DNA of 64,000 bases from Acidobacteriota bacterium (GTDB taxonomy: Bacteria; Acidobacteriota; Thermoanaerobaculia; UBA5066): the NCBI GenBank assembly GCA_039930645.1, contig JBDTTJ010000001.1, forward strand, positions 2,554-66,553. Direction: 5' to 3'. This document shows, piece by piece, positions 1 through 64,000 of the stretch. Numbering within the stretch: position 1 is the first letter of the stretch; each line of letters opens with the position of its first letter. The translations under genes and the position numbers were made by a program. The notes below the pieces were generated by a model, which saw nothing but the letters and a program-made list of their open reading frames with translations, did no database searches and was not told the DNA's origin.

Positions 1-6
1 GCCTCG

Positions 7-501
7 ATGGCGCCGGGTCCGGAATCCCAGAAGCTGAAGGCGATCGACGGGATCCGCCGGGCGGGGCTCCTCGGGCGGATCGGGCGCACGGCCGAGGCCG
101 AGCAGGCCCTTGCCGCCCTGGATCTCAAGGTGCTCGCGGACCCGAAGGAGCCGAAGTCCCAGGAGATGGTCGACCGCCAGATCAACCTCATCCGCGGCAT
201 CATCGCGATGGGCGCCGGGCGCGACGCCGAGGCCGTGACGCTCCTCAAGAACTCGCTCGAGCAGAAGCAGGACAAGGGTTTCGCGTCCTCGGATTATTAC
301 CCGGCGAACACGTTGACGCGCCTCGCGCTCGCAACGTCCCTCGGCCGCCTGGGCCGCACGGACGAGGCCGCGCAGGCGCTCGCGCCGATTCTCGAGAAGA
401 ACCCCCGCTTTTTCCCCGCGCTGCAGTCCCTCGCGCGCGCCCAGGGCAAGGAGCCACCGGCCCCGATCGCGCCCGCGGCGCGCGCCGAGAACGCGTCCTG
501 A
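7..501 (+). CDS. hypothetical helical-repeat (TPR-like) protein, C-terminal fragment; 5' end lies outside the window
   Basis: ORF runs from the window edge to a TGA at 499-501. Ala/Leu-rich helical-repeat composition. No catalytic motif recognised. Confidence 0.35.
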   Translation: MAPGPESQKLKAIDGIRRAGLLGRIGRTAEAEQALAALDLKVLADPKEPKSQEMVDRQINLIRGIIAMGAGRDAEAVTLLKNSLEQKQDKGFASSDYYPANTLTRLALATSLGRLGRTDEAAQALAPILEKNPRFFPALQSLARAQGKEPPAPIAPAARAENAS

Positions 502-505
502 CCCC

Positions 506-2017
506 GTGAGCGGCACGCGGCCACCCGCGCGCGACCTCGAGGCCTTCGCGCTCAAGAAGAAGGTCTTGCGGCTCGAGACGCTCTATGACGTCAGCCGGTC
601 GCTCACGTCGGCGTCCGACGAGCGGGCGCTCCTCGAGGAGATCCTCGCGCGCGCCGTCCCCGTGCTCGACGCCGGCCGCGGGTTCGCGGCGGCGTTCGAG
701 GACGCCGCGGGCGCCGGAGCCGTCGCGTCGGTCGGGCTCGAACCCGCCCCCACGCCGCTCGACGTCGCGTCCGATCCGTTCGTCCTCGACCTTGCGCGTG
801 CGAAGGCGCCGCTGGCGCGGGCGGGGGAGACCCTCTTCGGCCGCCCGGCCGGCAGCGTCGCGGGCGTCCCTCTCGTCTCCGGCGGCCGCGTGCTCGGCGT
901 CCTCGTCGTCCTCGAGCGCGAGGCGCGCGGTGGCGACGCGCCTTCTTTCGACGAGGAGGACCGCCGGTTCCTCGGCTCGCTCGCGGCCCTCGCGGCCCCC
1001 GCGCTCGAGGGCAGTCGCCGCTTCCGGGCCCTCGCCGCCGACCTCGACCGCCTGCGTGAGGAGAACCGCTCGCTCAAGGGCACGACCGCCGTCGACGAGC
1101 TCCTCGTCGGCGACTCGGCCGCCATGCGCCGCGCCAAGGAGCTCATCGCGCGCGCGGCGGCGTCGCGCGTCAACGTCCTCATCACGGGGGAGAGCGGCAC
1201 CGGCAAGGAGCTTGCCGCGCGGCTCCTCCACACGGGCTCCCCGCGCCGGGACGGTCCGTTCCTCGCCCTGAACTGCGCCGCGATGCCCGAAGGCCTCCTC
1301 GAGAGCGAGCTCTTCGGCATCGAGAAAGGCGTCGCAACGGGCGTCGACGGGCGGCCGGGAAAGTTCGAGCTCGCGAGCGCCGGCACGGTGTTCCTGGACG
1401 AGATCGGCGACACGCCGCTCGCGATCCAGGCGAAACTCCTGCGCGTCCTGCAGGAGCGCGAGATCGAGCGTGTGGGCGGGCGCGCGCGCATTCCCGTGGA
1501 CGTGCGCGTCCTGTCCGCGACTCACCAGAGCCTGCCGGACCTGATCCGCCAGGGCCGCTTCCGCGAGGACCTCTTCTACCGTCTGCGCGTCGTCGAAATC
1601 GCGATGCCCGCGCTGCGCGAGAGGCGCGAGGACATCCCGCGGCTCGCGGGCCACTTCCTCGCGCGCATCGCCGCGCGCGACGGCCGCCGGGCGCCCACGC
1701 TCTCGCGCGACGCCGTGAAGGCGCTCCTCGACTACGAGTTTCCAGGCAACGTGCGCGAGCTCGAGAACCTGCTCGAGGGCGCCGCGGCGCTCGTCGCGGG
1801 CGACGCGATCGAGGCGGCCGACCTGCAGTTTGGCATCGCGCGCGGCGCTGCGGGCGCGGGGACGCTCGGGGACGACGCGAAGGCGGGCGGCGTGAGCCTG
1901 AGGCACGTCGAGAACGCGCACATCAGTCGTGTCCTCGCGCAGGTGAAGGGCAACAAGAGCCGCGCCGCCAAGCTCCTCGGCGTCAGCCGCCGGACCCTGT
2001 ACCGAAAGCGGGTTTGA
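506..2017 (+). CDS. sigma-54-dependent transcriptional activator (enhancer-binding protein) with GAF domain, AAA+ sigma54-activator domain and Fis-type HTH
   Basis: Walker A 'GESGTGKELAARLLH', 'ELFGIEKG', 'GNVRELENLLEGA', a GAFTGA-region equivalent, and a C-terminal 'AAKLLGVSRRTLYRKR' HTH. GTG start. Confidence 0.85.
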   Translation: MSGTRPPARDLEAFALKKKVLRLETLYDVSRSLTSASDERALLEEILARAVPVLDAGRGFAAAFEDAAGAGAVASVGLEPAPTPLDVASDPFVLDLARAKAPLARAGETLFGRPAGSVAGVPLVSGGRVLGVLVVLEREARGGDAPSFDEEDRRFLGSLAALAAPALEGSRRFRALAADLDRLREENRSLKGTTAVDELLVGDSAAMRRAKELIARAAASRVNVLITGESGTGKELAARLLHTGSPRRDGPFLALNCAAMPEGLLESELFGIEKGVATGVDGRPGKFELASAGTVFLDEIGDTPLAIQAKLLRVLQEREIERVGGRARIPVDVRVLSATHQSLPDLIRQGRFREDLFYRLRVVEIAMPALRERREDIPRLAGHFLARIAARDGRRAPTLSRDAVKALLDYEFPGNVRELENLLEGAAALVAGDAIEAADLQFGIARGAAGAGTLGDDAKAGGVSLRHVENAHISRVLAQVKGNKSRAAKLLGVSRRTLYRKRV

Positions 2018-2154
2018 GCCCGGAGAAGGTCTTCTTGTTCTCTCTCATTTGTGGGGACAATTCGCCACAATGTAGCGTTGTGACGCACTCGCGCTAAGTA
2101 GTTTTCGCAGAATGGTTAATGCATTTATTAGTCGCGAGACCGCAATAGTGTGAC

Positions 2155-2178
2155 ATAGTGGCACATCACGAGCCTTCG
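2155..2178 (+). promoter_or_regulatory. candidate sigma-54 (-24/-12) promoter: TGGCAC-N..-GC with GG-N10-GC spacing, inside an AT-rich intergenic region
   Basis: The motif 'TGGCACATCACGAGCC' gives a perfect -24 hexamer and a partial -12 (GC). It lies about 130-350 nt upstream of the partner-switching genes and directly downstream of the EBP gene. Coordinates may be off by 1-2 nt. Confidence 0.3.
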
Positions 2179-2517
2179 CGAGGCGCCCAGTCCAGCTTCC
2201 AAGAAATCTTGCTTTCTCAATACTTTACATTCTCTCTGCCGCCGCGTTCGCGGCGCCAGCGCGGGTGGCGCGTCACTTGCTCTACATGGGCCAACCGGAG
2301 CCAAGCCCATGACGAGCCGCAACGACACAAAGGTTCATGCCGCGCGATCCTTGGACGGCGTCGCGCCGTTCGCGCCTGCCGTGCCGTCCGCGCCTTCCGC
2401 CGCCTCGCGCCTCCTCGTGCCGCTCCTCTTAGCCGAGGTCGCAGCGTTCGGCGCTCTCGCCCTCTCGGGTAAGATTCCGGAGTCCCTGATCACCGCGCTT
2501 CGCGCGCTCCTGACGTT

Positions 2518-2982
2518 TTGAGGAATGAGGAACTGCCGTCCGCGATGTCATCCGTCGAGAGGCGCGAAATCCACCTGACCATTCCGGTGGCCCCGGAGAT
2601 GGAGCTTGCCGCCACCGCGCAGGTCTCTGCGCTGGGCGAGTGGATGGAGATGGGCCGGGATAAGATCGACGAGGTCAAGATGGCCGTCGCCGAGGCCTGT
2701 ATCAACGCCTTCGAGCACAGCGCGACGCCCGACCGCCAGGTCGCCCTCGCCTTCCGCATCGGCTCGGACGAAGGCGGACGCGGCGCCTATCTCGAGGTGG
2801 ACGTTTCCGACGCGGGCCGGGGCTTCGACCCCACCCGCCTCAGGACTCCCGAGATCGCGACCGCCCTGAAGTCCAGCCGCAAGCGCGGATGGGGCATCAA
2901 GATCATCGAGAGCCTGATGGACGACGTCCGGATCGAGAGCGGGGAGCACGGCACGCGCATCGTGATGCGGAAGTACCGGTAG
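2518..2982 (+). CDS. anti-sigma factor / partner-switching serine kinase (RsbW/SpoIIAB-like HATPase_c)
   Basis: 154 aa. 'AVAEACINAFEH', 'LEVDVSDAGRGFD' (N-box/G-box of GHKL kinases), 'GWGIKIIESLMDDV'. Confidence 0.7.
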   Translation: MRNEELPSAMSSVERREIHLTIPVAPEMELAATAQVSALGEWMEMGRDKIDEVKMAVAEACINAFEHSATPDRQVALAFRIGSDEGGRGAYLEVDVSDAGRGFDPTRLRTPEIATALKSSRKRGWGIKIIESLMDDVRIESGEHGTRIVMRKYR

Positions 2983-2999
2983 GATATAAAGGGAGCCGA

Positions 3000-3362
3000 A
3001 TGAGCGAGACCCTGAAAGTCGTCGTGGAGCGGCCGGACGCGGCCGTCGCGATCCTGCGGACCGACGGCTACATCAACAACACCGGCGGCGAAGAGATCGC
3101 GAAGGAAGCGTACGCGCTCCTCGGAGCCGGCGTGACGCGCCTTCTCCTCGACCTCGAGAAAACGAAGATCGTGAACTCGATCGGCATCTCGATCCTCATC
3201 GAGATCCTCGAAAAGCTGCTCGACCAGGGAGGGAAGCTCGCGTTCTGCCGCTTGACGCCGACGATCGAGAAGACGTTCCAGATCATGGGCCTCGCGCAAT
3301 ATGCACGCATCTTCCCCGCTCCCGAGCCCGCCCTTGCCTGGCTCCGGGGCGAGTCCGAGTAA
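3000..3362 (+). CDS. STAS-domain anti-sigma-factor antagonist (RsbV/SpoIIAA-like)
   Basis: 120 aa starting at MSETLKVV, with a GGAG RBS upstream. 'LLLDLEKTKIVNSIGISILIEI' is a typical STAS motif with a conserved Ser. Start derived from the ORF 2889..3362 at residue 38. Confidence 0.75.
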   Translation: MSETLKVVVERPDAAVAILRTDGYINNTGGEEIAKEAYALLGAGVTRLLLDLEKTKIVNSIGISILIEILEKLLDQGGKLAFCRLTPTIEKTFQIMGLAQYARIFPAPEPALAWLRGESE

Positions 3363-5052
3363 CGTTTCCGCCTCGCCGGCGACCGCAGCGGGCGGCCACC
3401 GGCTGCTGGCGGCGCACGCCCGGCTCGCGGCGATCGATCCCTGGAGCGGACGCGAGCGCCTCTTCGAGGAGATCCTCGCCGCGCTTCTCCTCGGCTCCGG
3501 CGCCTCGCGCGGGATTCTCCTCGATCCCGTCCAGCCCGCCCGCTCGGTGGCCATCGGCCTGGACGCGTCTTCGGCCGCCCTGCTCGCGCTCGCCGCGCGC
3601 GTCGCGGCCGCGCCTCGCTCGACGGGGCCCCTGACGGCCGTCGACCTCGCGCCCTTCTTCGGAGACGCGCGCGCGCCGTTCGCGATTCCTCTCACGGCCC
3701 AGGAGCAGACCGTGGCCTTCGTCGTCCTCGACACGCCGCCCGAGGATCCCGCGGGCTTCGCGTCGGCAACGGCCCACACGGCCTGGCTTCTCGACACCGT
3801 GCGGATGTCGGAGAAGGTCCAGAAGGCCGACTTCGAGCTGAAGTACCGCGTGTGGGAGCTGCAGAGTCTTTATGACGTCGGCCTCTCCATCGCCCGCACG
3901 CTCGACCTCGAGTCCCTCGCGGACGACGTCCTCATGACGTCCGTCTCGCTCCTGAACGCGCGCTCCGGGTCGCTCCTCGTGCGCGCGCAGGGTGACGAGG
4001 GCTTCTTCGCCAAGCACGTCGGCGAGCCGCTCCTGAGCGCGGACGCGATCTACGAGGTGCCCGCGGGGGCCGTGCTCGCGAACGCGCGCGAGAGCCGGCC
4101 CGACTTCCTGAAGGACGCGCCCGCCGAGAAGCTCCTCCTCGTTCCGATCGCGGTCGAGAACCGCGCGCTCGGCGTCCTCGTCGTCGCCGACAAGGAGACG
4201 CGCGGGGGCGGAGTGGACGACTTCACGGAGGCCGACGTGCGCGTCGCGAGCCTCTTCGCGAACCAGGCGGCGATCGCCCTCGAAAACGCGCGCCTCCACC
4301 GCGAGGCGGTCGAGAAGGAGAAGATGGAGCGCGAGATGGAGCTCGCGGCCTCCATCCAGAAGACGATTCTTCCCGACTCTCTACCCGAGGTCACGGGGCT
4401 CCTGCTCGCGGGCCGCAACCGTCCGACGAAGCAGGTCGGTGGCGATTACTTCGACGTTTACCCGCTGCCCGGCGGCCTCACGGCGCTCTGCGTGGCGGAC
4501 GTGTCCGGCAAGGGCGTCCCCGCGGCGCTCCTCGTGTCGACCGTCCACGCATGCCTCCACCTCCTCATCTCGAACCTCTCCGGCGACCTCCCGGCCCTCG
4601 TCGCCCGCGTGAACAAGCATCTCGTCCGCTTCTCCTCGACTCGTAAGTTCGCGACGCTGTTCGTCGCGGTGTTCGACCCGGCGTCGGGCCTCCTGCGCTA
4701 CGTGAACGCCGGGCACAATCCAGGCCTGTGGCTCTCACGCTCTGGCGCGACGCTCCTGCCGAGCGGCGGCGTCCCGGTCGGAATGATGCCGGCCGCCGTC
4801 CACCGCGAAGACTCCGTGACCCTCAAGCCCGGCGATACGCTTCTTCTCTACTCGGATGGAATCACGGAAGCGCTCAACCGCGACGACGAGGAATTCGGGA
4901 TGGAGCGGCTCACCGAGCTCGCGCTGGAGGGGCGCGGGGCGCCTCCCGCCGAGATCTCGCGTCGCATCTTCGGGGCCGTGAGCGACTTCACCGCGGGCGT
5001 CGCGCAGTACGACGACCAGACGGTGCTCATCGCCCGCGTCGCGGGCGCGTGA
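3301..5052 (+). CDS. GAF-domain PP2C-type (SpoIIE/RsbU-family) serine phosphatase
   Basis: 583 aa. 'GGDYFDVYPL', 'CVADVSGKGVPAALLV', 'LLLYSDGITEA' and 'QYDDQTVLIARV' are PPM/SpoIIE metal-binding motifs. The ATG start overlaps the STAS gene by 62 nt. Confidence 0.8.
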   Translation: MHASSPLPSPPLPGSGASPSNVSASPATAAGGHRLLAAHARLAAIDPWSGRERLFEEILAALLLGSGASRGILLDPVQPARSVAIGLDASSAALLALAARVAAAPRSTGPLTAVDLAPFFGDARAPFAIPLTAQEQTVAFVVLDTPPEDPAGFASATAHTAWLLDTVRMSEKVQKADFELKYRVWELQSLYDVGLSIARTLDLESLADDVLMTSVSLLNARSGSLLVRAQGDEGFFAKHVGEPLLSADAIYEVPAGAVLANARESRPDFLKDAPAEKLLLVPIAVENRALGVLVVADKETRGGGVDDFTEADVRVASLFANQAAIALENARLHREAVEKEKMEREMELAASIQKTILPDSLPEVTGLLLAGRNRPTKQVGGDYFDVYPLPGGLTALCVADVSGKGVPAALLVSTVHACLHLLISNLSGDLPALVARVNKHLVRFSSTRKFATLFVAVFDPASGLLRYVNAGHNPGLWLSRSGATLLPSGGVPVGMMPAAVHREDSVTLKPGDTLLLYSDGITEALNRDDEEFGMERLTELALEGRGAPPAEISRRIFGAVSDFTAGVAQYDDQTVLIARVAGA

Positions 5053-6410
5053 GGCGCGCCGCGGCCGTCGCCACGGCCGCTCTCGTCGCGCTCTCCTGCA
5101 CGTTCTCGGGCGAGACGACCGTGTCTCCACACCGTCTCGTCAAGCCGTTGCCGGGCGGCCTCGTGAACTCGTACAACGCGGAGGAACAGCTCGCCCGCGG
5201 GTACATCCCCGAAGTCTCGGCGTTCCTCGTGTCCTCCGGCGGGAAGTCGCTGGAGGGCGTGCGCTACGACCGGCTGCTCGGCCAGGTTCTCCTCGAGCGC
5301 GGCGACTTTCGCGGCGCGGCCCCTCACCTCGAGCGCGCGTTCGCCGGCGTCGGCCGCGCCTCCGAGCGCGCCGGGATCGCGTGGCTGCTCTCGCAGGCGG
5401 CTTACTGGGAGGGCGACTTCACGGGCGCGGGCCGCTGGGCGCGCGCCGCGCAGCGCGAAGGCAAGCTCGTGCCCGAGGGCTGGGTCGTCTTTCTCGAGTC
5501 GCCGCCGCCCCGGCCCCTCTACGCCGGCGCGGCCGCCGGCGAGAGCGTGACGCTGCCCGTCGACTTCGGACGGCCGAACCTCGTCCGCCTCTCCGTGCGC
5601 GCGAACGGGCGGCCGCCGGAGGAGATGGTCCTCGACTCGGGAGCGTCCGTCTCGCTCCTGACGGACAGCGCGGCCGAGCGCCTCGGCGTGCGTTTCACGG
5701 CGGGCGCCACGGCAGCGGCCCGCGGCCTGCACGAGACGGAGACGCCCATGCGCATGGGCTGGCTCGACTCCGTTCGCATGGGCGACCTCACCCTCACGGA
5801 CGTGCCGGTCGGCGTCCTTCCGGACGGCACGCTCACGTTCGAGACGGCGTCCCTCGGCGTCTTCCGGCTGAACGGCGTCCTCGGCGCGCACCTCATGAAG
5901 GAGTTCGACTGGCGCATCGAGTACATCGAGAAGCGCCTCTTCGCCCGACGCGTGGACCCAAGGGCGGCTCGCGGCTCGAAGGGCCAGAACATGTTCTTCC
6001 GCCGCATGAAGCCCATGGTCCGCACGTCGCTGAACGGACAGCCGTGGTCGCTGTTCCTCCTCGACACGGGCTCGGAGCCCTCGATGGTGACGCGCGGCGC
6101 CCTGCGCAAAACGCGACTCTTCGAGCCGGAGACCGCGTACCCGGTGACGCTCGAGGGCATCGGCAACTCGCGCGTGTCGTGGGGAAAGATTTCGAACGTG
6201 AGCCTCGGCGTCGACGCCTTCATGGTGCGCTTCAAGGACATCGTCGTGAAGGAGGAGAGCGAGGGGCTCGAGGACGGGATCCTCGGCGCCTCGTTCCTCT
6301 CGAACTTCGACGTCGAGATCCGCTTCGGCTCGATGGCGCTCGCGCTCGAGAACCCGGTCGAGCGGCGGCGGCGGGAGGCGCGCGCGCCCGCGCAGGAGAT
6401 CCCCCGATAG
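5049..6410 (+). CDS. lipoprotein with N-terminal TPR-like region and two retropepsin-like aspartyl protease domains
   Basis: GTG start overlaps the upstream stop (GTGA). Signal peptide and lipobox 'ALVALSC'. Two D-S/T-G-A/S motifs: 'MVLDSGASVSLLTD' and 'FLLDTGSEPSMVTRG'. Confidence 0.5.
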   Translation: MRRAAAVATAALVALSCTFSGETTVSPHRLVKPLPGGLVNSYNAEEQLARGYIPEVSAFLVSSGGKSLEGVRYDRLLGQVLLERGDFRGAAPHLERAFAGVGRASERAGIAWLLSQAAYWEGDFTGAGRWARAAQREGKLVPEGWVVFLESPPPRPLYAGAAAGESVTLPVDFGRPNLVRLSVRANGRPPEEMVLDSGASVSLLTDSAAERLGVRFTAGATAAARGLHETETPMRMGWLDSVRMGDLTLTDVPVGVLPDGTLTFETASLGVFRLNGVLGAHLMKEFDWRIEYIEKRLFARRVDPRAARGSKGQNMFFRRMKPMVRTSLNGQPWSLFLLDTGSEPSMVTRGALRKTRLFEPETAYPVTLEGIGNSRVSWGKISNVSLGVDAFMVRFKDIVVKEESEGLEDGILGASFLSNFDVEIRFGSMALALENPVERRRREARAPAQEIPR

Positions 6411-6419
6411 AATGAGGCC

Positions 6420-7163
6420 GTGAGGGGGAGTCGGACGGGGCTGGTGCCTTTGGCGGTGGGCGGAGTCGCCCTTCTCGCCGCGTGCCGCCCGCCGGCGGAT
6501 CCGATGGAAACGAAACGCGAGCAGATGGTGGAGACGCAGATCGCGGCGCGCGGCATACGCGACCCGCGCGTCCTCGCCGCGATGCGCAAGGTGCCGCGGC
6601 ACCTCTTCGTTCCGGCCGCCGAGGCGGCCTCCGCCTACGACGACCGCCCGCTTCCGATCGGGAGCGGCCAGACGATCTCGCAGCCGTACGTCGTCGCCTT
6701 CATGACCGAGCAGCTGCGGCTCACCGGCAAGGAGACGGTGCTCGAGATCGGCACCGGCTCGGGCTACCAGACCGCGATCCTCGCGGAGCTCGCCGCGAAG
6801 GTGTACTCGATCGAGATCCGCCCGGAGCTCGCGGACGCGGCGTCGGCCCGGCTCAAGGAGCTCGGCCTCAGAAACGTCGAGGTGCGCACCGCCGACGGCT
6901 ACCGCGGCTGGCCCGAGGTGGCGCCGTTCGACGGAATCCTGGTGACGGCCGCCCCCGAACGCGTCCCGCCGCCGCTTCTCGAGCAGCTCGCGTCGACCGG
7001 GCGCATGGTGATTCCCGTGGGCGCCTTCTACCAGGAGCTGAAGGTCATCGAGCGGCAGGGCGGCGGCTACACGGAGAAGAGCGTCCTGCCCGTCCGGTTC
7101 GTGCCGTTCGTCGGCGAGGCCGAGGGCGAGCCGCGCCCCGCCGCGCCCGGGACCGACCGTTGA
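6420..7163 (+). CDS. pcm: protein-L-isoaspartate O-methyltransferase
   Basis: 'GSGQTISQPYVVAFMTE', 'LEIGTGSGYQTAILAEL', 'DGILVTAAPERVP'. Confidence 0.85.
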   Translation: MRGSRTGLVPLAVGGVALLAACRPPADPMETKREQMVETQIAARGIRDPRVLAAMRKVPRHLFVPAAEAASAYDDRPLPIGSGQTISQPYVVAFMTEQLRLTGKETVLEIGTGSGYQTAILAELAAKVYSIEIRPELADAASARLKELGLRNVEVRTADGYRGWPEVAPFDGILVTAAPERVPPPLLEQLASTGRMVIPVGAFYQELKVIERQGGGYTEKSVLPVRFVPFVGEAEGEPRPAAPGTDR

Positions 7164-7480
7164 ACGGTGTGGGCGACGCTCCTCCCGTCCCGCTCCCCGG
7201 CCCCCTCGCGGGCCTCGTCGTCACGGGGACGACCCTGGGGCGCGTCGCCGCGCGGGCGCGCGACGTCGCCCACACGTTCTCGGCCTGGGCGCTCGTGGTC
7301 GACACGGCGCAGGGGCCCGGCAGGATCGTGCGTATCGAGCTGACTCCCGACGCGACCCTCTGGCGGGGCGACGGCATCTTCCTCGGATGGACGTCCGAGC
7401 GGCTCGCTGCGGCTTGGGACGCTTTGCGCGCCGCCGAGCCGGAGCTCGAAGCTTCGCCGGACTTTCAGCAGCTCGGCTAG
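7160..7480 (+). CDS. hypothetical small protein (TTG/GTG start)
   Basis: About 105 codons after pcm, in a frame with coding-like GC3. No homology recognised. Convergent with the DUF190 gene. Confidence 0.2.
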   Translation: MNGVGDAPPVPLPGPLAGLVVTGTTLGRVAARARDVAHTFSAWALVVDTAQGPGRIVRIELTPDATLWRGDGIFLGWTSERLAAAWDALRAAEPELEASPDFQQLG

Positions 7481-7830
7481 GCTTTCTTCTTCGGCGCCCA
7501 GCGCAGGACGTCGACCTTCTCCATCGTGATGAGGACGCCGCAGGCCGCCTCCTCGAGGATCGGGTCGATGCGTTCGAGGTAGCCGCGAATTTTCTCCTCG
7601 GTGTCCACGATCTCGACGACGATCGGGAGGTCCTCCGAGAGCTCGACGAGGCGGGCGCGGTGGACGACGCTCGATGCGCCGTAGGACTCGATGCCACGCA
7701 GGACGGTCGCGCCGGAGAGCCCGCCCTCCCGCGCCTCGGCGACGAGCACCTCGAAGAGCGGCCGGTGCCTCGCGCGGTCCATTTCGCCGATGTGGATCCG
7801 GAGCAGTTTCGCGATCGTGGCGTCTTTCAT
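7477..7830 (-). CDS. DUF190 / PII-like protein commonly paired with CrcB
   Basis: 117 aa, 'MKDATIAKLLRIHIGEMDRARHRPLFEVLV...'. ATGA overlap with crcB. Start derived from ORF 7477..7953 at residue 42. Confidence 0.6.
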   Translation of the reverse strand: MKDATIAKLLRIHIGEMDRARHRPLFEVLVAEAREGGLSGATVLRGIESYGASSVVHRARLVELSEDLPIVVEIVDTEEKIRGYLERIDPILEEAACGVLITMEKVDVLRWAPKKKA

Positions 7831-8210
7831 GAGCCGAGCCTCCCGATCGAACGGCCGAGCAGCGTGCCGAGGAGCCCGAGGAATACGGATCCGCCTGCGT
7901 AGAGCGTCGCGCGGAGGACGTCCTTCACGCTCAGGAGGCCGAGCGTTTCCCATGCGAACGAGGAAAACGTCGTGAACCCGCCGAGGATGCCGACCATCAG
8001 GAACGTGCGCGCCTCGGGCGACAGCGCGGCGCGCTCAAGCCCGAGCGCCCCGACGAGGCCGATGGCGAAGCACCCGGCGAGATTCACCCAGAAGGTGCCC
8101 GTTGGGAACGGCCCCGGAAAGGTCCTCTGCAGCGCGCTCGCCATCGCATACCGGCAGACGGAGCCGATCCCGCCGCCGACGAAGACGAGTGCAAGGAGGG
8201 AGAGCTTCAT
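7827..8210 (-). CDS. crcB: fluoride ion channel CrcB/Fluc
   Basis: 127 aa with four TM helices. 'GGFTTFSSF' is the signature CrcB motif. Confidence 0.85.
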   Translation of the reverse strand: MKLSLLALVFVGGGIGSVCRYAMASALQRTFPGPFPTGTFWVNLAGCFAIGLVGALGLERAALSPEARTFLMVGILGGFTTFSSFAWETLGLLSVKDVLRATLYAGGSVFLGLLGTLLGRSIGRLGS

Positions 8211-8214
8211 CCCG

Positions 8215-9024
8215 TCAGATCCCCGCCCAGCCGGGCTCGAGGCGCGTCCAGCCCTCTTCGACCGCCCAGAGGTCCATCGCGAGAGACACGAGGTCGTCCA
8301 CCTCGGGCAGCGGGCGGGCGTCGAGCGTCAGGTCGAGCGACTTCACGTAGTGCCTGCAGGTCTCGCAGGCCTCGATGCGGACCGCGGGATGGGCTTCGGT
8401 CTGGAAGGAGGGGAGCTTCGCCGGGTCCTCCTCGTGGCATGCGGCGCAGCGGATGCGCGCGAACGGCCATTCGGTGCCGCAGAGCGCGCAGACGAGGGAG
8501 CGCGCGGCGCCCATCGATTCGGGCACTTCGCGCCGCACGCTCACGACCGCGCCGCTCCCGCAGGCGGGGCAGTGCCCCTCGTGGCGCGGGCGCTCGAGCG
8601 TCACGCCGCGGGCGACAAGGACCTCGGCCCACGGCCGCAGGAACGCGCGCGCGAGGTAGTCCTCGCGAGCCTCGCGCTCGCCGCTCCAGTAGACCGCGAG
8701 ACGCGAGAGCGCCGTCTCCTCCGCGTCGGCGCGCCGCGCCTTTGCGGCCTCGGCCAGCTCCGGCGGCCCCTGCTCGGCCGCGTACGTCAGGAGCGGCGCG
8801 AAGAGATCGAGGACCTGGGGAAAGTCGGCGCTGGTTCCCGTGAAGGGAGCGTCCCCGTGGCGCGCGTGGACGGCCCCGGCGAGCCGCCCCTGCAGCCGGA
8901 AGAGGCCAGCCGCAAACGCGAGCGGCTCGGCGACGAGAAGGGCCGAGGCGGCGAGGCCGGTGGCGCGCGCCGCCCGGGCCTCGAACGCCGCCGCCGGGTC
9001 GAGTGTCTTGGTCACAGCCCGCAC
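8215..9024 (-). CDS. fdhE: formate dehydrogenase accessory protein FdhE
   Basis: Paired CxxC clusters: 'CPACGSG...CALCGTEW...CAACHEE...CETCRHY'. GTG start at residue 277 of ORF 8215..9852. Confidence 0.75.
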   Translation of the reverse strand: MRAVTKTLDPAAAFEARAARATGLAASALLVAEPLAFAAGLFRLQGRLAGAVHARHGDAPFTGTSADFPQVLDLFAPLLTYAAEQGPPELAEAAKARRADAEETALSRLAVYWSGEREAREDYLARAFLRPWAEVLVARGVTLERPRHEGHCPACGSGAVVSVRREVPESMGAARSLVCALCGTEWPFARIRCAACHEEDPAKLPSFQTEAHPAVRIEACETCRHYVKSLDLTLDARPLPEVDDLVSLAMDLWAVEEGWTRLEPGWAGI

Positions 9025-9068
9025 GTTAGCGCCGGAGCGCCGGAAACAGAAGCGGGGCCGGCGAGAAA

Positions 9069-9758
9069 TTACTTCTCGAGCCCCATGAGCTCGCGGTACC
9101 ACTTCGGGTGGTGGATGCGCGCCCACGCCTTGGAAACCGTCCCGCGCGTCATCGAGTTGAACGTGCCGGGCTCGGCGACGGTCGCAAGGTAGATGTGGAA
9201 GACGAGCGACACGGCGAAGAGGATGAAGCTGACGTTGTGGAGGATGAGGGCGGTCTCTCGCGCCCACTGGGGGAAGGACATCGGCCACCACATGACGATC
9301 CCGGAGACGAGGAGGCCGAGGGCGCCGAGCCCCGAGGTGTGGAAATAGACCTTCTGCCCGCCGTTGTACTTGCCGATCCTGTCGTGGTTCGCGGCGTCGT
9401 TGAGGTACTCGACGAGCTTGGGGCCGATCCAGCCGCGCTCCTCCTTCGTCATCTCCATCTCGCTCCACCAGTGGACCGCCATCACGAGCGACGCGAGCGC
9501 GAACGCGAGGCCGAACCACGCGTGGACGACGCGGGCGACACTGAGTCCGCCCACGAGCGTCGCCATCCACCCGAACACGGGCGTCCAGACGGGGAGCCCC
9601 GTGACGAGGCACGCGAAGAACGTGACGGCGACCGACCAGTGGATGACCCGGGACGAGAGCCGGTGGCGGACGATCTCGTTGCCGACGACGACGTCTTCCT
9701 TCTCGCGGGCGATGTAGGCGCCTTCGTCGAAGCCGATCTGACGGACGACTTTGCTCAT
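9069..9758 (-). CDS. fdnI: formate dehydrogenase-N cytochrome b556 (gamma) subunit
   Basis: 229 aa with four TM helices and conserved His ligands: 'RVIHWSVAVTF', 'HNVSFILFAVSLVFHIY'. Confidence 0.8.
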   Translation of the reverse strand: MSKVVRQIGFDEGAYIAREKEDVVVGNEIVRHRLSSRVIHWSVAVTFFACLVTGLPVWTPVFGWMATLVGGLSVARVVHAWFGLAFALASLVMAVHWWSEMEMTKEERGWIGPKLVEYLNDAANHDRIGKYNGGQKVYFHTSGLGALGLLVSGIVMWWPMSFPQWARETALILHNVSFILFAVSLVFHIYLATVAEPGTFNSMTRGTVSKAWARIHHPKWYRELMGLEK

Positions 9759-9769
9759 GCGCGCCTCCC

Positions 9770-10654
9770 TCAGCCCTTCGTCTCGTCGGGCCCGGGCGGG
9801 CCCGGATCGATGAAGCCCTTGTTGCCGTGGTAGAGGTGGTGGCCGAACGCACCCACGATGGCCCCGAGGATCGCGAGGAAGCCGATCGGCCGGAGCCACT
9901 TCTTCCAGAACTTGACCGAGAGCGGCACGCGCGGGCTCGCGGCCAGCCCGTACCACTCCGGGTGGTCCCCGAAGCCGAGGACGGTCACGACGCCCGTTCC
10001 GCCGACGCCCTTGGGGTCATAGAGCGCGGCCTGCGGGAATCCGCTGGCCTTGAGCTGTGCGACCCGCGCGTTTCCGAGCGCGACCATGTCTTCCTTGGTT
10101 CCGAAGTGGAGGCACCCGGTCGGGCAGGCCTTGATGCACGCCGGCTCGAGGCCGACGGAAACGCGGTCGACGCACAGGGTGCACTTGGCCATCTTCCCGG
10201 TCTTCGCCGAGAAGCGCGGCACGTCGAACGGGCAGCCCGTCTCGCAGTAGCCGCAGCCGATGCAGTTGTCCGGGTTCACGTCCACGATGCCGTTCGCGTA
10301 CTGGACGATCGCGCCCGGGGCGGGGCAGGCCTCGAGGCAGCCCGGCTCGGCGCAGTGCATGCACTGGTCCTTGCGCATGAGCCACTTGAGGCCGCCGTCG
10401 ACTTCGCGCTCGTCGAAGCGGATCAGGTTCCAGAATCCGGCGTCCAACGTCGGAAGCGTCTGGTACGTGCCGACCTGATGCGTCTCGACGGGTGCGAGGT
10501 CGTTCCATTCCTGGCACGCGACCTCGCAGGCCTTGCAGCCGATGCAGGTCGACGTGTCGACGTACTTGGAGACGTCGGGAAGGGAGCGCATCCCCGTGGC
10601 GCCCCCCCAGAGCGAGGCCGAGGAGCGGCGGATCTCGAGGTTCTGAACGCTCAC
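9770..10654 (-). CDS. fdnH: formate dehydrogenase-N iron-sulfur (beta) subunit
   Basis: Four ferredoxin-type Cys clusters ('CIGCKACEVAC', 'CMHCAEPGCLEACP', 'CIGCGYCETGCP', 'CTLCVDR') and a C-terminal TM anchor. GTG start with a GGGGAGGA RBS. Confidence 0.85.
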   Translation of the reverse strand: MSVQNLEIRRSSASLWGGATGMRSLPDVSKYVDTSTCIGCKACEVACQEWNDLAPVETHQVGTYQTLPTLDAGFWNLIRFDEREVDGGLKWLMRKDQCMHCAEPGCLEACPAPGAIVQYANGIVDVNPDNCIGCGYCETGCPFDVPRFSAKTGKMAKCTLCVDRVSVGLEPACIKACPTGCLHFGTKEDMVALGNARVAQLKASGFPQAALYDPKGVGGTGVVTVLGFGDHPEWYGLAASPRVPLSVKFWKKWLRPIGFLAILGAIVGAFGHHLYHGNKGFIDPGPPGPDETKG

Positions 10655-10667
10655 GATCGTCCTCCCC

Positions 10668-13600
10668 TCACGCCTTCTCGAGCTTCACGAGGAAGGTCTT
10701 GAACTCGGGGGTCCATGTGTTCGGGTCCATCGCGGACGGCGTCAGGAAGTTCGCGAGCGGCCCCGTGTGCGCCGGAATGCCCGCGAAGCCCCAGTGGAGA
10801 GGGAAGCCGATCTGCCAGAGCTCCTTCCCGTCGATCTTCATGGGCCGCAGCCGCTTCGTCACCATCGCCACGCCCTCGATCGAACCGCGCGCCGATGAGA
10901 CCCTCACCTTCGATCCGTTCGCGATGCCCTTCTGCTGGGCGAGCACGTCGGGGATCTCGACGAAGAACCCGGGCTGCAGCTGAGTCAGGACCTGCGTGTG
11001 CTGCGTCCAGTAGTGATAGTGCTCGGTCAGGCGGTAGGTCGTGCAGACGATCGGGTACTCCTCCTTCGTACCGTACTTGTCGAGCGGCGTGCTGAACTTC
11101 TTCGTCACGGGGCTGGAGGTGACCTTCGGATGAAGAAGGTTGGCGACGGGCGCTTCGACGGCCTCGTAGTGCTCGGGGAAGGGACCATCGTTGAGAGCGG
11201 GGGCGAAGAGACGCCCGACGCCCTCCGCGTTCATGATGAACGCGCCGTACTCGCCCGGCTTGCTGTCGGGCTTGATGTCCGGCACGTCGCCGACCCACTT
11301 CTCGCCGTTCCACTTGATCCCGACGCGGGTCGGGTCCCAGGGGTTGCCGTCCTTGTCGGCGGAGGCGCGGTTGTACATGACGCGTCGGTTCGCCGGCCAC
11401 GAGAACCCCCACTGGTGGAACATGCCGAGGCCCGTGGGGTCGGCCGGCGAGCGGCGCTGCGCCATGTTGCCGGCCTCGGTGTAGACGCCGAGATGGAGCC
11501 AGTTGCCGCACATCGTGGAGCCGTCGTCCTGGAGCTGTCCGAAATTCTCGAGCTGCTGCCCCGCGGCGCGAATCAGCTTCGTCTTGTCCTTCGGGTCCGC
11601 GATGTCCGTGATCGCCTTGCCGTTGATCTCCTTCAGAACCTCGCCCAGGTCCGGCGCCACCGGGTTCGTGTAGTTCCAGGCGATGTTGAGGACGTTCTCG
11701 GCGCCGGGGCCGCCCTCTTTCTTGTAGAGGTCGCGGACCGCGAGGAAGATCCGCGCGAGGATCTCCTGGTCGGTTTTCGAGCCGCCGGGCGGGTCGATGG
11801 CCTTCCATTTCCACTGCATCCAGCGGGCGGAGTTCGTGAAGGTGCCGTCCTTCTCGGCGAAGCCGGAGGCCGGAAGCTGGAAGACCTCCGTCTGGATCTT
11901 CGCCGTCTCGGGTCCGCCGTACTCCTTCGGCGCCTTCCAGAAGATCGCCGTCTCGATCTCGTAGTTCTCGACGACCACGAGCCACTTGAGCTTCGCCAGC
12001 GCGTTGACCATCTTCGAGCTGTTCGGGCCGATGCCGACCGGGTTCATCCCGAACGTGACGAGGCCCTCGGGGCCGGGCTCCTTCCCGCCCGCGCGCATCG
12101 AGCTGCCGCGGTACATGTCGTCGTAGATGTACATCCAGGAGTAGTTGCCGTCGACCTTGGGCAGCCACGCGTACCCGAAGTCGTTCTCTTTCGTGGCGTT
12201 CTTGCCGTAGGCGGACTTCAGGAGCGAGACCATGAACTTCGGGTAGTTCTGCCAGTAGTTCATGGACGCCCACGCCTGCTTGTTGAGCGTCGTCGGCGAC
12301 ACGGCCTCGAAGTACTCCTTGAGACTCTGCAGCGGGCCGGTCGGCGTTCTGAGATAGCCGGGGAGGATCTCGAACGTGCCCCCGATGTCCGTTGCTCCCT
12401 GGATGTTCGAGTGACCGCGGAGGGCGTTGACGCCCCCGCCGGGCCGGCCGACGTTCCCGAGGAGGAGCTGGAGCATCGCGGCGCAGCGGATCATCTGGAC
12501 GCCCACGGAGTGCTGCGTCCAGCCGAGCGCATACATGATCGTCCCGACCCTTTGGGCGTTGCCGGTCGACGTGACGACCTCCGCGACATTCAGGAACGTC
12601 TCCTTCGGGGTTCCGCAGATCTTCTCGACCATCTCGGGGGTGTAGCGGTCGACGTGCTTCTTCAGGAGCTGGAAGACGCAGCGCGGGTTCTGGAGAGTGG
12701 GATCGACCTCGTAGCCCTTCGTCTTCGGATCGGCCTCGTAGGCCCAGGCCGTCTTGTCGTAGTCGCCCTTGGCGGCGTCGAAGCCCGAGAAGAGACCATC
12801 GTCGAAGCCGTACCTCTCCTGGATGATGAACGGCGCGTTCGTGTGGATCTTGACGTAGTCCTCGTGGAAGCGGTTCTTCTCGATCGCGTACCGGATGATG
12901 CCGAGGAGATACGCGATGTCCGTGCCGGCCCGGATCGGCGAGTAGAGGTCCGCGACGGCTGCGGTCCGGGTGAAACGCGGGTCCACGGCGACGAGCTTCG
13001 CGTTACGGACCTTCTTCGCCTCGATGGCCCACTTGAAGCCGCAGGGGTGGTTCTCGGCGGGGTTTCCGCCCATGCAGAGGACGACGTCGGCATTCTTGAT
13101 GTCGACCCATCCGTTCGTCATCGCTCCGCGTCCGAACGTGGCGGCCAGACTGGCCACCGTGGGTCCGTGTCATACCCGGGCCTGGCTGTCCCGGTACGGC
13201 ACCCCGAGCGCCGTGATGAACTTCCACTGCAGGAAGTTGAACTCGTTCGTGTCCGTGCAGCCGCCGATCATCGCCATGCCGGGGTTGCGATTCACGACCT
13301 GGTCCTTGGCGTTCTTCACGACGAAGCACTTGTCGCGCGTCGTCTTGATGTGGCGCGCGATCTTCGCGATCGCCTCGTCCCAGGAGATGTCTTCCCACTT
13401 GTCCGAGCCCGGGCGGCGGACCTTGGGGCTCGAGATCCGGTTCGGGTTGTTGATGTCGTCCCGGAGCGTCGAGCCCTTCGGGCAGAGCGTCCCGCGATTG
13501 ATCGGGTGATCGGGATCGCCCTCGACGTGGACGACCGAGGCCGTCGCGTTCTTGGCCTTGTCGCCCAGCGTGTGGATGATCACGCCGCACGAGACGGCGC

Positions 13601-13745
13601 AGTACGGGCACGTGCTGCGCGTCTCCGTCGTGCGCGAGATCTTGAAGGCGCGCATCTCGGCGCGGGCTTCCTGCAGGTCGAAGCCCAGTGCGACGGCTCC
13701 GCCGGCGGTCCCCGCCTTCAGGAAGGTTCGTCGGGTGAGACCCAT
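10668..13745 (-). CDS. fdnG: formate dehydrogenase-N catalytic (alpha) subunit. Selenoprotein with in-frame TGA (Sec) at 13170-13172. Tat signal peptide
   Basis: The ORFs 13170..13811 and 10668..13157 are one reading frame interrupted only by TGA. The context is 'RDSQARV-U-HGPTVASLAATFGRGAMTN', which matches the conserved 'RV-U-HGPTVA' selenocysteine site of FdnG/FdoG. N-terminus 'MGLTRRTFLKAGTAGG' is a twin-arginine signal. Mo-bisPGD motifs throughout. GGAGG RBS before the ATG at 13745. Confidence 0.85.
13143..13157 (-). other. hairpin (GGCCAG-U-CUGGCC) 12-24 nt 3' of the Sec UGA: candidate SECIS apical stem-loop
   Basis: Perfect 6-bp inverted repeat read on the mRNA strand, immediately downstream of UGA. 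The position is appropriate for a bacterial SECIS. Confidence 0.3.
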
Positions 13746-13866
13746 AGAAACCCCTCCTCGCTCGAATGGCTGGATGGGCCTAGCAGATCCCCGATCGGGG
13801 GTGCGTGTCAAGACCGGATCTCGGCCGGGGACGGGCGCGCGGCGCTTCGGTCAGCGCATTCGACGC

Positions 13867-15174
13867 CTACCCGAGCCATCCTTCCCGGAATCCGGCGCGC
13901 CGGAGTCCGGCCACGAGATGCCCACAGCGCTTCGTCAGCCGCCAGAGGAGGCCCGTCCGGTGGTTTTCGATCATCAGGACGATCGGACCCTCGTTCAGGC
14001 CCAGGTATCGCGGCGCGATCCACCCCCGGCCGGCGCGCGCGGGGAACGTGGGGTTGAAGCTGCCCAGAAAGCCATAGGCGCTCTTCGTGTCTGCGTGCAC
14101 GCGTTCGAGGTGCCGAATCGTCGGCACGACGATCTCCGGGGCGAAAGGAAGGGAGGCGACCGCCGCCCACGGCGCGAGCGTGCCGTCGTCCGGTCCGTAG
14201 GGCACGCCGCGAGCCCGGTAGTCGAAGAAGCGCCGCGTCACGCCTCCGACGCGCCGCGTCGCGGGCCCCGGTCCTTCGCCCGCAGTGATTCCCCAGCAAT
14301 GCCCTCCATAGCCCTTGAACCGTTTCGGATTGCGCACGGCGTAGCGCTGCTGGACGAACGCCGCGCGGCGGCTGTTCTCGAAGTAGTCGATTCTCCTTTC
14401 GCGCATGAACGCGTCCCGGATCCCCCGGAAGTCGATCCACAGATGCGGGAACTGATGCACGAAGAGGGGCCCGGCGTAGAGGAGTCCGATTCCGTAGATC
14501 TCCTTCCAGGAGTACGTGGACGTGAACGCGCGATAGCTCTCGCGCGCGAGGGGGAAGGTGGGCGAGCCGAGGCCGAGCACGTAGAGAAGCAGCGCTTCGC
14601 TGTAGCCGCCCCACCGGTAGCGCAGGAATCCCGAGCCCGGCTTCCAGCCGTGCGTCACCGTCTCCCCGCCGTCGCAGGCCCATTTCCAGTCCGCCCGAAG
14701 GTAGAGCGCCTCGGCGAGGGAACGGATCTCCCGCTCGACGGCAGCGCCGCCGTCGAAGTACGCCGCGGCGGTGAGCGCCCCGGCGAAGAAGAGCGCGGAG
14801 TCCATCGTGGACAGCTCGCACTCCCACGCGCGCCGCCCGGTCCGCATCTCGAGGAAGTGGTAGAAGAAGCCGCGATGTCCCGCCGCATCGTGTTCGGGCC
14901 CCTGCGGGGCGTTCCAGAAGAAGCGCAGGGTCGCGGCCGTCCGTGCCGCCGCCTCGTCCCGCGTCAGGAACCCGCGCTCGACGCCGACCGGATAGGAAGA
15001 GAGAGCCAGCCCGACGACCGCGATGCTGGCGTGCGAGCCGGGGGCGGTGCTGTCGAGCACGAGCCCGCTCCCCGCGTCGGCCTCGTGGAGGAAGTAGCGG
15101 AACGTGTCGTGCTGGAGCTCGTCCAGCATGGACCGCGCGTCGTCGTCGATCAGGAAGGGCACGGCCGGAGGCAT
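13867..15174 (-). CDS. glucoamylase-like glycoside hydrolase (putative beta-1,2-glucanase family, PF10091-like)
   Basis: 435 aa. An (alpha/alpha)6-barrel-like region rich in conserved Trp/Tyr ('YSWKEIYGIGLLYAGPLFVHQFPHLWIDFRG', 'GYGGHCWGITAGEGP'). Family assignment from memory, not verified. Confidence 0.4.
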   Translation of the reverse strand: MPPAVPFLIDDDARSMLDELQHDTFRYFLHEADAGSGLVLDSTAPGSHASIAVVGLALSSYPVGVERGFLTRDEAAARTAATLRFFWNAPQGPEHDAAGHRGFFYHFLEMRTGRRAWECELSTMDSALFFAGALTAAAYFDGGAAVEREIRSLAEALYLRADWKWACDGGETVTHGWKPGSGFLRYRWGGYSEALLLYVLGLGSPTFPLARESYRAFTSTYSWKEIYGIGLLYAGPLFVHQFPHLWIDFRGIRDAFMRERRIDYFENSRRAAFVQQRYAVRNPKRFKGYGGHCWGITAGEGPGPATRRVGGVTRRFFDYRARGVPYGPDDGTLAPWAAVASLPFAPEIVVPTIRHLERVHADTKSAYGFLGSFNPTFPARAGRGWIAPRYLGLNEGPIVLMIENHRTGLLWRLTKRCGHLVAGLRRAGFREGWLG

Positions 15175-15181
15175 GCTCTCC

Positions 15182-16567
15182 TCACTCGAGGGCGAGAACG
15201 GCGCTCTGCGCCGCCTCGGCGAGCGTCGGGTGGACGTGGAGGGCGTCCCGGAGCGCCGTCCAGGGGGCCTTCGCGTTCATGAGGTCGACGTACAGGTGGA
15301 CGAGCTCGGCGCCCTCCACGGAAAGCACGGCCGCCCCGAGGATCCGGTCCGTCCTGGCGTCCACCACGACCTTGATGAAACCTCCGGTTTCGCCGAGCTC
15401 GATCGCCTTGCCGTTCGAGCGCATCGGGAAGGTCCCGACGCGGATCCTCCTCCGCGCCGCGACCGCCTCGCGCTCCGTCATCCCGACGCGCCCGAGCTCG
15501 GGGTCGGTGTAGACGGCGTACGGGACGATCCGTGCGGTCGTGCGCGAGCCGTCTCCGAGCATCTGCGATTCCAGAATCCGGAAGTCGTCCCAGGCGGCGT
15601 GGGTGAACATGGCGCCGCCCCGGATGTCGCCCGCGGCCCAGAGCCCGCGCACGGAGGTCCGCAGGCGTCGGTCCACCGGGATGGTGCCGTCTCGTCGACG
15701 CCGGAGACCCACGCTCGAGAGTCCCAGGTCGTCCGTGTTCGGCTGTCGCCCCGTCGCGACGAAAAGGTGGGTGCCGCGCACGTGGCCGCCTCCCGCGACC
15801 TCGATCGTGACCCTCTTCCCGCGCCGCGCGACTCGGGTGACGCGAGCCCCGAGGCGGAACGCGATGCCTTCGCTCTCGAGCACGGCCTGGAGCGCCGAGG
15901 TCACGTCTTCGTCCTCGCGCTTCAGGAGGCTCGTCGAACGCTCCAGGATGGTCACGCGGCTGCCCATGCGCCTGTAGAACTGGCCCATCTCGAGGGCGAT
16001 GTACCCGGCGCCGAGGAAGACGACGTGTTCGGGCAGCTCCGGCCGGTCGAGCCAGTTCCCCGCGTGGAGGAAATCGATCTGGCCCAGCCCCGGAACGTCG
16101 GGCACCAGCGTGCGCGTTCCGGTGTCGAGAACGACTGCGCGCGAGCGGAAGCGCCGGTTTCCGACGCGCACGCGAAAGCCCTGTCGGTCCCTGCCTTCGA
16201 GGCGCGCGTGCCCCTCGATGAGCCGCGGGTTCCCGGTCCGCTCCAGATCCCGGCGAAGGCCCGTGCGCGAGCGCATCAGGATGCTGCGGGCGCGGTCCAG
16301 GACCGCGGGGAAGTCGACCTCGACGGCGGGAATCCTCAAGCCGTAGAGAGCTCCGCTGCGCGCCTTGTGGGCCACGCGCGCCGAGGCGATGGCGGCCTTC
16401 GTCGGGGTACACCCGAAGTTGACGCACGATCCCCCGACGTCCTTGCGCTCCGCGAGAGCGACGCGCTTGCCGGCCTTCGCGAGCGCATGGGCCAGGGGAA
16501 TGCCGGCTTGCCCCGCTCCGATGACGAAGACGTCGTAGCCGGACTCTTCCACGCGGCCTGACGGCAT
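15182..16567 (-). CDS. FAD-dependent pyridine nucleotide-disulfide oxidoreductase (class I; dihydrolipoamide dehydrogenase / mercuric reductase-like)
   Basis: 'VFVIGAGQAGIPLAHALAKAGKRVALAE' (FAD Rossmann), redox-active 'GGSCVNFGCTPTK', and a second NAD-binding GxGxxG 'VVFLGAGYIALE'. Confidence 0.75.
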   Translation of the reverse strand: MPSGRVEESGYDVFVIGAGQAGIPLAHALAKAGKRVALAERKDVGGSCVNFGCTPTKAAIASARVAHKARSGALYGLRIPAVEVDFPAVLDRARSILMRSRTGLRRDLERTGNPRLIEGHARLEGRDRQGFRVRVGNRRFRSRAVVLDTGTRTLVPDVPGLGQIDFLHAGNWLDRPELPEHVVFLGAGYIALEMGQFYRRMGSRVTILERSTSLLKREDEDVTSALQAVLESEGIAFRLGARVTRVARRGKRVTIEVAGGGHVRGTHLFVATGRQPNTDDLGLSSVGLRRRRDGTIPVDRRLRTSVRGLWAAGDIRGGAMFTHAAWDDFRILESQMLGDGSRTTARIVPYAVYTDPELGRVGMTEREAVAARRRIRVGTFPMRSNGKAIELGETGGFIKVVVDARTDRILGAAVLSVEGAELVHLYVDLMNAKAPWTALRDALHVHPTLAEAAQSAVLALE

Positions 16568-16577
16568 CTCTTCGATT

Positions 16578-17429
16578 CTAGGTCGCGAGGCGGCCGTAGA
16601 GGTCGGGCCGCCGGTCGCGGAAGAACCCCCAGGAGGCGCGGTCGCGGCGGACCTCGGCGAGGTCGATCGTCGCGACGGCGACGCCTTCCTCCTCGCGGGA
16701 GAGTTCGGCGAGCTTCTCGCCGCGCTGGTTCGCCACGAACGACGAACCGTAGAAGACCTGACCGCCCTCGTTCCCGACGCGGTTCGCGGCGACGACCGGC
16801 GCCACGTTGCTGACGGCGTGGCCGAGCATCGCGCGCTGCCAGAGGTCGCGCGTGTCGAGCGCGGGATTCTCGGGCTCCGAGCCGATCGCGGTGGGGTAAA
16901 GGAGCGCGTCCGCCCCCGCGAGCATCATCGAGCGCGCGGCCTCGGGAAACCACTGGTCCCAGCAAATGCCGACGCCGAGGTGACCGGGCTTCGCCTCCCA
17001 GGCCTTGAAGCCGGTGTCGCCGGGGCGGAAGTAGAACTTCTCCTCGTAGCCAGGGCCGTCCGGGATGTGGCTCTTGCGGTAGATGCCCATTACGGCCCCG
17101 TCGGCGTCGATCATCGCGAGGCTGTTGTAGTAGGCGTGGCCGGCCTTCTCGAAGAAGGAGACGGGGATCGCGGCGCCGAGCTCCTTCGCGAGCGCCGAGA
17201 AGCGCGCGATCGTCGGATGGTTCTCGGCGGGCCTGGCCCATGCGAAGTAGCGGTCGCGCTCTTCGCGGCAGAAATACGGCCTCTCGAAGAGCTCGGGAGG
17301 AAGGATGACGGTCGCGCCCTTTTTCGCCGCCGCGCGGACGAGGGACTCCACCTTCGCGACGTTCTCGTCCACGGATCCGCCGAGCGCGCACTGGACAGCG
17401 GCGAAGGTGACGTTCTGGACTTCCGTCAT
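16578..17429 (-). CDS. aguB: N-carbamoylputrescine amidase (carbon-nitrogen hydrolase family)
   Basis: 284 aa with the E-K-C triad context 'ILPPELF', 'YRKSHIP' and 'GVGICWDQWFPE'. Start at residue 333 of ORF 16578..18425. Confidence 0.8.
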   Translation of the reverse strand: MTEVQNVTFAAVQCALGGSVDENVAKVESLVRAAAKKGATVILPPELFERPYFCREERDRYFAWARPAENHPTIARFSALAKELGAAIPVSFFEKAGHAYYNSLAMIDADGAVMGIYRKSHIPDGPGYEEKFYFRPGDTGFKAWEAKPGHLGVGICWDQWFPEAARSMMLAGADALLYPTAIGSEPENPALDTRDLWQRAMLGHAVSNVAPVVAANRVGNEGGQVFYGSSFVANQRGEKLAELSREEEGVAVATIDLAEVRRDRASWGFFRDRRPDLYGRLAT

Positions 17430-18493
17430 TCGGGCACCTGCTGGCTGATGCAGTGGAAGGCGCCGCCGCCCCCGAGGAGCTGGCGGGCGGGGATGGACAC
17501 GGCGCGGCGGCCGGGGAAGAGGGCGCCGACCGCCCGGCGGGCGGCCTCGTCGTTCGGAACGCCGTACGCGGGTACGACGACGGTCGTGTTCGCAATGTAG
17601 AAGTTGACGTAGCTCGCGGGCATGACCTCCCCGTCGGGATCGTTCACGAGACCCGGCGAGGGGATCGTCGTGACGTTCAGCGGCCGGCCCGCCGCGTCTC
17701 GCATCTTCGCGAGGTCGCGCACGATCTGGAGGAGCACCCGGTGGTTGGGATCGTCGTCGCCCGAGGGCGCCATGCACACGACGTCGCCGGGCGCGACGAA
17801 GCGCGCGAGCGTGTCGATGTGCCCGTCCGTGTGGTCGTTCAGGAGGCCGTCGCCGAGCCACAGGATCGTCGAGACGCCGAGCGCGTCCTTGAGGGCGTCC
17901 TCGATCGCCTTCGCGGACATCCCGGGATTGCGGTTGCGGTTCAGGAGGCATTGGCGGGTCGTCAGGCACGTGCCCTCTCCGTCCACCTCCACGGACCCGC
18001 CCTCGAGAACCCACGGGAAGCGGTACGCCGGGAGGTCGGAGGCGACCGCGACCCGTTCGGATACGGCGTCGTCGTGCGGGAGGACGTACTTGCCGCCCCA
18101 GCCGTTGAATCGGAACGAAGCTGCCGCGCGCTGGTGGCCGGGTCCGACGAGAAAGACCGGCGCCGTGTCGCGCAGCCAGATGTCGCCGAATGGGATCACG
18201 AAGTAACGCGCGCCGAGGCCCGCGAGCGCCGTCGCCGCGAGGCGGCCGTTCTCGTCGTCCGGCACGAGGACGTGGAGGCGCTCGCCCCTCGGATTCCCGG
18301 CCACGTCGCGGTCCGCGATCGCGGCCGCGAACTCGGTGAACGCGGCCCGGACGCCCGGGAGCGCGTCTTCCCAGAGGTCGGCGTGGCTCGGCCACGCGAG
18401 CCACACGGCTTCGTGGCGGTCCCACTCGGCGGGCTGGCGGAATCGAGCCGCGCGGGGTGTCGTTGCGGGATAAAGGATCGTCGCCTCGGCCAC
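17426..18493 (-). CDS. aguA: agmatine deiminase (porphyranase-type peptidyl-arginine deiminase fold)
   Basis: 'PAEWDRHEAVWLAWP', 'DIWLRDTAPVF', 'GGSVEVDGEGTCLTT', 'HIDTLARFVAPG', 'GGAFHCISQQVP' (catalytic Cys). ATGA-type overlap with aguB. Confidence 0.8.
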   Translation of the reverse strand: MAEATILYPATTPRAARFRQPAEWDRHEAVWLAWPSHADLWEDALPGVRAAFTEFAAAIADRDVAGNPRGERLHVLVPDDENGRLAATALAGLGARYFVIPFGDIWLRDTAPVFLVGPGHQRAAASFRFNGWGGKYVLPHDDAVSERVAVASDLPAYRFPWVLEGGSVEVDGEGTCLTTRQCLLNRNRNPGMSAKAIEDALKDALGVSTILWLGDGLLNDHTDGHIDTLARFVAPGDVVCMAPSGDDDPNHRVLLQIVRDLAKMRDAAGRPLNVTTIPSPGLVNDPDGEVMPASYVNFYIANTTVVVPAYGVPNDEAARRAVGALFPGRRAVSIPARQLLGGGGAFHCISQQVPE

Positions 18494-18660
18494 CGGGGAA
18501 CTATAGCGTCAGCGGCGCCACAGGCGCGGCGGGGCGCCTGCTTCGAATTGGATCCGTTTGCTAGACTGATCGCGCTCCTGGAGTCCCCATCGCAAACACT
18601 TCGAACGCGCCGCCGGAGTTCGACCAATACGCGATCTCCCGCGTCCTCGGCGAAGGGGGA

Positions 18661-20361
18661 ATGGGGCTCGTCTACCTCGCGCACGACCGGAGGACGGGCC
18701 TTCCGGTCGCGATCAAGGTCATGTCCCGTTGGTCGGTGGACGCGGAGCTCCAGGCGCGGTTCCTCAAAGAGAACCGGATCCTGTCCTCGCTGAACCACCG
18801 GAACATCGTGAGGTGCTACGAGATCACGGAGTCCCGCGAGGGAATCCCGTCGATCGTCATGGAGTACGTCGACGGCGTCGACTTCCGCGCGTTCGAGGGC
18901 CGGCCGTACCCCGAGCTCCTGCCGCTCATGATCCAGGCCCTGATGGGCCTTGGCTATCTCCGCGGCCAGAACATCCTGCACCGCGATCTCTCGTCGAACA
19001 ACATCTTCGTCACGCTCGAGAACCAGACGCGTGTGACGAAGATCCTCGACTTCGGAGTCGCGAAGGTCCTCCAGCAGCAGGCTGCGGACGGAGACGTGAA
19101 GACGAGGACGGGGCAATTCCTCGGCAAGTTCGCGTTCGCCTCGCCGGAGCATTTTCGACCGTCGACCGTCGACTGGCGGAGCGACGTGTACTCGCTCGGC
19201 GTCATCTTCCACCGGCTCTTGACGAAAACGCCGCCGATCACCGTGGCACGCAAGGCGAACTACTACGACTGGATGGTGGCGCACCAGAAGGACACCGTGT
19301 TCGAGGTCCTGGCGCCGCCCGGCGTCCCGCCGCTGCCGGAGCCGCTCCGGGCCGTCGTCCAGCGGATGCTGGCCGGGAACCCGGACGACCGCCCGCAGAG
19401 CTACGAGGAGATCATCCACGTGCTCGACCGCGTTCAGCGGGGCCTGCCGCCGGCGCTCGAGCCCGATCCGTTCGACCTCCGCACCCTTCCCCCGCCGGTG
19501 GAAGGGCGAATCGGCTCGTCGGGCAGCGGGAAGCGGTTGTCGATTCCCTCTTCGCCAGCGCGGGCGCCCGCCGCGTGGTCCGCCCCCGCGGCCCCGGAAG
19601 CGGAAAGCCCGTCCGTCGAGGAATCACAGCAAAAAAGGTGGCCCGAGCTCGATGCGCGCGAGCCGCAACACACCGAGCGCTTCCTGCCGCCGCCTTCTCT
19701 CGCCGAACCCGAGATCGCCGGGGAAACGGAGCTCCCCGCCGAGCCACCTCCGCCGGACGACTCCAGAGGCTGGGGGCCTCCTTCCGGGGCGAGTCCGGCG
19801 AGGACGGAATTGCTCCCTCCGCCGGCCTCTGCGGACGCCATGAAAACCGCCACGACCGTGACCTCGGGGAGACCGGACAGGATTCCCCAGGTTCCCGTGT
19901 GGTCGGGAGGCGCGGCAACGGACGAGCCCGGCGGGGCCGCCGGCTCGTCCTCCTCGAGGCTCCTGGAAGAGAAGACAGAGCGGCTCGACGACGTGATCGA
20001 GAAGCTGAGGCAGCAGGCGCTCCTGGAACCTCTCCCTCTGTTGAAGCTGGCGCCGACTCCCGAGGCTCCTCCCGCGCCCGCGCCCGCGCCCACGCCCGTG
20101 CGGCCCGCCTCGCGCGAGCGCGCCCCCGCCGCAGCTCCGCCGCCGACGCCCGGCCGGAGACTCGTCGTCTACGGGGAGGCGAGGCCGGCCGTCGTGGCGC
20201 AGCCGCGCGCGGCGCCGCGTCCGGCGCCGCCAGAGGCGCCGGCGCCCGCTCCGGCCGCGTCGGGGCGGGGGTTCCGCGGGATCGGCATCACGCTGATCGT
20301 CGCTGCCATTGTCGTGCTGTTCGGTGCCATCCTGTGGATCCTCATCTCCGTGCTGAAATGA
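18661..20361 (+). CDS. Hanks-type Ser/Thr protein kinase with Pro/Ala-rich linker and C-terminal TM tail anchor
   Basis: 'HRDLSSNNIFV', 'DFGVAK', 'GKFAFASPE', 'SDVYSLGVIFHRLL'. C-terminal 'IGITLIVAAIVVLFGAILWILISVL' TM. The glycine-loop residues 'ISRVLGEGG' lie upstream of the annotated ATG with no canonical start (see findings). Confidence 0.8.
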   Translation: MGLVYLAHDRRTGLPVAIKVMSRWSVDAELQARFLKENRILSSLNHRNIVRCYEITESREGIPSIVMEYVDGVDFRAFEGRPYPELLPLMIQALMGLGYLRGQNILHRDLSSNNIFVTLENQTRVTKILDFGVAKVLQQQAADGDVKTRTGQFLGKFAFASPEHFRPSTVDWRSDVYSLGVIFHRLLTKTPPITVARKANYYDWMVAHQKDTVFEVLAPPGVPPLPEPLRAVVQRMLAGNPDDRPQSYEEIIHVLDRVQRGLPPALEPDPFDLRTLPPPVEGRIGSSGSGKRLSIPSSPARAPAAWSAPAAPEAESPSVEESQQKRWPELDAREPQHTERFLPPPSLAEPEIAGETELPAEPPPPDDSRGWGPPSGASPARTELLPPPASADAMKTATTVTSGRPDRIPQVPVWSGGAATDEPGGAAGSSSSRLLEEKTERLDDVIEKLRQQALLEPLPLLKLAPTPEAPPAPAPAPTPVRPASRERAPAAAPPPTPGRRLVVYGEARPAVVAQPRAAPRPAPPEAPAPAPAASGRGFRGIGITLIVAAIVVLFGAILWILISVLK

Positions 20362-20371
20362 AGGAGCGGCC

Positions 20372-21010
20372 ATGACCGAGAACCGACCCGGACGTCCCGG
20401 CGACGTCGACGTCACCGCCTCGAGCCCGGCTGCGGGCGGATCGAGGTCCCTGAGAGAGATGCTCTCCGATGCGCGGGGACAGGCGAAGGGCCAGGGCGTG
20501 GTGCAGGGCTCCACCGTCTTCTTCAAGAACCTCGCCGAGTCGATCGGGCACTCGAACCGGAACCTGAAGATCGGGCTGGCCTTCCTGACGGCTGCGTTCG
20601 TCGTCGTGGCGGCGGCGCTGGGCACGCTCGTCTTCCAGGCCTTCCGGAGCCAGGTCGCGACGAAGACGACGCTCGAGAAACAGATCCAGTCCATGGACGC
20701 CTCGACGCGAAAGCAGATCCAGCCGATCCTCGACGCCATGACGGGCCTCGACAAGAAGCTCGCCGAGCAACAGGACGCACAGAGGCGCGAACTGGAAGGC
20801 GTCCGGCAGCTCCTGCAGGCCGACGTCGAGGCGGCCAAGCAGGACGCCGCCGCGGCGCGCAAAGAAGCGGCGGAGCTCCGCGCCTCGCTGAAGGCCGTCG
20901 AAAAATGGGCCGACGAGTTCGGGAAGACTTTCCTCCAGGACCGCAGCAACCTCGACACGCGCCTCAGGCGACTCGAAGGCGCGCCCGCCCCGGCTCCCGC
21001 GACGAAGTGA
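20372..21010 (+). CDS. hypothetical membrane-anchored coiled-coil protein
   Basis: 212 aa. One TM ('IGLAFLTAAFVVVAAALGTLVF') followed by a long heptad-like coiled coil. Sits between the two kinase genes on the same strand. Confidence 0.4.
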   Translation: MTENRPGRPGDVDVTASSPAAGGSRSLREMLSDARGQAKGQGVVQGSTVFFKNLAESIGHSNRNLKIGLAFLTAAFVVVAAALGTLVFQAFRSQVATKTTLEKQIQSMDASTRKQIQPILDAMTGLDKKLAEQQDAQRRELEGVRQLLQADVEAAKQDAAAARKEAAELRASLKAVEKWADEFGKTFLQDRSNLDTRLRRLEGAPAPAPATK

Positions 21011-21023
21011 GCGGCCCCGGCTG

Positions 21024-22181
21024 GTGACGGTGGGCTTCGGACTCGGCCTCGAGGAGGTCGAACTCGGCGCCATGGTGGGCCGGGGCGGCTCGGGCGAGGT
21101 CTTCGCCGCGCGTCATCGCGGGACCGGAGCGCGCCTGGCCGCGAAGGTTTACCCCTTCGACCGGATGGACCCCGAGTTCCGGCCGCGCGAACGCTTCCAT
21201 CGCGAGTGCCGAATCCTCTCGCGGATGGAGCACCCGGCGTTTCCGGCCCTCTACGGCTGCGGCGAGGAAGGGGACGGGTCGACCGGCTGGGCCCTGATGG
21301 AATGGATCGAGGGCGCGCCCCTGACGGCCTTTCGCGCCGCGCCCGTTCACGAGGTCGTTCGCCTCGCCTACGGCGTCGCCTCGGCCCTCGACGCGCTGCA
21401 CGTCCAGGGAATCCTCCACCGCGACATCGCATTCGACAACGTCCTCGTCGAGACGCGGCGCTTCGGCCTCAACCCGCGGCTGATCGACCTCGGCATCGCG
21501 AAGGACATCTCGTCGAACCAGGATCTGACGATGGCGGGGGCGTTTCTCGGGCGTGTTCCGTTTGCCTCGCCCGAGCTCCTGACCGGGGAGGGCGCTGCCG
21601 GGCTCGTCGATCCGCGCAGCGACGTCTTCTCGTTCGGCGTCCTCCTTTACGAGTGGCTCTCGGGGAAGCCGCCGTTCCCGGGCGAGACGCCGGAACGCGT
21701 CATGAAGGCGCAGAAGAAGCGGGCGGCGCCGAAGCTGGAGTTGCGGGAGGGGGCGGGGAAGGCCGACGCCGCCTTGTCTGCGTTCGTCGAGAGCCTCCTG
21801 GAGACCGAGATTGAAAGAAGGCCGGCGTCCGAGGCCGTCGTCAGGCGGCTCGCCGAGCTCCGGAGGACTCACCCGCCTGCGGCCCTGGAGCTCGCGCAGT
21901 CGCCAGCCGGCGTCTACCGGGCGCCCTCTCTCGGGTACGCGCTCCTGCCGAGGCGGTTCGACGCCGCGCCGGCGCTCCGCAGGTTGCGCGCGGTCGCGTT
22001 TCCCGAGCCTCCGCCCCAGCCGGCGGGCGTGGCCACACCGGCGCGCGAGAAGGCCGCGCCCACGGGCATTCCCGCTGGAGTCGCGTCGCGACCGGCATTC
22101 GGTGGGCTTGTCCTCGCCCTCGGGATCCTGGCTTTCGTGGCCGCCTGCGCGCTTGCGGCTTTCCTCGTCTTCAGGCGCTGA
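21024..22181 (+). CDS. Hanks-type Ser/Thr protein kinase, C-terminal TM anchor
   Basis: 'GRGGSGEVFAARH', 'AAKVY', 'ILHRDIAFDNVLV', 'DLGIAKD', 'SDVFSFGVLLYEWLSGKPPF'. C-terminal 'LVLALGILAFVAACALAAFLVF'. GTG start. Confidence 0.75.
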   Translation: MTVGFGLGLEEVELGAMVGRGGSGEVFAARHRGTGARLAAKVYPFDRMDPEFRPRERFHRECRILSRMEHPAFPALYGCGEEGDGSTGWALMEWIEGAPLTAFRAAPVHEVVRLAYGVASALDALHVQGILHRDIAFDNVLVETRRFGLNPRLIDLGIAKDISSNQDLTMAGAFLGRVPFASPELLTGEGAAGLVDPRSDVFSFGVLLYEWLSGKPPFPGETPERVMKAQKKRAAPKLELREGAGKADAALSAFVESLLETEIERRPASEAVVRRLAELRRTHPPAALELAQSPAGVYRAPSLGYALLPRRFDAAPALRRLRAVAFPEPPPQPAGVATPAREKAAPTGIPAGVASRPAFGGLVLALGILAFVAACALAAFLVFRR

Positions 22182-22206
22182 CGATCGCTGGAGCGCCGCC
22201 GCTGCG

Positions 22207-23649
22207 TCAGGCGCCAGCGCCGGGCGGCGGCGCCGGGCGCGGAGCGGGCGGGGGAGCGGCCGCGGCGGGCGCCTTCCCGGGCGGCGCTGACGGGGAGATC
22301 ACGGGCGTCGCCGTCTCCGTGGCGGTCGCCGTTGCGGTGTGCGTCGGGGTCGGCGTCGGCGTATCGGTCGGTGTCGGCGGGTACTCGAGGGGCTGGAGCC
22401 CGCTGAGAGCGGCCGGCGCGCGAAACGCCGGCTCCGCCGGCGCGCGCGCAGGCGGCGGAGAACGACGCGGCGCAGGCGCCGGCTGCGCGGCTCGCTCGGG
22501 GATCTCCGTCCCGCGGGGCGAGGGCGAGAGGGCGGCCGGAAGCGGCGTTGCCGCAGGCGCCGGTCCAGGAGGAGCGGTCGAGGCCGCCGGAGCGCGAGGA
22601 GCGGCAGCAGGCCCGACGGGCGGAGGCGCGGGCCGGCGCAGGAAGACGCCGATCGCCACGAGCGCCGCGACCACGACGAGCCCGGCGGCGCCGATGGCGA
22701 GCCGCCGGCCCGTGCGTGAGCGTGGCTCGATCCCGCCCGCAGGCGCGGAGGCCGCGCCCGCGACGAGCACGCCGCCGCCGTCGGCGGGCGGCGGAGACGG
22801 CGGAGCCGCGGTCTGAGCCGTGGTCTTTCCGAGGCCGAGCCGCGCGGGTGTCCCGCGCGACACGAGCGCGACGGAAACGTTGTCCTTCGTGCCGGCCTCG
22901 AAGGCGAGGCGATAGATCTCTTCGGCCGCCTCCTGAATGCTCCCGGCCGTCTCGAGAGCCGTCAGGAAGCGCTCGGCCTCGAGAACGTCGGTGACGCCGT
23001 CGGTCGTGAGGATGACGACGTCGCCGGGGCCGAGCGTCACGTCGCTCCGCACGTCGGGAACGACCCTCTTCTCCTGGCCGAGACTCCGGGTGAGGGCGTG
23101 GGCGAACGGACTACTCGCATCGTCCTCGGGGGCGACCGAGTCGGAGCCCAGGGCCCGCCGATGCTCGGCGAGGGCGGTGTGATCCACCGAAAGCTGCCGG
23201 ACCTTCAGGCCGGAGGCGAGGAAGATCTTGCTGTCACCGACGTTGGCCACGACGAGGCGGTCGTTCGCGAGCACGAGCGCGAACGCGAGCGTCGCGCCCA
23301 TCCCCTTCCTCTCGACGGACGCCTTCCCCTGCTGGAAGATCTCGCGGTTGACTTCGTCGATCCACGCGCGGATCTCGATCTCGATCGCCGCGGGCGCCAG
23401 GGAGGAAACGTCCGGGCGCGCGGCGAACGCCTGGACCTTCTTCCGGAGGATCTCGACGGTGAGGCGCGACGCGACCTCTCCCGCGTTGTGCCCGCCCATC
23501 CCGTCGCTGAGGACGGCGAACGCCCTGAGGGCGCAGGACGGCGGCAGGACCGCGAGGATTGCGGCATCCTCGTTCGCCTCCCGGCGGCCTTTCTCGGAAA
23601 GGCCGCCCGCGAGGTAGCGAGGCGCCTCCGTGCCGGCGTCGGCGATCAC
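22207..23649 (-). CDS. PP2C-family (PPM) Ser/Thr protein phosphatase with Pro/Ala-rich linker and TM segment
   Basis: 'LSDGMGGHNAGEVAS', 'VVANVGDSKIFL', 'VVILTTDGVTDVL', then a TM 'LAIGAAGLVVVAALVAIGVFL' and a Pro-rich C-terminus. PstP-like architecture. Confidence 0.8.
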   Translation of the reverse strand: MIADAGTEAPRYLAGGLSEKGRREANEDAAILAVLPPSCALRAFAVLSDGMGGHNAGEVASRLTVEILRKKVQAFAARPDVSSLAPAAIEIEIRAWIDEVNREIFQQGKASVERKGMGATLAFALVLANDRLVVANVGDSKIFLASGLKVRQLSVDHTALAEHRRALGSDSVAPEDDASSPFAHALTRSLGQEKRVVPDVRSDVTLGPGDVVILTTDGVTDVLEAERFLTALETAGSIQEAAEEIYRLAFEAGTKDNVSVALVSRGTPARLGLGKTTAQTAAPPSPPPADGGGVLVAGAASAPAGGIEPRSRTGRRLAIGAAGLVVVAALVAIGVFLRRPAPPPVGPAAAPRAPAASTAPPGPAPAATPLPAALSPSPRGTEIPERAAQPAPAPRRSPPPARAPAEPAFRAPAALSGLQPLEYPPTPTDTPTPTPTHTATATATETATPVISPSAPPGKAPAAAAPPPAPRPAPPPGAGA

Positions 23650-23658
23650 CCCTGTCCC

Positions 23659-24453
23659 TCAGTCCTCGCGATACGTCATGACGACGTCGCCAATCTCGAT
23701 GCGGTCGTTGTCGACGAGACGCCGCGAGGCGTTTTCCTCGATCTCCTCGCCGTTGACGCGGGTCGGGTTGGAGCGGGCGTAATTGATCAGCGAGTAGCTC
23801 CGCCTGTCGAAGACGAGCTTCGCGTGCTTGCCCGCGACGGAGGCCGGGAGGAGCTGGATGTGGCGATACGCCGGCCCGGGGTCACGGCCGATCGTCGTCT
23901 CGACACGATCGCCGGGCGCCGTCCGGAAGATATGGAGCTCGACCTGCTGGTCGCCGTCGTCGATGAGGAAGCGCCCCGGAAGGACGTCCAGCGGTCCCGG
24001 CGGCGGAGCGGCCGGCGCTTCCGGGATCGGCGGGGGGGTCGCGGAGCGTGACGGGACGTTGATGACGACGGGCTTCTTCAGGATCACGGTGAGGACGACG
24101 ACGAGGGTCGCGACGAGCACGAGGGCGCCGATCCCGAGGAGGATCACGACGCTCGACGGCAGGCCGCCAGAGGCTTCGGGAACCGCGGACCGTTCCGCCG
24201 GACGCGAGGGGGCGGGCGTCGCCACGGGCGCCGCCGCCGGCTGCCCGGCGGAGGGCGCGGGTGTGGACAGGGGCTCGGCCGCGGGCTGCGCGGCAGCGGG
24301 TGCCGGCGTGGCCGATTCGACTGCCGACGGGAGCGGCGGCAAAGGGGGCAGCGTGGGGATCGGGGTTTGCGCGCGGGCCGCCGACGCCATCAAGAAGGCG
24401 GCGACGACCGTCGCAAACACGACCTGCTTCCTGGAGTTGCGGCCATCTCGCAT
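23659..24453 (-). CDS. membrane protein with cleavable/anchor N-terminus, central TM helix and C-terminal FHA domain (FhaB/FipA-like)
   Basis: 264 aa. N-terminal 'VVFATVVAAFLMASAARA', Pro/Ala-rich spacer, TM 'VVILLGIGALVLVATLVVVLTVIL', then FHA motifs 'TTIGRDPGP...', 'SVAGKHAKLV', 'NGEEIE', 'IEIGDVVMTY'. Confidence 0.7.
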   Translation of the reverse strand: MRDGRNSRKQVVFATVVAAFLMASAARAQTPIPTLPPLPPLPSAVESATPAPAAAQPAAEPLSTPAPSAGQPAAAPVATPAPSRPAERSAVPEASGGLPSSVVILLGIGALVLVATLVVVLTVILKKPVVINVPSRSATPPPIPEAPAAPPPGPLDVLPGRFLIDDGDQQVELHIFRTAPGDRVETTIGRDPGPAYRHIQLLPASVAGKHAKLVFDRRSYSLINYARSNPTRVNGEEIEENASRRLVDNDRIEIGDVVMTYRED

Positions 24454-24494
24454 CGTTCTTCCCTCGATCCGTGTGTGGGTGCGTCGGGATCGTC

Positions 24495-25307
24495 TCACGC
24501 CGTTTTCACGGACGGTAGCCGGACCGTGAGGAAGTGCTCGAGGTCCGGGCGGTCTTCGGGGCGCGGGGACAAGCCGAGCCGCACGAGCTCCCTCGGCACG
24601 TCGGTCTCGACGGACGACCGGCGTGGGAACGGGAGGGCCGACAGGGCGACGGTCTTGTCGGCGTCCTCCACGGGCGAGGGGCCGGGGACGTGTCCCTCGA
24701 GAAGCACGTGAACCTGGGCGGCCAGGCGGTAGACGAGCGCCGCGCGCCGCGATCCGCCCGGCGACCCGGAGCGGCTTTCCGGGGCCAGAAAGGGCGCCCC
24801 CTCCTCCTGCGCTTCGAGTCCGGCGAGCGGGGTCGATCCGTCGTCCCGGCACGGCTCGCAGAGGAACTCGTTCAGCGGCAGGTGCCTCGCCTCGAGGCGA
24901 GCTCCTTCGCGCAGGCGCTGGAGCTCGTGGAGGGGCAGGTGGAGGCCCGCGAAGCCACATTCGAGAGCCGCGATCTGCAGCTCGGCCAGAGCGGTCATCG
25001 TGCCTCGTCGCGTCCGATGGCCTCCGCCCGCGACCGGCTCGGAGGTCTGAAACGTGATGTACGTCCGCCCGGTCACCGCCGCCGAACCGAAGTCGAGGAC
25101 GCGCGGAAGCAGCGGATGGTCGAAGTGGGCCGTGGCCGTGTAGAGCGCGTCCACCACCATCGCGGTGCGGCTCGACGACGAGTCGTAGCCGTCGACGCGG
25201 ATCCACGCCGCGGCGCCGTCCGCCTCGCGAACCGCGCGGTAACGGAAGGGGATGCCCGTCTCCTCGGGCCCATCCAGCAGCCTGTACCCCGGAATCCACG
25301 AAGGCAT
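24495..25307 (-). CDS. hypothetical protein with degenerate protein-kinase N-lobe-like segment (possible pseudokinase)
   Basis: 'YRLLDGPEETGIPFRYRAVREADGAAAWIRV' resembles a Gly-loop/beta3 region. 'HPLLPRVLDFG' resembles subdomain IV. No HRD or DFG motifs. Heads the FHA-PP2C operon. Confidence 0.3.
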   Translation of the reverse strand: MPSWIPGYRLLDGPEETGIPFRYRAVREADGAAAWIRVDGYDSSSSRTAMVVDALYTATAHFDHPLLPRVLDFGSAAVTGRTYITFQTSEPVAGGGHRTRRGTMTALAELQIAALECGFAGLHLPLHELQRLREGARLEARHLPLNEFLCEPCRDDGSTPLAGLEAQEEGAPFLAPESRSGSPGGSRRAALVYRLAAQVHVLLEGHVPGPSPVEDADKTVALSALPFPRRSSVETDVPRELVRLGLSPRPEDRPDLEHFLTVRLPSVKTA

Positions 25308-25415
25308 CGTTCCGGAATCTTAGGCCGAATCGGCGGGCCGCCCGGCCCGGACGATTTCTGTTGCGTCGCGTCGAAGGTGGCGCTACACGTTCGCGGGGGA
25401 GGGGTCTGCAATTTC

Positions 25416-26162
25416 ATGGACCACGTGAACGTCCGCGTTGCAATGAAGGTCTGGGGCGACGACGTCGAGATGGAGATGACCCTACCCGCGGGACCGGCAC
25501 GGCCCGAGTTCCTCCTGCCGGTCTTCCAGCGGATGGCGGACGGCTTCGTCGGCCTCGCCGAGAAGCGTGCGGGCGCCGAGGGTCGGACCGTCTCCTGCCG
25601 GAAGGGGTGCGGCGCGTGCTGCCGCCAGCTCGTCCCGATCGGGGAGGACGAGGCGCGGCGGATCCGCCAGCTCGTGGAAGACCTTCCCGAGCCGCGACGG
25701 GGGGAGATCCGCGCGCGTTTCGCGCGGGCCCGCGAGCGCCTGTCCGAGACGGGGCTGCTCTCGAAGCTCGAGAACCGGGGGAACTTCGCGGAGAGCGAAG
25801 TCCTCTCGTTCGGCCTCACGTACTTCCACCTCGGCATCGCGTGCCCGTTTCTCGAAGAGGAGAGCTGCTCCATCCATGCCAGCCGCCCGATCAGCTGCCG
25901 CGAGTACCTCGTCACGTCTCCGGCCGCGAACTGCGCCGACCCGAAGCCGGGAGCCATCGAGTTGGTCGAGATGCCCGCAAAGGTCTGGACGGCGGTGGCG
26001 CGTGCGGTCTCGGTGGACCCGCCCACGCGCTTCATCCCGTGGGTCCCTCTCATCCTCGCGCCGGACTGGGCGTCGACGCATCCCGACGAGTCGGAGCCGC
26101 GACCCGTCGAGGACGTGTTCCGGGGCGTCTTCGCCGAGTTGGCGGGCCGGAAAGGCGCGTGA
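25416..26162 (+). CDS. YkgJ/UPF0153-family putative Fe/Zn-binding protein (CxxCxxCC motif)
   Basis: 248 aa. 'CRKGCGACCRQLVPI' plus downstream Cys residues ('CPFLEEESCSIHASRPISCREY'). Confidence 0.55.
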   Translation: MDHVNVRVAMKVWGDDVEMEMTLPAGPARPEFLLPVFQRMADGFVGLAEKRAGAEGRTVSCRKGCGACCRQLVPIGEDEARRIRQLVEDLPEPRRGEIRARFARARERLSETGLLSKLENRGNFAESEVLSFGLTYFHLGIACPFLEEESCSIHASRPISCREYLVTSPAANCADPKPGAIELVEMPAKVWTAVARAVSVDPPTRFIPWVPLILAPDWASTHPDESEPRPVEDVFRGVFAELAGRKGA

Positions 26163-26244
26163 AAGCGCGTCAAGCCGGGCGGACGGACCCCATGGATTAC
26201 AATTCGACAGATTCAGACGGTTTGAGCGCTCCGTCGCGCCGCCC

Positions 26245-27321
26245 TTGGCGAGCCGGAGGTTTCGAAGGAGAAGGAATCTGGCGCGGAAACGTGAAACCGG
26301 GTCTGCTCCCAGGGAGGACCGCAAGGCTCCGGCGACGCCGAAGGCTGCCGTTCCGCAGGCGGGCGTCCCGCAGATTCCCGACGAGCAGCCCGTCACCCTC
26401 GCCCGCCTGCGCCACTATCGAAAGCTGACGAAGGCGGTGTCGGCGCACCTGCGTGCGCAGCTCGAGACGATTCTCGGGACGCTGACCCCCCTCTTCCATG
26501 CCGAGACCGTTTTCGGCGACTACGTGCAGCGAAGCATCCTGTCCGCGAAGCCCGAGACCGAAGCGGGCCCGCGCGCACAGCTCGCTCCGGACCGGTGGGG
26601 CCGCGGGTCGGAGCTGGCCGTCAAGCGGGACGCGGCGGCCCCTCCGACGGTGAAAGAGCTCGAGGACGCGCGGAGATACGCGAAGTCCAACATCTCCATC
26701 AAGGAAGCCATCAAGGGAGCCGATCGCGCGTTCCACGACGTCGAGAGCCTCTACGACTCCGTCGCGAAAAAGAGGCCGTACGATCTCGGCCTCGGCCTGA
26801 CCCCGCCTCTCGCGATCAACACGTCGTCTCTCGAGATCCTCCCGCTGGACTATCCGTATGTCGCCCGCTCGGAGCGGCAGACGAAACGCGTCATGGTGAC
26901 GGCCCCGATGACGTGGATCGTGACGTACGGGGGGTTCTCCCTCGCGCGCCTCCGCGCCCTCATCGCGGACCCGAACCGCTCGCGCGACGAGCTCCAGCGC
27001 GTCCTGACGCACCATCTCCTGCTGCACGTCATTCTGGAGCGCAAGAGCGGGCTCCGGGGCCTCCTCCACGCGCTGAACTTCCCCGTCCGGACCGAGACGC
27101 TGCCGGAGTTCGGTGAGCTGCCGCTGACGGTCATCACGTCGGCGGTGAAGACCGAGCGCCCTTCCGACGCGGTCATCCTGGAAAGCACCGATCTCTCGGG
27201 CGTCGACGCGACCGAGGAGATCGTGCGCGTGACGAACGTCGCCGGCATGGTCGACGGGCGCCGCGCGCGATTGCTCGAAATCGTCGAGGCCGAGAAGTCC
27301 GGCGCAAACGGAGACGCCTGA
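26245..27321 (+). CDS. hypothetical protein, paralogue A of a tandem pair. Start uncertain (TTG), with a basic low-complexity N-extension
   Basis: About 40% identity over roughly 250 aa with the next gene (motif strings in findings). No canonical start where the homology begins. Confidence 0.45.
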   Translation: MASRRFRRRRNLARKRETGSAPREDRKAPATPKAAVPQAGVPQIPDEQPVTLARLRHYRKLTKAVSAHLRAQLETILGTLTPLFHAETVFGDYVQRSILSAKPETEAGPRAQLAPDRWGRGSELAVKRDAAAPPTVKELEDARRYAKSNISIKEAIKGADRAFHDVESLYDSVAKKRPYDLGLGLTPPLAINTSSLEILPLDYPYVARSERQTKRVMVTAPMTWIVTYGGFSLARLRALIADPNRSRDELQRVLTHHLLLHVILERKSGLRGLLHALNFPVRTETLPEFGELPLTVITSAVKTERPSDAVILESTDLSGVDATEEIVRVTNVAGMVDGRRARLLEIVEAEKSGANGDA

Positions 27322-27354
27322 GCGTCCCGCGGCCGAACGGAGGATTCAACTCAG

Positions 27355-28131
27355 ATGGACGAAGGGTTCGATCTCCAGAAACTCCGGTCGCTCCGGAAGC
27401 TGACGCGGGCGATCGCGGAATCGCTCCGCTCGGAGCTGAAGGAGCATCTGGGCACGATGACGCTCCTGCTCCGCCCGCGCACGATTCTGGGCGATTTTGT
27501 AGAGGGAGGCCTCAAGGGTGAAGTCAAGGGCTCGGACACCGCCTTCCGCGACCTCCGCAGCCGTTACGAGGTGGTTGCGGGAGGGCGCCCCTATGGACTC
27601 TCGAAGGAGCTGAGTCATCCCATCGAGATCGTCAGCTCGAACGTCGAACTCGTTCCTCTCGAGTATCCGCACGTTGCGAAGGCCGGATCGGAGAGCAAGA
27701 CCGTCACCGTGACGCAGCCGCTCAAGTGGATCCTCACGTACTCGGGTCTCGCGCCAACGCGCCTGAGAGACCTCCTGGCCGCCAAGACCCCTGACGCGGC
27801 CCAGGTGAAGGACGTGATCCTGCATGCGCTGGTCCTCGACACCGTCCTCACGAGGCAGCCGGGCCTTCTCGCGGTCTTCGAAGCTCTTCGTTTTCCGATC
27901 GTCACGGAGAAGCTTCCGGGCCTCGGGGAGCTCCCGGTCACGTGCATTTCCTCGAGCGTACGGACGGTGCGGCCGCCGGACGACGTCCTCATCGAGAGCA
28001 CGGAGATCTCGGGTCTGAATGCGTTCGAGGAGGTCGTGAACGCCAAGGACATCGTGGAGATGCAGGACCCCTTCCGCGAGAAACTCCTCGAGGTCATCCG
28101 CGAGAACGCCCCGGAAGCGCTGAAGGGCTGA
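27355..28131 (+). CDS. hypothetical protein, paralogue B of the tandem pair
   Basis: 258 aa. ATG with a GGAGGA RBS. Homologous to the preceding gene. Confidence 0.55.
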   Translation: MDEGFDLQKLRSLRKLTRAIAESLRSELKEHLGTMTLLLRPRTILGDFVEGGLKGEVKGSDTAFRDLRSRYEVVAGGRPYGLSKELSHPIEIVSSNVELVPLEYPHVAKAGSESKTVTVTQPLKWILTYSGLAPTRLRDLLAAKTPDAAQVKDVILHALVLDTVLTRQPGLLAVFEALRFPIVTEKLPGLGELPVTCISSSVRTVRPPDDVLIESTEISGLNAFEEVVNAKDIVEMQDPFREKLLEVIRENAPEALKG

Positions 28132-28134
28132 CCT

Positions 28135-28956
28135 CTAGACGCCGGCGTCGCGGATGGCGGGTCCCGCGTCCATCCCTTGGCCGGTTCTCAGCGCCTGCGG
28201 AGCCGGTCGGGTCATGACCGCGGTCCAGCCACCGAAGCCGGTGTGATACCGGATCCGGTTCCGCCAGGGCCACGAGTGCCAGTGTTCCACTCGGCTTCCC
28301 AGGCCCATGAGGTCGCCTCGCTGCCACTCCTTTTCCCCGTAGCACATCACCGCGTTGCCGTCCCCCGAGCACCGCGCGCTGGCGCGGTTGACGTGCGAGA
28401 GGCCCAGGAGGTGGCCGATCTCGTGCAGCGCCGTCTCCTGAAAGTGGGCCTCCGGCTTCCCGGGTTGCGGCACGAAGACCTGGGGTGTCGTGTCGTCGGA
28501 GTCCAGCTCGCCGAGTCGTGTCTCGCGCCCCATGTCCGAACGGATTCGCTGTCCGGGCACAGGGTTGATGCAGTTGATGCCGATGCGGGCGTGCTCGGGC
28601 CGGTCGTGCAGCCAGAGCGTGAGCCCGCACTTCACGTTCGGCCGGTGGGTCGGATGGGAGTCCGGCCAGTCGAGGTCGCTGAAGCCGCGCGGCGGGACGA
28701 GCCAGAACCGGTCCCGGAAGAAGCCTCGGACGTCCCTGTAGAACGAGCGGCGGAACTCTTCCCACTGATAATCCTCCCACCGGAGGATCTGCACCACGGC
28801 GCCCGTTGCGTCCGCGTAAAGGCCGGTGGAATCCGGCTCGACGCGGTTGAGGTAGATGCTCAGGATGAAGTTGAGATCGGCGTTGCGGCCCGCGCTGCGC
28901 GCGGCCGCGTAGAGGTGCGAGTCGAGCACGGGTCCCCGGATCCATTCGCGCACCAT
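28135..28956 (-). CDS. metzincin-type zinc metallopeptidase (matrixin-like HExxHxxGxxH), no signal peptide
   Basis: 'ALHEIGHLLGLSHV' and a Met-turn candidate 'AVMCY'. The N-terminus is not hydrophobic. Confidence 0.55.
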   Translation of the reverse strand: MVREWIRGPVLDSHLYAAARSAGRNADLNFILSIYLNRVEPDSTGLYADATGAVVQILRWEDYQWEEFRRSFYRDVRGFFRDRFWLVPPRGFSDLDWPDSHPTHRPNVKCGLTLWLHDRPEHARIGINCINPVPGQRIRSDMGRETRLGELDSDDTTPQVFVPQPGKPEAHFQETALHEIGHLLGLSHVNRASARCSGDGNAVMCYGEKEWQRGDLMGLGSRVEHWHSWPWRNRIRYHTGFGGWTAVMTRPAPQALRTGQGMDAGPAIRDAGV

Positions 28957-29002
28957 GGGTGCCTCCTGGAACTCACCGGCCGAAGCCTACCGCAAGTGCG
29001 AC

Positions 29003-30562
29003 TCAGCCCTCCAGCAGGGCGAGCCGGCCCACGCGCTCAAAGTTCAGCGCGATTCCCTTCTCGACGTCCGCAGCAAGAGCCGCATTCGCGGGGTCACTCT
29101 CCCGGAGGGCCGTCGCCATCTCCGCCGCGATCGTCGCGCGATCGCGGGTGCCGTCGAGCAGAAGGAGAAACGTCCGCACGATGGGATCCTCCAGCTGGAC
29201 CTCCTGGTGCCGAAGGTTCGTCACTGGCACGCGCGACCGCGCCTGGTGCCGCGCGAGGGCGCTCACGCGAGGGCGTTCCGAGACCCTCGTGACGAAGGGG
29301 CTCGAAGAGCTTCGAAGCTCGATCACGTTCGCGCCGTAGGAGGCGAGCAGGAAGCGAAGCAGCCGCGTCTCGTCCTCGGCCGTTGCGAATTGGCCTCCGG
29401 CCGCCAGGACGCGCGCGCGGGCGGCGGCGAAAAGTTCGGGAACCGGGACCCAGCTCGGCCAGATCGTCCCGAGCTCGAGATAGGCGGCCTTCGAGAGAGG
29501 GTGCCGCGTCGTCACCTCTGCGTTGCGGTCGGTCACGAAGCAGGTCGGCGCGTCCGAGGCGGCGTCGGAGTCCTGGGATTTCGGCCGTGTGCTCGCGCCG
29601 ACGTACAGGGAGCGAAGGACTTCGGGATCGGGCGAGGCCGAGAGAGAAACGTCTTCGCGGCAGAGAAGTGTCTGCCGAAAACGGCGGAAGATCAGGAAAT
29701 CTCGGTACTGCTGCTGCAGGATGATGTTCTCGGCCCCCACCGCGAGCATGAAACGGCCGGCCGGGCTGTCGGCGTCCCAGACGGCCATGTCGCAGTAGTC
29801 GGCTTCCGACAGGAACCTGAGCCGGTGCCGGCGCGCGCGCTCGATGAAGTCGACGAACAGGAGGGGTTCGTTGATCTCGGCGAGGTCGTCGTGGAACAGC
29901 ACCGCGTCCAGCTGCTTCTTTTGGTGTTCGAGCGTCTCGTTCAGGATTGCCGAGAAGACCGGCCGCGGCGGCGCGGCCTCCGAGAGAAAGTGGATGAATC
30001 CCCGCGCCTGCCTGATCTTCTCGGCGGTGTCCTCGACGTCCCGCACGTGCCAGCGCATCATCTGACGCATCGCGTTGCGGACATGGCAGCCGGGCAGCGC
30101 GTTGTAGCTCACGTACGCGACGCCGTTCGGAGCGAGCGCCTCGGAGGCGAGCGCGAGCACGCGCTCCTGGACTGCCGGCGGGACCCACGAGTAGAGGCCG
30201 TGCGCGATGACGTAGTCGAACGTGCCGAGAGCCGAGACGTCCAGGAGGTCGGCGTGACGGAGCGCCACGTTCGTGAGGTCGAGAGCCGCGATCTGCGCGC
30301 GGCCGTCCTCGACGGCCGAGCCCGCCGCGTCAATGCCGAGGAAAGTGCTCCCCGGGAGGGCATAGGCCATCGGGATCAGGTTGCCGCCGTTGCCGCATCC
30401 CAGCTCGAGCACGCGACAGCGTTCGGGCGGAGCGGGCCTGAGGCCGTGAAGCGCCGCAATCGTCGCGAGGCGATCCGGATGGGTCTGCGGGAACGCGGAC
30501 CCCGGATACGTGACCGTGTCGTATGGAGTCGGTTCCTTTTCGGACATGTGAGAGGCAATCAT
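29003..30562 (-). CDS. class I SAM-dependent methyltransferase with C-terminal methyltransferase-regulatory domain
   Basis: 'VLELGCGNGGNLIPMA' (motif I), 'DYVIAHGLYSWV'. C-terminal region about 300 aa. Confidence 0.65.
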   Translation of the reverse strand: MIASHMSEKEPTPYDTVTYPGSAFPQTHPDRLATIAALHGLRPAPPERCRVLELGCGNGGNLIPMAYALPGSTFLGIDAAGSAVEDGRAQIAALDLTNVALRHADLLDVSALGTFDYVIAHGLYSWVPPAVQERVLALASEALAPNGVAYVSYNALPGCHVRNAMRQMMRWHVRDVEDTAEKIRQARGFIHFLSEAAPPRPVFSAILNETLEHQKKQLDAVLFHDDLAEINEPLLFVDFIERARRHRLRFLSEADYCDMAVWDADSPAGRFMLAVGAENIILQQQYRDFLIFRRFRQTLLCREDVSLSASPDPEVLRSLYVGASTRPKSQDSDAASDAPTCFVTDRNAEVTTRHPLSKAAYLELGTIWPSWVPVPELFAAARARVLAAGGQFATAEDETRLLRFLLASYGANVIELRSSSSPFVTRVSERPRVSALARHQARSRVPVTNLRHQEVQLEDPIVRTFLLLLDGTRDRATIAAEMATALRESDPANAALAADVEKGIALNFERVGRLALLEG

Positions 30563-30623
30563 AGAACGGAGACTTCGCGGAACTCTGCCGCGCTAGACTT
30601 GGCCCCTTCCCGAGGAGGCCGCG

Positions 30624-32123
30624 ATGTCCAAACGCCCGCCGTCCGGCAACGTCGACGTGAGGCTGGGAAGCGGAACCCAGGCGTCGGGGGAGCCGCTCGA
30701 TCCCGAAATGCCGTTTCGTCTGCTCGTGCTCGGCGACTTCGGCGGCGCCGGCAGTTCCCCGCTCGCGACACTCAGACTGCATGCCATCGATCGGGACGTC
30801 CTCGAAGAGGAGCTCGAAGGTCTCCAGGCAGCGATGGACGTGCCCCTCGGCGGAGGCCAAACCGCGAAGATCACACTCCGCGATCTCGACGACTTCCACC
30901 CGGACCGCCTCCTCGAGCGCGTCGACGCCCTCACGGACTTGCGCAAGACGCGCGCGCGGCTCGAGAACCCCGCGACGTTTCGCGAGGCGGCGGGCGAGGT
31001 GCGCGGGTGGGCCGGTCCTCCTCCGGCGCGACGCGAGGGAGCCGCGGCCACGGCGCCCGCCAGTGCGGAGGACGACGTCGTGGGCGAGCTCCTCGCGGGG
31101 GCCTCGCGGCGGGCGAAGGCCGCGGATTCCGCGTTCGAGGACGAGCTGAAGGCGATCGTCCGGCCCCATCTCGCCCCGGAGGAGGACGCCGACCTCCCCC
31201 GTCTGAAGGAGGCGGTGGACGAGGCGCGCGCGGGGCTGCTCCGCGCGATCCTTCGCAGCCCCCGATTCCGGGAGCTCGAAGCCGCGTGGCGCACTCTCGA
31301 CCTGCTCGTGCGCCGGGTCGGGGACGAGTCCGTTCGCGTCTTTTTCCTCGACGTGTCGCGCGCGGCGCTCGTCGAGGACATCTCGAGTCACGAGAAGCTC
31401 TCCGGCACGGGTCTCTACCGGCGCCTGGTGACCGAGACGCTCGGCACGCCGGGTGCGGAGCCGTGGGGCGCCGTCCTCGGGCTCTACGACTTCGGTCCGA
31501 CGCTCGCCGACGCGGCGCTGCTGTCGCGCATCGCCAAGATCGCCCAGGCGGCCGGGGCTCCCTTCCTCGCGGGCGCGCGGCCGGATCTCGTCGGGTGTGC
31601 ATCCCTCGCCGGGACACCGGACCCAGACGACTGGAAGAAGTCCGAGGACGACGGAGCGATCATCTGGGAGGAGCTCCGCGTCCTGCCCGAAACCAGCTGG
31701 GTTGCGCTCGCCCTGCCGCGCCTCATGTTGCGCCTCCCGTACGGCGCGAAGACCGATCCGATCGATGCCTTTCCGTTCGAAGAAATCCCGGATGCTCCGG
31801 ACCACGACGCTTACCTCTGGGGGAATGCGGCCGTCGCGTGCGCCCTCGTCCTCACGCGTGCGTTCGAGCTGGGAGGGTGGGACCTCAAGCCCGAGACGGC
31901 GGCCGAAATCCGGGGTCTGCCCGCGCACGTCTTCAAGGACGGTCTCGAAACGCGGGTCACTCCCCCGTCGGAGGTCGTCCTGACTCTCCGAGCCGCGGAG
32001 AGGATCCTCGAGGCCGGGCTCGTTCCCGTTCTGTCGCTCAAGGGCAGCGAGAGCGTGCGCGTCGCGCGCCTCCAGCCGATCGCGAGCCCCCTCCGCGCCC
32101 TCGCCGGGAGATGGCTGCGCTGA
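30624..32123 (+). CDS. TssB-TssC fusion-like sheath paralogue (single-chain, truncated)
   Basis: The N-terminal ~150 aa align with TssB/VipA of this same cluster ('PFRLLVLGDFGG...IDRDVLEE...DDFHPDRLLERVDAL' against 'PFVVGVLGDFSG...IDRDNFDQ...TDFEPDQVVQQVEPL'). Residues ~220-470 align with the TssC core ('LPRLMLRLPYGAKTDPIDAFPFEE...YLWGNAAVACALVLTRAFELGGW...GLPAHVF' against 'LPHTLMRLPYGKDTNPVESFNFEE...YLWGNAAYSYGTRLTEAFALYNW...GLPAHTF'). Confidence 0.6.
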   Translation: MSKRPPSGNVDVRLGSGTQASGEPLDPEMPFRLLVLGDFGGAGSSPLATLRLHAIDRDVLEEELEGLQAAMDVPLGGGQTAKITLRDLDDFHPDRLLERVDALTDLRKTRARLENPATFREAAGEVRGWAGPPPARREGAAATAPASAEDDVVGELLAGASRRAKAADSAFEDELKAIVRPHLAPEEDADLPRLKEAVDEARAGLLRAILRSPRFRELEAAWRTLDLLVRRVGDESVRVFFLDVSRAALVEDISSHEKLSGTGLYRRLVTETLGTPGAEPWGAVLGLYDFGPTLADAALLSRIAKIAQAAGAPFLAGARPDLVGCASLAGTPDPDDWKKSEDDGAIIWEELRVLPETSWVALALPRLMLRLPYGAKTDPIDAFPFEEIPDAPDHDAYLWGNAAVACALVLTRAFELGGWDLKPETAAEIRGLPAHVFKDGLETRVTPPSEVVLTLRAAERILEAGLVPVLSLKGSESVRVARLQPIASPLRALAGRWLR

Positions 32124-32139
32124 CGGCGCCGGCCGGCCG

Positions 32140-32691
32140 CTAGGACCAGCCCCAGAAGTGCACGTACTTCTGCGGATTCCGGCCGGCCTTGAAGGCCTCG
32201 GGAGAGGCGAAGATGAGGGGATTGCCGATGTCGAGAGTGGAGTGCCAGTCGAACACGTAGATCCTGTCGTTCGTCACGGTGACGGCCGTGGCGGTGTGAA
32301 AGTCATGCGGCGGATCGCTCGGCGTACGGTCCACCGGGCCGGCGCCGATCAGGAACTCGTAGCCCGGCTTGCCCGCGACGCCGGTCAGGACCCGCGCGGT
32401 GGCCTCGGCGACGCCGGTGCAGGCCTGTTTGGCGCCGAGCCGCTCCCAGTGGTCCTGTGTGCGCTTTCCCGCCTCCGGAAAGCCAGCCCAGCTCTGGACG
32501 GCCTTGTCCGCGCCGGCCACACTCATCGTCCAGGCGTTCGCGAAGTTCCGGGCCGTGCCGGCATGGCCGATCGGCGAGAAGAACTTGAACGCGCTCACGC
32601 TCGGCAGCAGCACGCCGCACTGCTGATCGCCCCGCACCGCTCTGACGATTGCGTCCGCCATCGCGCGGGTGAGGCCGTATTCGTTCGCCAT
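32140..32691 (-). CDS. small hypothetical protein with ordered Cys...His...Asp candidates (possible papain-like amidase / T6SS effector-like)
   Basis: 183 aa with no signal peptide. 'GDQQCGVLLP', 'HDFHTATAVTV' and 'DRIYVFDWH' occur in an order consistent with a papain-like fold. Family not recognised. Confidence 0.3.
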   Translation of the reverse strand: MANEYGLTRAMADAIVRAVRGDQQCGVLLPSVSAFKFFSPIGHAGTARNFANAWTMSVAGADKAVQSWAGFPEAGKRTQDHWERLGAKQACTGVAEATARVLTGVAGKPGYEFLIGAGPVDRTPSDPPHDFHTATAVTVTNDRIYVFDWHSTLDIGNPLIFASPEAFKAGRNPQKYVHFWGWS

Positions 32692-32720
32692 CGCAGCGCC
32701 CTCCGCCAGCCCTTGCCAGT

Positions 32721-33983
32721 CTAGTACGGCTCCCGGACGGCCGAGTGGCTCGCCGCACCCTGCGGGAAGACCTCGAGGTCCGGAGGACGGCCCTTCCAGC
32801 TCCCGTCGAGCGTGCCTCTCAAGCGCGCCTCCCAGAGAGATTCGCGGTCGAGCACGGCGAGCGCGTCGGGGGAAGGCCCTCGTGACACGTCGTGGCCGCG
32901 GCACCAGCGTGTTCCCCTCGCGGCATCCGGGCGCCGCTTCTCCCACGCCGCGCGCGCCTTCCGTTCGTCGGGCAACGGCATCTCGTCGAGGAATTCGGCC
33001 TCGAACGCGTCGGGCTCCTTTCCGTCCGCGGGCGGGACGACCGTGCGGCGGCCCGAGTCGACGTCCTCTCCGGTGATCTTCGTGAATGCCTGCCCGGCGA
33101 ACGCGGACGCCGCGAGGTCGAGTCCACCCATGGCGTGGAGGAGAGTCTCGACCCCGGCGGGATGGCCGAGGACGCCGAGGACCCGGTAGCGCTCGGGGCC
33201 GCTTCCGACGTCCTTCACCCACGCGAGGACACGCTCGAGATCTGCCGCGTCTCCCGTCGCCGCGACGAGGTACATGGAGTCCGCGTCCGCGCCGCCCGCC
33301 CCCCTCCGGCCGCGGCGGACGTCCTCGAGCGCCCAGGTCTGCCGACACCAGAGCGCCGCCTCCCGCGCGGCGGCGCGCACCCAGGCGTCCGGGTCCGAGA
33401 GGCCGCGCTCCCAGAGAGCCCGGCTCTGGGGAAGTGCGGCGAGGCTCACGACACGCCACGCCCTGCGCCGGACGACGGGCTCATCCGACGCGAGCCACGC
33501 CTCCTGGGCGCGGCTGTCGGGCGCCAGGCGGCCGCGCAGCGCGAGCGCCTCGGCGGCGGCGACGGAGCGCATCGGCGGCGCGGCGGTCACGGCTTGCTGC
33601 AGGCGCGAAAGCAGAGCATCGGCCGGGCCGTGGGCGAACGCCTCCGCCAGCCCGTCGGCGCGTGGACCCGACACGGAGGCGAAGGCCTCCCAGACGCGGT
33701 CCACGCTGCCCGGAATCCTCGAGCGCAGGAGGCCGAAGCCGGCGGCGAAGGCGGCGTCGGCGTCGTCCCCTTCCAGGCCCGGACGGACGAACGCGTCCAG
33801 CTCGTCGCCGGCGATCAAGAGACCCTGAAGATGCGCCTCGATCCGCTTTTCGAGCCGCGCGAGATCCCGGGGCATGAAACGCGGCGACCGCAGCGCCCCG
33901 CGGCGCTGCCCCCACAGGAACGCGAGCTCCTCGAAGTGCTCCTCGACGAGGTCGGGCAGGAACTTCAGCGAAGCGTCGGTCAT
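32721..33983 (-). CDS. HEAT/PBS-lyase-like repeat protein
   Basis: 420 aa. Repeated 'DxDAWVRAAAREAAL'-type HEAT units such as 'SDEPVVRRRAWRVVSL' and 'SDPDAWVRAAAREAALW'. Confidence 0.45.
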   Translation of the reverse strand: MTDASLKFLPDLVEEHFEELAFLWGQRRGALRSPRFMPRDLARLEKRIEAHLQGLLIAGDELDAFVRPGLEGDDADAAFAAGFGLLRSRIPGSVDRVWEAFASVSGPRADGLAEAFAHGPADALLSRLQQAVTAAPPMRSVAAAEALALRGRLAPDSRAQEAWLASDEPVVRRRAWRVVSLAALPQSRALWERGLSDPDAWVRAAAREAALWCRQTWALEDVRRGRRGAGGADADSMYLVAATGDAADLERVLAWVKDVGSGPERYRVLGVLGHPAGVETLLHAMGGLDLAASAFAGQAFTKITGEDVDSGRRTVVPPADGKEPDAFEAEFLDEMPLPDERKARAAWEKRRPDAARGTRWCRGHDVSRGPSPDALAVLDRESLWEARLRGTLDGSWKGRPPDLEVFPQGAASHSAVREPY

Positions 33984-34002
33984 CGCAGGGGCGCGCCGCT
34001 TC

Positions 34003-34434
34003 TCAATTGAGGGAGACGGCCCCGCCCTTGATGCGGTTCATGCGTTTGGCGTGCGACACGAGGTCCTTCCCCTTGATCAGGATTTTCCCGTCGGCGCGAA
34101 TCGTGATCGAGCCGTCGCCGACCCGGAGGACAAGGCCTTTGCGAGCCTCGATCACGAGCGTGTCGGGAATCTCTTTCGGGGGCACGGGATCTGCGCTCGG
34201 GCCGATCCGGCCGAGGACGACGCCGTCGTCGGGGCGTCCTGCGGGCAACCAGACGAGGACCCGATCGCCGACGGCCAGCCCGACCGGGACGTCGGCGGTC
34301 TGCAGTTGGCTGCATTCCGTCACGGAATTGGTCGTGCCCTCCAGTGCGACGAGGAGTCGTCCGTCGCCACGAATCTCCATGATCCTGCCGAGCACGCCTG
34401 CGGAGACGGTGAATGTGGGCGTCTCCGTCTTCAT
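34003..34434 (-). CDS. small gp5/VgrG-tip-like protein ('mini-spike')
   Basis: 143 aa. The C-terminus 'GDGSITIRADGKILIKGKDLVSHAKRMNRIKGGAVSLN' parallels the VgrG C-terminus of this locus ('GDASITLKKDGTIQIKGKDITISG...'). The N-terminus is OB-fold-like. Confidence 0.4.
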   Translation of the reverse strand: MKTETPTFTVSAGVLGRIMEIRGDGRLLVALEGTTNSVTECSQLQTADVPVGLAVGDRVLVWLPAGRPDDGVVLGRIGPSADPVPPKEIPDTLVIEARKGLVLRVGDGSITIRADGKILIKGKDLVSHAKRMNRIKGGAVSLN

Positions 34435-35387
34435 CGTTCCTCCTTCTTGGACTCCATCCCGTCGGAGACTACGACGACCGCCGAGCTCGACGCCGAAAGC
34501 AGCGTCTTTCGATCGATGACCGTCGCGCGGAGCGTGGACGTTCCGGCCGTCTTGCCAGAGAATCGGAAGACGTTGGCATCTTCATGGGCGAGGCTGAGCC
34601 GGTCGTCCGGATCTTCGACCTTGAAGAAGACCGCGTCGGGTTGCTTCGACGCCAGTCGGACCGTGACGCGAGCCTCGTCGCCCACGTGAAGCCGTGACGG
34701 GTCCACGACCAGCTCGGCGATGCGCGGGATTTCCGAGGCGACCGTTCCAAGGTGGCTCTCCATCTGTCTCTGAAGGTCCCGCGCGAAGACGAGAAGATCG
34801 ACCCCGCTGTCATCGGCGTCGACGGAAACGCAGACGTTCGCGTAGACCCAGATGAGGGTGGGAACCTTCGGATTCACGTGGGTGATCGCCAGGTCGCCCA
34901 GACCCGTCGGCCCCGCGACATAGGGGATGTCGACCGTCATCGTTCGGCCGGCCAGCTCCACGAGGCGCTCGCGCGCCGTCCGCGATCCGGAACTCGACAC
35001 ATGAATTTCGACCGTGAAGGTGCCGCGGTCGTTCCGCGCCTTCTGGACGCGATACCCCTCGCCCGGAGCGTCGGACGTGACGAAGTCCACGAGGCGGCGC
35101 CAGCCGCCGTCTCGCAGCCCGGCGCCGGTCTCGAGGTCGGGCCATTCGAAGACGACGTCACCGCGGCCCCCCCCTCCGGACGCGAGGAGCTCGAAGCCGA
35201 TGGCCTTCTTGAAACGCTCTACCCGGCTTTCTTCTCCCATCGCCTTCCTTTCCGGAGTCAGGGCGCAGCCCGGTGCGCCGAGCAAACCGACCGCGAGGAC
35301 GAGCGCGAGCCTAGACGACGTCGCGGACTCCGGCGCACCACTGCATGTCCTCCACGCGCCCCGGCCGCAAGTTCTGGTAGGCGGCAT
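34431..35387 (-). CDS. putative lipoprotein/periplasmic protein. Candidate immunity protein
   Basis: Hydrophobic 'LALVLAVGLLGAPGCA' segment after a 26-aa basic N-region. The annotated ATG overlaps the upstream gene by 77 nt, so the start is uncertain. Confidence 0.4.
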   Translation of the reverse strand: MPPTRTCGRGAWRTCSGAPESATSSRLALVLAVGLLGAPGCALTPERKAMGEESRVERFKKAIGFELLASGGGGRGDVVFEWPDLETGAGLRDGGWRRLVDFVTSDAPGEGYRVQKARNDRGTFTVEIHVSSSGSRTARERLVELAGRTMTVDIPYVAGPTGLGDLAITHVNPKVPTLIWVYANVCVSVDADDSGVDLLVFARDLQRQMESHLGTVASEIPRIAELVVDPSRLHVGDEARVTVRLASKQPDAVFFKVEDPDDRLSLAHEDANVFRFSGKTAGTSTLRATVIDRKTLLSASSSAVVVVSDGMESKKEER

Positions 35388-36456
35388 AAAGGGGGGTCAC
35401 GTCATCGATCCCGGCATCCACGTAGTCCTGGTAGCTCTCGGTCCCCGTATGCGGGCCCGCGCAGGCGTCGAGAATCCGCGGCTCGAAGGCACCGAACGCA
35501 TGATTCCCGAACGGCGTCCGGGCAGGGTCGTCTTGCGAGACGAGCTGAGCACTCCCGTTCATCCTGAAGAATGGGTTGTTGCACGGGCCGTATCCCAGAA
35601 GGCTCGTGATGTTGATGAAGCCGTAAGGATTCAGGAAGACCCAGCTGAGCTTGGCCCCGAGCGCCCCGGAAAGGGTCTGGATCGCGGCGGCCTGGTCGTA
35701 GCAGTTCGCGAACTCCTCCTGGCGGGCCAGATAGGACTCGAGCTGAAAGGTGCCGCCGCGTTGGCCGACGCCATAGTGCGACCGGCCCCCGCCCGCGCTG
35801 TCGTAGGAGAGTCTGTGTTGCCGGTGGCAATAGGCGGCGACCCGGGCGGCCGCATCCCGAGGGTCGGTCACGTTGACGACACCCGCGCGGCTGCAGAGGA
35901 AGCGGAGCGCCTCCGCCCAGACGCCCTTCTTGTCCTGAAACACCGGAATCGGCGTGTCCAGGACCGAGAACACCTCGAGCCTCGTGATGTTCAGGGCGAA
36001 ATCGTGATTCGCCGACGGAACCGTCAGGACCCACACCATGTTTCCCCAGAACCACTGGATGCCCTCGGGGAGTTCGGGGATTCGGGCCTGCAACGTATGC
36101 GTCCCCTCGCCGAGAGGGCAGTCGCCCTCGATCGTCAGGTCCCGGAGAATGCCCGTCAACTTGCCCTGTCCGGAGATCTTCTTGCTCTCGAGAATCTGGA
36201 CCTTCACCTCGACCTTCTGGACGTTGAGGCTTCCGCCCGATTTCGAGCCACGAACCACGATCGCGGCGGGCCGCTTCGAGTATCTGTTGTCTTCGATGTC
36301 CGCTCCGTCAGCCCAATGGGGCCCCTGGACCGTGCTCTTCTGCCAGGCCACCTTCACCTCGCTCAGGAACTTCACCTCGACCACCCGGGCACGCAGGACC
36401 GGGACGTCCTCGTCCATGATCATCGAAAGTGCGACCGCTTCGCCGATGTCGGTCAT
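35311..36456 (-). CDS. hypothetical 381-aa protein immediately downstream of PAAR-like gene. Candidate T6SS cargo effector
   Basis: No signal peptide. Conserved-looking 'NPYGFINITSLLGYGPCNNPFF' and 'CYDQAAAIQTL'. Positioned PAAR-like -> this gene -> lipoprotein. Confidence 0.4.
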   Translation of the reverse strand: MTDIGEAVALSMIMDEDVPVLRARVVEVKFLSEVKVAWQKSTVQGPHWADGADIEDNRYSKRPAAIVVRGSKSGGSLNVQKVEVKVQILESKKISGQGKLTGILRDLTIEGDCPLGEGTHTLQARIPELPEGIQWFWGNMVWVLTVPSANHDFALNITRLEVFSVLDTPIPVFQDKKGVWAEALRFLCSRAGVVNVTDPRDAAARVAAYCHRQHRLSYDSAGGGRSHYGVGQRGGTFQLESYLARQEEFANCYDQAAAIQTLSGALGAKLSWVFLNPYGFINITSLLGYGPCNNPFFRMNGSAQLVSQDDPARTPFGNHAFGAFEPRILDACAGPHTGTESYQDYVDAGIDDVTPLYAAYQNLRPGRVEDMQWCAGVRDVV

Positions 36457-36468
36457 CGCGCGCTTCGC

Positions 36469-36855
36469 CTACCCGAGGATGTTCTTCTTGTTGTGGAACA
36501 GCTGGTCCCCCATGCGGCACACGTTGTTGCCTTCGAATTTCACGTCGAACGAGTAGATCAGGAACTCGCAGACGCTCATGTTGATGCTGGAAAGAATGCC
36601 GCCGGCCACTCCGGCTTCGTCGCCCGACGAGCGCGAATACTGCGCGCCCTTCACCATGGGCATCTGGCCGTCCGTCGTGACGGTGTTCGGACCCTGGGTC
36701 GTGTCCGAGGACATCCCGATGTTGGGATAAGGGATCGGGACCGGACTCGGGGCCGGTGGCGCCGGCGTCTTGCAGACATCCGGAAAGACGATCGAAACGC
36801 CGTTGCTTCCCTTGTGGACGATGCCGCGGAAGTTCGCGAAGGTGGCCTGGCCCAT
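36469..36855 (-). CDS. PAAR-like DUF4150 protein (stand-alone)
   Basis: 128 aa. 'VHKGSNGVSIVFPDVCKTPAPPAPSPVPIPYPNIG' fits the DUF4150 signature 'DVCKTP...P.PY.N'. Confidence 0.6.
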   Translation of the reverse strand: MGQATFANFRGIVHKGSNGVSIVFPDVCKTPAPPAPSPVPIPYPNIGMSSDTTQGPNTVTTDGQMPMVKGAQYSRSSGDEAGVAGGILSSINMSVCEFLIYSFDVKFEGNNVCRMGDQLFHNKKNILG

Positions 36856-36857
36856 TC

Positions 36858-37916
36858 TCAGTTCGCTCCCGGCGGGAGAATCGAAAGGGACGCGCGCGGT
36901 CCATCGTCCGACGAGGCGTAGACGAGCGCCGGTCCGCGCGATGCGTCGAGGCAGGCGAGACCCGCCAGGAGCGTTCCGGCGGCGGCCCCGGCGTCGCCGA
37001 AGCAGTCAGCAGGATGGTTCATCGCGCAGGACTCGTCGAAGGCGTCGCGTGAGCGCAGGAAGGCAACGCCCCACTCCTTCGCCCAGTGGCTCTCGCCGTT
37101 CATCGAGGACCAGACCGAGACGAAAGGCCGTGGCGGCGGCGCCGCCTGGACGAGGGCCTTGAGCGTTGTCGCCAGCCCCTCTCCGAGGTACGTCTCCTTG
37201 CTTCTGAGGTGACCCTGCTCGAACCCCTCCGAGGCCTCGGAGACGACCGCGAGGCTCGGGAGGCCGGCGGCGGCGGCGGCGGCGGGAGTCGCGAGCAGAA
37301 GAAAGGCCGCTCCCTCGCCCGGGATGAACCCATCGAGATGGGCGTCCGACTTCACCCGCTTCTCGAGATCGAGGGCCGCGAGCGTGGGCTGATCGACGTA
37401 CGAATCCAGTCCGCCCGCCACGGCGAACCGGGTCCTTCCCGAGCGGATCATCTCTGCGGCGCGTCCAAGCGCCATGAGGCCGCCGGCGCGGCCGGCCGCG
37501 AGGGTCGCGCTTCGGGCGAGATCGAAGAGCCCGCCGGCCTGGCCGGCCAGGAGCTTCAGAAAGCGTCCCGGGTCGGAACCCTGTCTCTCCGGACCGGGAA
37601 GGGCCAGAACCAGCGGCGGCTTCTCGGCGCCACGCCCCACGCCGCGGAGGCACTCGGCGAGAGCCCTCCCGCCGATCCGGAGGAGGCGCGCATCGCGTGC
37701 GCCGAGGCCCTCTGTCCGGCCGGCCTCGAACGACAACTCCGGAAGCCCGGCATCCGGCACCGCGGCCACCGTGAAGGGCTGGGACCGCCGGTCGAGCCAG
37801 TCGACCTGGCCGAAGCGCATCGTGGCGGCGCGAACGGAGGCGGCTGTCTCGGGCGCCGACAGGCCGACGGCCGTGACCATGCCGACCCGGGTGATGACGA
37901 TGTCTGAACCCGCCAT
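36858..37916 (-). CDS. beta-ketoacyl synthase-like (thiolase-fold) protein with degenerate active site
   Basis: 352 aa. The N-terminus 'IVITRVGMVTAVGLSAPETAASVRA' matches the KAS I/II N-terminus. The active-site Cys region reads 'TLAAGRAGGLMALGRAAEMIRSG' with no Cys, and the His motifs are replaced ('NGESHWAKE', 'CFGDAGAAAG'). Confidence 0.45.
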   Translation of the reverse strand: MAGSDIVITRVGMVTAVGLSAPETAASVRAATMRFGQVDWLDRRSQPFTVAAVPDAGLPELSFEAGRTEGLGARDARLLRIGGRALAECLRGVGRGAEKPPLVLALPGPERQGSDPGRFLKLLAGQAGGLFDLARSATLAAGRAGGLMALGRAAEMIRSGRTRFAVAGGLDSYVDQPTLAALDLEKRVKSDAHLDGFIPGEGAAFLLLATPAAAAAAGLPSLAVVSEASEGFEQGHLRSKETYLGEGLATTLKALVQAAPPPRPFVSVWSSMNGESHWAKEWGVAFLRSRDAFDESCAMNHPADCFGDAGAAAGTLLAGLACLDASRGPALVYASSDDGPRASLSILPPGAN

Positions 37917-37924
37917 GACCTCCC

Positions 37925-38938
37925 CTACGCTGCCTTCGCGACGATCGGCTCGACCTCGCGGACCTTCAGGAGTCGTTTGTCGCAGGGGAGGGCCGCACGC
38001 CAAACGAGGTCGAGACGCGACTCGTCCGGGTGGAGAATCACCGTGTCGAGGTTGGCCGAGCGTCTCTCCTCGCCGGAATCCAGACGGAAGAGAACGTCCA
38101 CACGGCGCGCCGGGAGGGAGAACCTCAGGGCGCCCGAGGGCGTCGCGCCGGCGATTTCCACCGGCTCCCCGCCCTTCAGGTAGGAGGGGATCTGCTGGTC
38201 GGCGGGGGCGATCTGCAGGAAGCGCGTGTCGAAGTCCCTCGGGAGGTACGGCGCGCGGCTCTTCTGCCACTCCTCGTCGTACGTCCCGGCGTACTTCGGG
38301 CGCGGCTTCCAGTGGGGCGCGACGACGCCGAAGCCCGCCGGCGTGGGGCGGTCGCCGGGCGAGGAGATGAGCCGGAGAGGATCCTCGATGTTGGGCAGGG
38401 CGATCTCCTCGAGCTTTCGCCCGCTGACGCGTGAGCGAAAGCCGGTCCCGACCGGGTTGCGGTCGTCCGCTTCGGAGCGGGGCGGGTCGCCCGTCGGCGG
38501 CTCGGTGCCGCCGAACGCGCGTTCCCAGACGAGCGGCATCCTCTCGAACGGCTCGGGCCCGGAAATGCGGGTCAGGACCGTCCCCGCCCATCGTCGATCC
38601 CCGAAAACCACGACGTGCTTCTCGATCGAGGCGAGGCGAAGGGAGACCTCCGCCTGGCGCGTCGGCCGCCCTCCCGGCCCGTAGGCGTGGCCGAAGAGAA
38701 GGACGTCGGTGCCGGGCTTGGAGAGAGAGATGTCGCCGGGCTCCGCGATGCTCGTCCTGAGCGGGTCGCCGTGAAAGCGATCGGCCGTGACGATCGGCGT
38801 CTGTTTCTCGGCCTCCTCGACGCGCGGGCCGAGGGTGAACGTGCCCTTGACGATCGCGAAGAGCGTCTCGACTCCTCCGGGATCGGGCGACGAAAAGAGA
38901 GTCGCCGTGAATCGCGTGCGGTTCTTCAACTGGAGCAT
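37925..38938 (-). CDS. DUF2169-family T6SS adaptor protein
   Basis: 337 aa, immediately downstream of vgrG. 'LFAIVKGTFTL' N-terminus and 'ERAFGGTEP...NPVGTGF' are typical of DUF2169. Confidence 0.6.
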   Translation of the reverse strand: MLQLKNRTRFTATLFSSPDPGGVETLFAIVKGTFTLGPRVEEAEKQTPIVTADRFHGDPLRTSIAEPGDISLSKPGTDVLLFGHAYGPGGRPTRQAEVSLRLASIEKHVVVFGDRRWAGTVLTRISGPEPFERMPLVWERAFGGTEPPTGDPPRSEADDRNPVGTGFRSRVSGRKLEEIALPNIEDPLRLISSPGDRPTPAGFGVVAPHWKPRPKYAGTYDEEWQKSRAPYLPRDFDTRFLQIAPADQQIPSYLKGGEPVEIAGATPSGALRFSLPARRVDVLFRLDSGEERRSANLDTVILHPDESRLDLVWRAALPCDKRLLKVREVEPIVAKAA

Positions 38939-38954
38939 GGCTGCTTTTTCCCGC

Positions 38955-41120
38955 TCAGTTCTGCGAGATCTTCGACCCCTTCATCGTGATGTCCGAGGAC
39001 GCCTTGACGTTGATTTTGCCGGTCCCCGAGATCGTGATGTCCTTTCCCTTGATCTGGATCGTTCCATCCTTCTTCAACGTGATGCTCGCGTCACCCGTCT
39101 GGAACTGGATCTCGTCGCCCGCGACGAGGGAGTACTTCTTCCCGACAGTCGTTTCGGAGCTCTTTCCCACGCTCGTCGCCTGGCCCGTGCCGACGCTCGT
39201 GTTGAGCGCCCCACCCACGCTCAGCGACAGGGCCGCTCCGACGGCCCACGTGCCGTTTGCGCCGATCGTGACCGAACGGTTCGCTCCCACGGAGAGGGTC
39301 TCTGCCACCCCGACGGTCTCGGTCCGGTTGAGGGCGATCGTGATCGTCTCGTTCTGTCCGACGGTCTCGGTCCGGTTGCTTCCGATCGAGATGGTCTCGT
39401 TGTTGTCGACCGTCTCCGTCCGGTCGTGTTTGACGTGCGTCGTCTCGTCGTGGTCGATCGTCTTGGAGCGGTCGTGCCCCACCCAGTGCGTCTCGCTGTT
39501 CTCGACCTCGATGTCCTGGTTCTTCTCGGCGTGCAGGAAGACCTGTTCGTGACCCTTCTTGTCCTCGAAGCGGAACTCGTTGAAGTGCGACGGATTGCCG
39601 CCGAGACTGCTCCGGCTCTTGAGCCCGCTCTGCGTCTTGTTCGCGGGCAGGCTGTACGGCGGCATGCACTCGGCGTTGTAGACGCTGCCGATGACGATCG
39701 GCTGGTCCATGTCCCCCTCGAGGAAGTCGACCACGACCTCCTGTCCGATGCGGGGGATGTGGATCGCACCCCACTGCTTGCCGGCCCACGGCGTGGCCAC
39801 CCGGACCCAGCAGGAGCTGTCGCTGTTGCTCTTGCCTTCGCGGTCCCAGTGGAACTGCACCTTGATTCGCGAGTACTTGTCCGTGAAGATCTCCTCGCCC
39901 GGGGGCCCGACGACGACGGCGGTCTGCGTCCCCTTGACCGTCGGAATCGGCGTGACGCGCGGCGGCCGGAAGGGCAGCGCGGCCGGGAAGCACGTGAAGT
40001 GGTTCTCATAGGTGAACCCGCCGCCGCCGGCGCGCAGGTCGGCGGCGTCGGACGCGGAGTGCTCGACCTGGTAGACGACCCACGAACCGTCTCCGGCGAA
40101 ATGGCGCTCGAGGGTGAACTTGTGGCCCGAGACGATCTGGCGGCAGTTGCTCGCGGCGTGCACGAGGATGCTGGCGGCCGCCTGCTCTTCCATGCGCAGA
40201 CGGGCGGTCCGCTTGTTGTCGTCGAAGACCTTCTGGATGTCCGCGGGACGATCGCCGCCCCCAGGCTGGATTCCGTCGAAACGCTGCGCGTACGCGCCGG
40301 GGAAATCGTACAGCTCGAGTGGGGAATTGGCCGCGAGCTTGAGCTTGTGGCTCGTCTTTCCGGCGGCGACCGCCGCCAGGATCTCGTTCTCGGCGTCGAG
40401 GTGCTTGTGCGGCAGCTCGAAGCAGTGGTCCCACAGAACGACCTTCGAGGACTTGAGCTCCTGGGCCTTCTCCCAGGCATTGACGCGGTCCTCCGTGCGT
40501 GTTCCCCCGCCGACCGCCTCGAAGATCAGGCTGCTCGGGCCGGGAAGCGAGGCGTGGCTGCCCGGGGTGTTGGCGACGACCATCGTGTGGGAGCCGGCGC
40601 CGTGCTTGAAGAAGTAGTAGATGCCCTCTTCCTCCATCAGGCGGCTCGCGAACGCGAAGTCCGACTCGCGGTACTGGACGCAGTAGTCGCGGGTGGGAAA
40701 GACCCCCTGGATCTCCCAGGAGACGTCGAGACCGACGAGGACCTTCTTCAGGATGTCGGGAACCGAGATCTGCTGGAAGATGCGGCTCTGCGTCTTTCGG
40801 GCCAGCAGGAGAGCCTGCGGGACGAGGTCGAGCACGAAGCGCGTGAACGTGGCGTCCCGCGCTCCCTCCGCCACCCTCAGGCAGGTGCCGTTGAGGTAGC
40901 GCGGGCTTCCTCCGGGCATGGCGATCTCCGCCGTGATCTTCTGGCCGAGGAGAGCGTCGAACACGACCTGCTTCGCCTTGTCGTTCTCGGCGACGCACTC
41001 GAGCTGAAACTGGAAAGGCCGGGAGATCGCCTCGTGTCCCGAGAAGCCGTTCAGGATCAGGACGTCGGGGCCGAGCGGCGTCGTGACCTTGAGCCGGCGG
41101 CCGGACTGGGAGTAGGACAC
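38955..41120 (-). CDS. vgrG: type VI secretion spike protein VgrG (TssI)
   Basis: 'RRLKVTTPLGPDVLILNGFSGHEAISRPFQFQLE', 'DYCVQYRESDFAFASRLMEEEGIYYFF', gp27/gp5 domains and a C-terminal beta-helix. Confidence 0.9.
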   Translation of the reverse strand: MSYSQSGRRLKVTTPLGPDVLILNGFSGHEAISRPFQFQLECVAENDKAKQVVFDALLGQKITAEIAMPGGSPRYLNGTCLRVAEGARDATFTRFVLDLVPQALLLARKTQSRIFQQISVPDILKKVLVGLDVSWEIQGVFPTRDYCVQYRESDFAFASRLMEEEGIYYFFKHGAGSHTMVVANTPGSHASLPGPSSLIFEAVGGGTRTEDRVNAWEKAQELKSSKVVLWDHCFELPHKHLDAENEILAAVAAGKTSHKLKLAANSPLELYDFPGAYAQRFDGIQPGGGDRPADIQKVFDDNKRTARLRMEEQAAASILVHAASNCRQIVSGHKFTLERHFAGDGSWVVYQVEHSASDAADLRAGGGGFTYENHFTCFPAALPFRPPRVTPIPTVKGTQTAVVVGPPGEEIFTDKYSRIKVQFHWDREGKSNSDSSCWVRVATPWAGKQWGAIHIPRIGQEVVVDFLEGDMDQPIVIGSVYNAECMPPYSLPANKTQSGLKSRSSLGGNPSHFNEFRFEDKKGHEQVFLHAEKNQDIEVENSETHWVGHDRSKTIDHDETTHVKHDRTETVDNNETISIGSNRTETVGQNETITIALNRTETVGVAETLSVGANRSVTIGANGTWAVGAALSLSVGGALNTSVGTGQATSVGKSSETTVGKKYSLVAGDEIQFQTGDASITLKKDGTIQIKGKDITISGTGKINVKASSDITMKGSKISQN

Positions 41121-41203
41121 TCAGCACCTCCGGGACGGGAACGGCTGAGGGAGTTTCGTCGAAACGGTGAATGGACGCATCGGGTTCAGTATCCGGCCGT
41201 CAA

Positions 41204-43918
41204 TCAGTCGAACTCGTAACGGAAGTTTCCGCCGTCGCCGACAGAGATGCGCACGCGCGACATCGTCCGGCCTTCGGCCATCCGGGCGAGGAACTCGCCC
41301 GACATCTCGGGGAGGACGGTCCGCGTCAGGATGTGGTCCACGTTGCGCGCGCCGCTCTCGACCTCGTGGCACCGCGCCACGATTGCGGCGATGACCGCCT
41401 CGTCGTAGCTGAAGGCGGCGCCGTGATTCTCCTTCAGCCGGCTGCCGATCCGGCCGAGCTGCAGCTTGATGATCTCCCGCATGACCTTGTCGGAGATCGG
41501 GTAGTAAGGAACGATGACCATTCTCCCGAGGAGGGCCGGCTTGAAGATCTTGTTCAGCTCGGGCTTGATCGCCTCGACGAGCTTGTCGGGTTCGGGAGCC
41601 GTCTCGGGGTCGGCGCAGAGCTTCATGAGCGTGTCGGTGGCGGCGTTCGACGTCAGGAGGATGACGGTGTTCTTGAAGTCGATCTCGCGTCCTTCGCCGT
41701 CCTCGAGCATCCCCTTGTCGAAGACCTGGTAGAAGAGCTCCATGACGTCGGGGTGCGCCTTCTCGACCTCGTCGAGGAGGACGACCGAGTAGGGCCGTCT
41801 CCGCACGGCCTCGGTCAGGACGCCGCCTTCGCCGTAGCCCACGTACCCCGGAGGCGAGCCCTTGAGCGACGAGACGGTGTGCGCCTCCTGGTACTCGCTC
41901 ATGTTGATCACGATGAGATTGCGCTCGCCGCCGTAGAGCGTCTCGGCGAGGGTGATGGCCGTCTCGGTCTTGCCGACGCCGCTCGGCCCGACGAGGAGGA
42001 AGACGCCGATCGGGCGGCGCGGGTCCGTGAGGTTCGCGCGCGCGGTGCGGATGCGGCTCGCGATCGCCTCGAGGGCGTGGGTCTGGCCCATGACGCGCTG
42101 CTCGAGCCGGTCCTTCAACCCGAGGACGGTTCGGATCTCGTCGGTCAGCATTTTTCCGACCGGGACCCCCGTCCAGCCGGAAATGACCTCGGCGATCGTC
42201 TGCGACGTGACGCAGGCCTGCATGAGGGGCGATTCGCCCTGCAGCTTCTCGAGCTCTTTGTTGAGGGTGTCGAGCTCGGCCTTGAGCGCCACGGGGTCCG
42301 GGGGCGGGCCGGCCGGCGTCGCGGGAGCGGCCGGAGCGGGCGCCGCGGCCGCGGCCTTGGCGCCGGGCGCCTTCTTCTTCGGCGCTGCGAGGTTCTCCAG
42401 CGTCGATCGGATGTCGCGGACGCGGGCGATGAGCTCGCGTTCCTTGTCCCACTGCGCCGTCAGGCGGGTGAGGCTCTCCTCGGCGGCAGCCCTTCGCGCC
42501 GTGAGCTCGGTGAGACGCTCCTTGTGGTCAGCGCCGGTCGCCTCCTCGCGCGAGAGGACCTCGATCTCGGCCGAGGTGTGGTCGATCGCGCGCTGCGCGT
42601 CCTCGACCGCGGGGGGCGTCGCGGCTTGCCCGATCGCGACGCGGGCGCAGGCCGTGTCGAGAACGGAGACGGACTTGTCGGGGAGCTGGCGGCCCGAGAT
42701 GTAGCGATGCGACAGACGGACGGAGTCCTCGACGGCCTCGTCGAGAATGCGCACCTTGTGGTGGTTCTCGAGAGGCTCGGTGAGGCCGCGCATCATGATG
42801 ATGGCGGTTGCCTCGGTCGGTTCCTCGACCTTGACGACCTGGAAGCGCCGCGCGAGCGCGGCGTCCTTCTCGAAGTATTTCTTGTACTCGGCCCAGGTCG
42901 TCGCGGCGATCGTCCGCAGCTCGCCCCGCGCGAGAGCCGGCTTCAGGAGGTTCGCGGCGTCGTTCTGCCCGGCCTGGCCGCCCGCCCCGATCATCGTGTG
43001 TGCCTCGTCGATGAAGACGATGATCGGCTGCGGCGAGGACTTCACTTCCTCGATGACCGACTTCAGGCGGTTCTCGAACTCGCCCTTGATTCCGGCGCCG
43101 GCCTGGAGGAGGCCGAGGTCGAGCGTTCTCACGGCGACGTTCTTCAGCGGGCCCGGGACGTCTCCCTGGGCGATGCGGAGCGCGAATCCCTCGACGACGG
43201 CCGTCTTCCCGACGCCGGCCTCTCCGGTGAGGATCGGGTTGTTCTGCCGGCGTCGCGTGAGGATGTCGATGACCTGGCGGATCTCGAAATCCCGACCGAG
43301 GATCGGGTCGATGTGGCCGGAACGCGCGCGCGCCGTCAGGTCGACCGTGTACTGGTCCAGCGCCTTCGTCCGGCCCGGGACGCCCGCCGCTGCGCCGGCC
43401 GCGTCGCCTGCCGGCGTCTCGCCGAGCAGGGCCGCGTCGCGGTCCTCGACGGAGCCCGAGACGATCTTGTCGAATTCCTTCCGGAGCGCTTCGACCGAAA
43501 TCGCCGCGAATTCCTTGGAGATCTCGCGTGCGAGACGGGCGAACTCGTCCTTCTCGAGGAGCGCGAGGAGGATGTGCGAGGAGCGTACCCGGGAGGCGCC
43601 GAAGTCGATCGAGCCGACGAGCCAGGCTTCCTCGACGAGCTTCGGGAGGCGGGGGGAGAGCGCCGGCGTGCGCGTGTTCCCGGTCTTGAGCCGGTCGAGC
43701 GACCGTACGAGGTCTTTCGCGAGCCGGGACTCGTCGATCTCGAACCGCCGGAGAATGCGGTGGAAGTCCGTGTCCGGCGTTTCACCGAGCTTGACCAGCA
43801 GGTGCTCGACGTCGACGTCGTAGTTCGTGCGCGACAAGCAGAGCCCGGCGGCCCCCTCGAGGGCGTTTCGGCAGGTGTCGTTCATTCGGCCGATGAGGGA
43901 CTTCAGGTTCGCGCTCAT
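41204..43918 (-). CDS. clpV: T6SS AAA+ ATPase ClpV (TssH)
   Basis: 904 aa. Clp N-domain, two AAA+ modules (Walker A 'GEAGVGKTAVVEG' and 'GPSGVGKTETA') and a middle coiled-coil. Confidence 0.9.
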   Translation of the reverse strand: MSANLKSLIGRMNDTCRNALEGAAGLCLSRTNYDVDVEHLLVKLGETPDTDFHRILRRFEIDESRLAKDLVRSLDRLKTGNTRTPALSPRLPKLVEEAWLVGSIDFGASRVRSSHILLALLEKDEFARLAREISKEFAAISVEALRKEFDKIVSGSVEDRDAALLGETPAGDAAGAAAGVPGRTKALDQYTVDLTARARSGHIDPILGRDFEIRQVIDILTRRRQNNPILTGEAGVGKTAVVEGFALRIAQGDVPGPLKNVAVRTLDLGLLQAGAGIKGEFENRLKSVIEEVKSSPQPIIVFIDEAHTMIGAGGQAGQNDAANLLKPALARGELRTIAATTWAEYKKYFEKDAALARRFQVVKVEEPTEATAIIMMRGLTEPLENHHKVRILDEAVEDSVRLSHRYISGRQLPDKSVSVLDTACARVAIGQAATPPAVEDAQRAIDHTSAEIEVLSREEATGADHKERLTELTARRAAAEESLTRLTAQWDKERELIARVRDIRSTLENLAAPKKKAPGAKAAAAAPAPAAPATPAGPPPDPVALKAELDTLNKELEKLQGESPLMQACVTSQTIAEVISGWTGVPVGKMLTDEIRTVLGLKDRLEQRVMGQTHALEAIASRIRTARANLTDPRRPIGVFLLVGPSGVGKTETAITLAETLYGGERNLIVINMSEYQEAHTVSSLKGSPPGYVGYGEGGVLTEAVRRRPYSVVLLDEVEKAHPDVMELFYQVFDKGMLEDGEGREIDFKNTVILLTSNAATDTLMKLCADPETAPEPDKLVEAIKPELNKIFKPALLGRMVIVPYYPISDKVMREIIKLQLGRIGSRLKENHGAAFSYDEAVIAAIVARCHEVESGARNVDHILTRTVLPEMSGEFLARMAEGRTMSRVRISVGDGGNFRYEFD

Positions 43919-43962
43919 GGACGCTACGTTCCTCCTCTCGCGATCTGGGACGGGCCCCTATC

Positions 43963-44955
43963 CTAGTCCATGGATTCGAGAATCAGTCGCGAGGAATCTT
44001 CGAGGGAGGGAGCGCTCTTGAGCCACGTCGTCCAGCCGAGCATGGGAGGGACGGCGGCGCCGGACTCCAGATGACACGTGGGGATCTCCTCTTTCTTGAG
44101 GACGGGCTGCACGTCGAAGTCGTATTCGACGCCGACGAGGAATCTCACGAGGTCGTTCAGGGGCGTCCACGCGCTACCGCGCGGCAGAAAGAGCTGGAAG
44201 GAGGTGAAGTCGAGCGGGCCGAGCCGGACCCGGAAGCGGGACTGGTTGTTCCAGACGTGGTCGCCGCAGACGAGGTCGGCTCCGAGGCGGCTGTTGCGGG
44301 ACCCCAGCCGGGAGCGATCCTCCGGCTCGAGGTCGAGCCACTGCCCTACGAATTGCGTCGTCGCGACCGGGACCGCGAAGTAGTCGCGCAGGATGCCCTC
44401 GATCGCGCTGGCCGAGTGAGGGCGCTGCGCGATGAGGCCGGCGTAGAGGAGGAGCGCGTCGTCCGCGACGCTCTGGCGCCCGCGAAGCCCGCCCGTGCCG
44501 AGTCCGATCAGCGCAAAGAGACCATCGGTGAACGGATCGTCGCCGCCGCTCTCGTACGAGAGTGGGAACCGGTACTTCTGCCAGGCACGGTGAAAGAGCG
44601 ACAGGAAGCGATGGTTGAAGAGGTCGAGAAACTCCCAGAGCGCATGGTCCTTGTAACGGGCCCGCTCGATGAGGAGCTCCGTGTACGGTGTGGGCAGGAC
44701 TCCGAGCGGACCCGTCGTGCCCCCGATCGCGACGGTGACTTCGGGGGGGCGGTCCGGATCGGCGGGGTCGGGTCGCAGGTCGAAGATCTCGCTCGGCGGG
44801 AACTCGAGTGTGGCGCGGGTCCGGAATCGCGCGATCTCGCGCGCGGGAGGCCCGTCGTGGCCGACCGGCGTCTTCGACGGCGAGAGCCGCGACAGGAGCC
44901 GGACGGCCTGGAAGAACCCGAAGTGCTCGGGTCGCGTGCGCAGGCGTTCGGTCAT
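43963..44955 (-). CDS. tssG: T6SS baseplate protein TssG
   Basis: 'PEHFGFFQAVRLLSRL' is the hallmark TssG N-terminus. Confidence 0.8.
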   Translation of the reverse strand: MTERLRTRPEHFGFFQAVRLLSRLSPSKTPVGHDGPPAREIARFRTRATLEFPPSEIFDLRPDPADPDRPPEVTVAIGGTTGPLGVLPTPYTELLIERARYKDHALWEFLDLFNHRFLSLFHRAWQKYRFPLSYESGGDDPFTDGLFALIGLGTGGLRGRQSVADDALLLYAGLIAQRPHSASAIEGILRDYFAVPVATTQFVGQWLDLEPEDRSRLGSRNSRLGADLVCGDHVWNNQSRFRVRLGPLDFTSFQLFLPRGSAWTPLNDLVRFLVGVEYDFDVQPVLKKEEIPTCHLESGAAVPPMLGWTTWLKSAPSLEDSSRLILESMD

Positions 44956-44959
44956 TCGA

Positions 44960-46816
44960 TCAAAGGACGATCTGGTCGCCGGCGCGCGGCGCCCAGCGGC
45001 GCATGACGCCCTCGCGCTGCTTCGTCGACGCCACGAGCTGGCTGAAGGAGTTCACGGAGGCGTAGAGGGAGAGGAAACGTTCGAGCACGGACGCGAAGAG
45101 ATACACGCCCGAGCCCACGAAGTTCTGCTCGTCGAGTTCGATCGAGACCTCGAGTCCCCTCACGAATCCCGGGTGGATGTCGCGAAGCGGCCGGACGACC
45201 CGGCGCGCCGAGAGCTTCGAGATCCCGTCGATCTGCTGTCGCGTGACCGACGAATCGGCCATGTCGTAGAGCCGCAGGATCTCCCGGAGCGCCTCCGGGC
45301 CCTTCTCCCCCTCGCGCTCGACGAGAGACAGGACGTTCAGCGCGAGGTGCGAGATGAGCCGCCAGTGCGCTCCGCGCCGGAGAGGCGGACGGAGGCTTGC
45401 CGTCGGTTTCACGAGGCTGCGAATCGCCGTGAAAATGCCGGGCCCTTCAAGCTGGAAGTCCCCGTCGGGATTTCCGAACGGGAGGCGAGCCGGAAGGTCC
45501 CGGTTCGAACAGGTGACGTGAAGGGTCAGTGTTTCGGTGTCGGGCACCGTGGGATCGAAGTTCATGTCGACGAGCGTGAGGTACACCTCGGTCCCGTCGT
45601 CGTCCTTCCGCTCCGACGGGCGCCGGCTCGCGTGCCAGAAGGCCTGCTGGCCGGCCCGTTCCGCGTTGTGACGGAACGCGAAAAAAGGCTGGTACGTCCG
45701 CGCGGTCTCGAGGTCGGCGCTCGTCGACGTCACGCTGTCCACGGACCAGATCTCGTGCGCCCCCGGGCGCCTCAGGTTTGGAATCACGCGGTACTCGTGA
45801 CTGAGTTGGGTCACTCGAATGGGTTCGGCCAACTGGGAGAAGAGGTTGACGACAGGAGTCGCATGGAGACGGAACGTCTGTGCCGAGACGCTCCGTTCCG
45901 CCGCGAAGGGACGAGCCAGGAGTATCCGCACGTCGAGCGTGTCCTTGAAGCCGTGCCCCTGGAGCCGGTCGAGCCCCTCGAGGTCCACGAACAGGAACTT
46001 CTCCGGGAATGAGAAGTACTCCTGGAGGACCCGGTATCCCCGGAAGAGCCGGTCCGGTGTTGGCAGGAGCGTCTCGTCGTCGGCGAAACCGACCGGGCGA
46101 AGAGCCTCCGGCCCCAGGACGACCGCCGCTGAGTCGGGCGACGTGGCCTGCGGCCTCAGCTCGACGGCGAGCACGTCGTTGAAGAGCAGCTCGTAAAGCG
46201 CGTGGACGACCTTGCCTTCGCCCTGCAGGTAGAAGCGGAGCCCCGCGAGCGGCCGCTCGACGCCCTCGGCCGCCTTCTCCTTCAGCTCGGAGAGCGCGGC
46301 GCCTCCCAGGATCCGCAAGTCGAGGTGGAGCATGGTCCGCGCATCGCGGCCGTCGATCGTGACGGCGGGCGCCTGCTCGAAGCGTGCCGCCTTCACCTCG
46401 ACCGGCCAGATTGTGACCGGATAGGCGGTTCGGAAGCGGCACGGAATCCCGTCGACGGGTGCGGACGCGAGAGTCGAGCCCTTCGGAATCGTCTGTCCCG
46501 TCTGGAGGCTGACCTGGTCGGGGTTGAGGACGAACTGCACCACCGACATCGACGGCACGGGCGCCAGGACCGTCGGGTACAGGATCCCGAGGAGAGACTC
46601 CGTGATCTCGGGGAACTCGTCGTCGATCTTGAGCCGCACGCGCGCCGCGAGGAAGGCAAAGGCCTCGAGGAGTCGTTCGACGTGCGGGTCTTCGCACTTG
46701 TCCGGCTCGAGCTGCAGGCGGGACGCGACCTTCGGGTACTTGTCGGCGAACTCCGCCCCCATCTGGCGAAGAAAACTCAGCTCGCGTTCGTAGTACTCCA
46801 GGAGGTCGCTGCGCAT
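44960..46816 (-). CDS. tssF: T6SS baseplate protein TssF
   Basis: 618 aa. 'LLEYYERELSFLRQMGAEFADKYPKVASRLQL'. Start at residue 113 of ORF 44960..47152. Confidence 0.85.
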   Translation of the reverse strand: MRSDLLEYYERELSFLRQMGAEFADKYPKVASRLQLEPDKCEDPHVERLLEAFAFLAARVRLKIDDEFPEITESLLGILYPTVLAPVPSMSVVQFVLNPDQVSLQTGQTIPKGSTLASAPVDGIPCRFRTAYPVTIWPVEVKAARFEQAPAVTIDGRDARTMLHLDLRILGGAALSELKEKAAEGVERPLAGLRFYLQGEGKVVHALYELLFNDVLAVELRPQATSPDSAAVVLGPEALRPVGFADDETLLPTPDRLFRGYRVLQEYFSFPEKFLFVDLEGLDRLQGHGFKDTLDVRILLARPFAAERSVSAQTFRLHATPVVNLFSQLAEPIRVTQLSHEYRVIPNLRRPGAHEIWSVDSVTSTSADLETARTYQPFFAFRHNAERAGQQAFWHASRRPSERKDDDGTEVYLTLVDMNFDPTVPDTETLTLHVTCSNRDLPARLPFGNPDGDFQLEGPGIFTAIRSLVKPTASLRPPLRRGAHWRLISHLALNVLSLVEREGEKGPEALREILRLYDMADSSVTRQQIDGISKLSARRVVRPLRDIHPGFVRGLEVSIELDEQNFVGSGVYLFASVLERFLSLYASVNSFSQLVASTKQREGVMRRWAPRAGDQIVL

Positions 46817-47298
46817 CAGTCGCCCTTCACCGCGAAATTGCCGCTCCCGAGCTGGAGCGTCGTGTCGAACGAAATCGGCTCGGGGACGGGATCGATGCGA
46901 AGCCGTGCCTCGATCTTGAAGCGGAAGGCCCGCTCGAGAACGGATGCGTTCACGACGCTGACGACGATGTCCTCGAGGCGGGGCTCGAACCGCTTGAGCG
47001 CGGCCTCGAGCGCGAGGGTGAGCTCGTGCTGGTCCCCGGTGCTCTTCACGCTGAAGTTCGTGAAGTCCGGGAGGCCGTACGCGAGCATGGAGTTGGCGAG
47101 GAGCGGCAGCTCCTCGGGCACCTCGACGACGCGCCTCGTGTTGAGCAGCCACTCGAGGTCGCGTTTCAGGGCCACTTTGACCTGGCGAAGCGCCTTCGAA
47201 CGCGAACCGGAAGCTTCGGCCTTCACATCCGGCTCGAAATCGATGAGCCGGTCGAGGACCGAGAGGTCGATCCGGATCTCGTCGTCGATCCTCGACAT
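46816..47298 (-). CDS. tssE: T6SS baseplate protein TssE (gp25-like)
   Basis: 160 aa with a gp25/lysozyme-like fold signature. Start/stop overlap with tssF. Confidence 0.75.
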   Translation of the reverse strand: MSRIDDEIRIDLSVLDRLIDFEPDVKAEASGSRSKALRQVKVALKRDLEWLLNTRRVVEVPEELPLLANSMLAYGLPDFTNFSVKSTGDQHELTLALEAALKRFEPRLEDIVVSVVNASVLERAFRFKIEARLRIDPVPEPISFDTTLQLGSGNFAVKGD

Positions 47299-47359
47299 TG
47301 CGTTGGCGGGGCGGGAGCCGGGCCGGCGATGAATCGCCGGCCCTTGGCCGTCCCGTCTC

Positions 47360-48844
47360 TTACTTCCTCGTCGGAGCCGGCAGCTCGGCCACGAGGCGCA
47401 GGGAAACCGACAGCTCATCGAGCTGGAAGTGAGGCCGGAGGAAAGCGATCGCCTTGTAGACGCCGGGCTTGCCGGGAACCTCCGCCACCTCGATTCGGGC
47501 CTCGCGAAGGGGAAACTGCGCCTTGACGGAAGGCGAGGCCGTGTCGTCGGGGGTGACGTAGTTCGCGATCCACTTGTTGAGGAAGAACTCGACGTCGGCG
47601 CGCGAGGCGAAGCTGCCGATCTTGTCCCGCATGATCGCCTTGAGGAAGTGGGCGAATCGGGACACCGCGAAGATGTAGGGGAGCTGCGTCGAGAGACGCG
47701 CGTTCGCATTCGCGAAGTCGGTGTCGTACTTCTTCGCCTTCTGGGCCGACTGCCCGCCGAAGAACGCCGCGTAGTCGGTGTTCTTGCAGTGGACGAGCGA
47801 GATGAAGCCGAGGTCCGAGAACTCCTTCTCGCGGCGGTCGGTGATGGCGATCTCGGTCGGGCACTTCAGCGCCACGTCGCCTTCGTCGGTCTGGAAGGTG
47901 TGCGCCGGGAGCCCCTGCACGAGCCCGCCGCCCTCCACGCCGCGGATCGCGACGGTCCAGTTGTAGAGGGCGAAGGCCTCGGTCAGGCGCGTTCCGTAGG
48001 AGTAGGCCGCGTTTCCCCAGAGGTATTTCTTGTGGTCCTTGCCGTCCACGTCCTCTTCGAAATTGAAGCTCTCGACCGGGTTGGTGTCTTTCCCGTAGGG
48101 AAGGCGCATGAGCGTGTGGGGAAGGGTGAGCCCGACGTAGCGCGAATCCTCCGAGTCGCGGAACGAGCGCCACTTGGCGTACTCGGTCCGGTCGAAGATC
48201 TTGGCGAGGTCGCGCACCTCGGTCAGCTCGGTATACGTCTGCCAGCCGAACATCTCCGGCGAGGCGGCCGAGATGAAGGGAGCGTTCGCCGCGGCGGCGA
48301 CGCCCGAGATCTTCTCGAGGAGCGACATGTCCTGCGGGTGGTTGCCGAACTCGTAGTCCCCGATCAGAGCACCGAACGGGGCGCCGCCGAACGTTCCGTA
48401 CTCCTCTTCGTAAATCTTCTTGAAGAGCGCGGACTGGTCGAATTCCGCGGCCCGCTCGAGATCCTTCAGGAGGTCCTTCTTGGACACGTTCAGCACCCGG
48501 ATCTTGAGCATCGTCGACGTCTCGCTCTCGAACACGAGATGGTGCAGGCCGCGCCAGCTTCCCTCGAGCTTCTGGAAGTCCGGGTGGTGCATGACCTCGT
48601 TGAGCTGCGCCGAGAGGAGCTTGTCGATCGCCACGATGCGCGCGTTGATCGTGTGCTCGAGGTCCTTGGAGAGGACCACCTGCCCCTGGAGAGCCTGCTG
48701 GACGAATTCCGCCAGCATGTCCTTGGCGTTGTCCACCTGGTCCTCGCGAAGGGCCAGACGCCCGCTCTCGAGGATCTTGTTGAGGAGTCCCCCCTCCTGC
48801 TCCTGAACGACGGACTCGGCCTTTTTTTCGGGGTTCTTACTCAT
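47360..48844 (-). CDS. tssC: T6SS contractile sheath large subunit TssC (VipB)
   Basis: 494 aa. 'YLWGNAAYSYGTRLTEAFALYNWTVAIRGVEGGGLVQGLPAHTF'. Confidence 0.9.
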   Translation of the reverse strand: MSKNPEKKAESVVQEQEGGLLNKILESGRLALREDQVDNAKDMLAEFVQQALQGQVVLSKDLEHTINARIVAIDKLLSAQLNEVMHHPDFQKLEGSWRGLHHLVFESETSTMLKIRVLNVSKKDLLKDLERAAEFDQSALFKKIYEEEYGTFGGAPFGALIGDYEFGNHPQDMSLLEKISGVAAAANAPFISAASPEMFGWQTYTELTEVRDLAKIFDRTEYAKWRSFRDSEDSRYVGLTLPHTLMRLPYGKDTNPVESFNFEEDVDGKDHKKYLWGNAAYSYGTRLTEAFALYNWTVAIRGVEGGGLVQGLPAHTFQTDEGDVALKCPTEIAITDRREKEFSDLGFISLVHCKNTDYAAFFGGQSAQKAKKYDTDFANANARLSTQLPYIFAVSRFAHFLKAIMRDKIGSFASRADVEFFLNKWIANYVTPDDTASPSVKAQFPLREARIEVAEVPGKPGVYKAIAFLRPHFQLDELSVSLRLVAELPAPTRK

Positions 48845-49376
48845 GGGGTTCTTCCTTCTTCGCGTCCTCGTCCGTCACGACGCCGAGCTGCTTGCCCAGC
48901 TGCCTCTGAGCGTTCGGGTCCTTGAGGAGGTCGGTCAGCATGGCCTCGAGCTTGTCGTTCCCGTCGGTCTTCGACAGGATGTCGCGCAGCTTCTGGCGGG
49001 CTTCGACGAGCTTTCTCAGGGGTTCGACCTGCTGGACGACCTGATCGGGCTCGAAGTCCGTCATGTTGTTGAACTTCATCTCGACGTTCATCTTGCTGCC
49101 GTCGTCGGACAGCTTGTTGTCCACGCGAAGAGCGAGGCGAGGAGCCTGGGCCGCGAGGACCTGGTCGAAGTTGTCGCGGTCTATCTCGATGAGCTTCCGG
49201 TCTTTCAGCCTCGGGAGCGCCTCGACCGGCTGGCCGGAGAAGTCGCCGAGGACCCCGACCACGAACGGCAGCTCCTTCATCTCGATGGCGCCGCCGATCT
49301 CCACGTCGTACGTGATCTGCACGCGGGGAGGGCGAATCCTCTTGAGTTTTTGCTGGATGCTTTCCTTCTTCGGCAT
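48837..49376 (-). CDS. tssB: T6SS contractile sheath small subunit TssB (VipA)
   Basis: 179 aa. 'LPFVVGVLGDFSG'. Overlaps tssC by 8 nt. Confidence 0.9.
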   Translation of the reverse strand: MPKKESIQQKLKRIRPPRVQITYDVEIGGAIEMKELPFVVGVLGDFSGQPVEALPRLKDRKLIEIDRDNFDQVLAAQAPRLALRVDNKLSDDGSKMNVEMKFNNMTDFEPDQVVQQVEPLRKLVEARQKLRDILSKTDGNDKLEAMLTDLLKDPNAQRQLGKQLGVVTDEDAKKEEPHE

Positions 49377-49387
49377 GGATCCCTCCC

Positions 49388-50497
49388 TCAGGTACCAGTG
49401 CTGCCGGACTCGCCCTTGAGGCCGAGAGTTTCGCGCAGACCGGCGAGAACGTTGTTGTCCTTGATCACGTCGACGAGCCAGGCGTCGAGCGGCATCTGTC
49501 CCCAGGTGATCGCCCGCTGGACGAGGTACGAGACCGGGCTGTGCGGCTCGGTCCGACGGAAGTAGTCGGCGACCTGCGCGAGCTGGGCGAGCGCCTGGTC
49601 GCGGGCCCTGATGGCCCCGCCCGGCCCGCCCGCGGCGCCTCCCGCCGATTCGCCCTCGGCCCCTTCCGCGGCGTCGGACGGGTCGGGCTCTTCGAGCCGT
49701 TTCTCCTTGACGACCTTCTCGAGCAGGCTCCGGATCCCCTCGAGAGTCTTCGTGAGGCTGCCGAGTCCAGGGGTCTGGCGCGCGAAGCGGGCGTCCATCG
49801 CCTTGTCGAGAGCCTTCAGCGCCGCCCAGCTCTCGGCGACGTCCGAGCTGAGCTCCTCGTAAAACGCCCGGCGCGTGTCGCTCTTGGCCTTCCGGATCTC
49901 CTCTCCCGTGACCTTCCCTTCCATCTGGGCGCGCGCGCGCTTCTCTTCCAGCTGCTGAAGCGCCTCGCTGGAGAGCTTCGACGTGTCTGCCGGAAAGTCG
50001 TACTGAAGGGCGTCTTCCCACTGGAAGAAGTTGAAGTTCGCCCCGCCGCGTTTCGTCAGGGATACCTTCCTGGCGGCATCCGCGGCCTGTCGGTCCAGCC
50101 ACGCGAGCGAGTTCGCGCGCGCCTCGAGGTCGTTTCCCTCGTCGATCTCGGGATACAGAGTGTCCCAGTAGGTGTCGAGAAGGCCGGCAGCGAGCTTGAG
50201 CGAATCCCTCAGGCCCGGGAAGCCGTTCATGTTCACGGCGGCTTCGGAAAGCCAGGCCACGATCTGGAGATCCTTCGTCTTGCCGGCCAGGCTCTCACCG
50301 GATAGCTCGGCCACCTTCTCCCAGTCGGCTACTTTCAGTTCGTGAACCCAGTCCCCCTGCGAAACGTCGTCGTCGGCGCGGCGCGCCTCGCGGATCTCGT
50401 CGTGGAGCCCCGAATACTGCAGGTTCTCCCCGCTCGGGTTTTCACCGGCGATCGGCGCGAGGAGCGCGTCCAGGTTGAAAACAGGGGCTGACGGCAT
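49388..50497 (-). CDS. tssA: T6SS protein TssA (ImpA N-terminal domain)
   Basis: 369 aa with an ImpA_N-like N-terminus: 'FNLDALLAPIAGENPSGENLQYSGLHDEIREAR...WEKV'. Confidence 0.7.
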   Translation of the reverse strand: MPSAPVFNLDALLAPIAGENPSGENLQYSGLHDEIREARRADDDVSQGDWVHELKVADWEKVAELSGESLAGKTKDLQIVAWLSEAAVNMNGFPGLRDSLKLAAGLLDTYWDTLYPEIDEGNDLEARANSLAWLDRQAADAARKVSLTKRGGANFNFFQWEDALQYDFPADTSKLSSEALQQLEEKRARAQMEGKVTGEEIRKAKSDTRRAFYEELSSDVAESWAALKALDKAMDARFARQTPGLGSLTKTLEGIRSLLEKVVKEKRLEEPDPSDAAEGAEGESAGGAAGGPGGAIRARDQALAQLAQVADYFRRTEPHSPVSYLVQRAITWGQMPLDAWLVDVIKDNNVLAGLRETLGLKGESGSTGT

Positions 50498-50620
50498 CGC
50501 GACAATTTCCTCCGGTCAGAGAGAGACGCTTATGCCATTCGAAGGGCAACAGTTAGAATGCTGAAGGATAGCGACGGCGCGGACCCCGGTCAAGAGCCGG
50601 TCGAGGAGCAAGGAGAAGCC
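50498..50620. promoter_or_regulatory. divergent intergenic region between tssA (main T6SS operon, minus) and tagJ (plus). Expected promoter region
   Basis: 123 nt, relatively AT-rich for this genome. No conserved promoter motif could be assigned by eye. Confidence 0.25.
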
Positions 50621-51433
50621 ATGCCGACACCCCGAGAACTGTATCAGGCCGGTCAACTTCAGGCGGCGATCCAGGCTCTCACGGCCGAGGTCAAGGCCAA
50701 GCCCGCCGACGGGCCCACTCGGATTTTCCTCTTCGAGCTCCTCTCCTTCGCGGGCGACTGGGACCGTGCCAAGAAGCAGATCGAGGTCCTCGGACAGGCG
50801 GGCCCGAACGAGGCGCTCGCGGTGCAGGTGTACCTGGCGAACATCGAGGCCGAACGCGCGAGGGAACGCCTCTTCTCGGAGGGTCTCCATCCCCACTTCC
50901 TGAACGAGCCGCCTTCATACGTGGACCGTCACCTGGAGGCCATCAACCGGATCCGGGAGGGGAACTTCGCCGAGGCCAGGAGCGTTCTCGACGGGGCGGA
51001 AGAAGAGCGTCCCGCGCTGGCGGGGACGCTGAACGGACGGCCTTTCGCCGACTTCCGCGACTCGGACGACGTGATCGGGCCCGTCCTCGAGCTGATCGTC
51101 AAGGACAAATACACCTGGCTCCCGTTCGAGCAGGTCCGACGCATCGAAATCACCCCTCCTTCGAAGCTCCGGGACCTCGTCTGGGCCCGCGCGAAGGTCG
51201 AGGCGCTGGACGGAACCGTCGGCGACGTGTACCTGCCGGCGCTCTACGAGGGATCCTGCCGCAACGCGGACGACCGGCTCAGGCTCGGGAGGATGACGGC
51301 CTGGACTCCGCTGGCCGACGACCTGGCCCGGGGTGCGGGGCTGAAGACGTTCCAGGTGGGCGAAGACGACGTGGCGCTCTTCGAGGCCCGGCAGGTCGAG
51401 TTTCGTCCGGCGCCACCCGCCGCCGTCGCCTGA
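50621..51433 (+). CDS. tagJ: T6SS accessory protein TagJ (ImpE family)
   Basis: 270 aa from the ATG with an AAGGAGA RBS. TPR-like N-terminal half and ImpE-like C-terminal half. Family call from memory. Confidence 0.5.
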   Translation: MPTPRELYQAGQLQAAIQALTAEVKAKPADGPTRIFLFELLSFAGDWDRAKKQIEVLGQAGPNEALAVQVYLANIEAERARERLFSEGLHPHFLNEPPSYVDRHLEAINRIREGNFAEARSVLDGAEEERPALAGTLNGRPFADFRDSDDVIGPVLELIVKDKYTWLPFEQVRRIEITPPSKLRDLVWARAKVEALDGTVGDVYLPALYEGSCRNADDRLRLGRMTAWTPLADDLARGAGLKTFQVGEDDVALFEARQVEFRPAPPAAVA

Positions 51434-51502
51434 GCCGGAAAGGAAAGGCCCTCGCCGCGGGGCGAGGGCCTTCTGCACGGAACAGGAAGCGAGCCGCGGG
51501 GC

Positions 51503-51991
51503 TCAGCCGAATTCGTTCTTCTTCTGGTCGTACCACTTCCACGTCATGCCATCGAGACTGCCGTCGGGCTTCTGCTTCGCGTACCCGAACTCGATCTTGC
51601 TGAAGTTCAGCGAGATCTGATCGACGGGGAGTTCGTCGGAGTGGGAGGACCCGCCCACCTGATAGCTGGACACGATGACGTCGGAGAGCTTGATCTTCAA
51701 GTACTCCTGCTGCCCCTTGCCCGCCTTGCGGCACGTCAGGTCCGCCTTCTTGAAGTGCTGGCCGTTGGCGCACGCCTGGAAGAGAGGCGACGAAGCGTTG
51801 TTCGCCTTCATCGTGAAGTGGAAGTCGTTCATCGAGACCTTCCCGGTGCCGGCTCCCCCTCCGTGTGCAGACGAGCCCGTTTGCGCCGCCCCCCACGACC
51901 AGGAGTAAATGTCGATCTCGTCCTTGTGCTTCGAGTCACTACTCTCGCCCTTGATGTCGTCGATCTTCAGAAAAAAATCTACTGCTCCCAT
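51503..51991 (-). CDS. hcp: T6SS tube protein Hcp (TssD), copy 1
   Basis: 162 aa. 'DFFLKIDDIKGESSDSKHKDEIDIYSWSWG'. Confidence 0.9.
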   Translation of the reverse strand: MGAVDFFLKIDDIKGESSDSKHKDEIDIYSWSWGAAQTGSSAHGGGAGTGKVSMNDFHFTMKANNASSPLFQACANGQHFKKADLTCRKAGKGQQEYLKIKLSDVIVSSYQVGGSSHSDELPVDQISLNFSKIEFGYAKQKPDGSLDGMTWKWYDQKKNEFG

Positions 51992-52159
51992 AACCTGCTC
52001 CTTTCACTCGGTGCTGCTGGCTGTTCGTGCTGTTGTGCGGTATCGCTCGTCGCCGATGACGTTCGTTCTCGGACTCGTTCGCAAAGATAGGTCGCGCAGG
52101 ACCGAATTCAACCCGGTCTCGACAGTCGCGTGACGGCGGTCATCATGAGCGGGCGCCTC

Positions 52160-52642
52160 TCACTTGTTCGCCATCAGGCTGAAGTCGAACTGAAGAAAGC
52201 CCGTCCCTCCTCCCGTGCTCGTCTGACCCTGGGATTTCACGGTGAGCTTCCCGTACGAGAGGTCGAACTCGCACGGCGGGAACCCGTCACCCTCACCGGC
52301 CCCGAGGTCGCCGATCTCGACCCTCATCACGAGGACCTCGGACAGCTCCACGATGAGGAAGTCGAGCGGGACCTTGCCCGCCTTGCGGCACGTCAGGGTG
52401 GCCTTGCTGATCTTCGTGTGATTCACGGTCTTGTCGAAGAGCTTCGCGGTCGCCTGCTCGATCTTCCCGTGAATGGTCAGGGTCGACATCCGGGCCGCGC
52501 CGGCCGCGAGGTTCGTAAACGCGTCGCGCGGCGTATCGGCGTGCAGTCGAAAGCCGTCGATCTGCATCTCGACCGTGTTCTTGACGTCTTTGCTTTCGCC
52601 GAGCACTCCGTCGAGCTTCAGAAACATGTCGACGTCGGACAT
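52160..52642 (-). CDS. hcp: T6SS tube protein Hcp (TssD), copy 2 (divergent paralogue)
   Basis: 160 aa. 'DMFLKLDGVLGESKDVKNTVEMQIDGF'. Confidence 0.85.
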   Translation of the reverse strand: MSDVDMFLKLDGVLGESKDVKNTVEMQIDGFRLHADTPRDAFTNLAAGAARMSTLTIHGKIEQATAKLFDKTVNHTKISKATLTCRKAGKVPLDFLIVELSEVLVMRVEIGDLGAGEGDGFPPCEFDLSYGKLTVKSQGQTSTGGGTGFLQFDFSLMANK

Positions 52643-52751
52643 GGGCCCTTCCCTCTCAAGCGTCTTGCGTTGCGGGGCGAATCATATGCTGCTGGTCAAG
52701 TTACGCGGAAGGCTCGAGGAAAATTCCGAACCGGGCGGGCAATCCGTGGCG

Positions 52752-53855
52752 TCAGCCGGCTTCGAGGAGCGAGTTGAGCGGCAGATCCCAGCCGGCCGGC
52801 TCCTGCGGGGAAATCAGCGCGGGCGGAGGCGCCGGCGCGTCCTGGTCCCCCGAGACGGCGGGCGCGGCCGCCGCTCCGAGAAGGAGGATCTCCTCCACGA
52901 CTTGCGGAGTCTCGGCCGAGGCGGGTGGCGACGCCACGGCCCCGGCGGCCGCCTCCGGGGCTTGCGCCGGCGTCGCGCGGACGAGTGGCGGGATCTCCTC
53001 GACGAAGTCGGTCGGAATCGCCTCCGGATGAAGAAGGAGGATGTCTTCCGCCCTCACGTCGCGGAAGAACACCACGCCGCGGGGCGCATCCCCTGTGGTC
53101 CGGTAGAGAACGCCGGTTGGAGCCGAGGTCTTCGCGAGCCGGACGGTCCAGAGCTTCAGCTGATCGATCGGGGGCGTCTCTTCAGCGAGCGGAACACGGA
53201 ACGCCGCGGCTCCGGCGGCCGGCCCCCGGGCGGCCGCGTCGAGAAGGGAGAGGAGGGCGGACCACCGGGTCTCGGCGTCGCGCTCGAACAGGGCCCTCGC
53301 GAGAGGTCCGATGCGTGGGCGCGCGAGCGCCTCGGCGAGCCGCAACCGGATCTGCTCGGGCGTCCGGAGGGGAACCTCGATCCGGGCCCCGCGGAGCTCC
53401 TGGTAGACGTCTGCGAGCGAGCCCCCGGCGTCGTACTTCCGCGCGATCTCGCGGGCGCGGCTCTCGAAGACCGCGAGGTAATCGAGCGCCGCCAGGACGG
53501 AGGTCACCGGCCTTGAGGCAGGCAGGATCGTGAAGAGCGCGAAGGGGAACTTCCGGAGACCGCCCTGGTCCGTGCTCCCCCAGAGGGCGCCCGCGGCCAT
53601 CCTGCGGCTCGCGGGCAGGCGGAGCAGGAACGCGTGGAGCGGGATCTCGGCCGAACGGCAGTCGTCGCGCGCGGACCAGAGCTTGCTGAACCCGTCGGAC
53701 AGCCAGTCACGAAACTCGCGCGACGCGTCGTCGGTGAGTCCGGCCGAGATGAAGTCCTTGTAGACGGGGAGCTTCCCGAATGCGAAGAGCGGCCACGATT
53801 CGGTCGGCGGTGGGTCGTCCGCCGACGGCTTCCGGAAAGAGGAGAGGAAACCCAC
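52752..53855 (-). CDS. tagF: T6SS-associated protein TagF (DUF2094)
   Basis: 'LFAFGKLPVYKDFISAG' N-terminus is typical of TagF. Pro/Ala-rich C-terminal tail. Confidence 0.6.
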   Translation of the reverse strand: MGFLSSFRKPSADDPPPTESWPLFAFGKLPVYKDFISAGLTDDASREFRDWLSDGFSKLWSARDDCRSAEIPLHAFLLRLPASRRMAAGALWGSTDQGGLRKFPFALFTILPASRPVTSVLAALDYLAVFESRAREIARKYDAGGSLADVYQELRGARIEVPLRTPEQIRLRLAEALARPRIGPLARALFERDAETRWSALLSLLDAAARGPAAGAAAFRVPLAEETPPIDQLKLWTVRLAKTSAPTGVLYRTTGDAPRGVVFFRDVRAEDILLLHPEAIPTDFVEEIPPLVRATPAQAPEAAAGAVASPPASAETPQVVEEILLLGAAAAPAVSGDQDAPAPPPALISPQEPAGWDLPLNSLLEAG

Positions 53856-53871
53856 GCGGCGCCTCGCGACC

Positions 53872-56800
53872 TCAGTTCGGGAGGATGGGCGGCAGCGGTT
53901 CGTCGAGCCGGACCTCGAACGCGCCCTCGAGAATGTCCCGCGGGTTTTTCCCGTCCGGAATCTGGACGCGGATGGTCCATACCTTCGGGTCCGAGAGCTC
54001 CGAACGGTTCTCGCTGGCGAGGCGGATGAAGTAGAAGAGCTTCAGCGGCCCGCCGGTGACTTCGTAAGTGCTCGTCCATCCTCCCTCGCCGGACTGCTCG
54101 TTCCGGCCGCTGATCGTGAGAAGCGCGTCGGCGGAGCTGAGACGCCAGACGAACGGGGGCGGAATTCGCTGGGATTTGATGTCCGTCGAGGGGCGCAGGA
54201 TCACGCCCCGGTCGAAGAGCGTGATCTGCGAGACGCGGTCCTTCAGCGGACGGCGGCCGGCGCCGGGCTCCCGGTCGAGCGCGAGCACCTTGATCTCGCG
54301 CCCCCCGGGGCCTCCCGCGCTGCCCGCGAGAGAGGCGGAGGCTCCTGACGCGGCGCCGCTGATGAAGCGCTGCCAGAGGCGCGCCACGGCGAGCGAGCCA
54401 CGGTTTTGCTGGATGAAGTCGAAGGACGGCTCGGTGCCGCCGAGAAGCGGGTCCACGGCGTACTCGTCCGAGAGGACGCCGACCTCGGTCAGGACGCCGA
54501 GGACGTCGGCCTGCCCGATCGTCGCCAGGTTCCGGCGCATCGAGAGGCCCCCCGTCGCGAGCTCGGCGGTGTACTCGGCCCGCTGCTGCTTCATGCGGCT
54601 CTCGGTGACGAACGGAAACTGTCCGGAGCAGCAGGAGGCGAGGCGCTGGTACAGCGTGTCCCACTTGGGATTGAAGAGAGGCTCGACCGCGGTCTTGATG
54701 AGGTTGCCGCCGCGGTCCTCGAGGCTCTTCAGCGACCGCCCGTAAGGCCCGGCCTTGACCCGCAGGTCGCCCGTGAACGCATGCCAGCCTTTCAGCGTGG
54801 CCCCTTCGGCTCCCGTCGCGAGCTGCTTCCACGACTTCAGCTCGTCCTTGTCGCCGAGAGCGCCGACGGTCCGCTTGAAGGTCTCGGCGGCGGCGAGGAG
54901 GTAGTCGGGGACCGCGGCCGGCTTGGCGGAGACGCGGGCCTCGAAGCGGTTCTTGTAGTACCCGATGACGGGGTTGAGGTTTGCGTTCGTCTGCACGAAC
55001 CCCTGCAGGTCGGCGAGCGTCAGCTGGCCGGCCTGGTCGGGCGCGCCGCCGCCGCCCCCTCCGCCGGCGGGGGTCCACGTCCCGACGGCGATCTGGTAGG
55101 CGCGCCAGCTGCGGGCCGTCAGGGCCGAGGCGGGGATCGAGAATCCGCCGCCTCCGGACCGCACCGGGGCGCCCGTGGCGTCGAGGAAGCGCTGCAGGTA
55201 GTCGATCTCGCCCTGCGAGAGCGCCTTGACGTCGCTCTTCGCGTCGTCGCGCGCGAGCGCGTTGGTCTGCCGCTCGGCGAGCGAAACGACGCCATTGCCG
55301 TAGGGAATCATCATCTGCGTGAACGGCTTCTGAAAGCAGATGGCGGGGTTGCAGCCCGGGCCGATGGACGCAGTCAGGAATTCCTGCACGGGGGGCAGCA
55401 CGCGCGCGAGGAGCGCGAGCTCGGCGGTCCGCCGCGCGAAGGGGCCCACGTCGCTCCAGCGGAAGCGTCCGTCCGGAACGGTCTTCTCGAACTCCGTCCC
55501 CTTGGCGACGGACGCGTTCTTCAGGTCCTCCTGCCGCTTCTGCCACTCCTCGAGCTTCTGCTTCTTGCCGTCCAGGGACGAGATCGTGTTCACCTGGGCG
55601 AGGATCTTCCCGTCGTCGCTCGCCCGGAACGCGTCGACGTCCGCGTACGCGCCGACGTCGGCGAGGAGACCGCTGACGAGGACGGTCCCGTTCGCGAGCT
55701 TTGTCTTTCCGGGCGTCGTCGTCTCGTCGAGCAGGAACGCGAAGCCGCTCTTCTGAGCGCCGAGGTTCGCGGAATCGACCTGGAGGCGCCCGATCAGCTC
55801 CTGGAGCCTCGACGTATTGACGCGCGTCTGCGCCGCCGGGTGGAAGGTCGGCGCGATGCTCGCGCCGGGAAGCGAGGGCGGAGCCAGCGCCGGGAGGGGC
55901 GGCGGCGGGGCGGCGCCGGCGGCCGTGGCAGCGGCGGAGGCGGCCGGAGCCGGAGGCGCGGATGCGGCGGGCGGCCCGACCGTGAGGAGCTGCGCGTAGG
56001 ACTCGTTCAGGTAGCGCTGCCACTGTTCGACGCTCGCCCCGGGGAAGCCCCTCTCGCCGGGACGCGGCGTCTCGAGGTGCTTGGCGAGCGCGTCGAAGTT
56101 CGCCTTGAACGGTTTCGCGGTGTCCGCGGCGCGCTTGAGGTAGCTCGCCTGCTGCGGATCGACGATGCCCGTGAGCGCCGTGTAGAGACGGACCCACTCC
56201 TCCAGTCCCTTCATGAGCTTCCAGTCCCAGCGGGCGAGGTTTGCGACCGTCCAGTAGCGCTCGAACGCGTCGACGGGGCGGCTCGGGTCGGGGACGGCCG
56301 CCTTCAGGTCGCCCGCCGTTCGTCCGCGGGCGAGCTGCGTGACGAACGCATCCGGCCGGGGGTCCGCCGGCGTGATCTGGGCGGCCCACTCGTCGATCTC
56401 GGCGGCGAACTCGCTCCCCGCGATCCCCTTCGTCTTCTGGGCGAAGGTGACGAGGCCGAGGAGGCGAAGGTCTTCCGCGCGGAACGCGTCCGTTCCGTCC
56501 GCTTTCTTGAGGGACTGGTCGAAGCCGCGCCACCCGAGGAAGCTCTGGAGAGCGCCGAAAAACGCGGGGTAGTCGGAGAAGGTCTCCCAGTTCACCCCGG
56601 CCATCCGCGCCTCGGATTCCTTCAGGAGCGGCCGGACCACGCCCTCGAAGAAGAGCTTCTGCTGGACGGTCGCGAGGAGGGTGTGGATCTCGTTCGACTT
56701 CGCGCCTCGCAGGAAGAGGCCGAGAAGGAAGGGGTGCTGGCCGAGGCTGACGCGGTCTTCGTAGAGCAGCCGGGTCAGCTCGTACTTCTGGGCGATCGTG

Positions 56801-58251
56801 CAGGGAACCTTCATGCACGCCTGCGCCTGCGCGGCGTGCGTGCGGATCGGGTTCAGGATGCGCCGGAGCGAGAGGAACGCCGGAATCATCGTGAGGATGA
56901 TCAGCGGCAGGATCGCCCACGTCAGGATCCGGAACGCGAGCGTGGTCTTCTTCTCGCGCTCGGCGGCCGCGCGGGTCCTCGCCACGAGCCCCTGCTCCGG
57001 GAAGACCTTCTTCTCGTAGAAGTCCTTGATGAAGAACGCGCGCGATTTCTTGAAGATGTTCTCGAGGCTTTCGATGACGTCGCCGGCGGAGCCCGAGGGA
57101 CCCTTCAGGAGATCGCGCGTGGCCTGTGCGATCGGCTTGCCCTGCTGCACGCCGCTCGAGATGTAGAACCCGCGGAAGACGAACGGCTCGTCGTAGCGGC
57201 TCTGCGTGAGGATGCCGTCGAGGTAGCGCCTTACCGGCTCCTTCAGGGCGCGGAGCTCCTCGGGAAACACGATGAACCGGTCGGCGTTCGCGACGTTCTC
57301 CTCGGCCGAGAGGAACTTCAGCCGGAGCTTGTGCACGCGCGTGACGATCTGGTCCCACGCCGCGTCCACGATGTTCGGGTCGTAGGGCTTCTCGGGACCG
57401 GCGGGATTCGACCAGCCGAACAACTGCCGCTGCTCGACCGGGTCGAGCTTCGTGAAGAACTCCGAGAAGCCGAGCGCGCGGTCGGCCTTCGTGATCAGGA
57501 AAAAGATCGGGAACCGGATGTCGAGGAGGCGCTGGATGTGGATCAGCTTCGCCCGGATGTTCTGGGCCTTCTTGTCCTGCTCCTCCGGGGTGTCCTCGAG
57601 GAGTGACGTCGCCGGGATGACGACGAGAACCCCGTTGATGGGGCAGTAGCCCCGATGCTTCCTCAGGAGCTTGAGGAAGCTCGACCACTCCGACGCGTCG
57701 GGAGCCGCTTCCTCCTGAAACGTGAAGCGTCCCGCCGTGTCGAGGATGACGGCCTCGTTCGCGAACCACCAGTCGCAGTTGCGCGTGCCGCCCGCGCCCG
57801 AGAGGGCGTCGCCCCCCACCGGGAACTCCAGCCCCGAGTTCTTGAGGGTCGTGCTCTTTCCCGACTGCGGCTCCCCGATGAGGAGGTACCAGGGCAGCGA
57901 ATAGATGTCGAGCCCGGCTCCCTTCAGGTTCTGGACGGCCTCCAGCCACTTGGCCGAGAGGTCCTTGAGCGCCTCGCGCACCTCTTCCTTCGACGCGCCG
58001 GCGGCCTGCGAGTCCTTGCGGAGCTCGCCTTCGAAGGCCCGGCCCTTCTGCGCCTCGCGGCCCTTGCGCAGGAACTCGAAGAGGACGACGGCCCCCACGA
58101 CGACGAGCAGGCCGAGCAGGAAGAGCCACCAGTATTTCTGGAGCCCGAGAAGGTTGATCAGGAAGTAGCCGAGGGGAATGAAGAGAACGACGCCGGCGAG
58201 GTACTTGAGCGGCTTGGGAAGCCCCTGGATGAGAGAAAGGAATTCCTGCAT
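53872..58251 (-). CDS. tssM: T6SS membrane complex protein TssM (IcmF), 1459 aa
   Basis: N-terminal TM helices, Walker A 'GEPQSGKSTTLKNSG' and IcmF-related domains. Confidence 0.9.
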   Translation of the reverse strand: MQEFLSLIQGLPKPLKYLAGVVLFIPLGYFLINLLGLQKYWWLFLLGLLVVVGAVVLFEFLRKGREAQKGRAFEGELRKDSQAAGASKEEVREALKDLSAKWLEAVQNLKGAGLDIYSLPWYLLIGEPQSGKSTTLKNSGLEFPVGGDALSGAGGTRNCDWWFANEAVILDTAGRFTFQEEAAPDASEWSSFLKLLRKHRGYCPINGVLVVIPATSLLEDTPEEQDKKAQNIRAKLIHIQRLLDIRFPIFFLITKADRALGFSEFFTKLDPVEQRQLFGWSNPAGPEKPYDPNIVDAAWDQIVTRVHKLRLKFLSAEENVANADRFIVFPEELRALKEPVRRYLDGILTQSRYDEPFVFRGFYISSGVQQGKPIAQATRDLLKGPSGSAGDVIESLENIFKKSRAFFIKDFYEKKVFPEQGLVARTRAAAEREKKTTLAFRILTWAILPLIILTMIPAFLSLRRILNPIRTHAAQAQACMKVPCTIAQKYELTRLLYEDRVSLGQHPFLLGLFLRGAKSNEIHTLLATVQQKLFFEGVVRPLLKESEARMAGVNWETFSDYPAFFGALQSFLGWRGFDQSLKKADGTDAFRAEDLRLLGLVTFAQKTKGIAGSEFAAEIDEWAAQITPADPRPDAFVTQLARGRTAGDLKAAVPDPSRPVDAFERYWTVANLARWDWKLMKGLEEWVRLYTALTGIVDPQQASYLKRAADTAKPFKANFDALAKHLETPRPGERGFPGASVEQWQRYLNESYAQLLTVGPPAASAPPAPAASAAATAAGAAPPPPLPALAPPSLPGASIAPTFHPAAQTRVNTSRLQELIGRLQVDSANLGAQKSGFAFLLDETTTPGKTKLANGTVLVSGLLADVGAYADVDAFRASDDGKILAQVNTISSLDGKKQKLEEWQKRQEDLKNASVAKGTEFEKTVPDGRFRWSDVGPFARRTAELALLARVLPPVQEFLTASIGPGCNPAICFQKPFTQMMIPYGNGVVSLAERQTNALARDDAKSDVKALSQGEIDYLQRFLDATGAPVRSGGGGFSIPASALTARSWRAYQIAVGTWTPAGGGGGGGAPDQAGQLTLADLQGFVQTNANLNPVIGYYKNRFEARVSAKPAAVPDYLLAAAETFKRTVGALGDKDELKSWKQLATGAEGATLKGWHAFTGDLRVKAGPYGRSLKSLEDRGGNLIKTAVEPLFNPKWDTLYQRLASCCSGQFPFVTESRMKQQRAEYTAELATGGLSMRRNLATIGQADVLGVLTEVGVLSDEYAVDPLLGGTEPSFDFIQQNRGSLAVARLWQRFISGAASGASASLAGSAGGPGGREIKVLALDREPGAGRRPLKDRVSQITLFDRGVILRPSTDIKSQRIPPPFVWRLSSADALLTISGRNEQSGEGGWTSTYEVTGGPLKLFYFIRLASENRSELSDPKVWTIRVQIPDGKNPRDILEGAFEVRLDEPLPPILPN

Positions 58252-58257
58252 GGCCGC

Positions 58258-58941
58258 CTACGCCAGCCCCATCGTCTGCACGACGGTCCTCAGGTCGTCG
58301 ACCGAGCGGGCCCACATGAGCCACGTGATCGCGTAGTAGAGAAAGAGGATGCCGACGCCGACGATCGCGACGCGCGCGAGGGTGACCGCGGGGGAGAGCT
58401 TGCGCGCCGGCGCCGCCGTGACGTGGTACGCCTCGGGCGTGATCCTGTCGCCCACGTCCGCGAGGTACTCGGCGAGGAGACGGTAGACGCGGTTCTTGAC
58501 TTCCACCGCCTTCTCGGGGCGTTCGCGGTACTTGCCGCGGAAGCCGAGCGCCAGCCCGGTGAAGACGATTGCCGCGAGCTCCACGTCGTCGGGACGGAGG
58601 TCCTTGGCGATCGAGAAGTACTGGTCGCCGCCGATGTTCGTCTTGAAGTACTTCTCCTCGAAGAGGTGCTGTTCCCACTCCGCGCTGCGATCCCAGCCGG
58701 AGTGGAGGAGGATCTCGTCCGCGAGGACGACGAGCGGGTACCGTGCCTTCTCGTAGAGCGCGTCGAGGCGCGGATCGCCGCGGACGGCGCGCGCCTGGTC
58801 GTCGAAGATCTCCTGGAGGTCGGCGGCGACGGCGTCGGGCTCGAGCCGAACGTTGCGGCGGACCTTCTGCCGGAAGGAGCTGAGGAAAAGGAAGAGGCGC
58901 GAGGAGACCCCGAAGAGGTCGGTGGTGCTCGTGCTATCCAC
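58258..58941 (-). CDS. tssL: T6SS membrane complex protein TssL (DotU)
   Basis: 227 aa with a DotU fold and a C-terminal TM 'VAIVGVGILFLYYAITWLMWA'. Confidence 0.8.
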   Translation of the reverse strand: MDSTSTTDLFGVSSRLFLFLSSFRQKVRRNVRLEPDAVAADLQEIFDDQARAVRGDPRLDALYEKARYPLVVLADEILLHSGWDRSAEWEQHLFEEKYFKTNIGGDQYFSIAKDLRPDDVELAAIVFTGLALGFRGKYRERPEKAVEVKNRVYRLLAEYLADVGDRITPEAYHVTAAPARKLSPAVTLARVAIVGVGILFLYYAITWLMWARSVDDLRTVVQTMGLA

Positions 58942-60304
58942 GGGTCGCGCTCAGCGGCTTCGAGACGACGTACAGGAAGAACTTGAGCTTCGGGTCGAGC
59001 ATCCCCGAGACCGCCATCGCGTGGTCCTTCACGACGTTGCCCCAGTAAATGCCTTCCTTCTCGATCGTGAAGTAGTAGTGGTCGTCCCCGGCCGGAAGCC
59101 CGGACGGGATGCGCTTGAGCATCTCGAGGTCGAGGCCGAACAGGCGCCGCTGCCGGAGCAGCGGAATGTCGTGCACGGCGCCGACCTTCATCGTGTTGAG
59201 CCGCTCTTTGAGGTCGCGCTCGGGGAGATCCGTCTCCACCGAAAGGTAGAACTCGGCCTCGCTCGTGAACCACTCGGGCTTCAGGTCCGCCACGAGGAGG
59301 TCCTCCCTCAGGACGAACTCGACCCGGATGAAGCGCGACGCGACCACCTTTTCGGTCAGGAGCTCGATGTTCTGGCAGATGTCGAAGAAGCAGGGGCCGA
59401 GACGGTCGTGGTCGTAGAGGGGCACCTTGATGGGCCGGAGCCCCTCGTCGAAGATGGCGAGGTCGCCGAGAAGCCGCGCGAACTCGCAGTAGACCGGGAA
59501 CGGATGCACGCGCGGGATCCGCGTGAGCTGCTGCAGGATGTAGACGAAGCTGCCGAGGATCTTCAGCTTCATGAGCGTCTGCCAGCCCGACGTGCCTTCC
59601 GACGCGATCGCGAGGCGTCCCGAGGCGACCTCGGTCAGAACGAGACGGTGCTTGGCTTCGAGCCGGTTCGTGACCGACTCGCAGAGCGCCTGCAGGGTCG
59701 CGGAGGCCCCGATCTCCGTGACCGGCGGAATGAAGTCCTTCGAGAGGACGGGGAAGTTCTTCCCCTGGCCCGAGCGCTCCACGATCGCGAGAGGCAGGCA
59801 CTCGTAGCCGTCCCGGTTCTCGTTCCCGAAGAAGAGCCGTCCGTTCACGAGGCGCGTCTCCACGGGCTGGCGGTTCGCCCCGGTGTTCTCGTCCGGGAGC
59901 TCGAGGACCTCGGACGTCAACCGCCGGTCCTGGCCGCGGCGGTCCTCGCCGGGGAAGAACGTGTTCGGAGCGTCCTCGCGCAGGACGGGCACCCCGAGAA
60001 ATACGTCCATCCGCCCGCCGGCCTGTTCGATCTCGGCCTTGAACGGACGCGGGAAGATCCGGAGGTTGGCGCCGGCCGAAAGGACGGACCCGTCCTTCAG
60101 CTTCGCCTCGATGTCGCGCAGCTCGAAGATGTGGTTCTCGAGCTGGTCCGCGGCGACCTCCATCCGCGTGACGCCCCAGAAAAAGGGCTGGATGCGCCGC
60201 ACCTCCTCGTGGAGCGACTCCTCGCGGAATCGCTCCGCCGCCTGCAGATGGTGCGGCCGGAGGAACATTCCCTCGGCCCAGAGGACGGGGCGGTTTTTTT
60301 TCAC
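58934..60304 (-). CDS. tssK: T6SS baseplate protein TssK
   Basis: GTG start giving 'VKKNRPVLWAEGMFLRPHHLQAAERF', the conserved TssK N-terminus. GTGA overlap with the tssJ stop. Confidence 0.8.
   Translation of the reverse strand: MKKNRPVLWAEGMFLRPHHLQAAERFREESLHEEVRRIQPFFWGVTRMEVAADQLENHIFELRDIEAKLKDGSVLSAGANLRIFPRPFKAEIEQAGGRMDVFLGVPVLREDAPNTFFPGEDRRGQDRRLTSEVLELPDENTGANRQPVETRLVNGRLFFGNENRDGYECLPLAIVERSGQGKNFPVLSKDFIPPVTEIGASATLQALCESVTNRLEAKHRLVLTEVASGRLAIASEGTSGWQTLMKLKILGSFVYILQQLTRIPRVHPFPVYCEFARLLGDLAIFDEGLRPIKVPLYDHDRLGPCFFDICQNIELLTEKVVASRFIRVEFVLREDLLVADLKPEWFTSEAEFYLSVETDLPERDLKERLNTMKVGAVHDIPLLRQRRLFGLDLEMLKRIPSGLPAGDDHYYFTIEKEGIYWGNVVKDHAMAVSGMLDPKLKFFLYVVSKPLSATRG
60294..60301 (-). 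repeat. A8 homopolymer (T8 on the plus strand) in codons 2-4 of tssK
   Basis: 'GTG AAA AAA AAC' immediately after the start codon. An 8-nt A/T run in an otherwise ~70% GC coding region. Confidence 0.5.
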
Positions 60305-60774
60305 GGCTGGACGATCGAGAATTCCCGGTCGCGGACCTGGATCCGGATCGTCCGGCCCTTCCATTGATCCTTGCGAAGGACGACGAGATGGCGGCCCGGG
60401 TCGGCGCTCTGGAAGCGGTAGTCCGCGACGATTACGAGGAACTTGTCGTCCTTGCTCGCCTGGACGGTCAGCTCCTTCTCGCAGCGCCCCTCGGCCTGCG
60501 AGAACGTCGCGGTCCGCGTCCGGTCCCGGAGGGACTCGCGGAGCGGGTCGTAGAACCACTTCTCGCCGAGGGCGCGGATTCTCTCGACTTCGGGCTCGGT
60601 CGCGCGAACGACGTCGACCGTGAGGAGCGTCCCGCCGTTGATCTCGGGCGCGCAGCGGAAGGCGACCGTGGCCGCCGAAGATCCGCAGCCACCGGCAAGC
60701 GTGGCGCAGGCGACGGCGAGGAGGAGCGTGGCGAGTCGGCAGGACCGGACGGGCGTGCCCGCGAAGGTCGGCAT
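60301..60774 (-). CDS. tssJ: T6SS outer-membrane lipoprotein TssJ
   Basis: 157 aa. Signal peptide with lipobox 'ATLAGGC'. Size and position between fha and tssK fit TssJ. Confidence 0.65.
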   Translation of the reverse strand: MPTFAGTPVRSCRLATLLLAVACATLAGGCGSSAATVAFRCAPEINGGTLLTVDVVRATEPEVERIRALGEKWFYDPLRESLRDRTRTATFSQAEGRCEKELTVQASKDDKFLVIVADYRFQSADPGRHLVVLRKDQWKGRTIRIQVRDREFSIVQP

Positions 60775-60779
60775 GGCGT

Positions 60780-62630
60780 CTACTTCCTCTTGTTGAGCTT
60801 CTGGAATTCTGTCTGCGAGAGGTGCGCCGCCGCCTGGAGAACCTGATCCTGCACGAGATCGGGGTTCAAGTCCTTCACGAGGTCCCGATACTGGTCCCAC
60901 CATTCCGCCGTCTCCCCGCGGAGCTTCCACCCCGCTCCCGCTTTCCCCGCCTCGATGACTGAGGGGCTGATTCTCTTCCAGAGCCTCGTGAACCACAACT
61001 TCGGCGCCTCGTGGTGCCCCGCCGAAATGGCGACCTGCCATCGGCGAAGCTCCCCGAGGTAGTCCCTCACGTCGTCCGGATTCACGTCCTTGCCCTCGGC
61101 GGCCGCGGCCAGAAAACCGCTCAGCCGGTCGCGGAAGTTGGGCAGGCGAAAGCTCGCCGTCTCGGCGCCCGGCATCGTCATCGCCTCGACGAGGCCGAGC
61201 GTGAACGTCTCCACGTCCTGGGCGAACCGCAGGACGTCGCGGAGCACGGCGAGACGGGGCTCGAGGGCGGGGGCCTTGCCGTCTTCGGGCGTCAGCAGCG
61301 CCTTCCACGGCAGAGCCGCCGGGGCGGCCGTCTTCGGAGCGGGCGCCGGCGGCTGCGAGGCCGTCTCGGCGAGGCGCCGCTCCAGCTCCGCCACGCGGCG
61401 CCGGAGTCTCGCCTCCTCCAGGTTCGGAACATCGCCGGCCAGGGCGACGGGAAACTGCAGCCGGAGCTGCTCGAGGACGCGCGGCCTCCTGGCGGGCGCG
61501 AGAGCGTGAAGCTCCTTCACGACGAGCGACTTGAGCGCCTCGCGCCGGTCGGCCGGCGTCGAGAAGCGGTACGCGGCGGCCTCGCGAAGCAGGTCGTCGG
61601 CCAGTTCGCGCGCCTTCCGGTCGAGGGCGATCTCGTCGTGCGTGAGCGGAGCGCTTGCGATTCCCGCTCCGCGAGCGGCGGGCTCCGGTGCGCTTTCGCG
61701 CCGGGGCGCTTCCGGGCGGCGCGCGGGAGCCGCCTTCGGGACCGGCTGGGGCGCGGGAGGAGCGGCCGCCGGCGCCGGCCGCGGCGGCTCTTCGCGGGGC
61801 GCGAAATCCGGAAGCCGCCGGGCGAGCCACGAGCCGACGGCGCTCTCCTCGTCCTGACGCAGCAGCTTGAGCAGCTCGTGGCGGAGCGTCGTCTCGAGGT
61901 CCATCGCCGAGGACTCGATGGTCCGGCGCTGGCACTCCTCGAGAAGGAAGCCGACTTTCGGCGACAGGATGAGCTCGTCGGAGCCGGTCTTGAGGCCGAG
62001 CGGCTGCAGGAAGAGGTCGTTCAGCCACTCGTAGGATCCCGCGAAGAGACGTCCTTCCCAGAGCTCCGCGAGCGCCTGCTCCCGGGACCAGTTCGCGTCC
62101 CTCAGGATCCGCTGGATGGTCGCGCTGCGCGAACGGAGGAGCGCGTCGCAGAGATGGCGCGTGTCCGCGAAGAGCTCACCGCGTTGCGTCGCGGCTTCGC
62201 GGGCGCCGCGGACGATGCTCTGGACCGCGGGGTCCGGGTACGCCTCGCCCCTCAGAACGCGCGGGAAGGGCATCTCCGGAAGCGTCGCATCGACCAGCCG
62301 CACCCGGACCGGCGTCGAGGAGACGAGGAAGACGTCGCCCGAGTGGATCTCGACCTCCCCGCTGACCTGCCCGGACTGGACGGAGGTTCCGTTCGTACTT
62401 CCGTTGTCCTTCAGGAAGAGCCGCCCCTTCTCGAAGCGAACCTCCGCGTGGGCCGAGGAAACGCCGTAGCCGTACGAGAGGACGAATTCGTTCCTCGTGC
62501 TCGTCTTCTTGTCCACCGACACGCGCCCGATGTGGACCGTGGCGCGCGCATCCGGGGCGGGCGTCACGTGGCGCAGCCCTTCCATCGGCCCGAGCCAGAC
62601 TTCGACGGCGACGAAGACCGAGCCGCTCAC
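60780..62630 (-). CDS. T6SS FHA-domain protein (TagH/Fha)
   Basis: N-terminal FHA ('HIGRVSVD...NEFVLSYGYGVSSAHAEVRFEKGRLFLKDNGSTNGT') and a long Pro/Ala-rich C-terminal region. Confidence 0.75.
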   Translation of the reverse strand: MSGSVFVAVEVWLGPMEGLRHVTPAPDARATVHIGRVSVDKKTSTRNEFVLSYGYGVSSAHAEVRFEKGRLFLKDNGSTNGTSVQSGQVSGEVEIHSGDVFLVSSTPVRVRLVDATLPEMPFPRVLRGEAYPDPAVQSIVRGAREAATQRGELFADTRHLCDALLRSRSATIQRILRDANWSREQALAELWEGRLFAGSYEWLNDLFLQPLGLKTGSDELILSPKVGFLLEECQRRTIESSAMDLETTLRHELLKLLRQDEESAVGSWLARRLPDFAPREEPPRPAPAAAPPAPQPVPKAAPARRPEAPRRESAPEPAARGAGIASAPLTHDEIALDRKARELADDLLREAAAYRFSTPADRREALKSLVVKELHALAPARRPRVLEQLRLQFPVALAGDVPNLEEARLRRRVAELERRLAETASQPPAPAPKTAAPAALPWKALLTPEDGKAPALEPRLAVLRDVLRFAQDVETFTLGLVEAMTMPGAETASFRLPNFRDRLSGFLAAAAEGKDVNPDDVRDYLGELRRWQVAISAGHHEAPKLWFTRLWKRISPSVIEAGKAGAGWKLRGETAEWWDQYRDLVKDLNPDLVQDQVLQAAAHLSQTEFQKLNKRK

Positions 62631-64000
62631 GGCCGTCCCCCGGACGAGCGCTCGTCCTCGCGGATCTCGGCGAGAATCTGCTGGATCTCGAGGTGGATCG
62701 GCTGCCGGTCGAAGAGGAGCGATTGCAGCTCGGCGAGGATCTCGACGACCTCGGGCAGAATCCGCTCGAGCTTCTCTTCCCGGAAGAGCGGATCGAAATC
62801 GGCGGGACCGGCCGCGACCGAGAATCCCGGTACGCGTGTGACGAGACGGAGGGCGAGGAGAAGCGCCCGCTCCCAGAGTCCGTCCGGAACGGCGTTCGGC
62901 CGGCCGGGGCGGCGGTCATCCCGTCCCCAGAAAATCTGCGTCTTCGCGAAGGCCGGCGCCGCGTCGGGGGCGCGCTTGAGCAGGGTGGCGAGTCTCACGT
63001 CCCGCCGGGCCTCCGGCGGCGCCGTCGCCAGCTCCCGCCCGAGCCGGTCGGCCGCCTTGAGCGCTGCGCCGAGATCCTGCTCGTCGTTCCGGAGCAGCAC
63101 GCGAAGGAGGGAAACACCCAGCGCGTGGAGGTCGGTGGGCGTCCCGAAATCAGGGAAGACCCGGTAGCGGGCGCCGGGGAGCTTCGTGCCGAGCGCGAGG
63201 CGGAGGCGCTTGAGGCCGCTCTCCTCGAGCTCGAGCAGGTCGCTCGCGAACGCCGCCTCGTCCGAGCGCGTCTCTCCGGGCGTCGCCCGGACGGCCAGAC
63301 CCGTGAAGCCGAAGGCGAGAGTCGGGTCCGGCAGCGACACGAAGATCGTGTCGCGCGGCCGGGGCGAAGGGTAGAGGCCGTAGGGGTCCGAGAGGCGGCC
63401 GCGGAGCCGGAAGCGCCGCGCGGCGGTGCCTTCCTCGTCGATGTCGGTGAAGACGAACTCGCCCGGCCGGTAACCGGCGAGGCGGAACTCCTGCACTTCG
63501 GGGGCCGCGTACGGGACCGCGAGCCCCTGTCCGGGAAGGACGACCGTCGGGGATCCCGGCGCCGGGAGCGGCATCGCGGCGGCGGCGAGTCCGTGGATCC
63601 GGACCTGAAACGTCCAGAAGACCGGAAGTCCGTCTCCGGCTCCCGAGAGGTCGAACAGCAGGTGGCGCGGGTGGAGGTCGAGGTGCGGCCGGCCCGTGGC
63701 CCGGGTGTAGTCGATGAGCCCGTCGAGGACCTGCCGGAACACGGTCATCTTCAGGTAGAAGACCTCGACCGCGTCGAGGCCCGCGCTCTCGGAGGAAAAG
63801 AGCAGCCGCCGCGTCGGAGCCGGCGGCCGGACGAGCCACGCCCAGCGCGGGGGGAAGGCAGCGCCCGGCGTCGGGCCCTGAGCCCCGAGCTCCTCCCACG
63901 GCCTGCCGCCGAGAGCGTCCGCGAGCGCTTCGAGATCGAACGGCGCCGCCACGGTCAGGAGGAGCGGCGACCCGAAGAAGGTCAGGAACGCGAAAAGGTC
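62627..64000 (-). CDS. protein-kinase-like protein with degenerate catalytic loop (possible PpkA-like pseudokinase). 5' end beyond the window
   Basis: 'HLDLHPRHLLFD' (compare HRDLKPENILLD) and 'TDLHALGVSLLRVLL' (subdomain IX-like). The reading frame stays open to the window edge. Confidence 0.4.
   Translation of the reverse strand, partial: DLFAFLTFFGSPLLLTVAAPFDLEALADALGGRPWEELGAQGPTPGAAFPPRWAWLVRPPAPTRRLLFSSESAGLDAVEVFYLKMTVFRQVLDGLIDYTRATGRPHLDLHPRHLLFDLSGAGDGLPVFWTFQVRIHGLAAAAMPLPAPGSPTVVLPGQGLAVPYAAPEVQEFRLAGYRPGEFVFTDIDEEGTAARRFRLRGRLSDPYGLYPSPRPRDTIFVSLPDPTLAFGFTGLAVRATPGETRSDEAAFASDLLELEESGLKRLRLALGTKLPGARYRVFPDFGTPTDLHALGVSLLRVLLRNDEQDLGAALKAADRLGRELATAPPEARRDVRLATLLKRAPDAAPAFAKTQIFWGRDDRRPGRPNAVPDGLWERALLLALRLVTRVPGFSVAAGPADFDPLFREEKLERILPEVVEILAELQSLLFDRQPIHLEIQQILAEIREDERSSGGRP

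Follow-up and report, generated by a model that had tools for sequence, protein, structure and literature searches.

A TvpD-type ketosynthase-fold protein without catalytic residues in the T6SS spike module of an Acidobacteriota bacterium: comparison with described systems and a probable co-chaperone role

The PRK06147 proteins were proposed as a fourth class of T6SS adaptor on the basis of 407 gene neighbourhoods, and their genes were found often to adjoin DUF2169 genes and at times to be fused to TIGR02270 (Liu 2020, PMC7714669). A "thiolase-like" gene forms part of the "synteny type A" arrangement of DUF2169 genes (Sachar 2025, PMC11883445), DUF2169 proteins being required for delivery of Tse7 and VP1415 (PMC11883445), and a thiolase-like gene of the P. 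aeruginosa vgrG1b island is mentioned in a passage of PMC11872809 that cites Pissaridou 2018. The P. aeruginosa protein PA0098 has been named TvpD and is predicted to be a PAAR co-chaperone; in AlphaFold models of PA0096-PA0097-PA0098-Tse7, PA0097 and PA0098 form a groove round the PAAR domain of Tse7 on the PA0096 trimer (Monlezun 2026, PMC13373197), and fusion of the PAAR-like domain to a toxin is typical of Tvp Classes I and II (PMC13373197). In the pef system of P. mirabilis, killing depends on the whole operon, and the pefDE effector-immunity pair is not enough by itself (PMC5714391). It should be noted that in the literature found no TvpD has been cleanly deleted, purified or shown to bind, and that the published role derives from gene neighbourhoods and AlphaFold models.

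Other described proteins resemble TvpD in fold or in genetic setting. TsmK (AsaB) of Acinetobacter is a T6SS accessory protein in which catalytic residues of a ketosynthase (KS) fold have been lost, and it is needed for Hcp secretion (PMC10564176; PMC13584744). It acts in membrane-complex assembly and is reported to be envelope-associated, essentially confined to Acinetobacter and linked to a lack of TssJ (PMC10564176); its homologues were defined by E<1e-20 and >60 % coverage to A1S_1301 (PMC10564176). By its published description, TsmK keeps one catalytic His and is genus-restricted, whereas in TvpD all three catalytic residues are replaced and the protein is widespread and linked to the spike and its effectors. 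The chain-length factors (CLF, KS-beta; PDB 1tqy_B and 6kxf_B) are, like TvpD, KS folds without the nucleophilic Cys and are among its best sequence and structure matches, that of ishigamide being similarly compact (360 aa), but they have Gln at the Cys position, an active KS-alpha partner and a place in PKS clusters, whereas TvpD has Arg, no KS partner and a T6SS context. The adaptors DUF4123 (Tap/Tec), DUF1795 (Eag) and DUF2169 (Tap2/TvpA) share with TvpD a location directly upstream of variable effectors and an occurrence in orphan adaptor-effector-immunity cassettes, but their folds are unrelated to that of TvpD.

The TvpD-type gene described here lies on the minus strand at positions 36858..37916 of the window (the whole stretch of 64,000 nucleotides that was analysed). 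It runs from an ATG at 37916 to a TGA at 36858-36860 and encodes a protein of 352 aa, which is assigned from profile, fold and alignment evidence as a KS-fold protein without the catalytic residues. A Shine-Dalgarno-like GGGGAGG lies ahead of the ATG, GC3 is 0.84, homologues are 350-356 aa in length, and a recorded protein from an Acidobacteriota MAG, also of 352 aa, is 100 % identical. There is no ORF in the plus-strand reading of 36858-37916. A longer reading of 577 aa from 38591 is spurious, overlapping the DUF2169 gene in another frame. The original prediction, which was made from the DNA letters and placed a 352-aa ORF here, had located a real gene with exact limits and had left its strand unstated.

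The NCBIfam profile PRK06147 (NF004798) matches the protein with an E-value of 2.4e-51 over residues 4-344 (profile positions 4-339 of 349), but the score, 175 bits, is under the curated equivalog cutoff of 342. Because other clear relatives also score below this value, among them a TvpD-TIGR02270 fusion (P0242, 130.8 bits), the cutoff appears to delimit a narrower proteobacterial equivalog and not the whole homologous family, which 367 clusters (50 % identity) match at E<=1e-30. By these profile matches the window protein belongs to the family already described under the names PRK06147, "thiolase-like" and TvpD and is a divergent PRK06147 subfamily. Pfam PF00109 matches residues 135-210 only (29.8 bits, cutoff 20.8), and the protein has no Pfam match to Ketoacyl-synt_C (PF02801). 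In searches of the PDB, the family profile matched KS, FabF and CLF chains with E-values down to 2e-8, and no ketosynthase came up at E<=10 when the profile was built from the C-terminal 95 residues alone. The AF2 model of the protein has a pLDDT of 92.3 and a pTM of 0.93, and its top 50 Foldseek matches are all FabF, FabB, KS or CLF chains (E 2e-18 to 1e-16), with query-normalised TM scores of 0.71-0.81 to FabF/KS/CLF chains. The modelled structure matches the 410-aa FabF over nearly its full length with both alpha/beta lobes present, and the model is that of a complete but trimmed beta-ketoacyl-synthase fold. The similarity to a thiolase/KS fold that had been noticed in the original prediction is therefore significant by PF00109, PRK06147, the PDB profile search and Foldseek, and the KAS I/II-like N-terminus is recovered as an alignment of 'VITRVGMVTAVG' with 'VVVTGLGMLSPVG' of FabF, which is weak alone (E 0.0014). 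The suggestion that 352 aa corresponds to half of a thiolase fold was wrong, given that both lobes are modelled.

The position of the nucleophilic Cys is occupied by Arg143, within the segment 'AAGRAGG', and aligns with the catalytic Cys in FabF and in the KS domains of PKSs and with the Gln of the actinorhodin CLF. Among 338 relatives, down to ~30 % identity, this position is Arg in 327, His in 8 and Cys in none, while the first His position is Asn in 326 and the second is Asp in 323 and Glu in 15. In the window protein 'SSMNGES' stands in place of 'NAHGTST', and 'FGDAGAAAG' in place of 'TGHLLGAAG'. Motif register and the DSSP order of strands and helices indicate that the two His positions correspond to Asn273 and Asp308. 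This mapping depends on register and DSSP order because sequence comparison detects no resemblance between the C-terminal half and any KS in the PDB: when the family profile was aligned with E. coli FabF, global hhalign misplaced that half and local hhalign covered only residues 1-42 and 146-259, so that the His positions are not mappable by sequence alone. Since Cys-His-His is replaced across the family by Arg-Asn-Asp, an acyl-enzyme cannot arise on TvpD, and the protein is no condensing enzyme. These results bear out the original view that the catalytic site is degenerate and that the HGTGT and GHxxGAAG motifs are replaced (they read 'MNGES' and 'GDAGAAAG'); neither an intact triad nor a lack of significant fold matches was found. 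The most conserved residues of the family include R143, D171, R187, E201, E233, H236, N273, E275, E281, R288, H301 and D308, which comprise the former active-site positions and a charged set. Such conservation exceeds what a passive scaffold strictly requires, so that ligand binding or some other activity is conceivable.

In the window, TvpD is part of a minus-strand run of genes for VgrG, DUF2169, TvpD, PAAR-like, effector, immunity, TvpC-like and TIGR02270 proteins, and the run closes a full T6SS cluster. The last core gene before this spike module encodes the AAA+ ATPase ClpV/TssH (41204..43918, on the minus strand like all features that follow; Pfam AAA_2 E 2e-56, AAA_lid_9 and ClpB_D2-small), and upstream of it, on the same strand, are TssG, TssF, TssC, TssA, two Hcp genes and TssM. 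The VgrG spike protein of 721 aa (38955..41120; Pfam Phage_GPD E 3e-77, Gp5_trimer_C E 3e-49, Phage_base_V E 7e-16) is encoded directly upstream of the DUF2169 gene (37925..38938). The product of the latter, TvpA, is a DUF2169 PAAR/PIPY chaperone of 337 aa, in which residues 22-314 match PF09937 positions 2-294 of 294 (E 3e-98) as the single domain; Pfam shows no pentapeptide-repeat extension, and there is no TvpB, as in Class II Tvp systems. The DUF2169 gene ends 8 nt upstream of TvpD, and 2 nt past the TvpD stop is the ATG of a gene (36469..36855) for a stand-alone PAAR-like (DUF4150/PIPY) spike-tip protein of 128 aa, in which residues 20-127 match positions 2-107 of 108 of PF13665 (Tox-PAAR-like, E 3e-39). 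The VgrG, DUF2169 and PAAR-like DUF4150 genes that had been predicted for a VgrG cargo operon flanking TvpD are thus confirmed.

The genes that follow encode a putative cargo effector of 381 aa (35311..36456), assigned from its slot and from homologues located after TvpD elsewhere, and a putative immunity protein of up to 318 aa (34431..35387), assigned from homologues that follow the effector homologue; the true start of the latter is probably downstream of its 77-nt overlap with the effector. The next gene (34003..34434), just upstream of the TIGR02270 gene, encodes a diverged TvpC (DUF6484-type OB-fold/mini-VgrG) of 143 aa. Pfam alone misses it (DUF6484, E 0.065 only), but it is recognized by phmmer through Pfam-confirmed DUF6484 ORFs (E 1e-9 and 7e-9) and by profile-profile comparison in hhalign (Prob 99.65 %, E 4e-25); by these homology searches, TvpC is present in the window but relocated relative to the type clusters. 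The conserved last member of the module is a HEAT/ARM-repeat protein of the TIGR02270 family (32721..33983, 420 aa; NCBIfam TIGR02270 E 6e-40), with a score of 137.5 bits that is under the cutoff of 206.8 and a weak match to HEAT_2.

The window TvpD resembles P. aeruginosa TvpD/PA0098, to which it is linked via the profile, in its full-length PRK06147 match, its size of ~350 aa and its KS fold without the triad, and both loci have VgrG, a DUF6484 OB-fold protein, DUF2169, a DUF4150 PAAR-like protein, an effector-immunity pair and a HEAT-repeat protein. It differs in its origin, an Acidobacteriota MAG, and in its score of 175 bits against the curated 342, and the DUF6484 gene, which in P. aeruginosa comes right after vgrG, here immediately precedes the HEAT-repeat gene. 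In addition, Tse7 is a PAAR-toxin fusion, whereas the 128-aa PAAR-like protein of the window consists wholly of PF13665 and the putative toxin is a separate ORF. Among the features of Class II Tvp and synteny type A loci, TvpC, a single-domain DUF2169 protein and the HEAT gene are present and the PAAR-toxin fusion is absent. The order of a DUF2169 gene followed by a thiolase-like gene, with a DUF6484 gene and an armadillo/HEAT-like gene, is that of synteny type A (P. mirabilis pef, V. parahaemolyticus VP1395-VP1399), but those loci are from Gammaproteobacteria and have PAAR-fused nuclease effectors, whereas the window has an unfused Cys-His-Asp candidate with a lipoprotein-like immunity partner. 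The VgrG/PAAR/effector neighbourhood, the adjacency to DUF2169 and the fusion to TIGR02270 reported in the PRK06147 survey are all reproduced here. That survey covered reference genomes, mostly of Proteobacteria (PMC7714669), and its range is widened by the clade of the window protein, which includes Acidobacteriota, Gemmatimonadota, Planctomycetota and Verrucomicrobiota and has its own conserved gene order.

The co-occurrence that the original prediction had put forward for checking was found in a survey of 79 related loci, where TvpD is linked to DUF2169, PAAR-like, VgrG, DUF6484 and TIGR02270 proteins and to known effector families. In the 45 loci with enough flank for counting, DUF2169 and PAAR-like genes are each present in 41, VgrG and TIGR02270 each in 39 and TvpC in 35. 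This nearly constant association with DUF2169 and a DUF4150 tip makes TvpD look like a co-chaperone and not an independent adaptor. A RefSeq-annotated Caballeronia plasmid has the order DUF6484 - TIGR02270 - DUF2169 - KS-like - PAAR-like - immunity. Orphan cassettes composed of TvpD, effector and immunity genes, with no VgrG, DUF2169 or PAAR-like gene within ~10 kb, were found in five loci (L031, L045, L054, L037 and L059); some of them come from MAGs in which one full module is also present, the identity between the TvpD paralogues being no more than 43-67 %. These orphan cassettes, together with natural TvpD-TIGR02270 fusions such as P0242, point to a cargo-specifying role.

The 381-aa putative effector has no sequence match in Pfam, NCBIfam or the PDB. 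Its N-terminal module of ~183 aa is common to differently tailed proteins and recurs in only two other loci, and its C-terminal domain contains invariant NCYDQ, FGNH and DACAGP motifs, which form a candidate Cys-His-Asp triad. Effector homologues directly follow TvpD in L004, L005, L033, L037 and L059, and in each of these they are followed by homologues of the immunity protein, which in the window has a lipoprotein-like, hydrophobic N-terminal signal ending ...LLGAPGC. In other loci the gene right after TvpD, or after TvpD and the PAAR-like gene, encodes an Rhs, Tle1-like or AHH effector. A domain common to all effectors downstream of TvpD was looked for and none was found. The Tle1-like, AHH and Rhs effectors have no room for a shared N-terminal module. 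TvpD sequences group by taxon and not by effector family, and where a homologous effector follows, the preceding TvpD shares only 33-35 % identity with the window TvpD, which weakens the case for a simple co-evolution of one adaptor with one effector.

We consider it probable that the window protein is a TvpD-type T6SS accessory with a dead KS fold, a non-secreted co-chaperone or adaptor of the spike tip and not a condensing enzyme. This agrees with the original suggestion of an adaptor or chaperone in place of an enzyme, a function that we infer and that is not a new idea, since it matches the published PRK06147 and TvpD proposals; the PRK06147 adaptor class was itself derived by the same neighbourhood logic. 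TvpD would most likely act in the cytoplasm, where TvpD and TvpA (DUF2169) would cradle the cone of the PAAR-like (DUF4150/PIPY) protein, at first in a pre-complex on trimeric TvpC, the mini-VgrG, and later at the tip of the cognate VgrG. The contacts envisaged are those of the published AlphaFold models of P. aeruginosa homologues, and the order of assembly and the role in specifying cargo are ones that we infer. TvpD may also contribute cargo specificity, possibly with the TIGR02270 HEAT-repeat protein, because it is always next to a variable effector and travels alone with effector-immunity pairs. A stronger form of this idea, which is tentative and rather unlikely as it stands, is that TvpD is the cargo selector of the DUF2169/PAAR-like loading module and that each paralogue recognizes the adjacent effector, with the former active site binding a peptide or ligand. 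Recognition would then probably be through the variable region of TvpD at residues 61-140, the effector would be docked, with the TIGR02270 protein, onto one shared set of VgrG, TvpA, PAAR-like protein and TvpC, and the invariant Arg/Asn/Asp/Glu/His constellation would be a functional peptide or ligand site and not structural filler.

The evidence on the former active site also bears on whether TvpD is inert. The loop that held the second His, 'HPADCFGDxGAA' (301-320), is the most conserved part of the family (mean information 3.14 bits as compared with a family mean of ~2.2), R143, E201, N273, E275 and D308 are 96-100 % conserved, and the chain-length factors (1tqy_B, 6kxf_B), which are, of the matches, the nearest KS relatives with a catalytic alteration, keep a function at their altered site. 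The polar site might therefore bind a ligand or peptide, or carry out a new chemistry on the PAAR-like protein or effector such as a loading modification, but the Cys is replaced by no nucleophile, linked genes for a cofactor or substrate are absent, published models make TvpD a surface chaperone (PMC13373197), and an Arg that faces Asp/Glu is equally explained by a buried salt-bridge network that plugs the acyl pocket and stabilizes the trimmed fold; we regard such an activity as unlikely. It is extremely improbable that TvpD is a working condensing enzyme for lipid or polyketide synthesis, similar to KAS I/II or a PKS ketosynthase, that is in the T6SS cluster by chance. The complete KS fold, the PF00109 score above the gathering value (29.8 vs 20.8 bits) and the designation of relatives as "3-oxoacyl-ACP synthase I" by public pipelines are what such an enzyme would show, but the nucleophile is Arg143, Cys is found in 0/338 relatives and both His are replaced, the C-terminal half has neither a Ketoacyl-synt_C match nor sequence similarity to a solved KS, the protein is ~60 residues shorter than FabF, and the operon, in which all neighbours are T6SS parts, has no ACP, acyltransferase or other fab/PKS gene.

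TsmK provides a precedent for the co-option of a catalytically dead KS fold by a T6SS (PMC10564176; PMC13584744), and TvpD could by analogy stabilize the membrane complex (TssM/TssL) and not act at the spike. This is highly improbable, since TsmK has the narrow range, envelope association and tie to TssJ absence described above (PMC10564176), no membrane segment is predicted in the window TvpD sequence, and the TvpD gene is between DUF2169 and PAAR-like genes and has relatives in orphan effector cassettes far from tssM/tssL. The proximity of the gene to those for the spike tip would also fit a TvpD that is itself secreted, either as a toxin or as a passenger occupying the baseplate cavity and expelled along with the spike. 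However, TvpD shows high conservation from phylum to phylum, in contrast to the variable effectors beside it, no cognate immunity gene is paired with it, Pfam and NCBIfam detect no toxin domain in it, and the adaptor classes DUF4123, DUF1795 and DUF2169 are described as loading factors and not as cargo (PMC7714669), so that secretion appears very unlikely. The role of a non-secreted co-chaperone of the spike tip is the one with which these observations are best reconciled.

The pipeline labels "3-oxoacyl-ACP synthase I" and "beta-ketoacyl synthase N-terminal-like" wrongly suggest a part in lipid metabolism, whereas a TvpD label identifies the genes beside it as those for T6SS cargo and immunity proteins, in this locus the Cys-His-Asp candidate and its lipoprotein-like partner. 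Current models of the T6SS are not overturned by the window locus. What is added is a relocated TvpC that Pfam misses, a stand-alone PAAR-like protein and, in related genomes, orphan cassettes and TvpD-TIGR02270 fusions, which draw attention to the under-studied links of TvpD with the TIGR02270 HEAT-repeat protein and with orphan effector cassettes. As this locus and its relatives show, the TvpD module has a range well beyond Proteobacteria, tolerates several gene orders and works with stand-alone PAAR-like proteins.

TvpD, the ketosynthase (KS)-like protein under study, is encoded by a 352-aa ORF on the minus strand that runs from an ATG at 37916 to a TGA at 36858-36860. The original prediction had placed it at 36858-37916, where the ORF was confirmed, but left the strand unstated; on the plus strand of this interval no ORF was found. 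A GGGGAGG run just 5' of the ATG, a GC3 of 0.84, and the lengths of the homologues (350-356 aa) support this start. The G+C content of the window is 68.6 %, and one Acidobacteriota MAG protein is 100 % identical to its TvpD. A 577-aa reading from 38591 passes through the DUF2169 gene in a different frame; it arises from taking the first start after a stop and is artefactual.

In Pfam, ketoacyl-synt (PF00109) matches TvpD above its cutoff (29.8 versus 20.8 bits) over residues 135-210 only, and there is no match to Ketoacyl-synt_C. The NCBIfam model NF004798/PRK06147 covers the full length (E 2.4e-51), although its 175 bits fall below the curated equivalog cutoff of 342 bits. Searches with the single sequence and with a family profile of 54 sequences match solved ketosynthases, FabF proteins, and chain-length factors (CLFs) through the central region only. 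An AlphaFold2 model built on this profile has a mean pLDDT of 92.3 and a pTM of 0.93, and each of its top 50 Foldseek hits in the PDB is a FabF, FabB, polyketide synthase KS, or CLF chain (E 2e-18 to 1e-16; query-normalised TM-score 0.71-0.81), which bears out the predicted KS fold. It had been proposed that the length fits half of a thiolase fold, but the alignments extend over entire 410-aa enzymes, and with the confident model they show that TvpD is a complete, trimmed two-lobed ketosynthase fold.

HMMER and hhalign align Arg143 ('AAGRAGG') with the nucleophilic Cys in KS domains and in Escherichia coli FabF ('ACTSG'), and also with the Gln of the actinorhodin CLF. No similarity to any solved KS can be detected by sequence in the C-terminal half of TvpD, and the two His positions were therefore mapped by motif register and DSSP element order. 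On this basis, the strand at 265-270 with 'SSMNGES' is the probable counterpart of 'VNAHGTST', placing Asn273 at the first His, and 'FGDAGAAAG', at the start of the helix at 310-323, probably corresponds to 'TGHLLGAAG', with Asp308 at the second. In a MAFFT alignment of 338 relatives down to ∼30 % identity, Arg occupies the Cys position in 327 and His in 8, with Cys in none; Asn stands at the first His position in 326, and at the second there is Asp in 323 and Glu in 15. The replacements foreseen at 'TLAAGRAGGL' and in both His motifs are thus present, the latter with a positional mapping that is model-based, and the recurrence of the same substitutions across the relatives indicates a trait of the family, not decay in this genome. 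The most conserved positions of the family include the Cys/His-equivalent sites (143, 273, and 308) together with E201, E275, E281, R187, R288, and H301; the most conserved stretch is the former second-His loop (residues 301-320) and the least conserved is residues 61-140.

Read along the minus strand, a full T6SS cluster (TssM, two Hcp, TssA, TssC, TssF, TssG, and ClpV) lies ahead of the spike module, which begins with VgrG (38955-41120) and a single-domain DUF2169 protein, TvpA (37925-38938; E 3e-98). TvpD is third after these and is followed by a stand-alone Tox-PAAR-like/DUF4150 protein of 128 aa (36469-36855; E 3e-39), so that every gene of the predicted VgrG-DUF2169-X-PAAR-like context is present. 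Next come a putative cargo effector of 381 aa (35311-36456), a putative immunity ORF of at most 318 aa bearing a lipoprotein-like signal (34431-35387), a 143-aa ORF (34003-34434), and a HEAT-repeat protein of the TIGR02270 family (32721-33983; E 6e-40), all on the minus strand. Pfam DUF6484 reaches only E 0.065 against the 143-aa ORF; comparison with Pfam-confirmed DUF6484 ORFs of related loci (E 1e-9) and profile-profile comparison (probability 99.65 %, E 4e-25) identify it by similarity as a diverged TvpC, the OB-fold/mini-VgrG protein.

The canonical TssC is at 47360-48844 (-), and the core cluster has tandem Hcp genes, one canonical (E 5e-42) and one diverged (E 2e-17), at 51503-51991 (-) and 52160-52642 (-). 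Convergent to the TvpD module is a 499-aa ORF (30624-32123, +), by its domains a fused sheath-like paralogue, with a T6SS_VipA (TssB) domain at residues 22-115 (E 6e-10) and a VipB/TssC N-terminal domain at residues 197-478 (E 6e-61) in the same polypeptide; the VipB_2 C-terminal domain is absent from it. Homologues occupy the equivalent relative place in six related loci (L001, L002, L003, L020, L027, and L028). Directly after the TIGR02270 gene, a 183-aa ORF without family match (32140-32691, -) has conserved counterparts only in L001 and L003, the closest two loci. Just past the sheath-like paralogue are a 519-aa class I methyltransferase with MethyTransf_Reg and PKMT winged-helix domains (29003-30562, -) and, adjoining it, a 273-aa protein (28135-28956, -) with an HEIGHLLGLSH zinc-metalloprotease motif (Matrixin E 2e-4, below cutoff).

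A scan of species-representative genomes yielded 79 TvpD loci in Acidobacteriota, Gemmatimonadota, Planctomycetota, Verrucomicrobiota, Desulfobacterota, Nitrospirota, Myxococcota, and Gammaproteobacteria. Among the 45 with at least 5.5 kb of upstream and at least 4.5 kb of downstream flank, the co-occurrence named as a check in the original prediction is found for DUF2169 and PAAR-like genes (41 each), and VgrG (39), TIGR02270 (39), and TvpC-like (35) genes are also neighbors. The main gene orders are VgrG-DUF2169-TvpD-PAAR-[effector-immunity]-TvpC-TIGR02270, as in the window (13 loci and variants), VgrG-TvpC-DUF2169-PAAR-TIGR02270-TvpD-[effector] in gammaproteobacteria (11 loci), and the Pseudomonas aeruginosa-type VgrG-TvpC-DUF2169-TvpD-PAAR-...-TIGR02270 (3 loci). 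A Caballeronia plasmid carries, in its RefSeq annotation, DUF6484, TIGR02270, DUF2169, 'beta-ketoacyl synthase N-terminal-like', PAAR-like, SMI1/KNR4, and 'type VI immunity family protein' genes. In a clade of Acidobacteriota, Gemmatimonadota, and Planctomycetota, TvpC lies just upstream of TIGR02270, not just downstream of vgrG, and includes copies such as L009:13225-13680, for which Pfam DUF6484 gives no match. In the 864-aa representative P0242, a TvpD domain (residues 1-353) and a TIGR02270 HEAT-repeat domain (residues 368-607) are naturally fused, and the start of TvpD in gammaproteobacterial loci overlaps the stop of the TIGR02270 gene (at 6490-6493 in L036, for example), which suggests that the two proteins act together.

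The family and its gene neighborhood are already published. [quoted passage not shown] From 407 neighborhoods, Liu et al. (2020) put forward PRK06147 as a fourth class of T6SS adaptor, which adjoins DUF2169, has PAAR directly downstream in 52 %, and is fused to TIGR02270 in 3.8 % (PMC7714669). The DUF2169 'synteny type A' of Sachar et al. (2025) comprises DUF6484, thiolase-like, and armadillo-like genes, and delivery of PIPY (DUF4150) effectors requires DUF2169 (PMC11883445). Monlezun et al. (2026) named PA0098 TvpD and classed the system as Class II Tvp; in their AlphaFold models, published without the HEAT-repeat protein, PA0097 and PA0098 form a groove round the Tse7 PAAR domain on the PA0096 trimer and then on VgrG1b (PMC13373197). 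A literature search turned up no experiment on any TvpD by clean deletion, purification, or binding.

The window protein is most likely a non-catalytic TvpD. The analysis shows its fold and homology, the loss of its catalytic site, and its gene linkage; the contacts and order of assembly are carried over from the published models of homologues, and by these TvpD and TvpA would chaperone the PAAR-like cone, first on the TvpC trimer, from which it would pass onto the VgrG tip to give the loaded spike. The earlier reading of an adaptor or chaperone rather than an enzyme is supported and coincides with the published proposals. An active condensing enzyme, despite the KS fold, is excluded for practical purposes by the lack of the Cys, of the His pair, and of ACP or fab genes. 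The least unlikely of the alternatives, itself of low probability, is that the highly conserved polar residues of the old active site still form a working site for binding or catalysis instead of filling the structure. TsmK of Acinetobacter is also a dead ketosynthase fold in a T6SS, acting on the membrane complex (PMC10564176), and is apparently a second, separate case; gene context and conservation pattern make both a TsmK-like role and secretion of TvpD itself unlikely.

The non-catalytic TvpD may additionally specify cargo, possibly with the HEAT-repeat protein, because, of all the module genes, it is the one invariably next to the variable effector, because it also occurs alone with effector-immunity pairs, and because the window PAAR-like protein carries no fused toxin. 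In related loci the variable slot behind TvpD, or behind TvpD and PAAR-like, is filled by genes of known effector families (Rhs, Tle1-like phospholipase, and AHH nuclease). Orphan TvpD-effector-immunity cassettes, lacking VgrG, DUF2169, and PAAR-like genes within ∼10 kb, carry Rhs (L031), Tle1-like (L045), and AHH (L054) effectors or homologues of the effector and immunity proteins of the window (L037 and L059); L042 and L057 are also of this type, and in those of these seven loci that are full-length TvpD lies at ∼10001-11100. Some MAGs have one full module and one orphan (L046 and L037, L038 and L057, L066 and L042), their TvpD paralogues being 45-67 % identical. TvpD sequences cluster by taxon, not by effector family, which counts against a simple picture of TvpD-effector co-evolution. 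In Proteus mirabilis, an effector-immunity pair alone is insufficient and the whole pef operon is needed (PMC5714391).

The putative effector has no Pfam, NCBIfam, or PDB sequence match, but NCYDQ, FGNH, and DACAGP motifs are invariant in six homologues, suggesting a Cys-His-Asp (papain/transglutaminase-like) toxin; its N-terminal ∼183 aa recur with other C termini in L069 and L039. The hydrophobic leader of the putative immunity protein ends in LLGAPGC, which suggests a lipoprotein and hence an effector acting in the periplasm, and since the called ORF overlaps that of the effector by 77 nt, its true start is probably a later codon.

The window locus is a divergent member of the TvpD family with minor variations in architecture: its TvpC is diverged and, compared with the vgrG1b island, relocated, and in contrast to the PAAR-toxin Tse7 its PAAR-like protein stands alone and its effector is unfused. 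Loci with such a relocated and diverged TvpC would count as TvpC-less in domain-based surveys.
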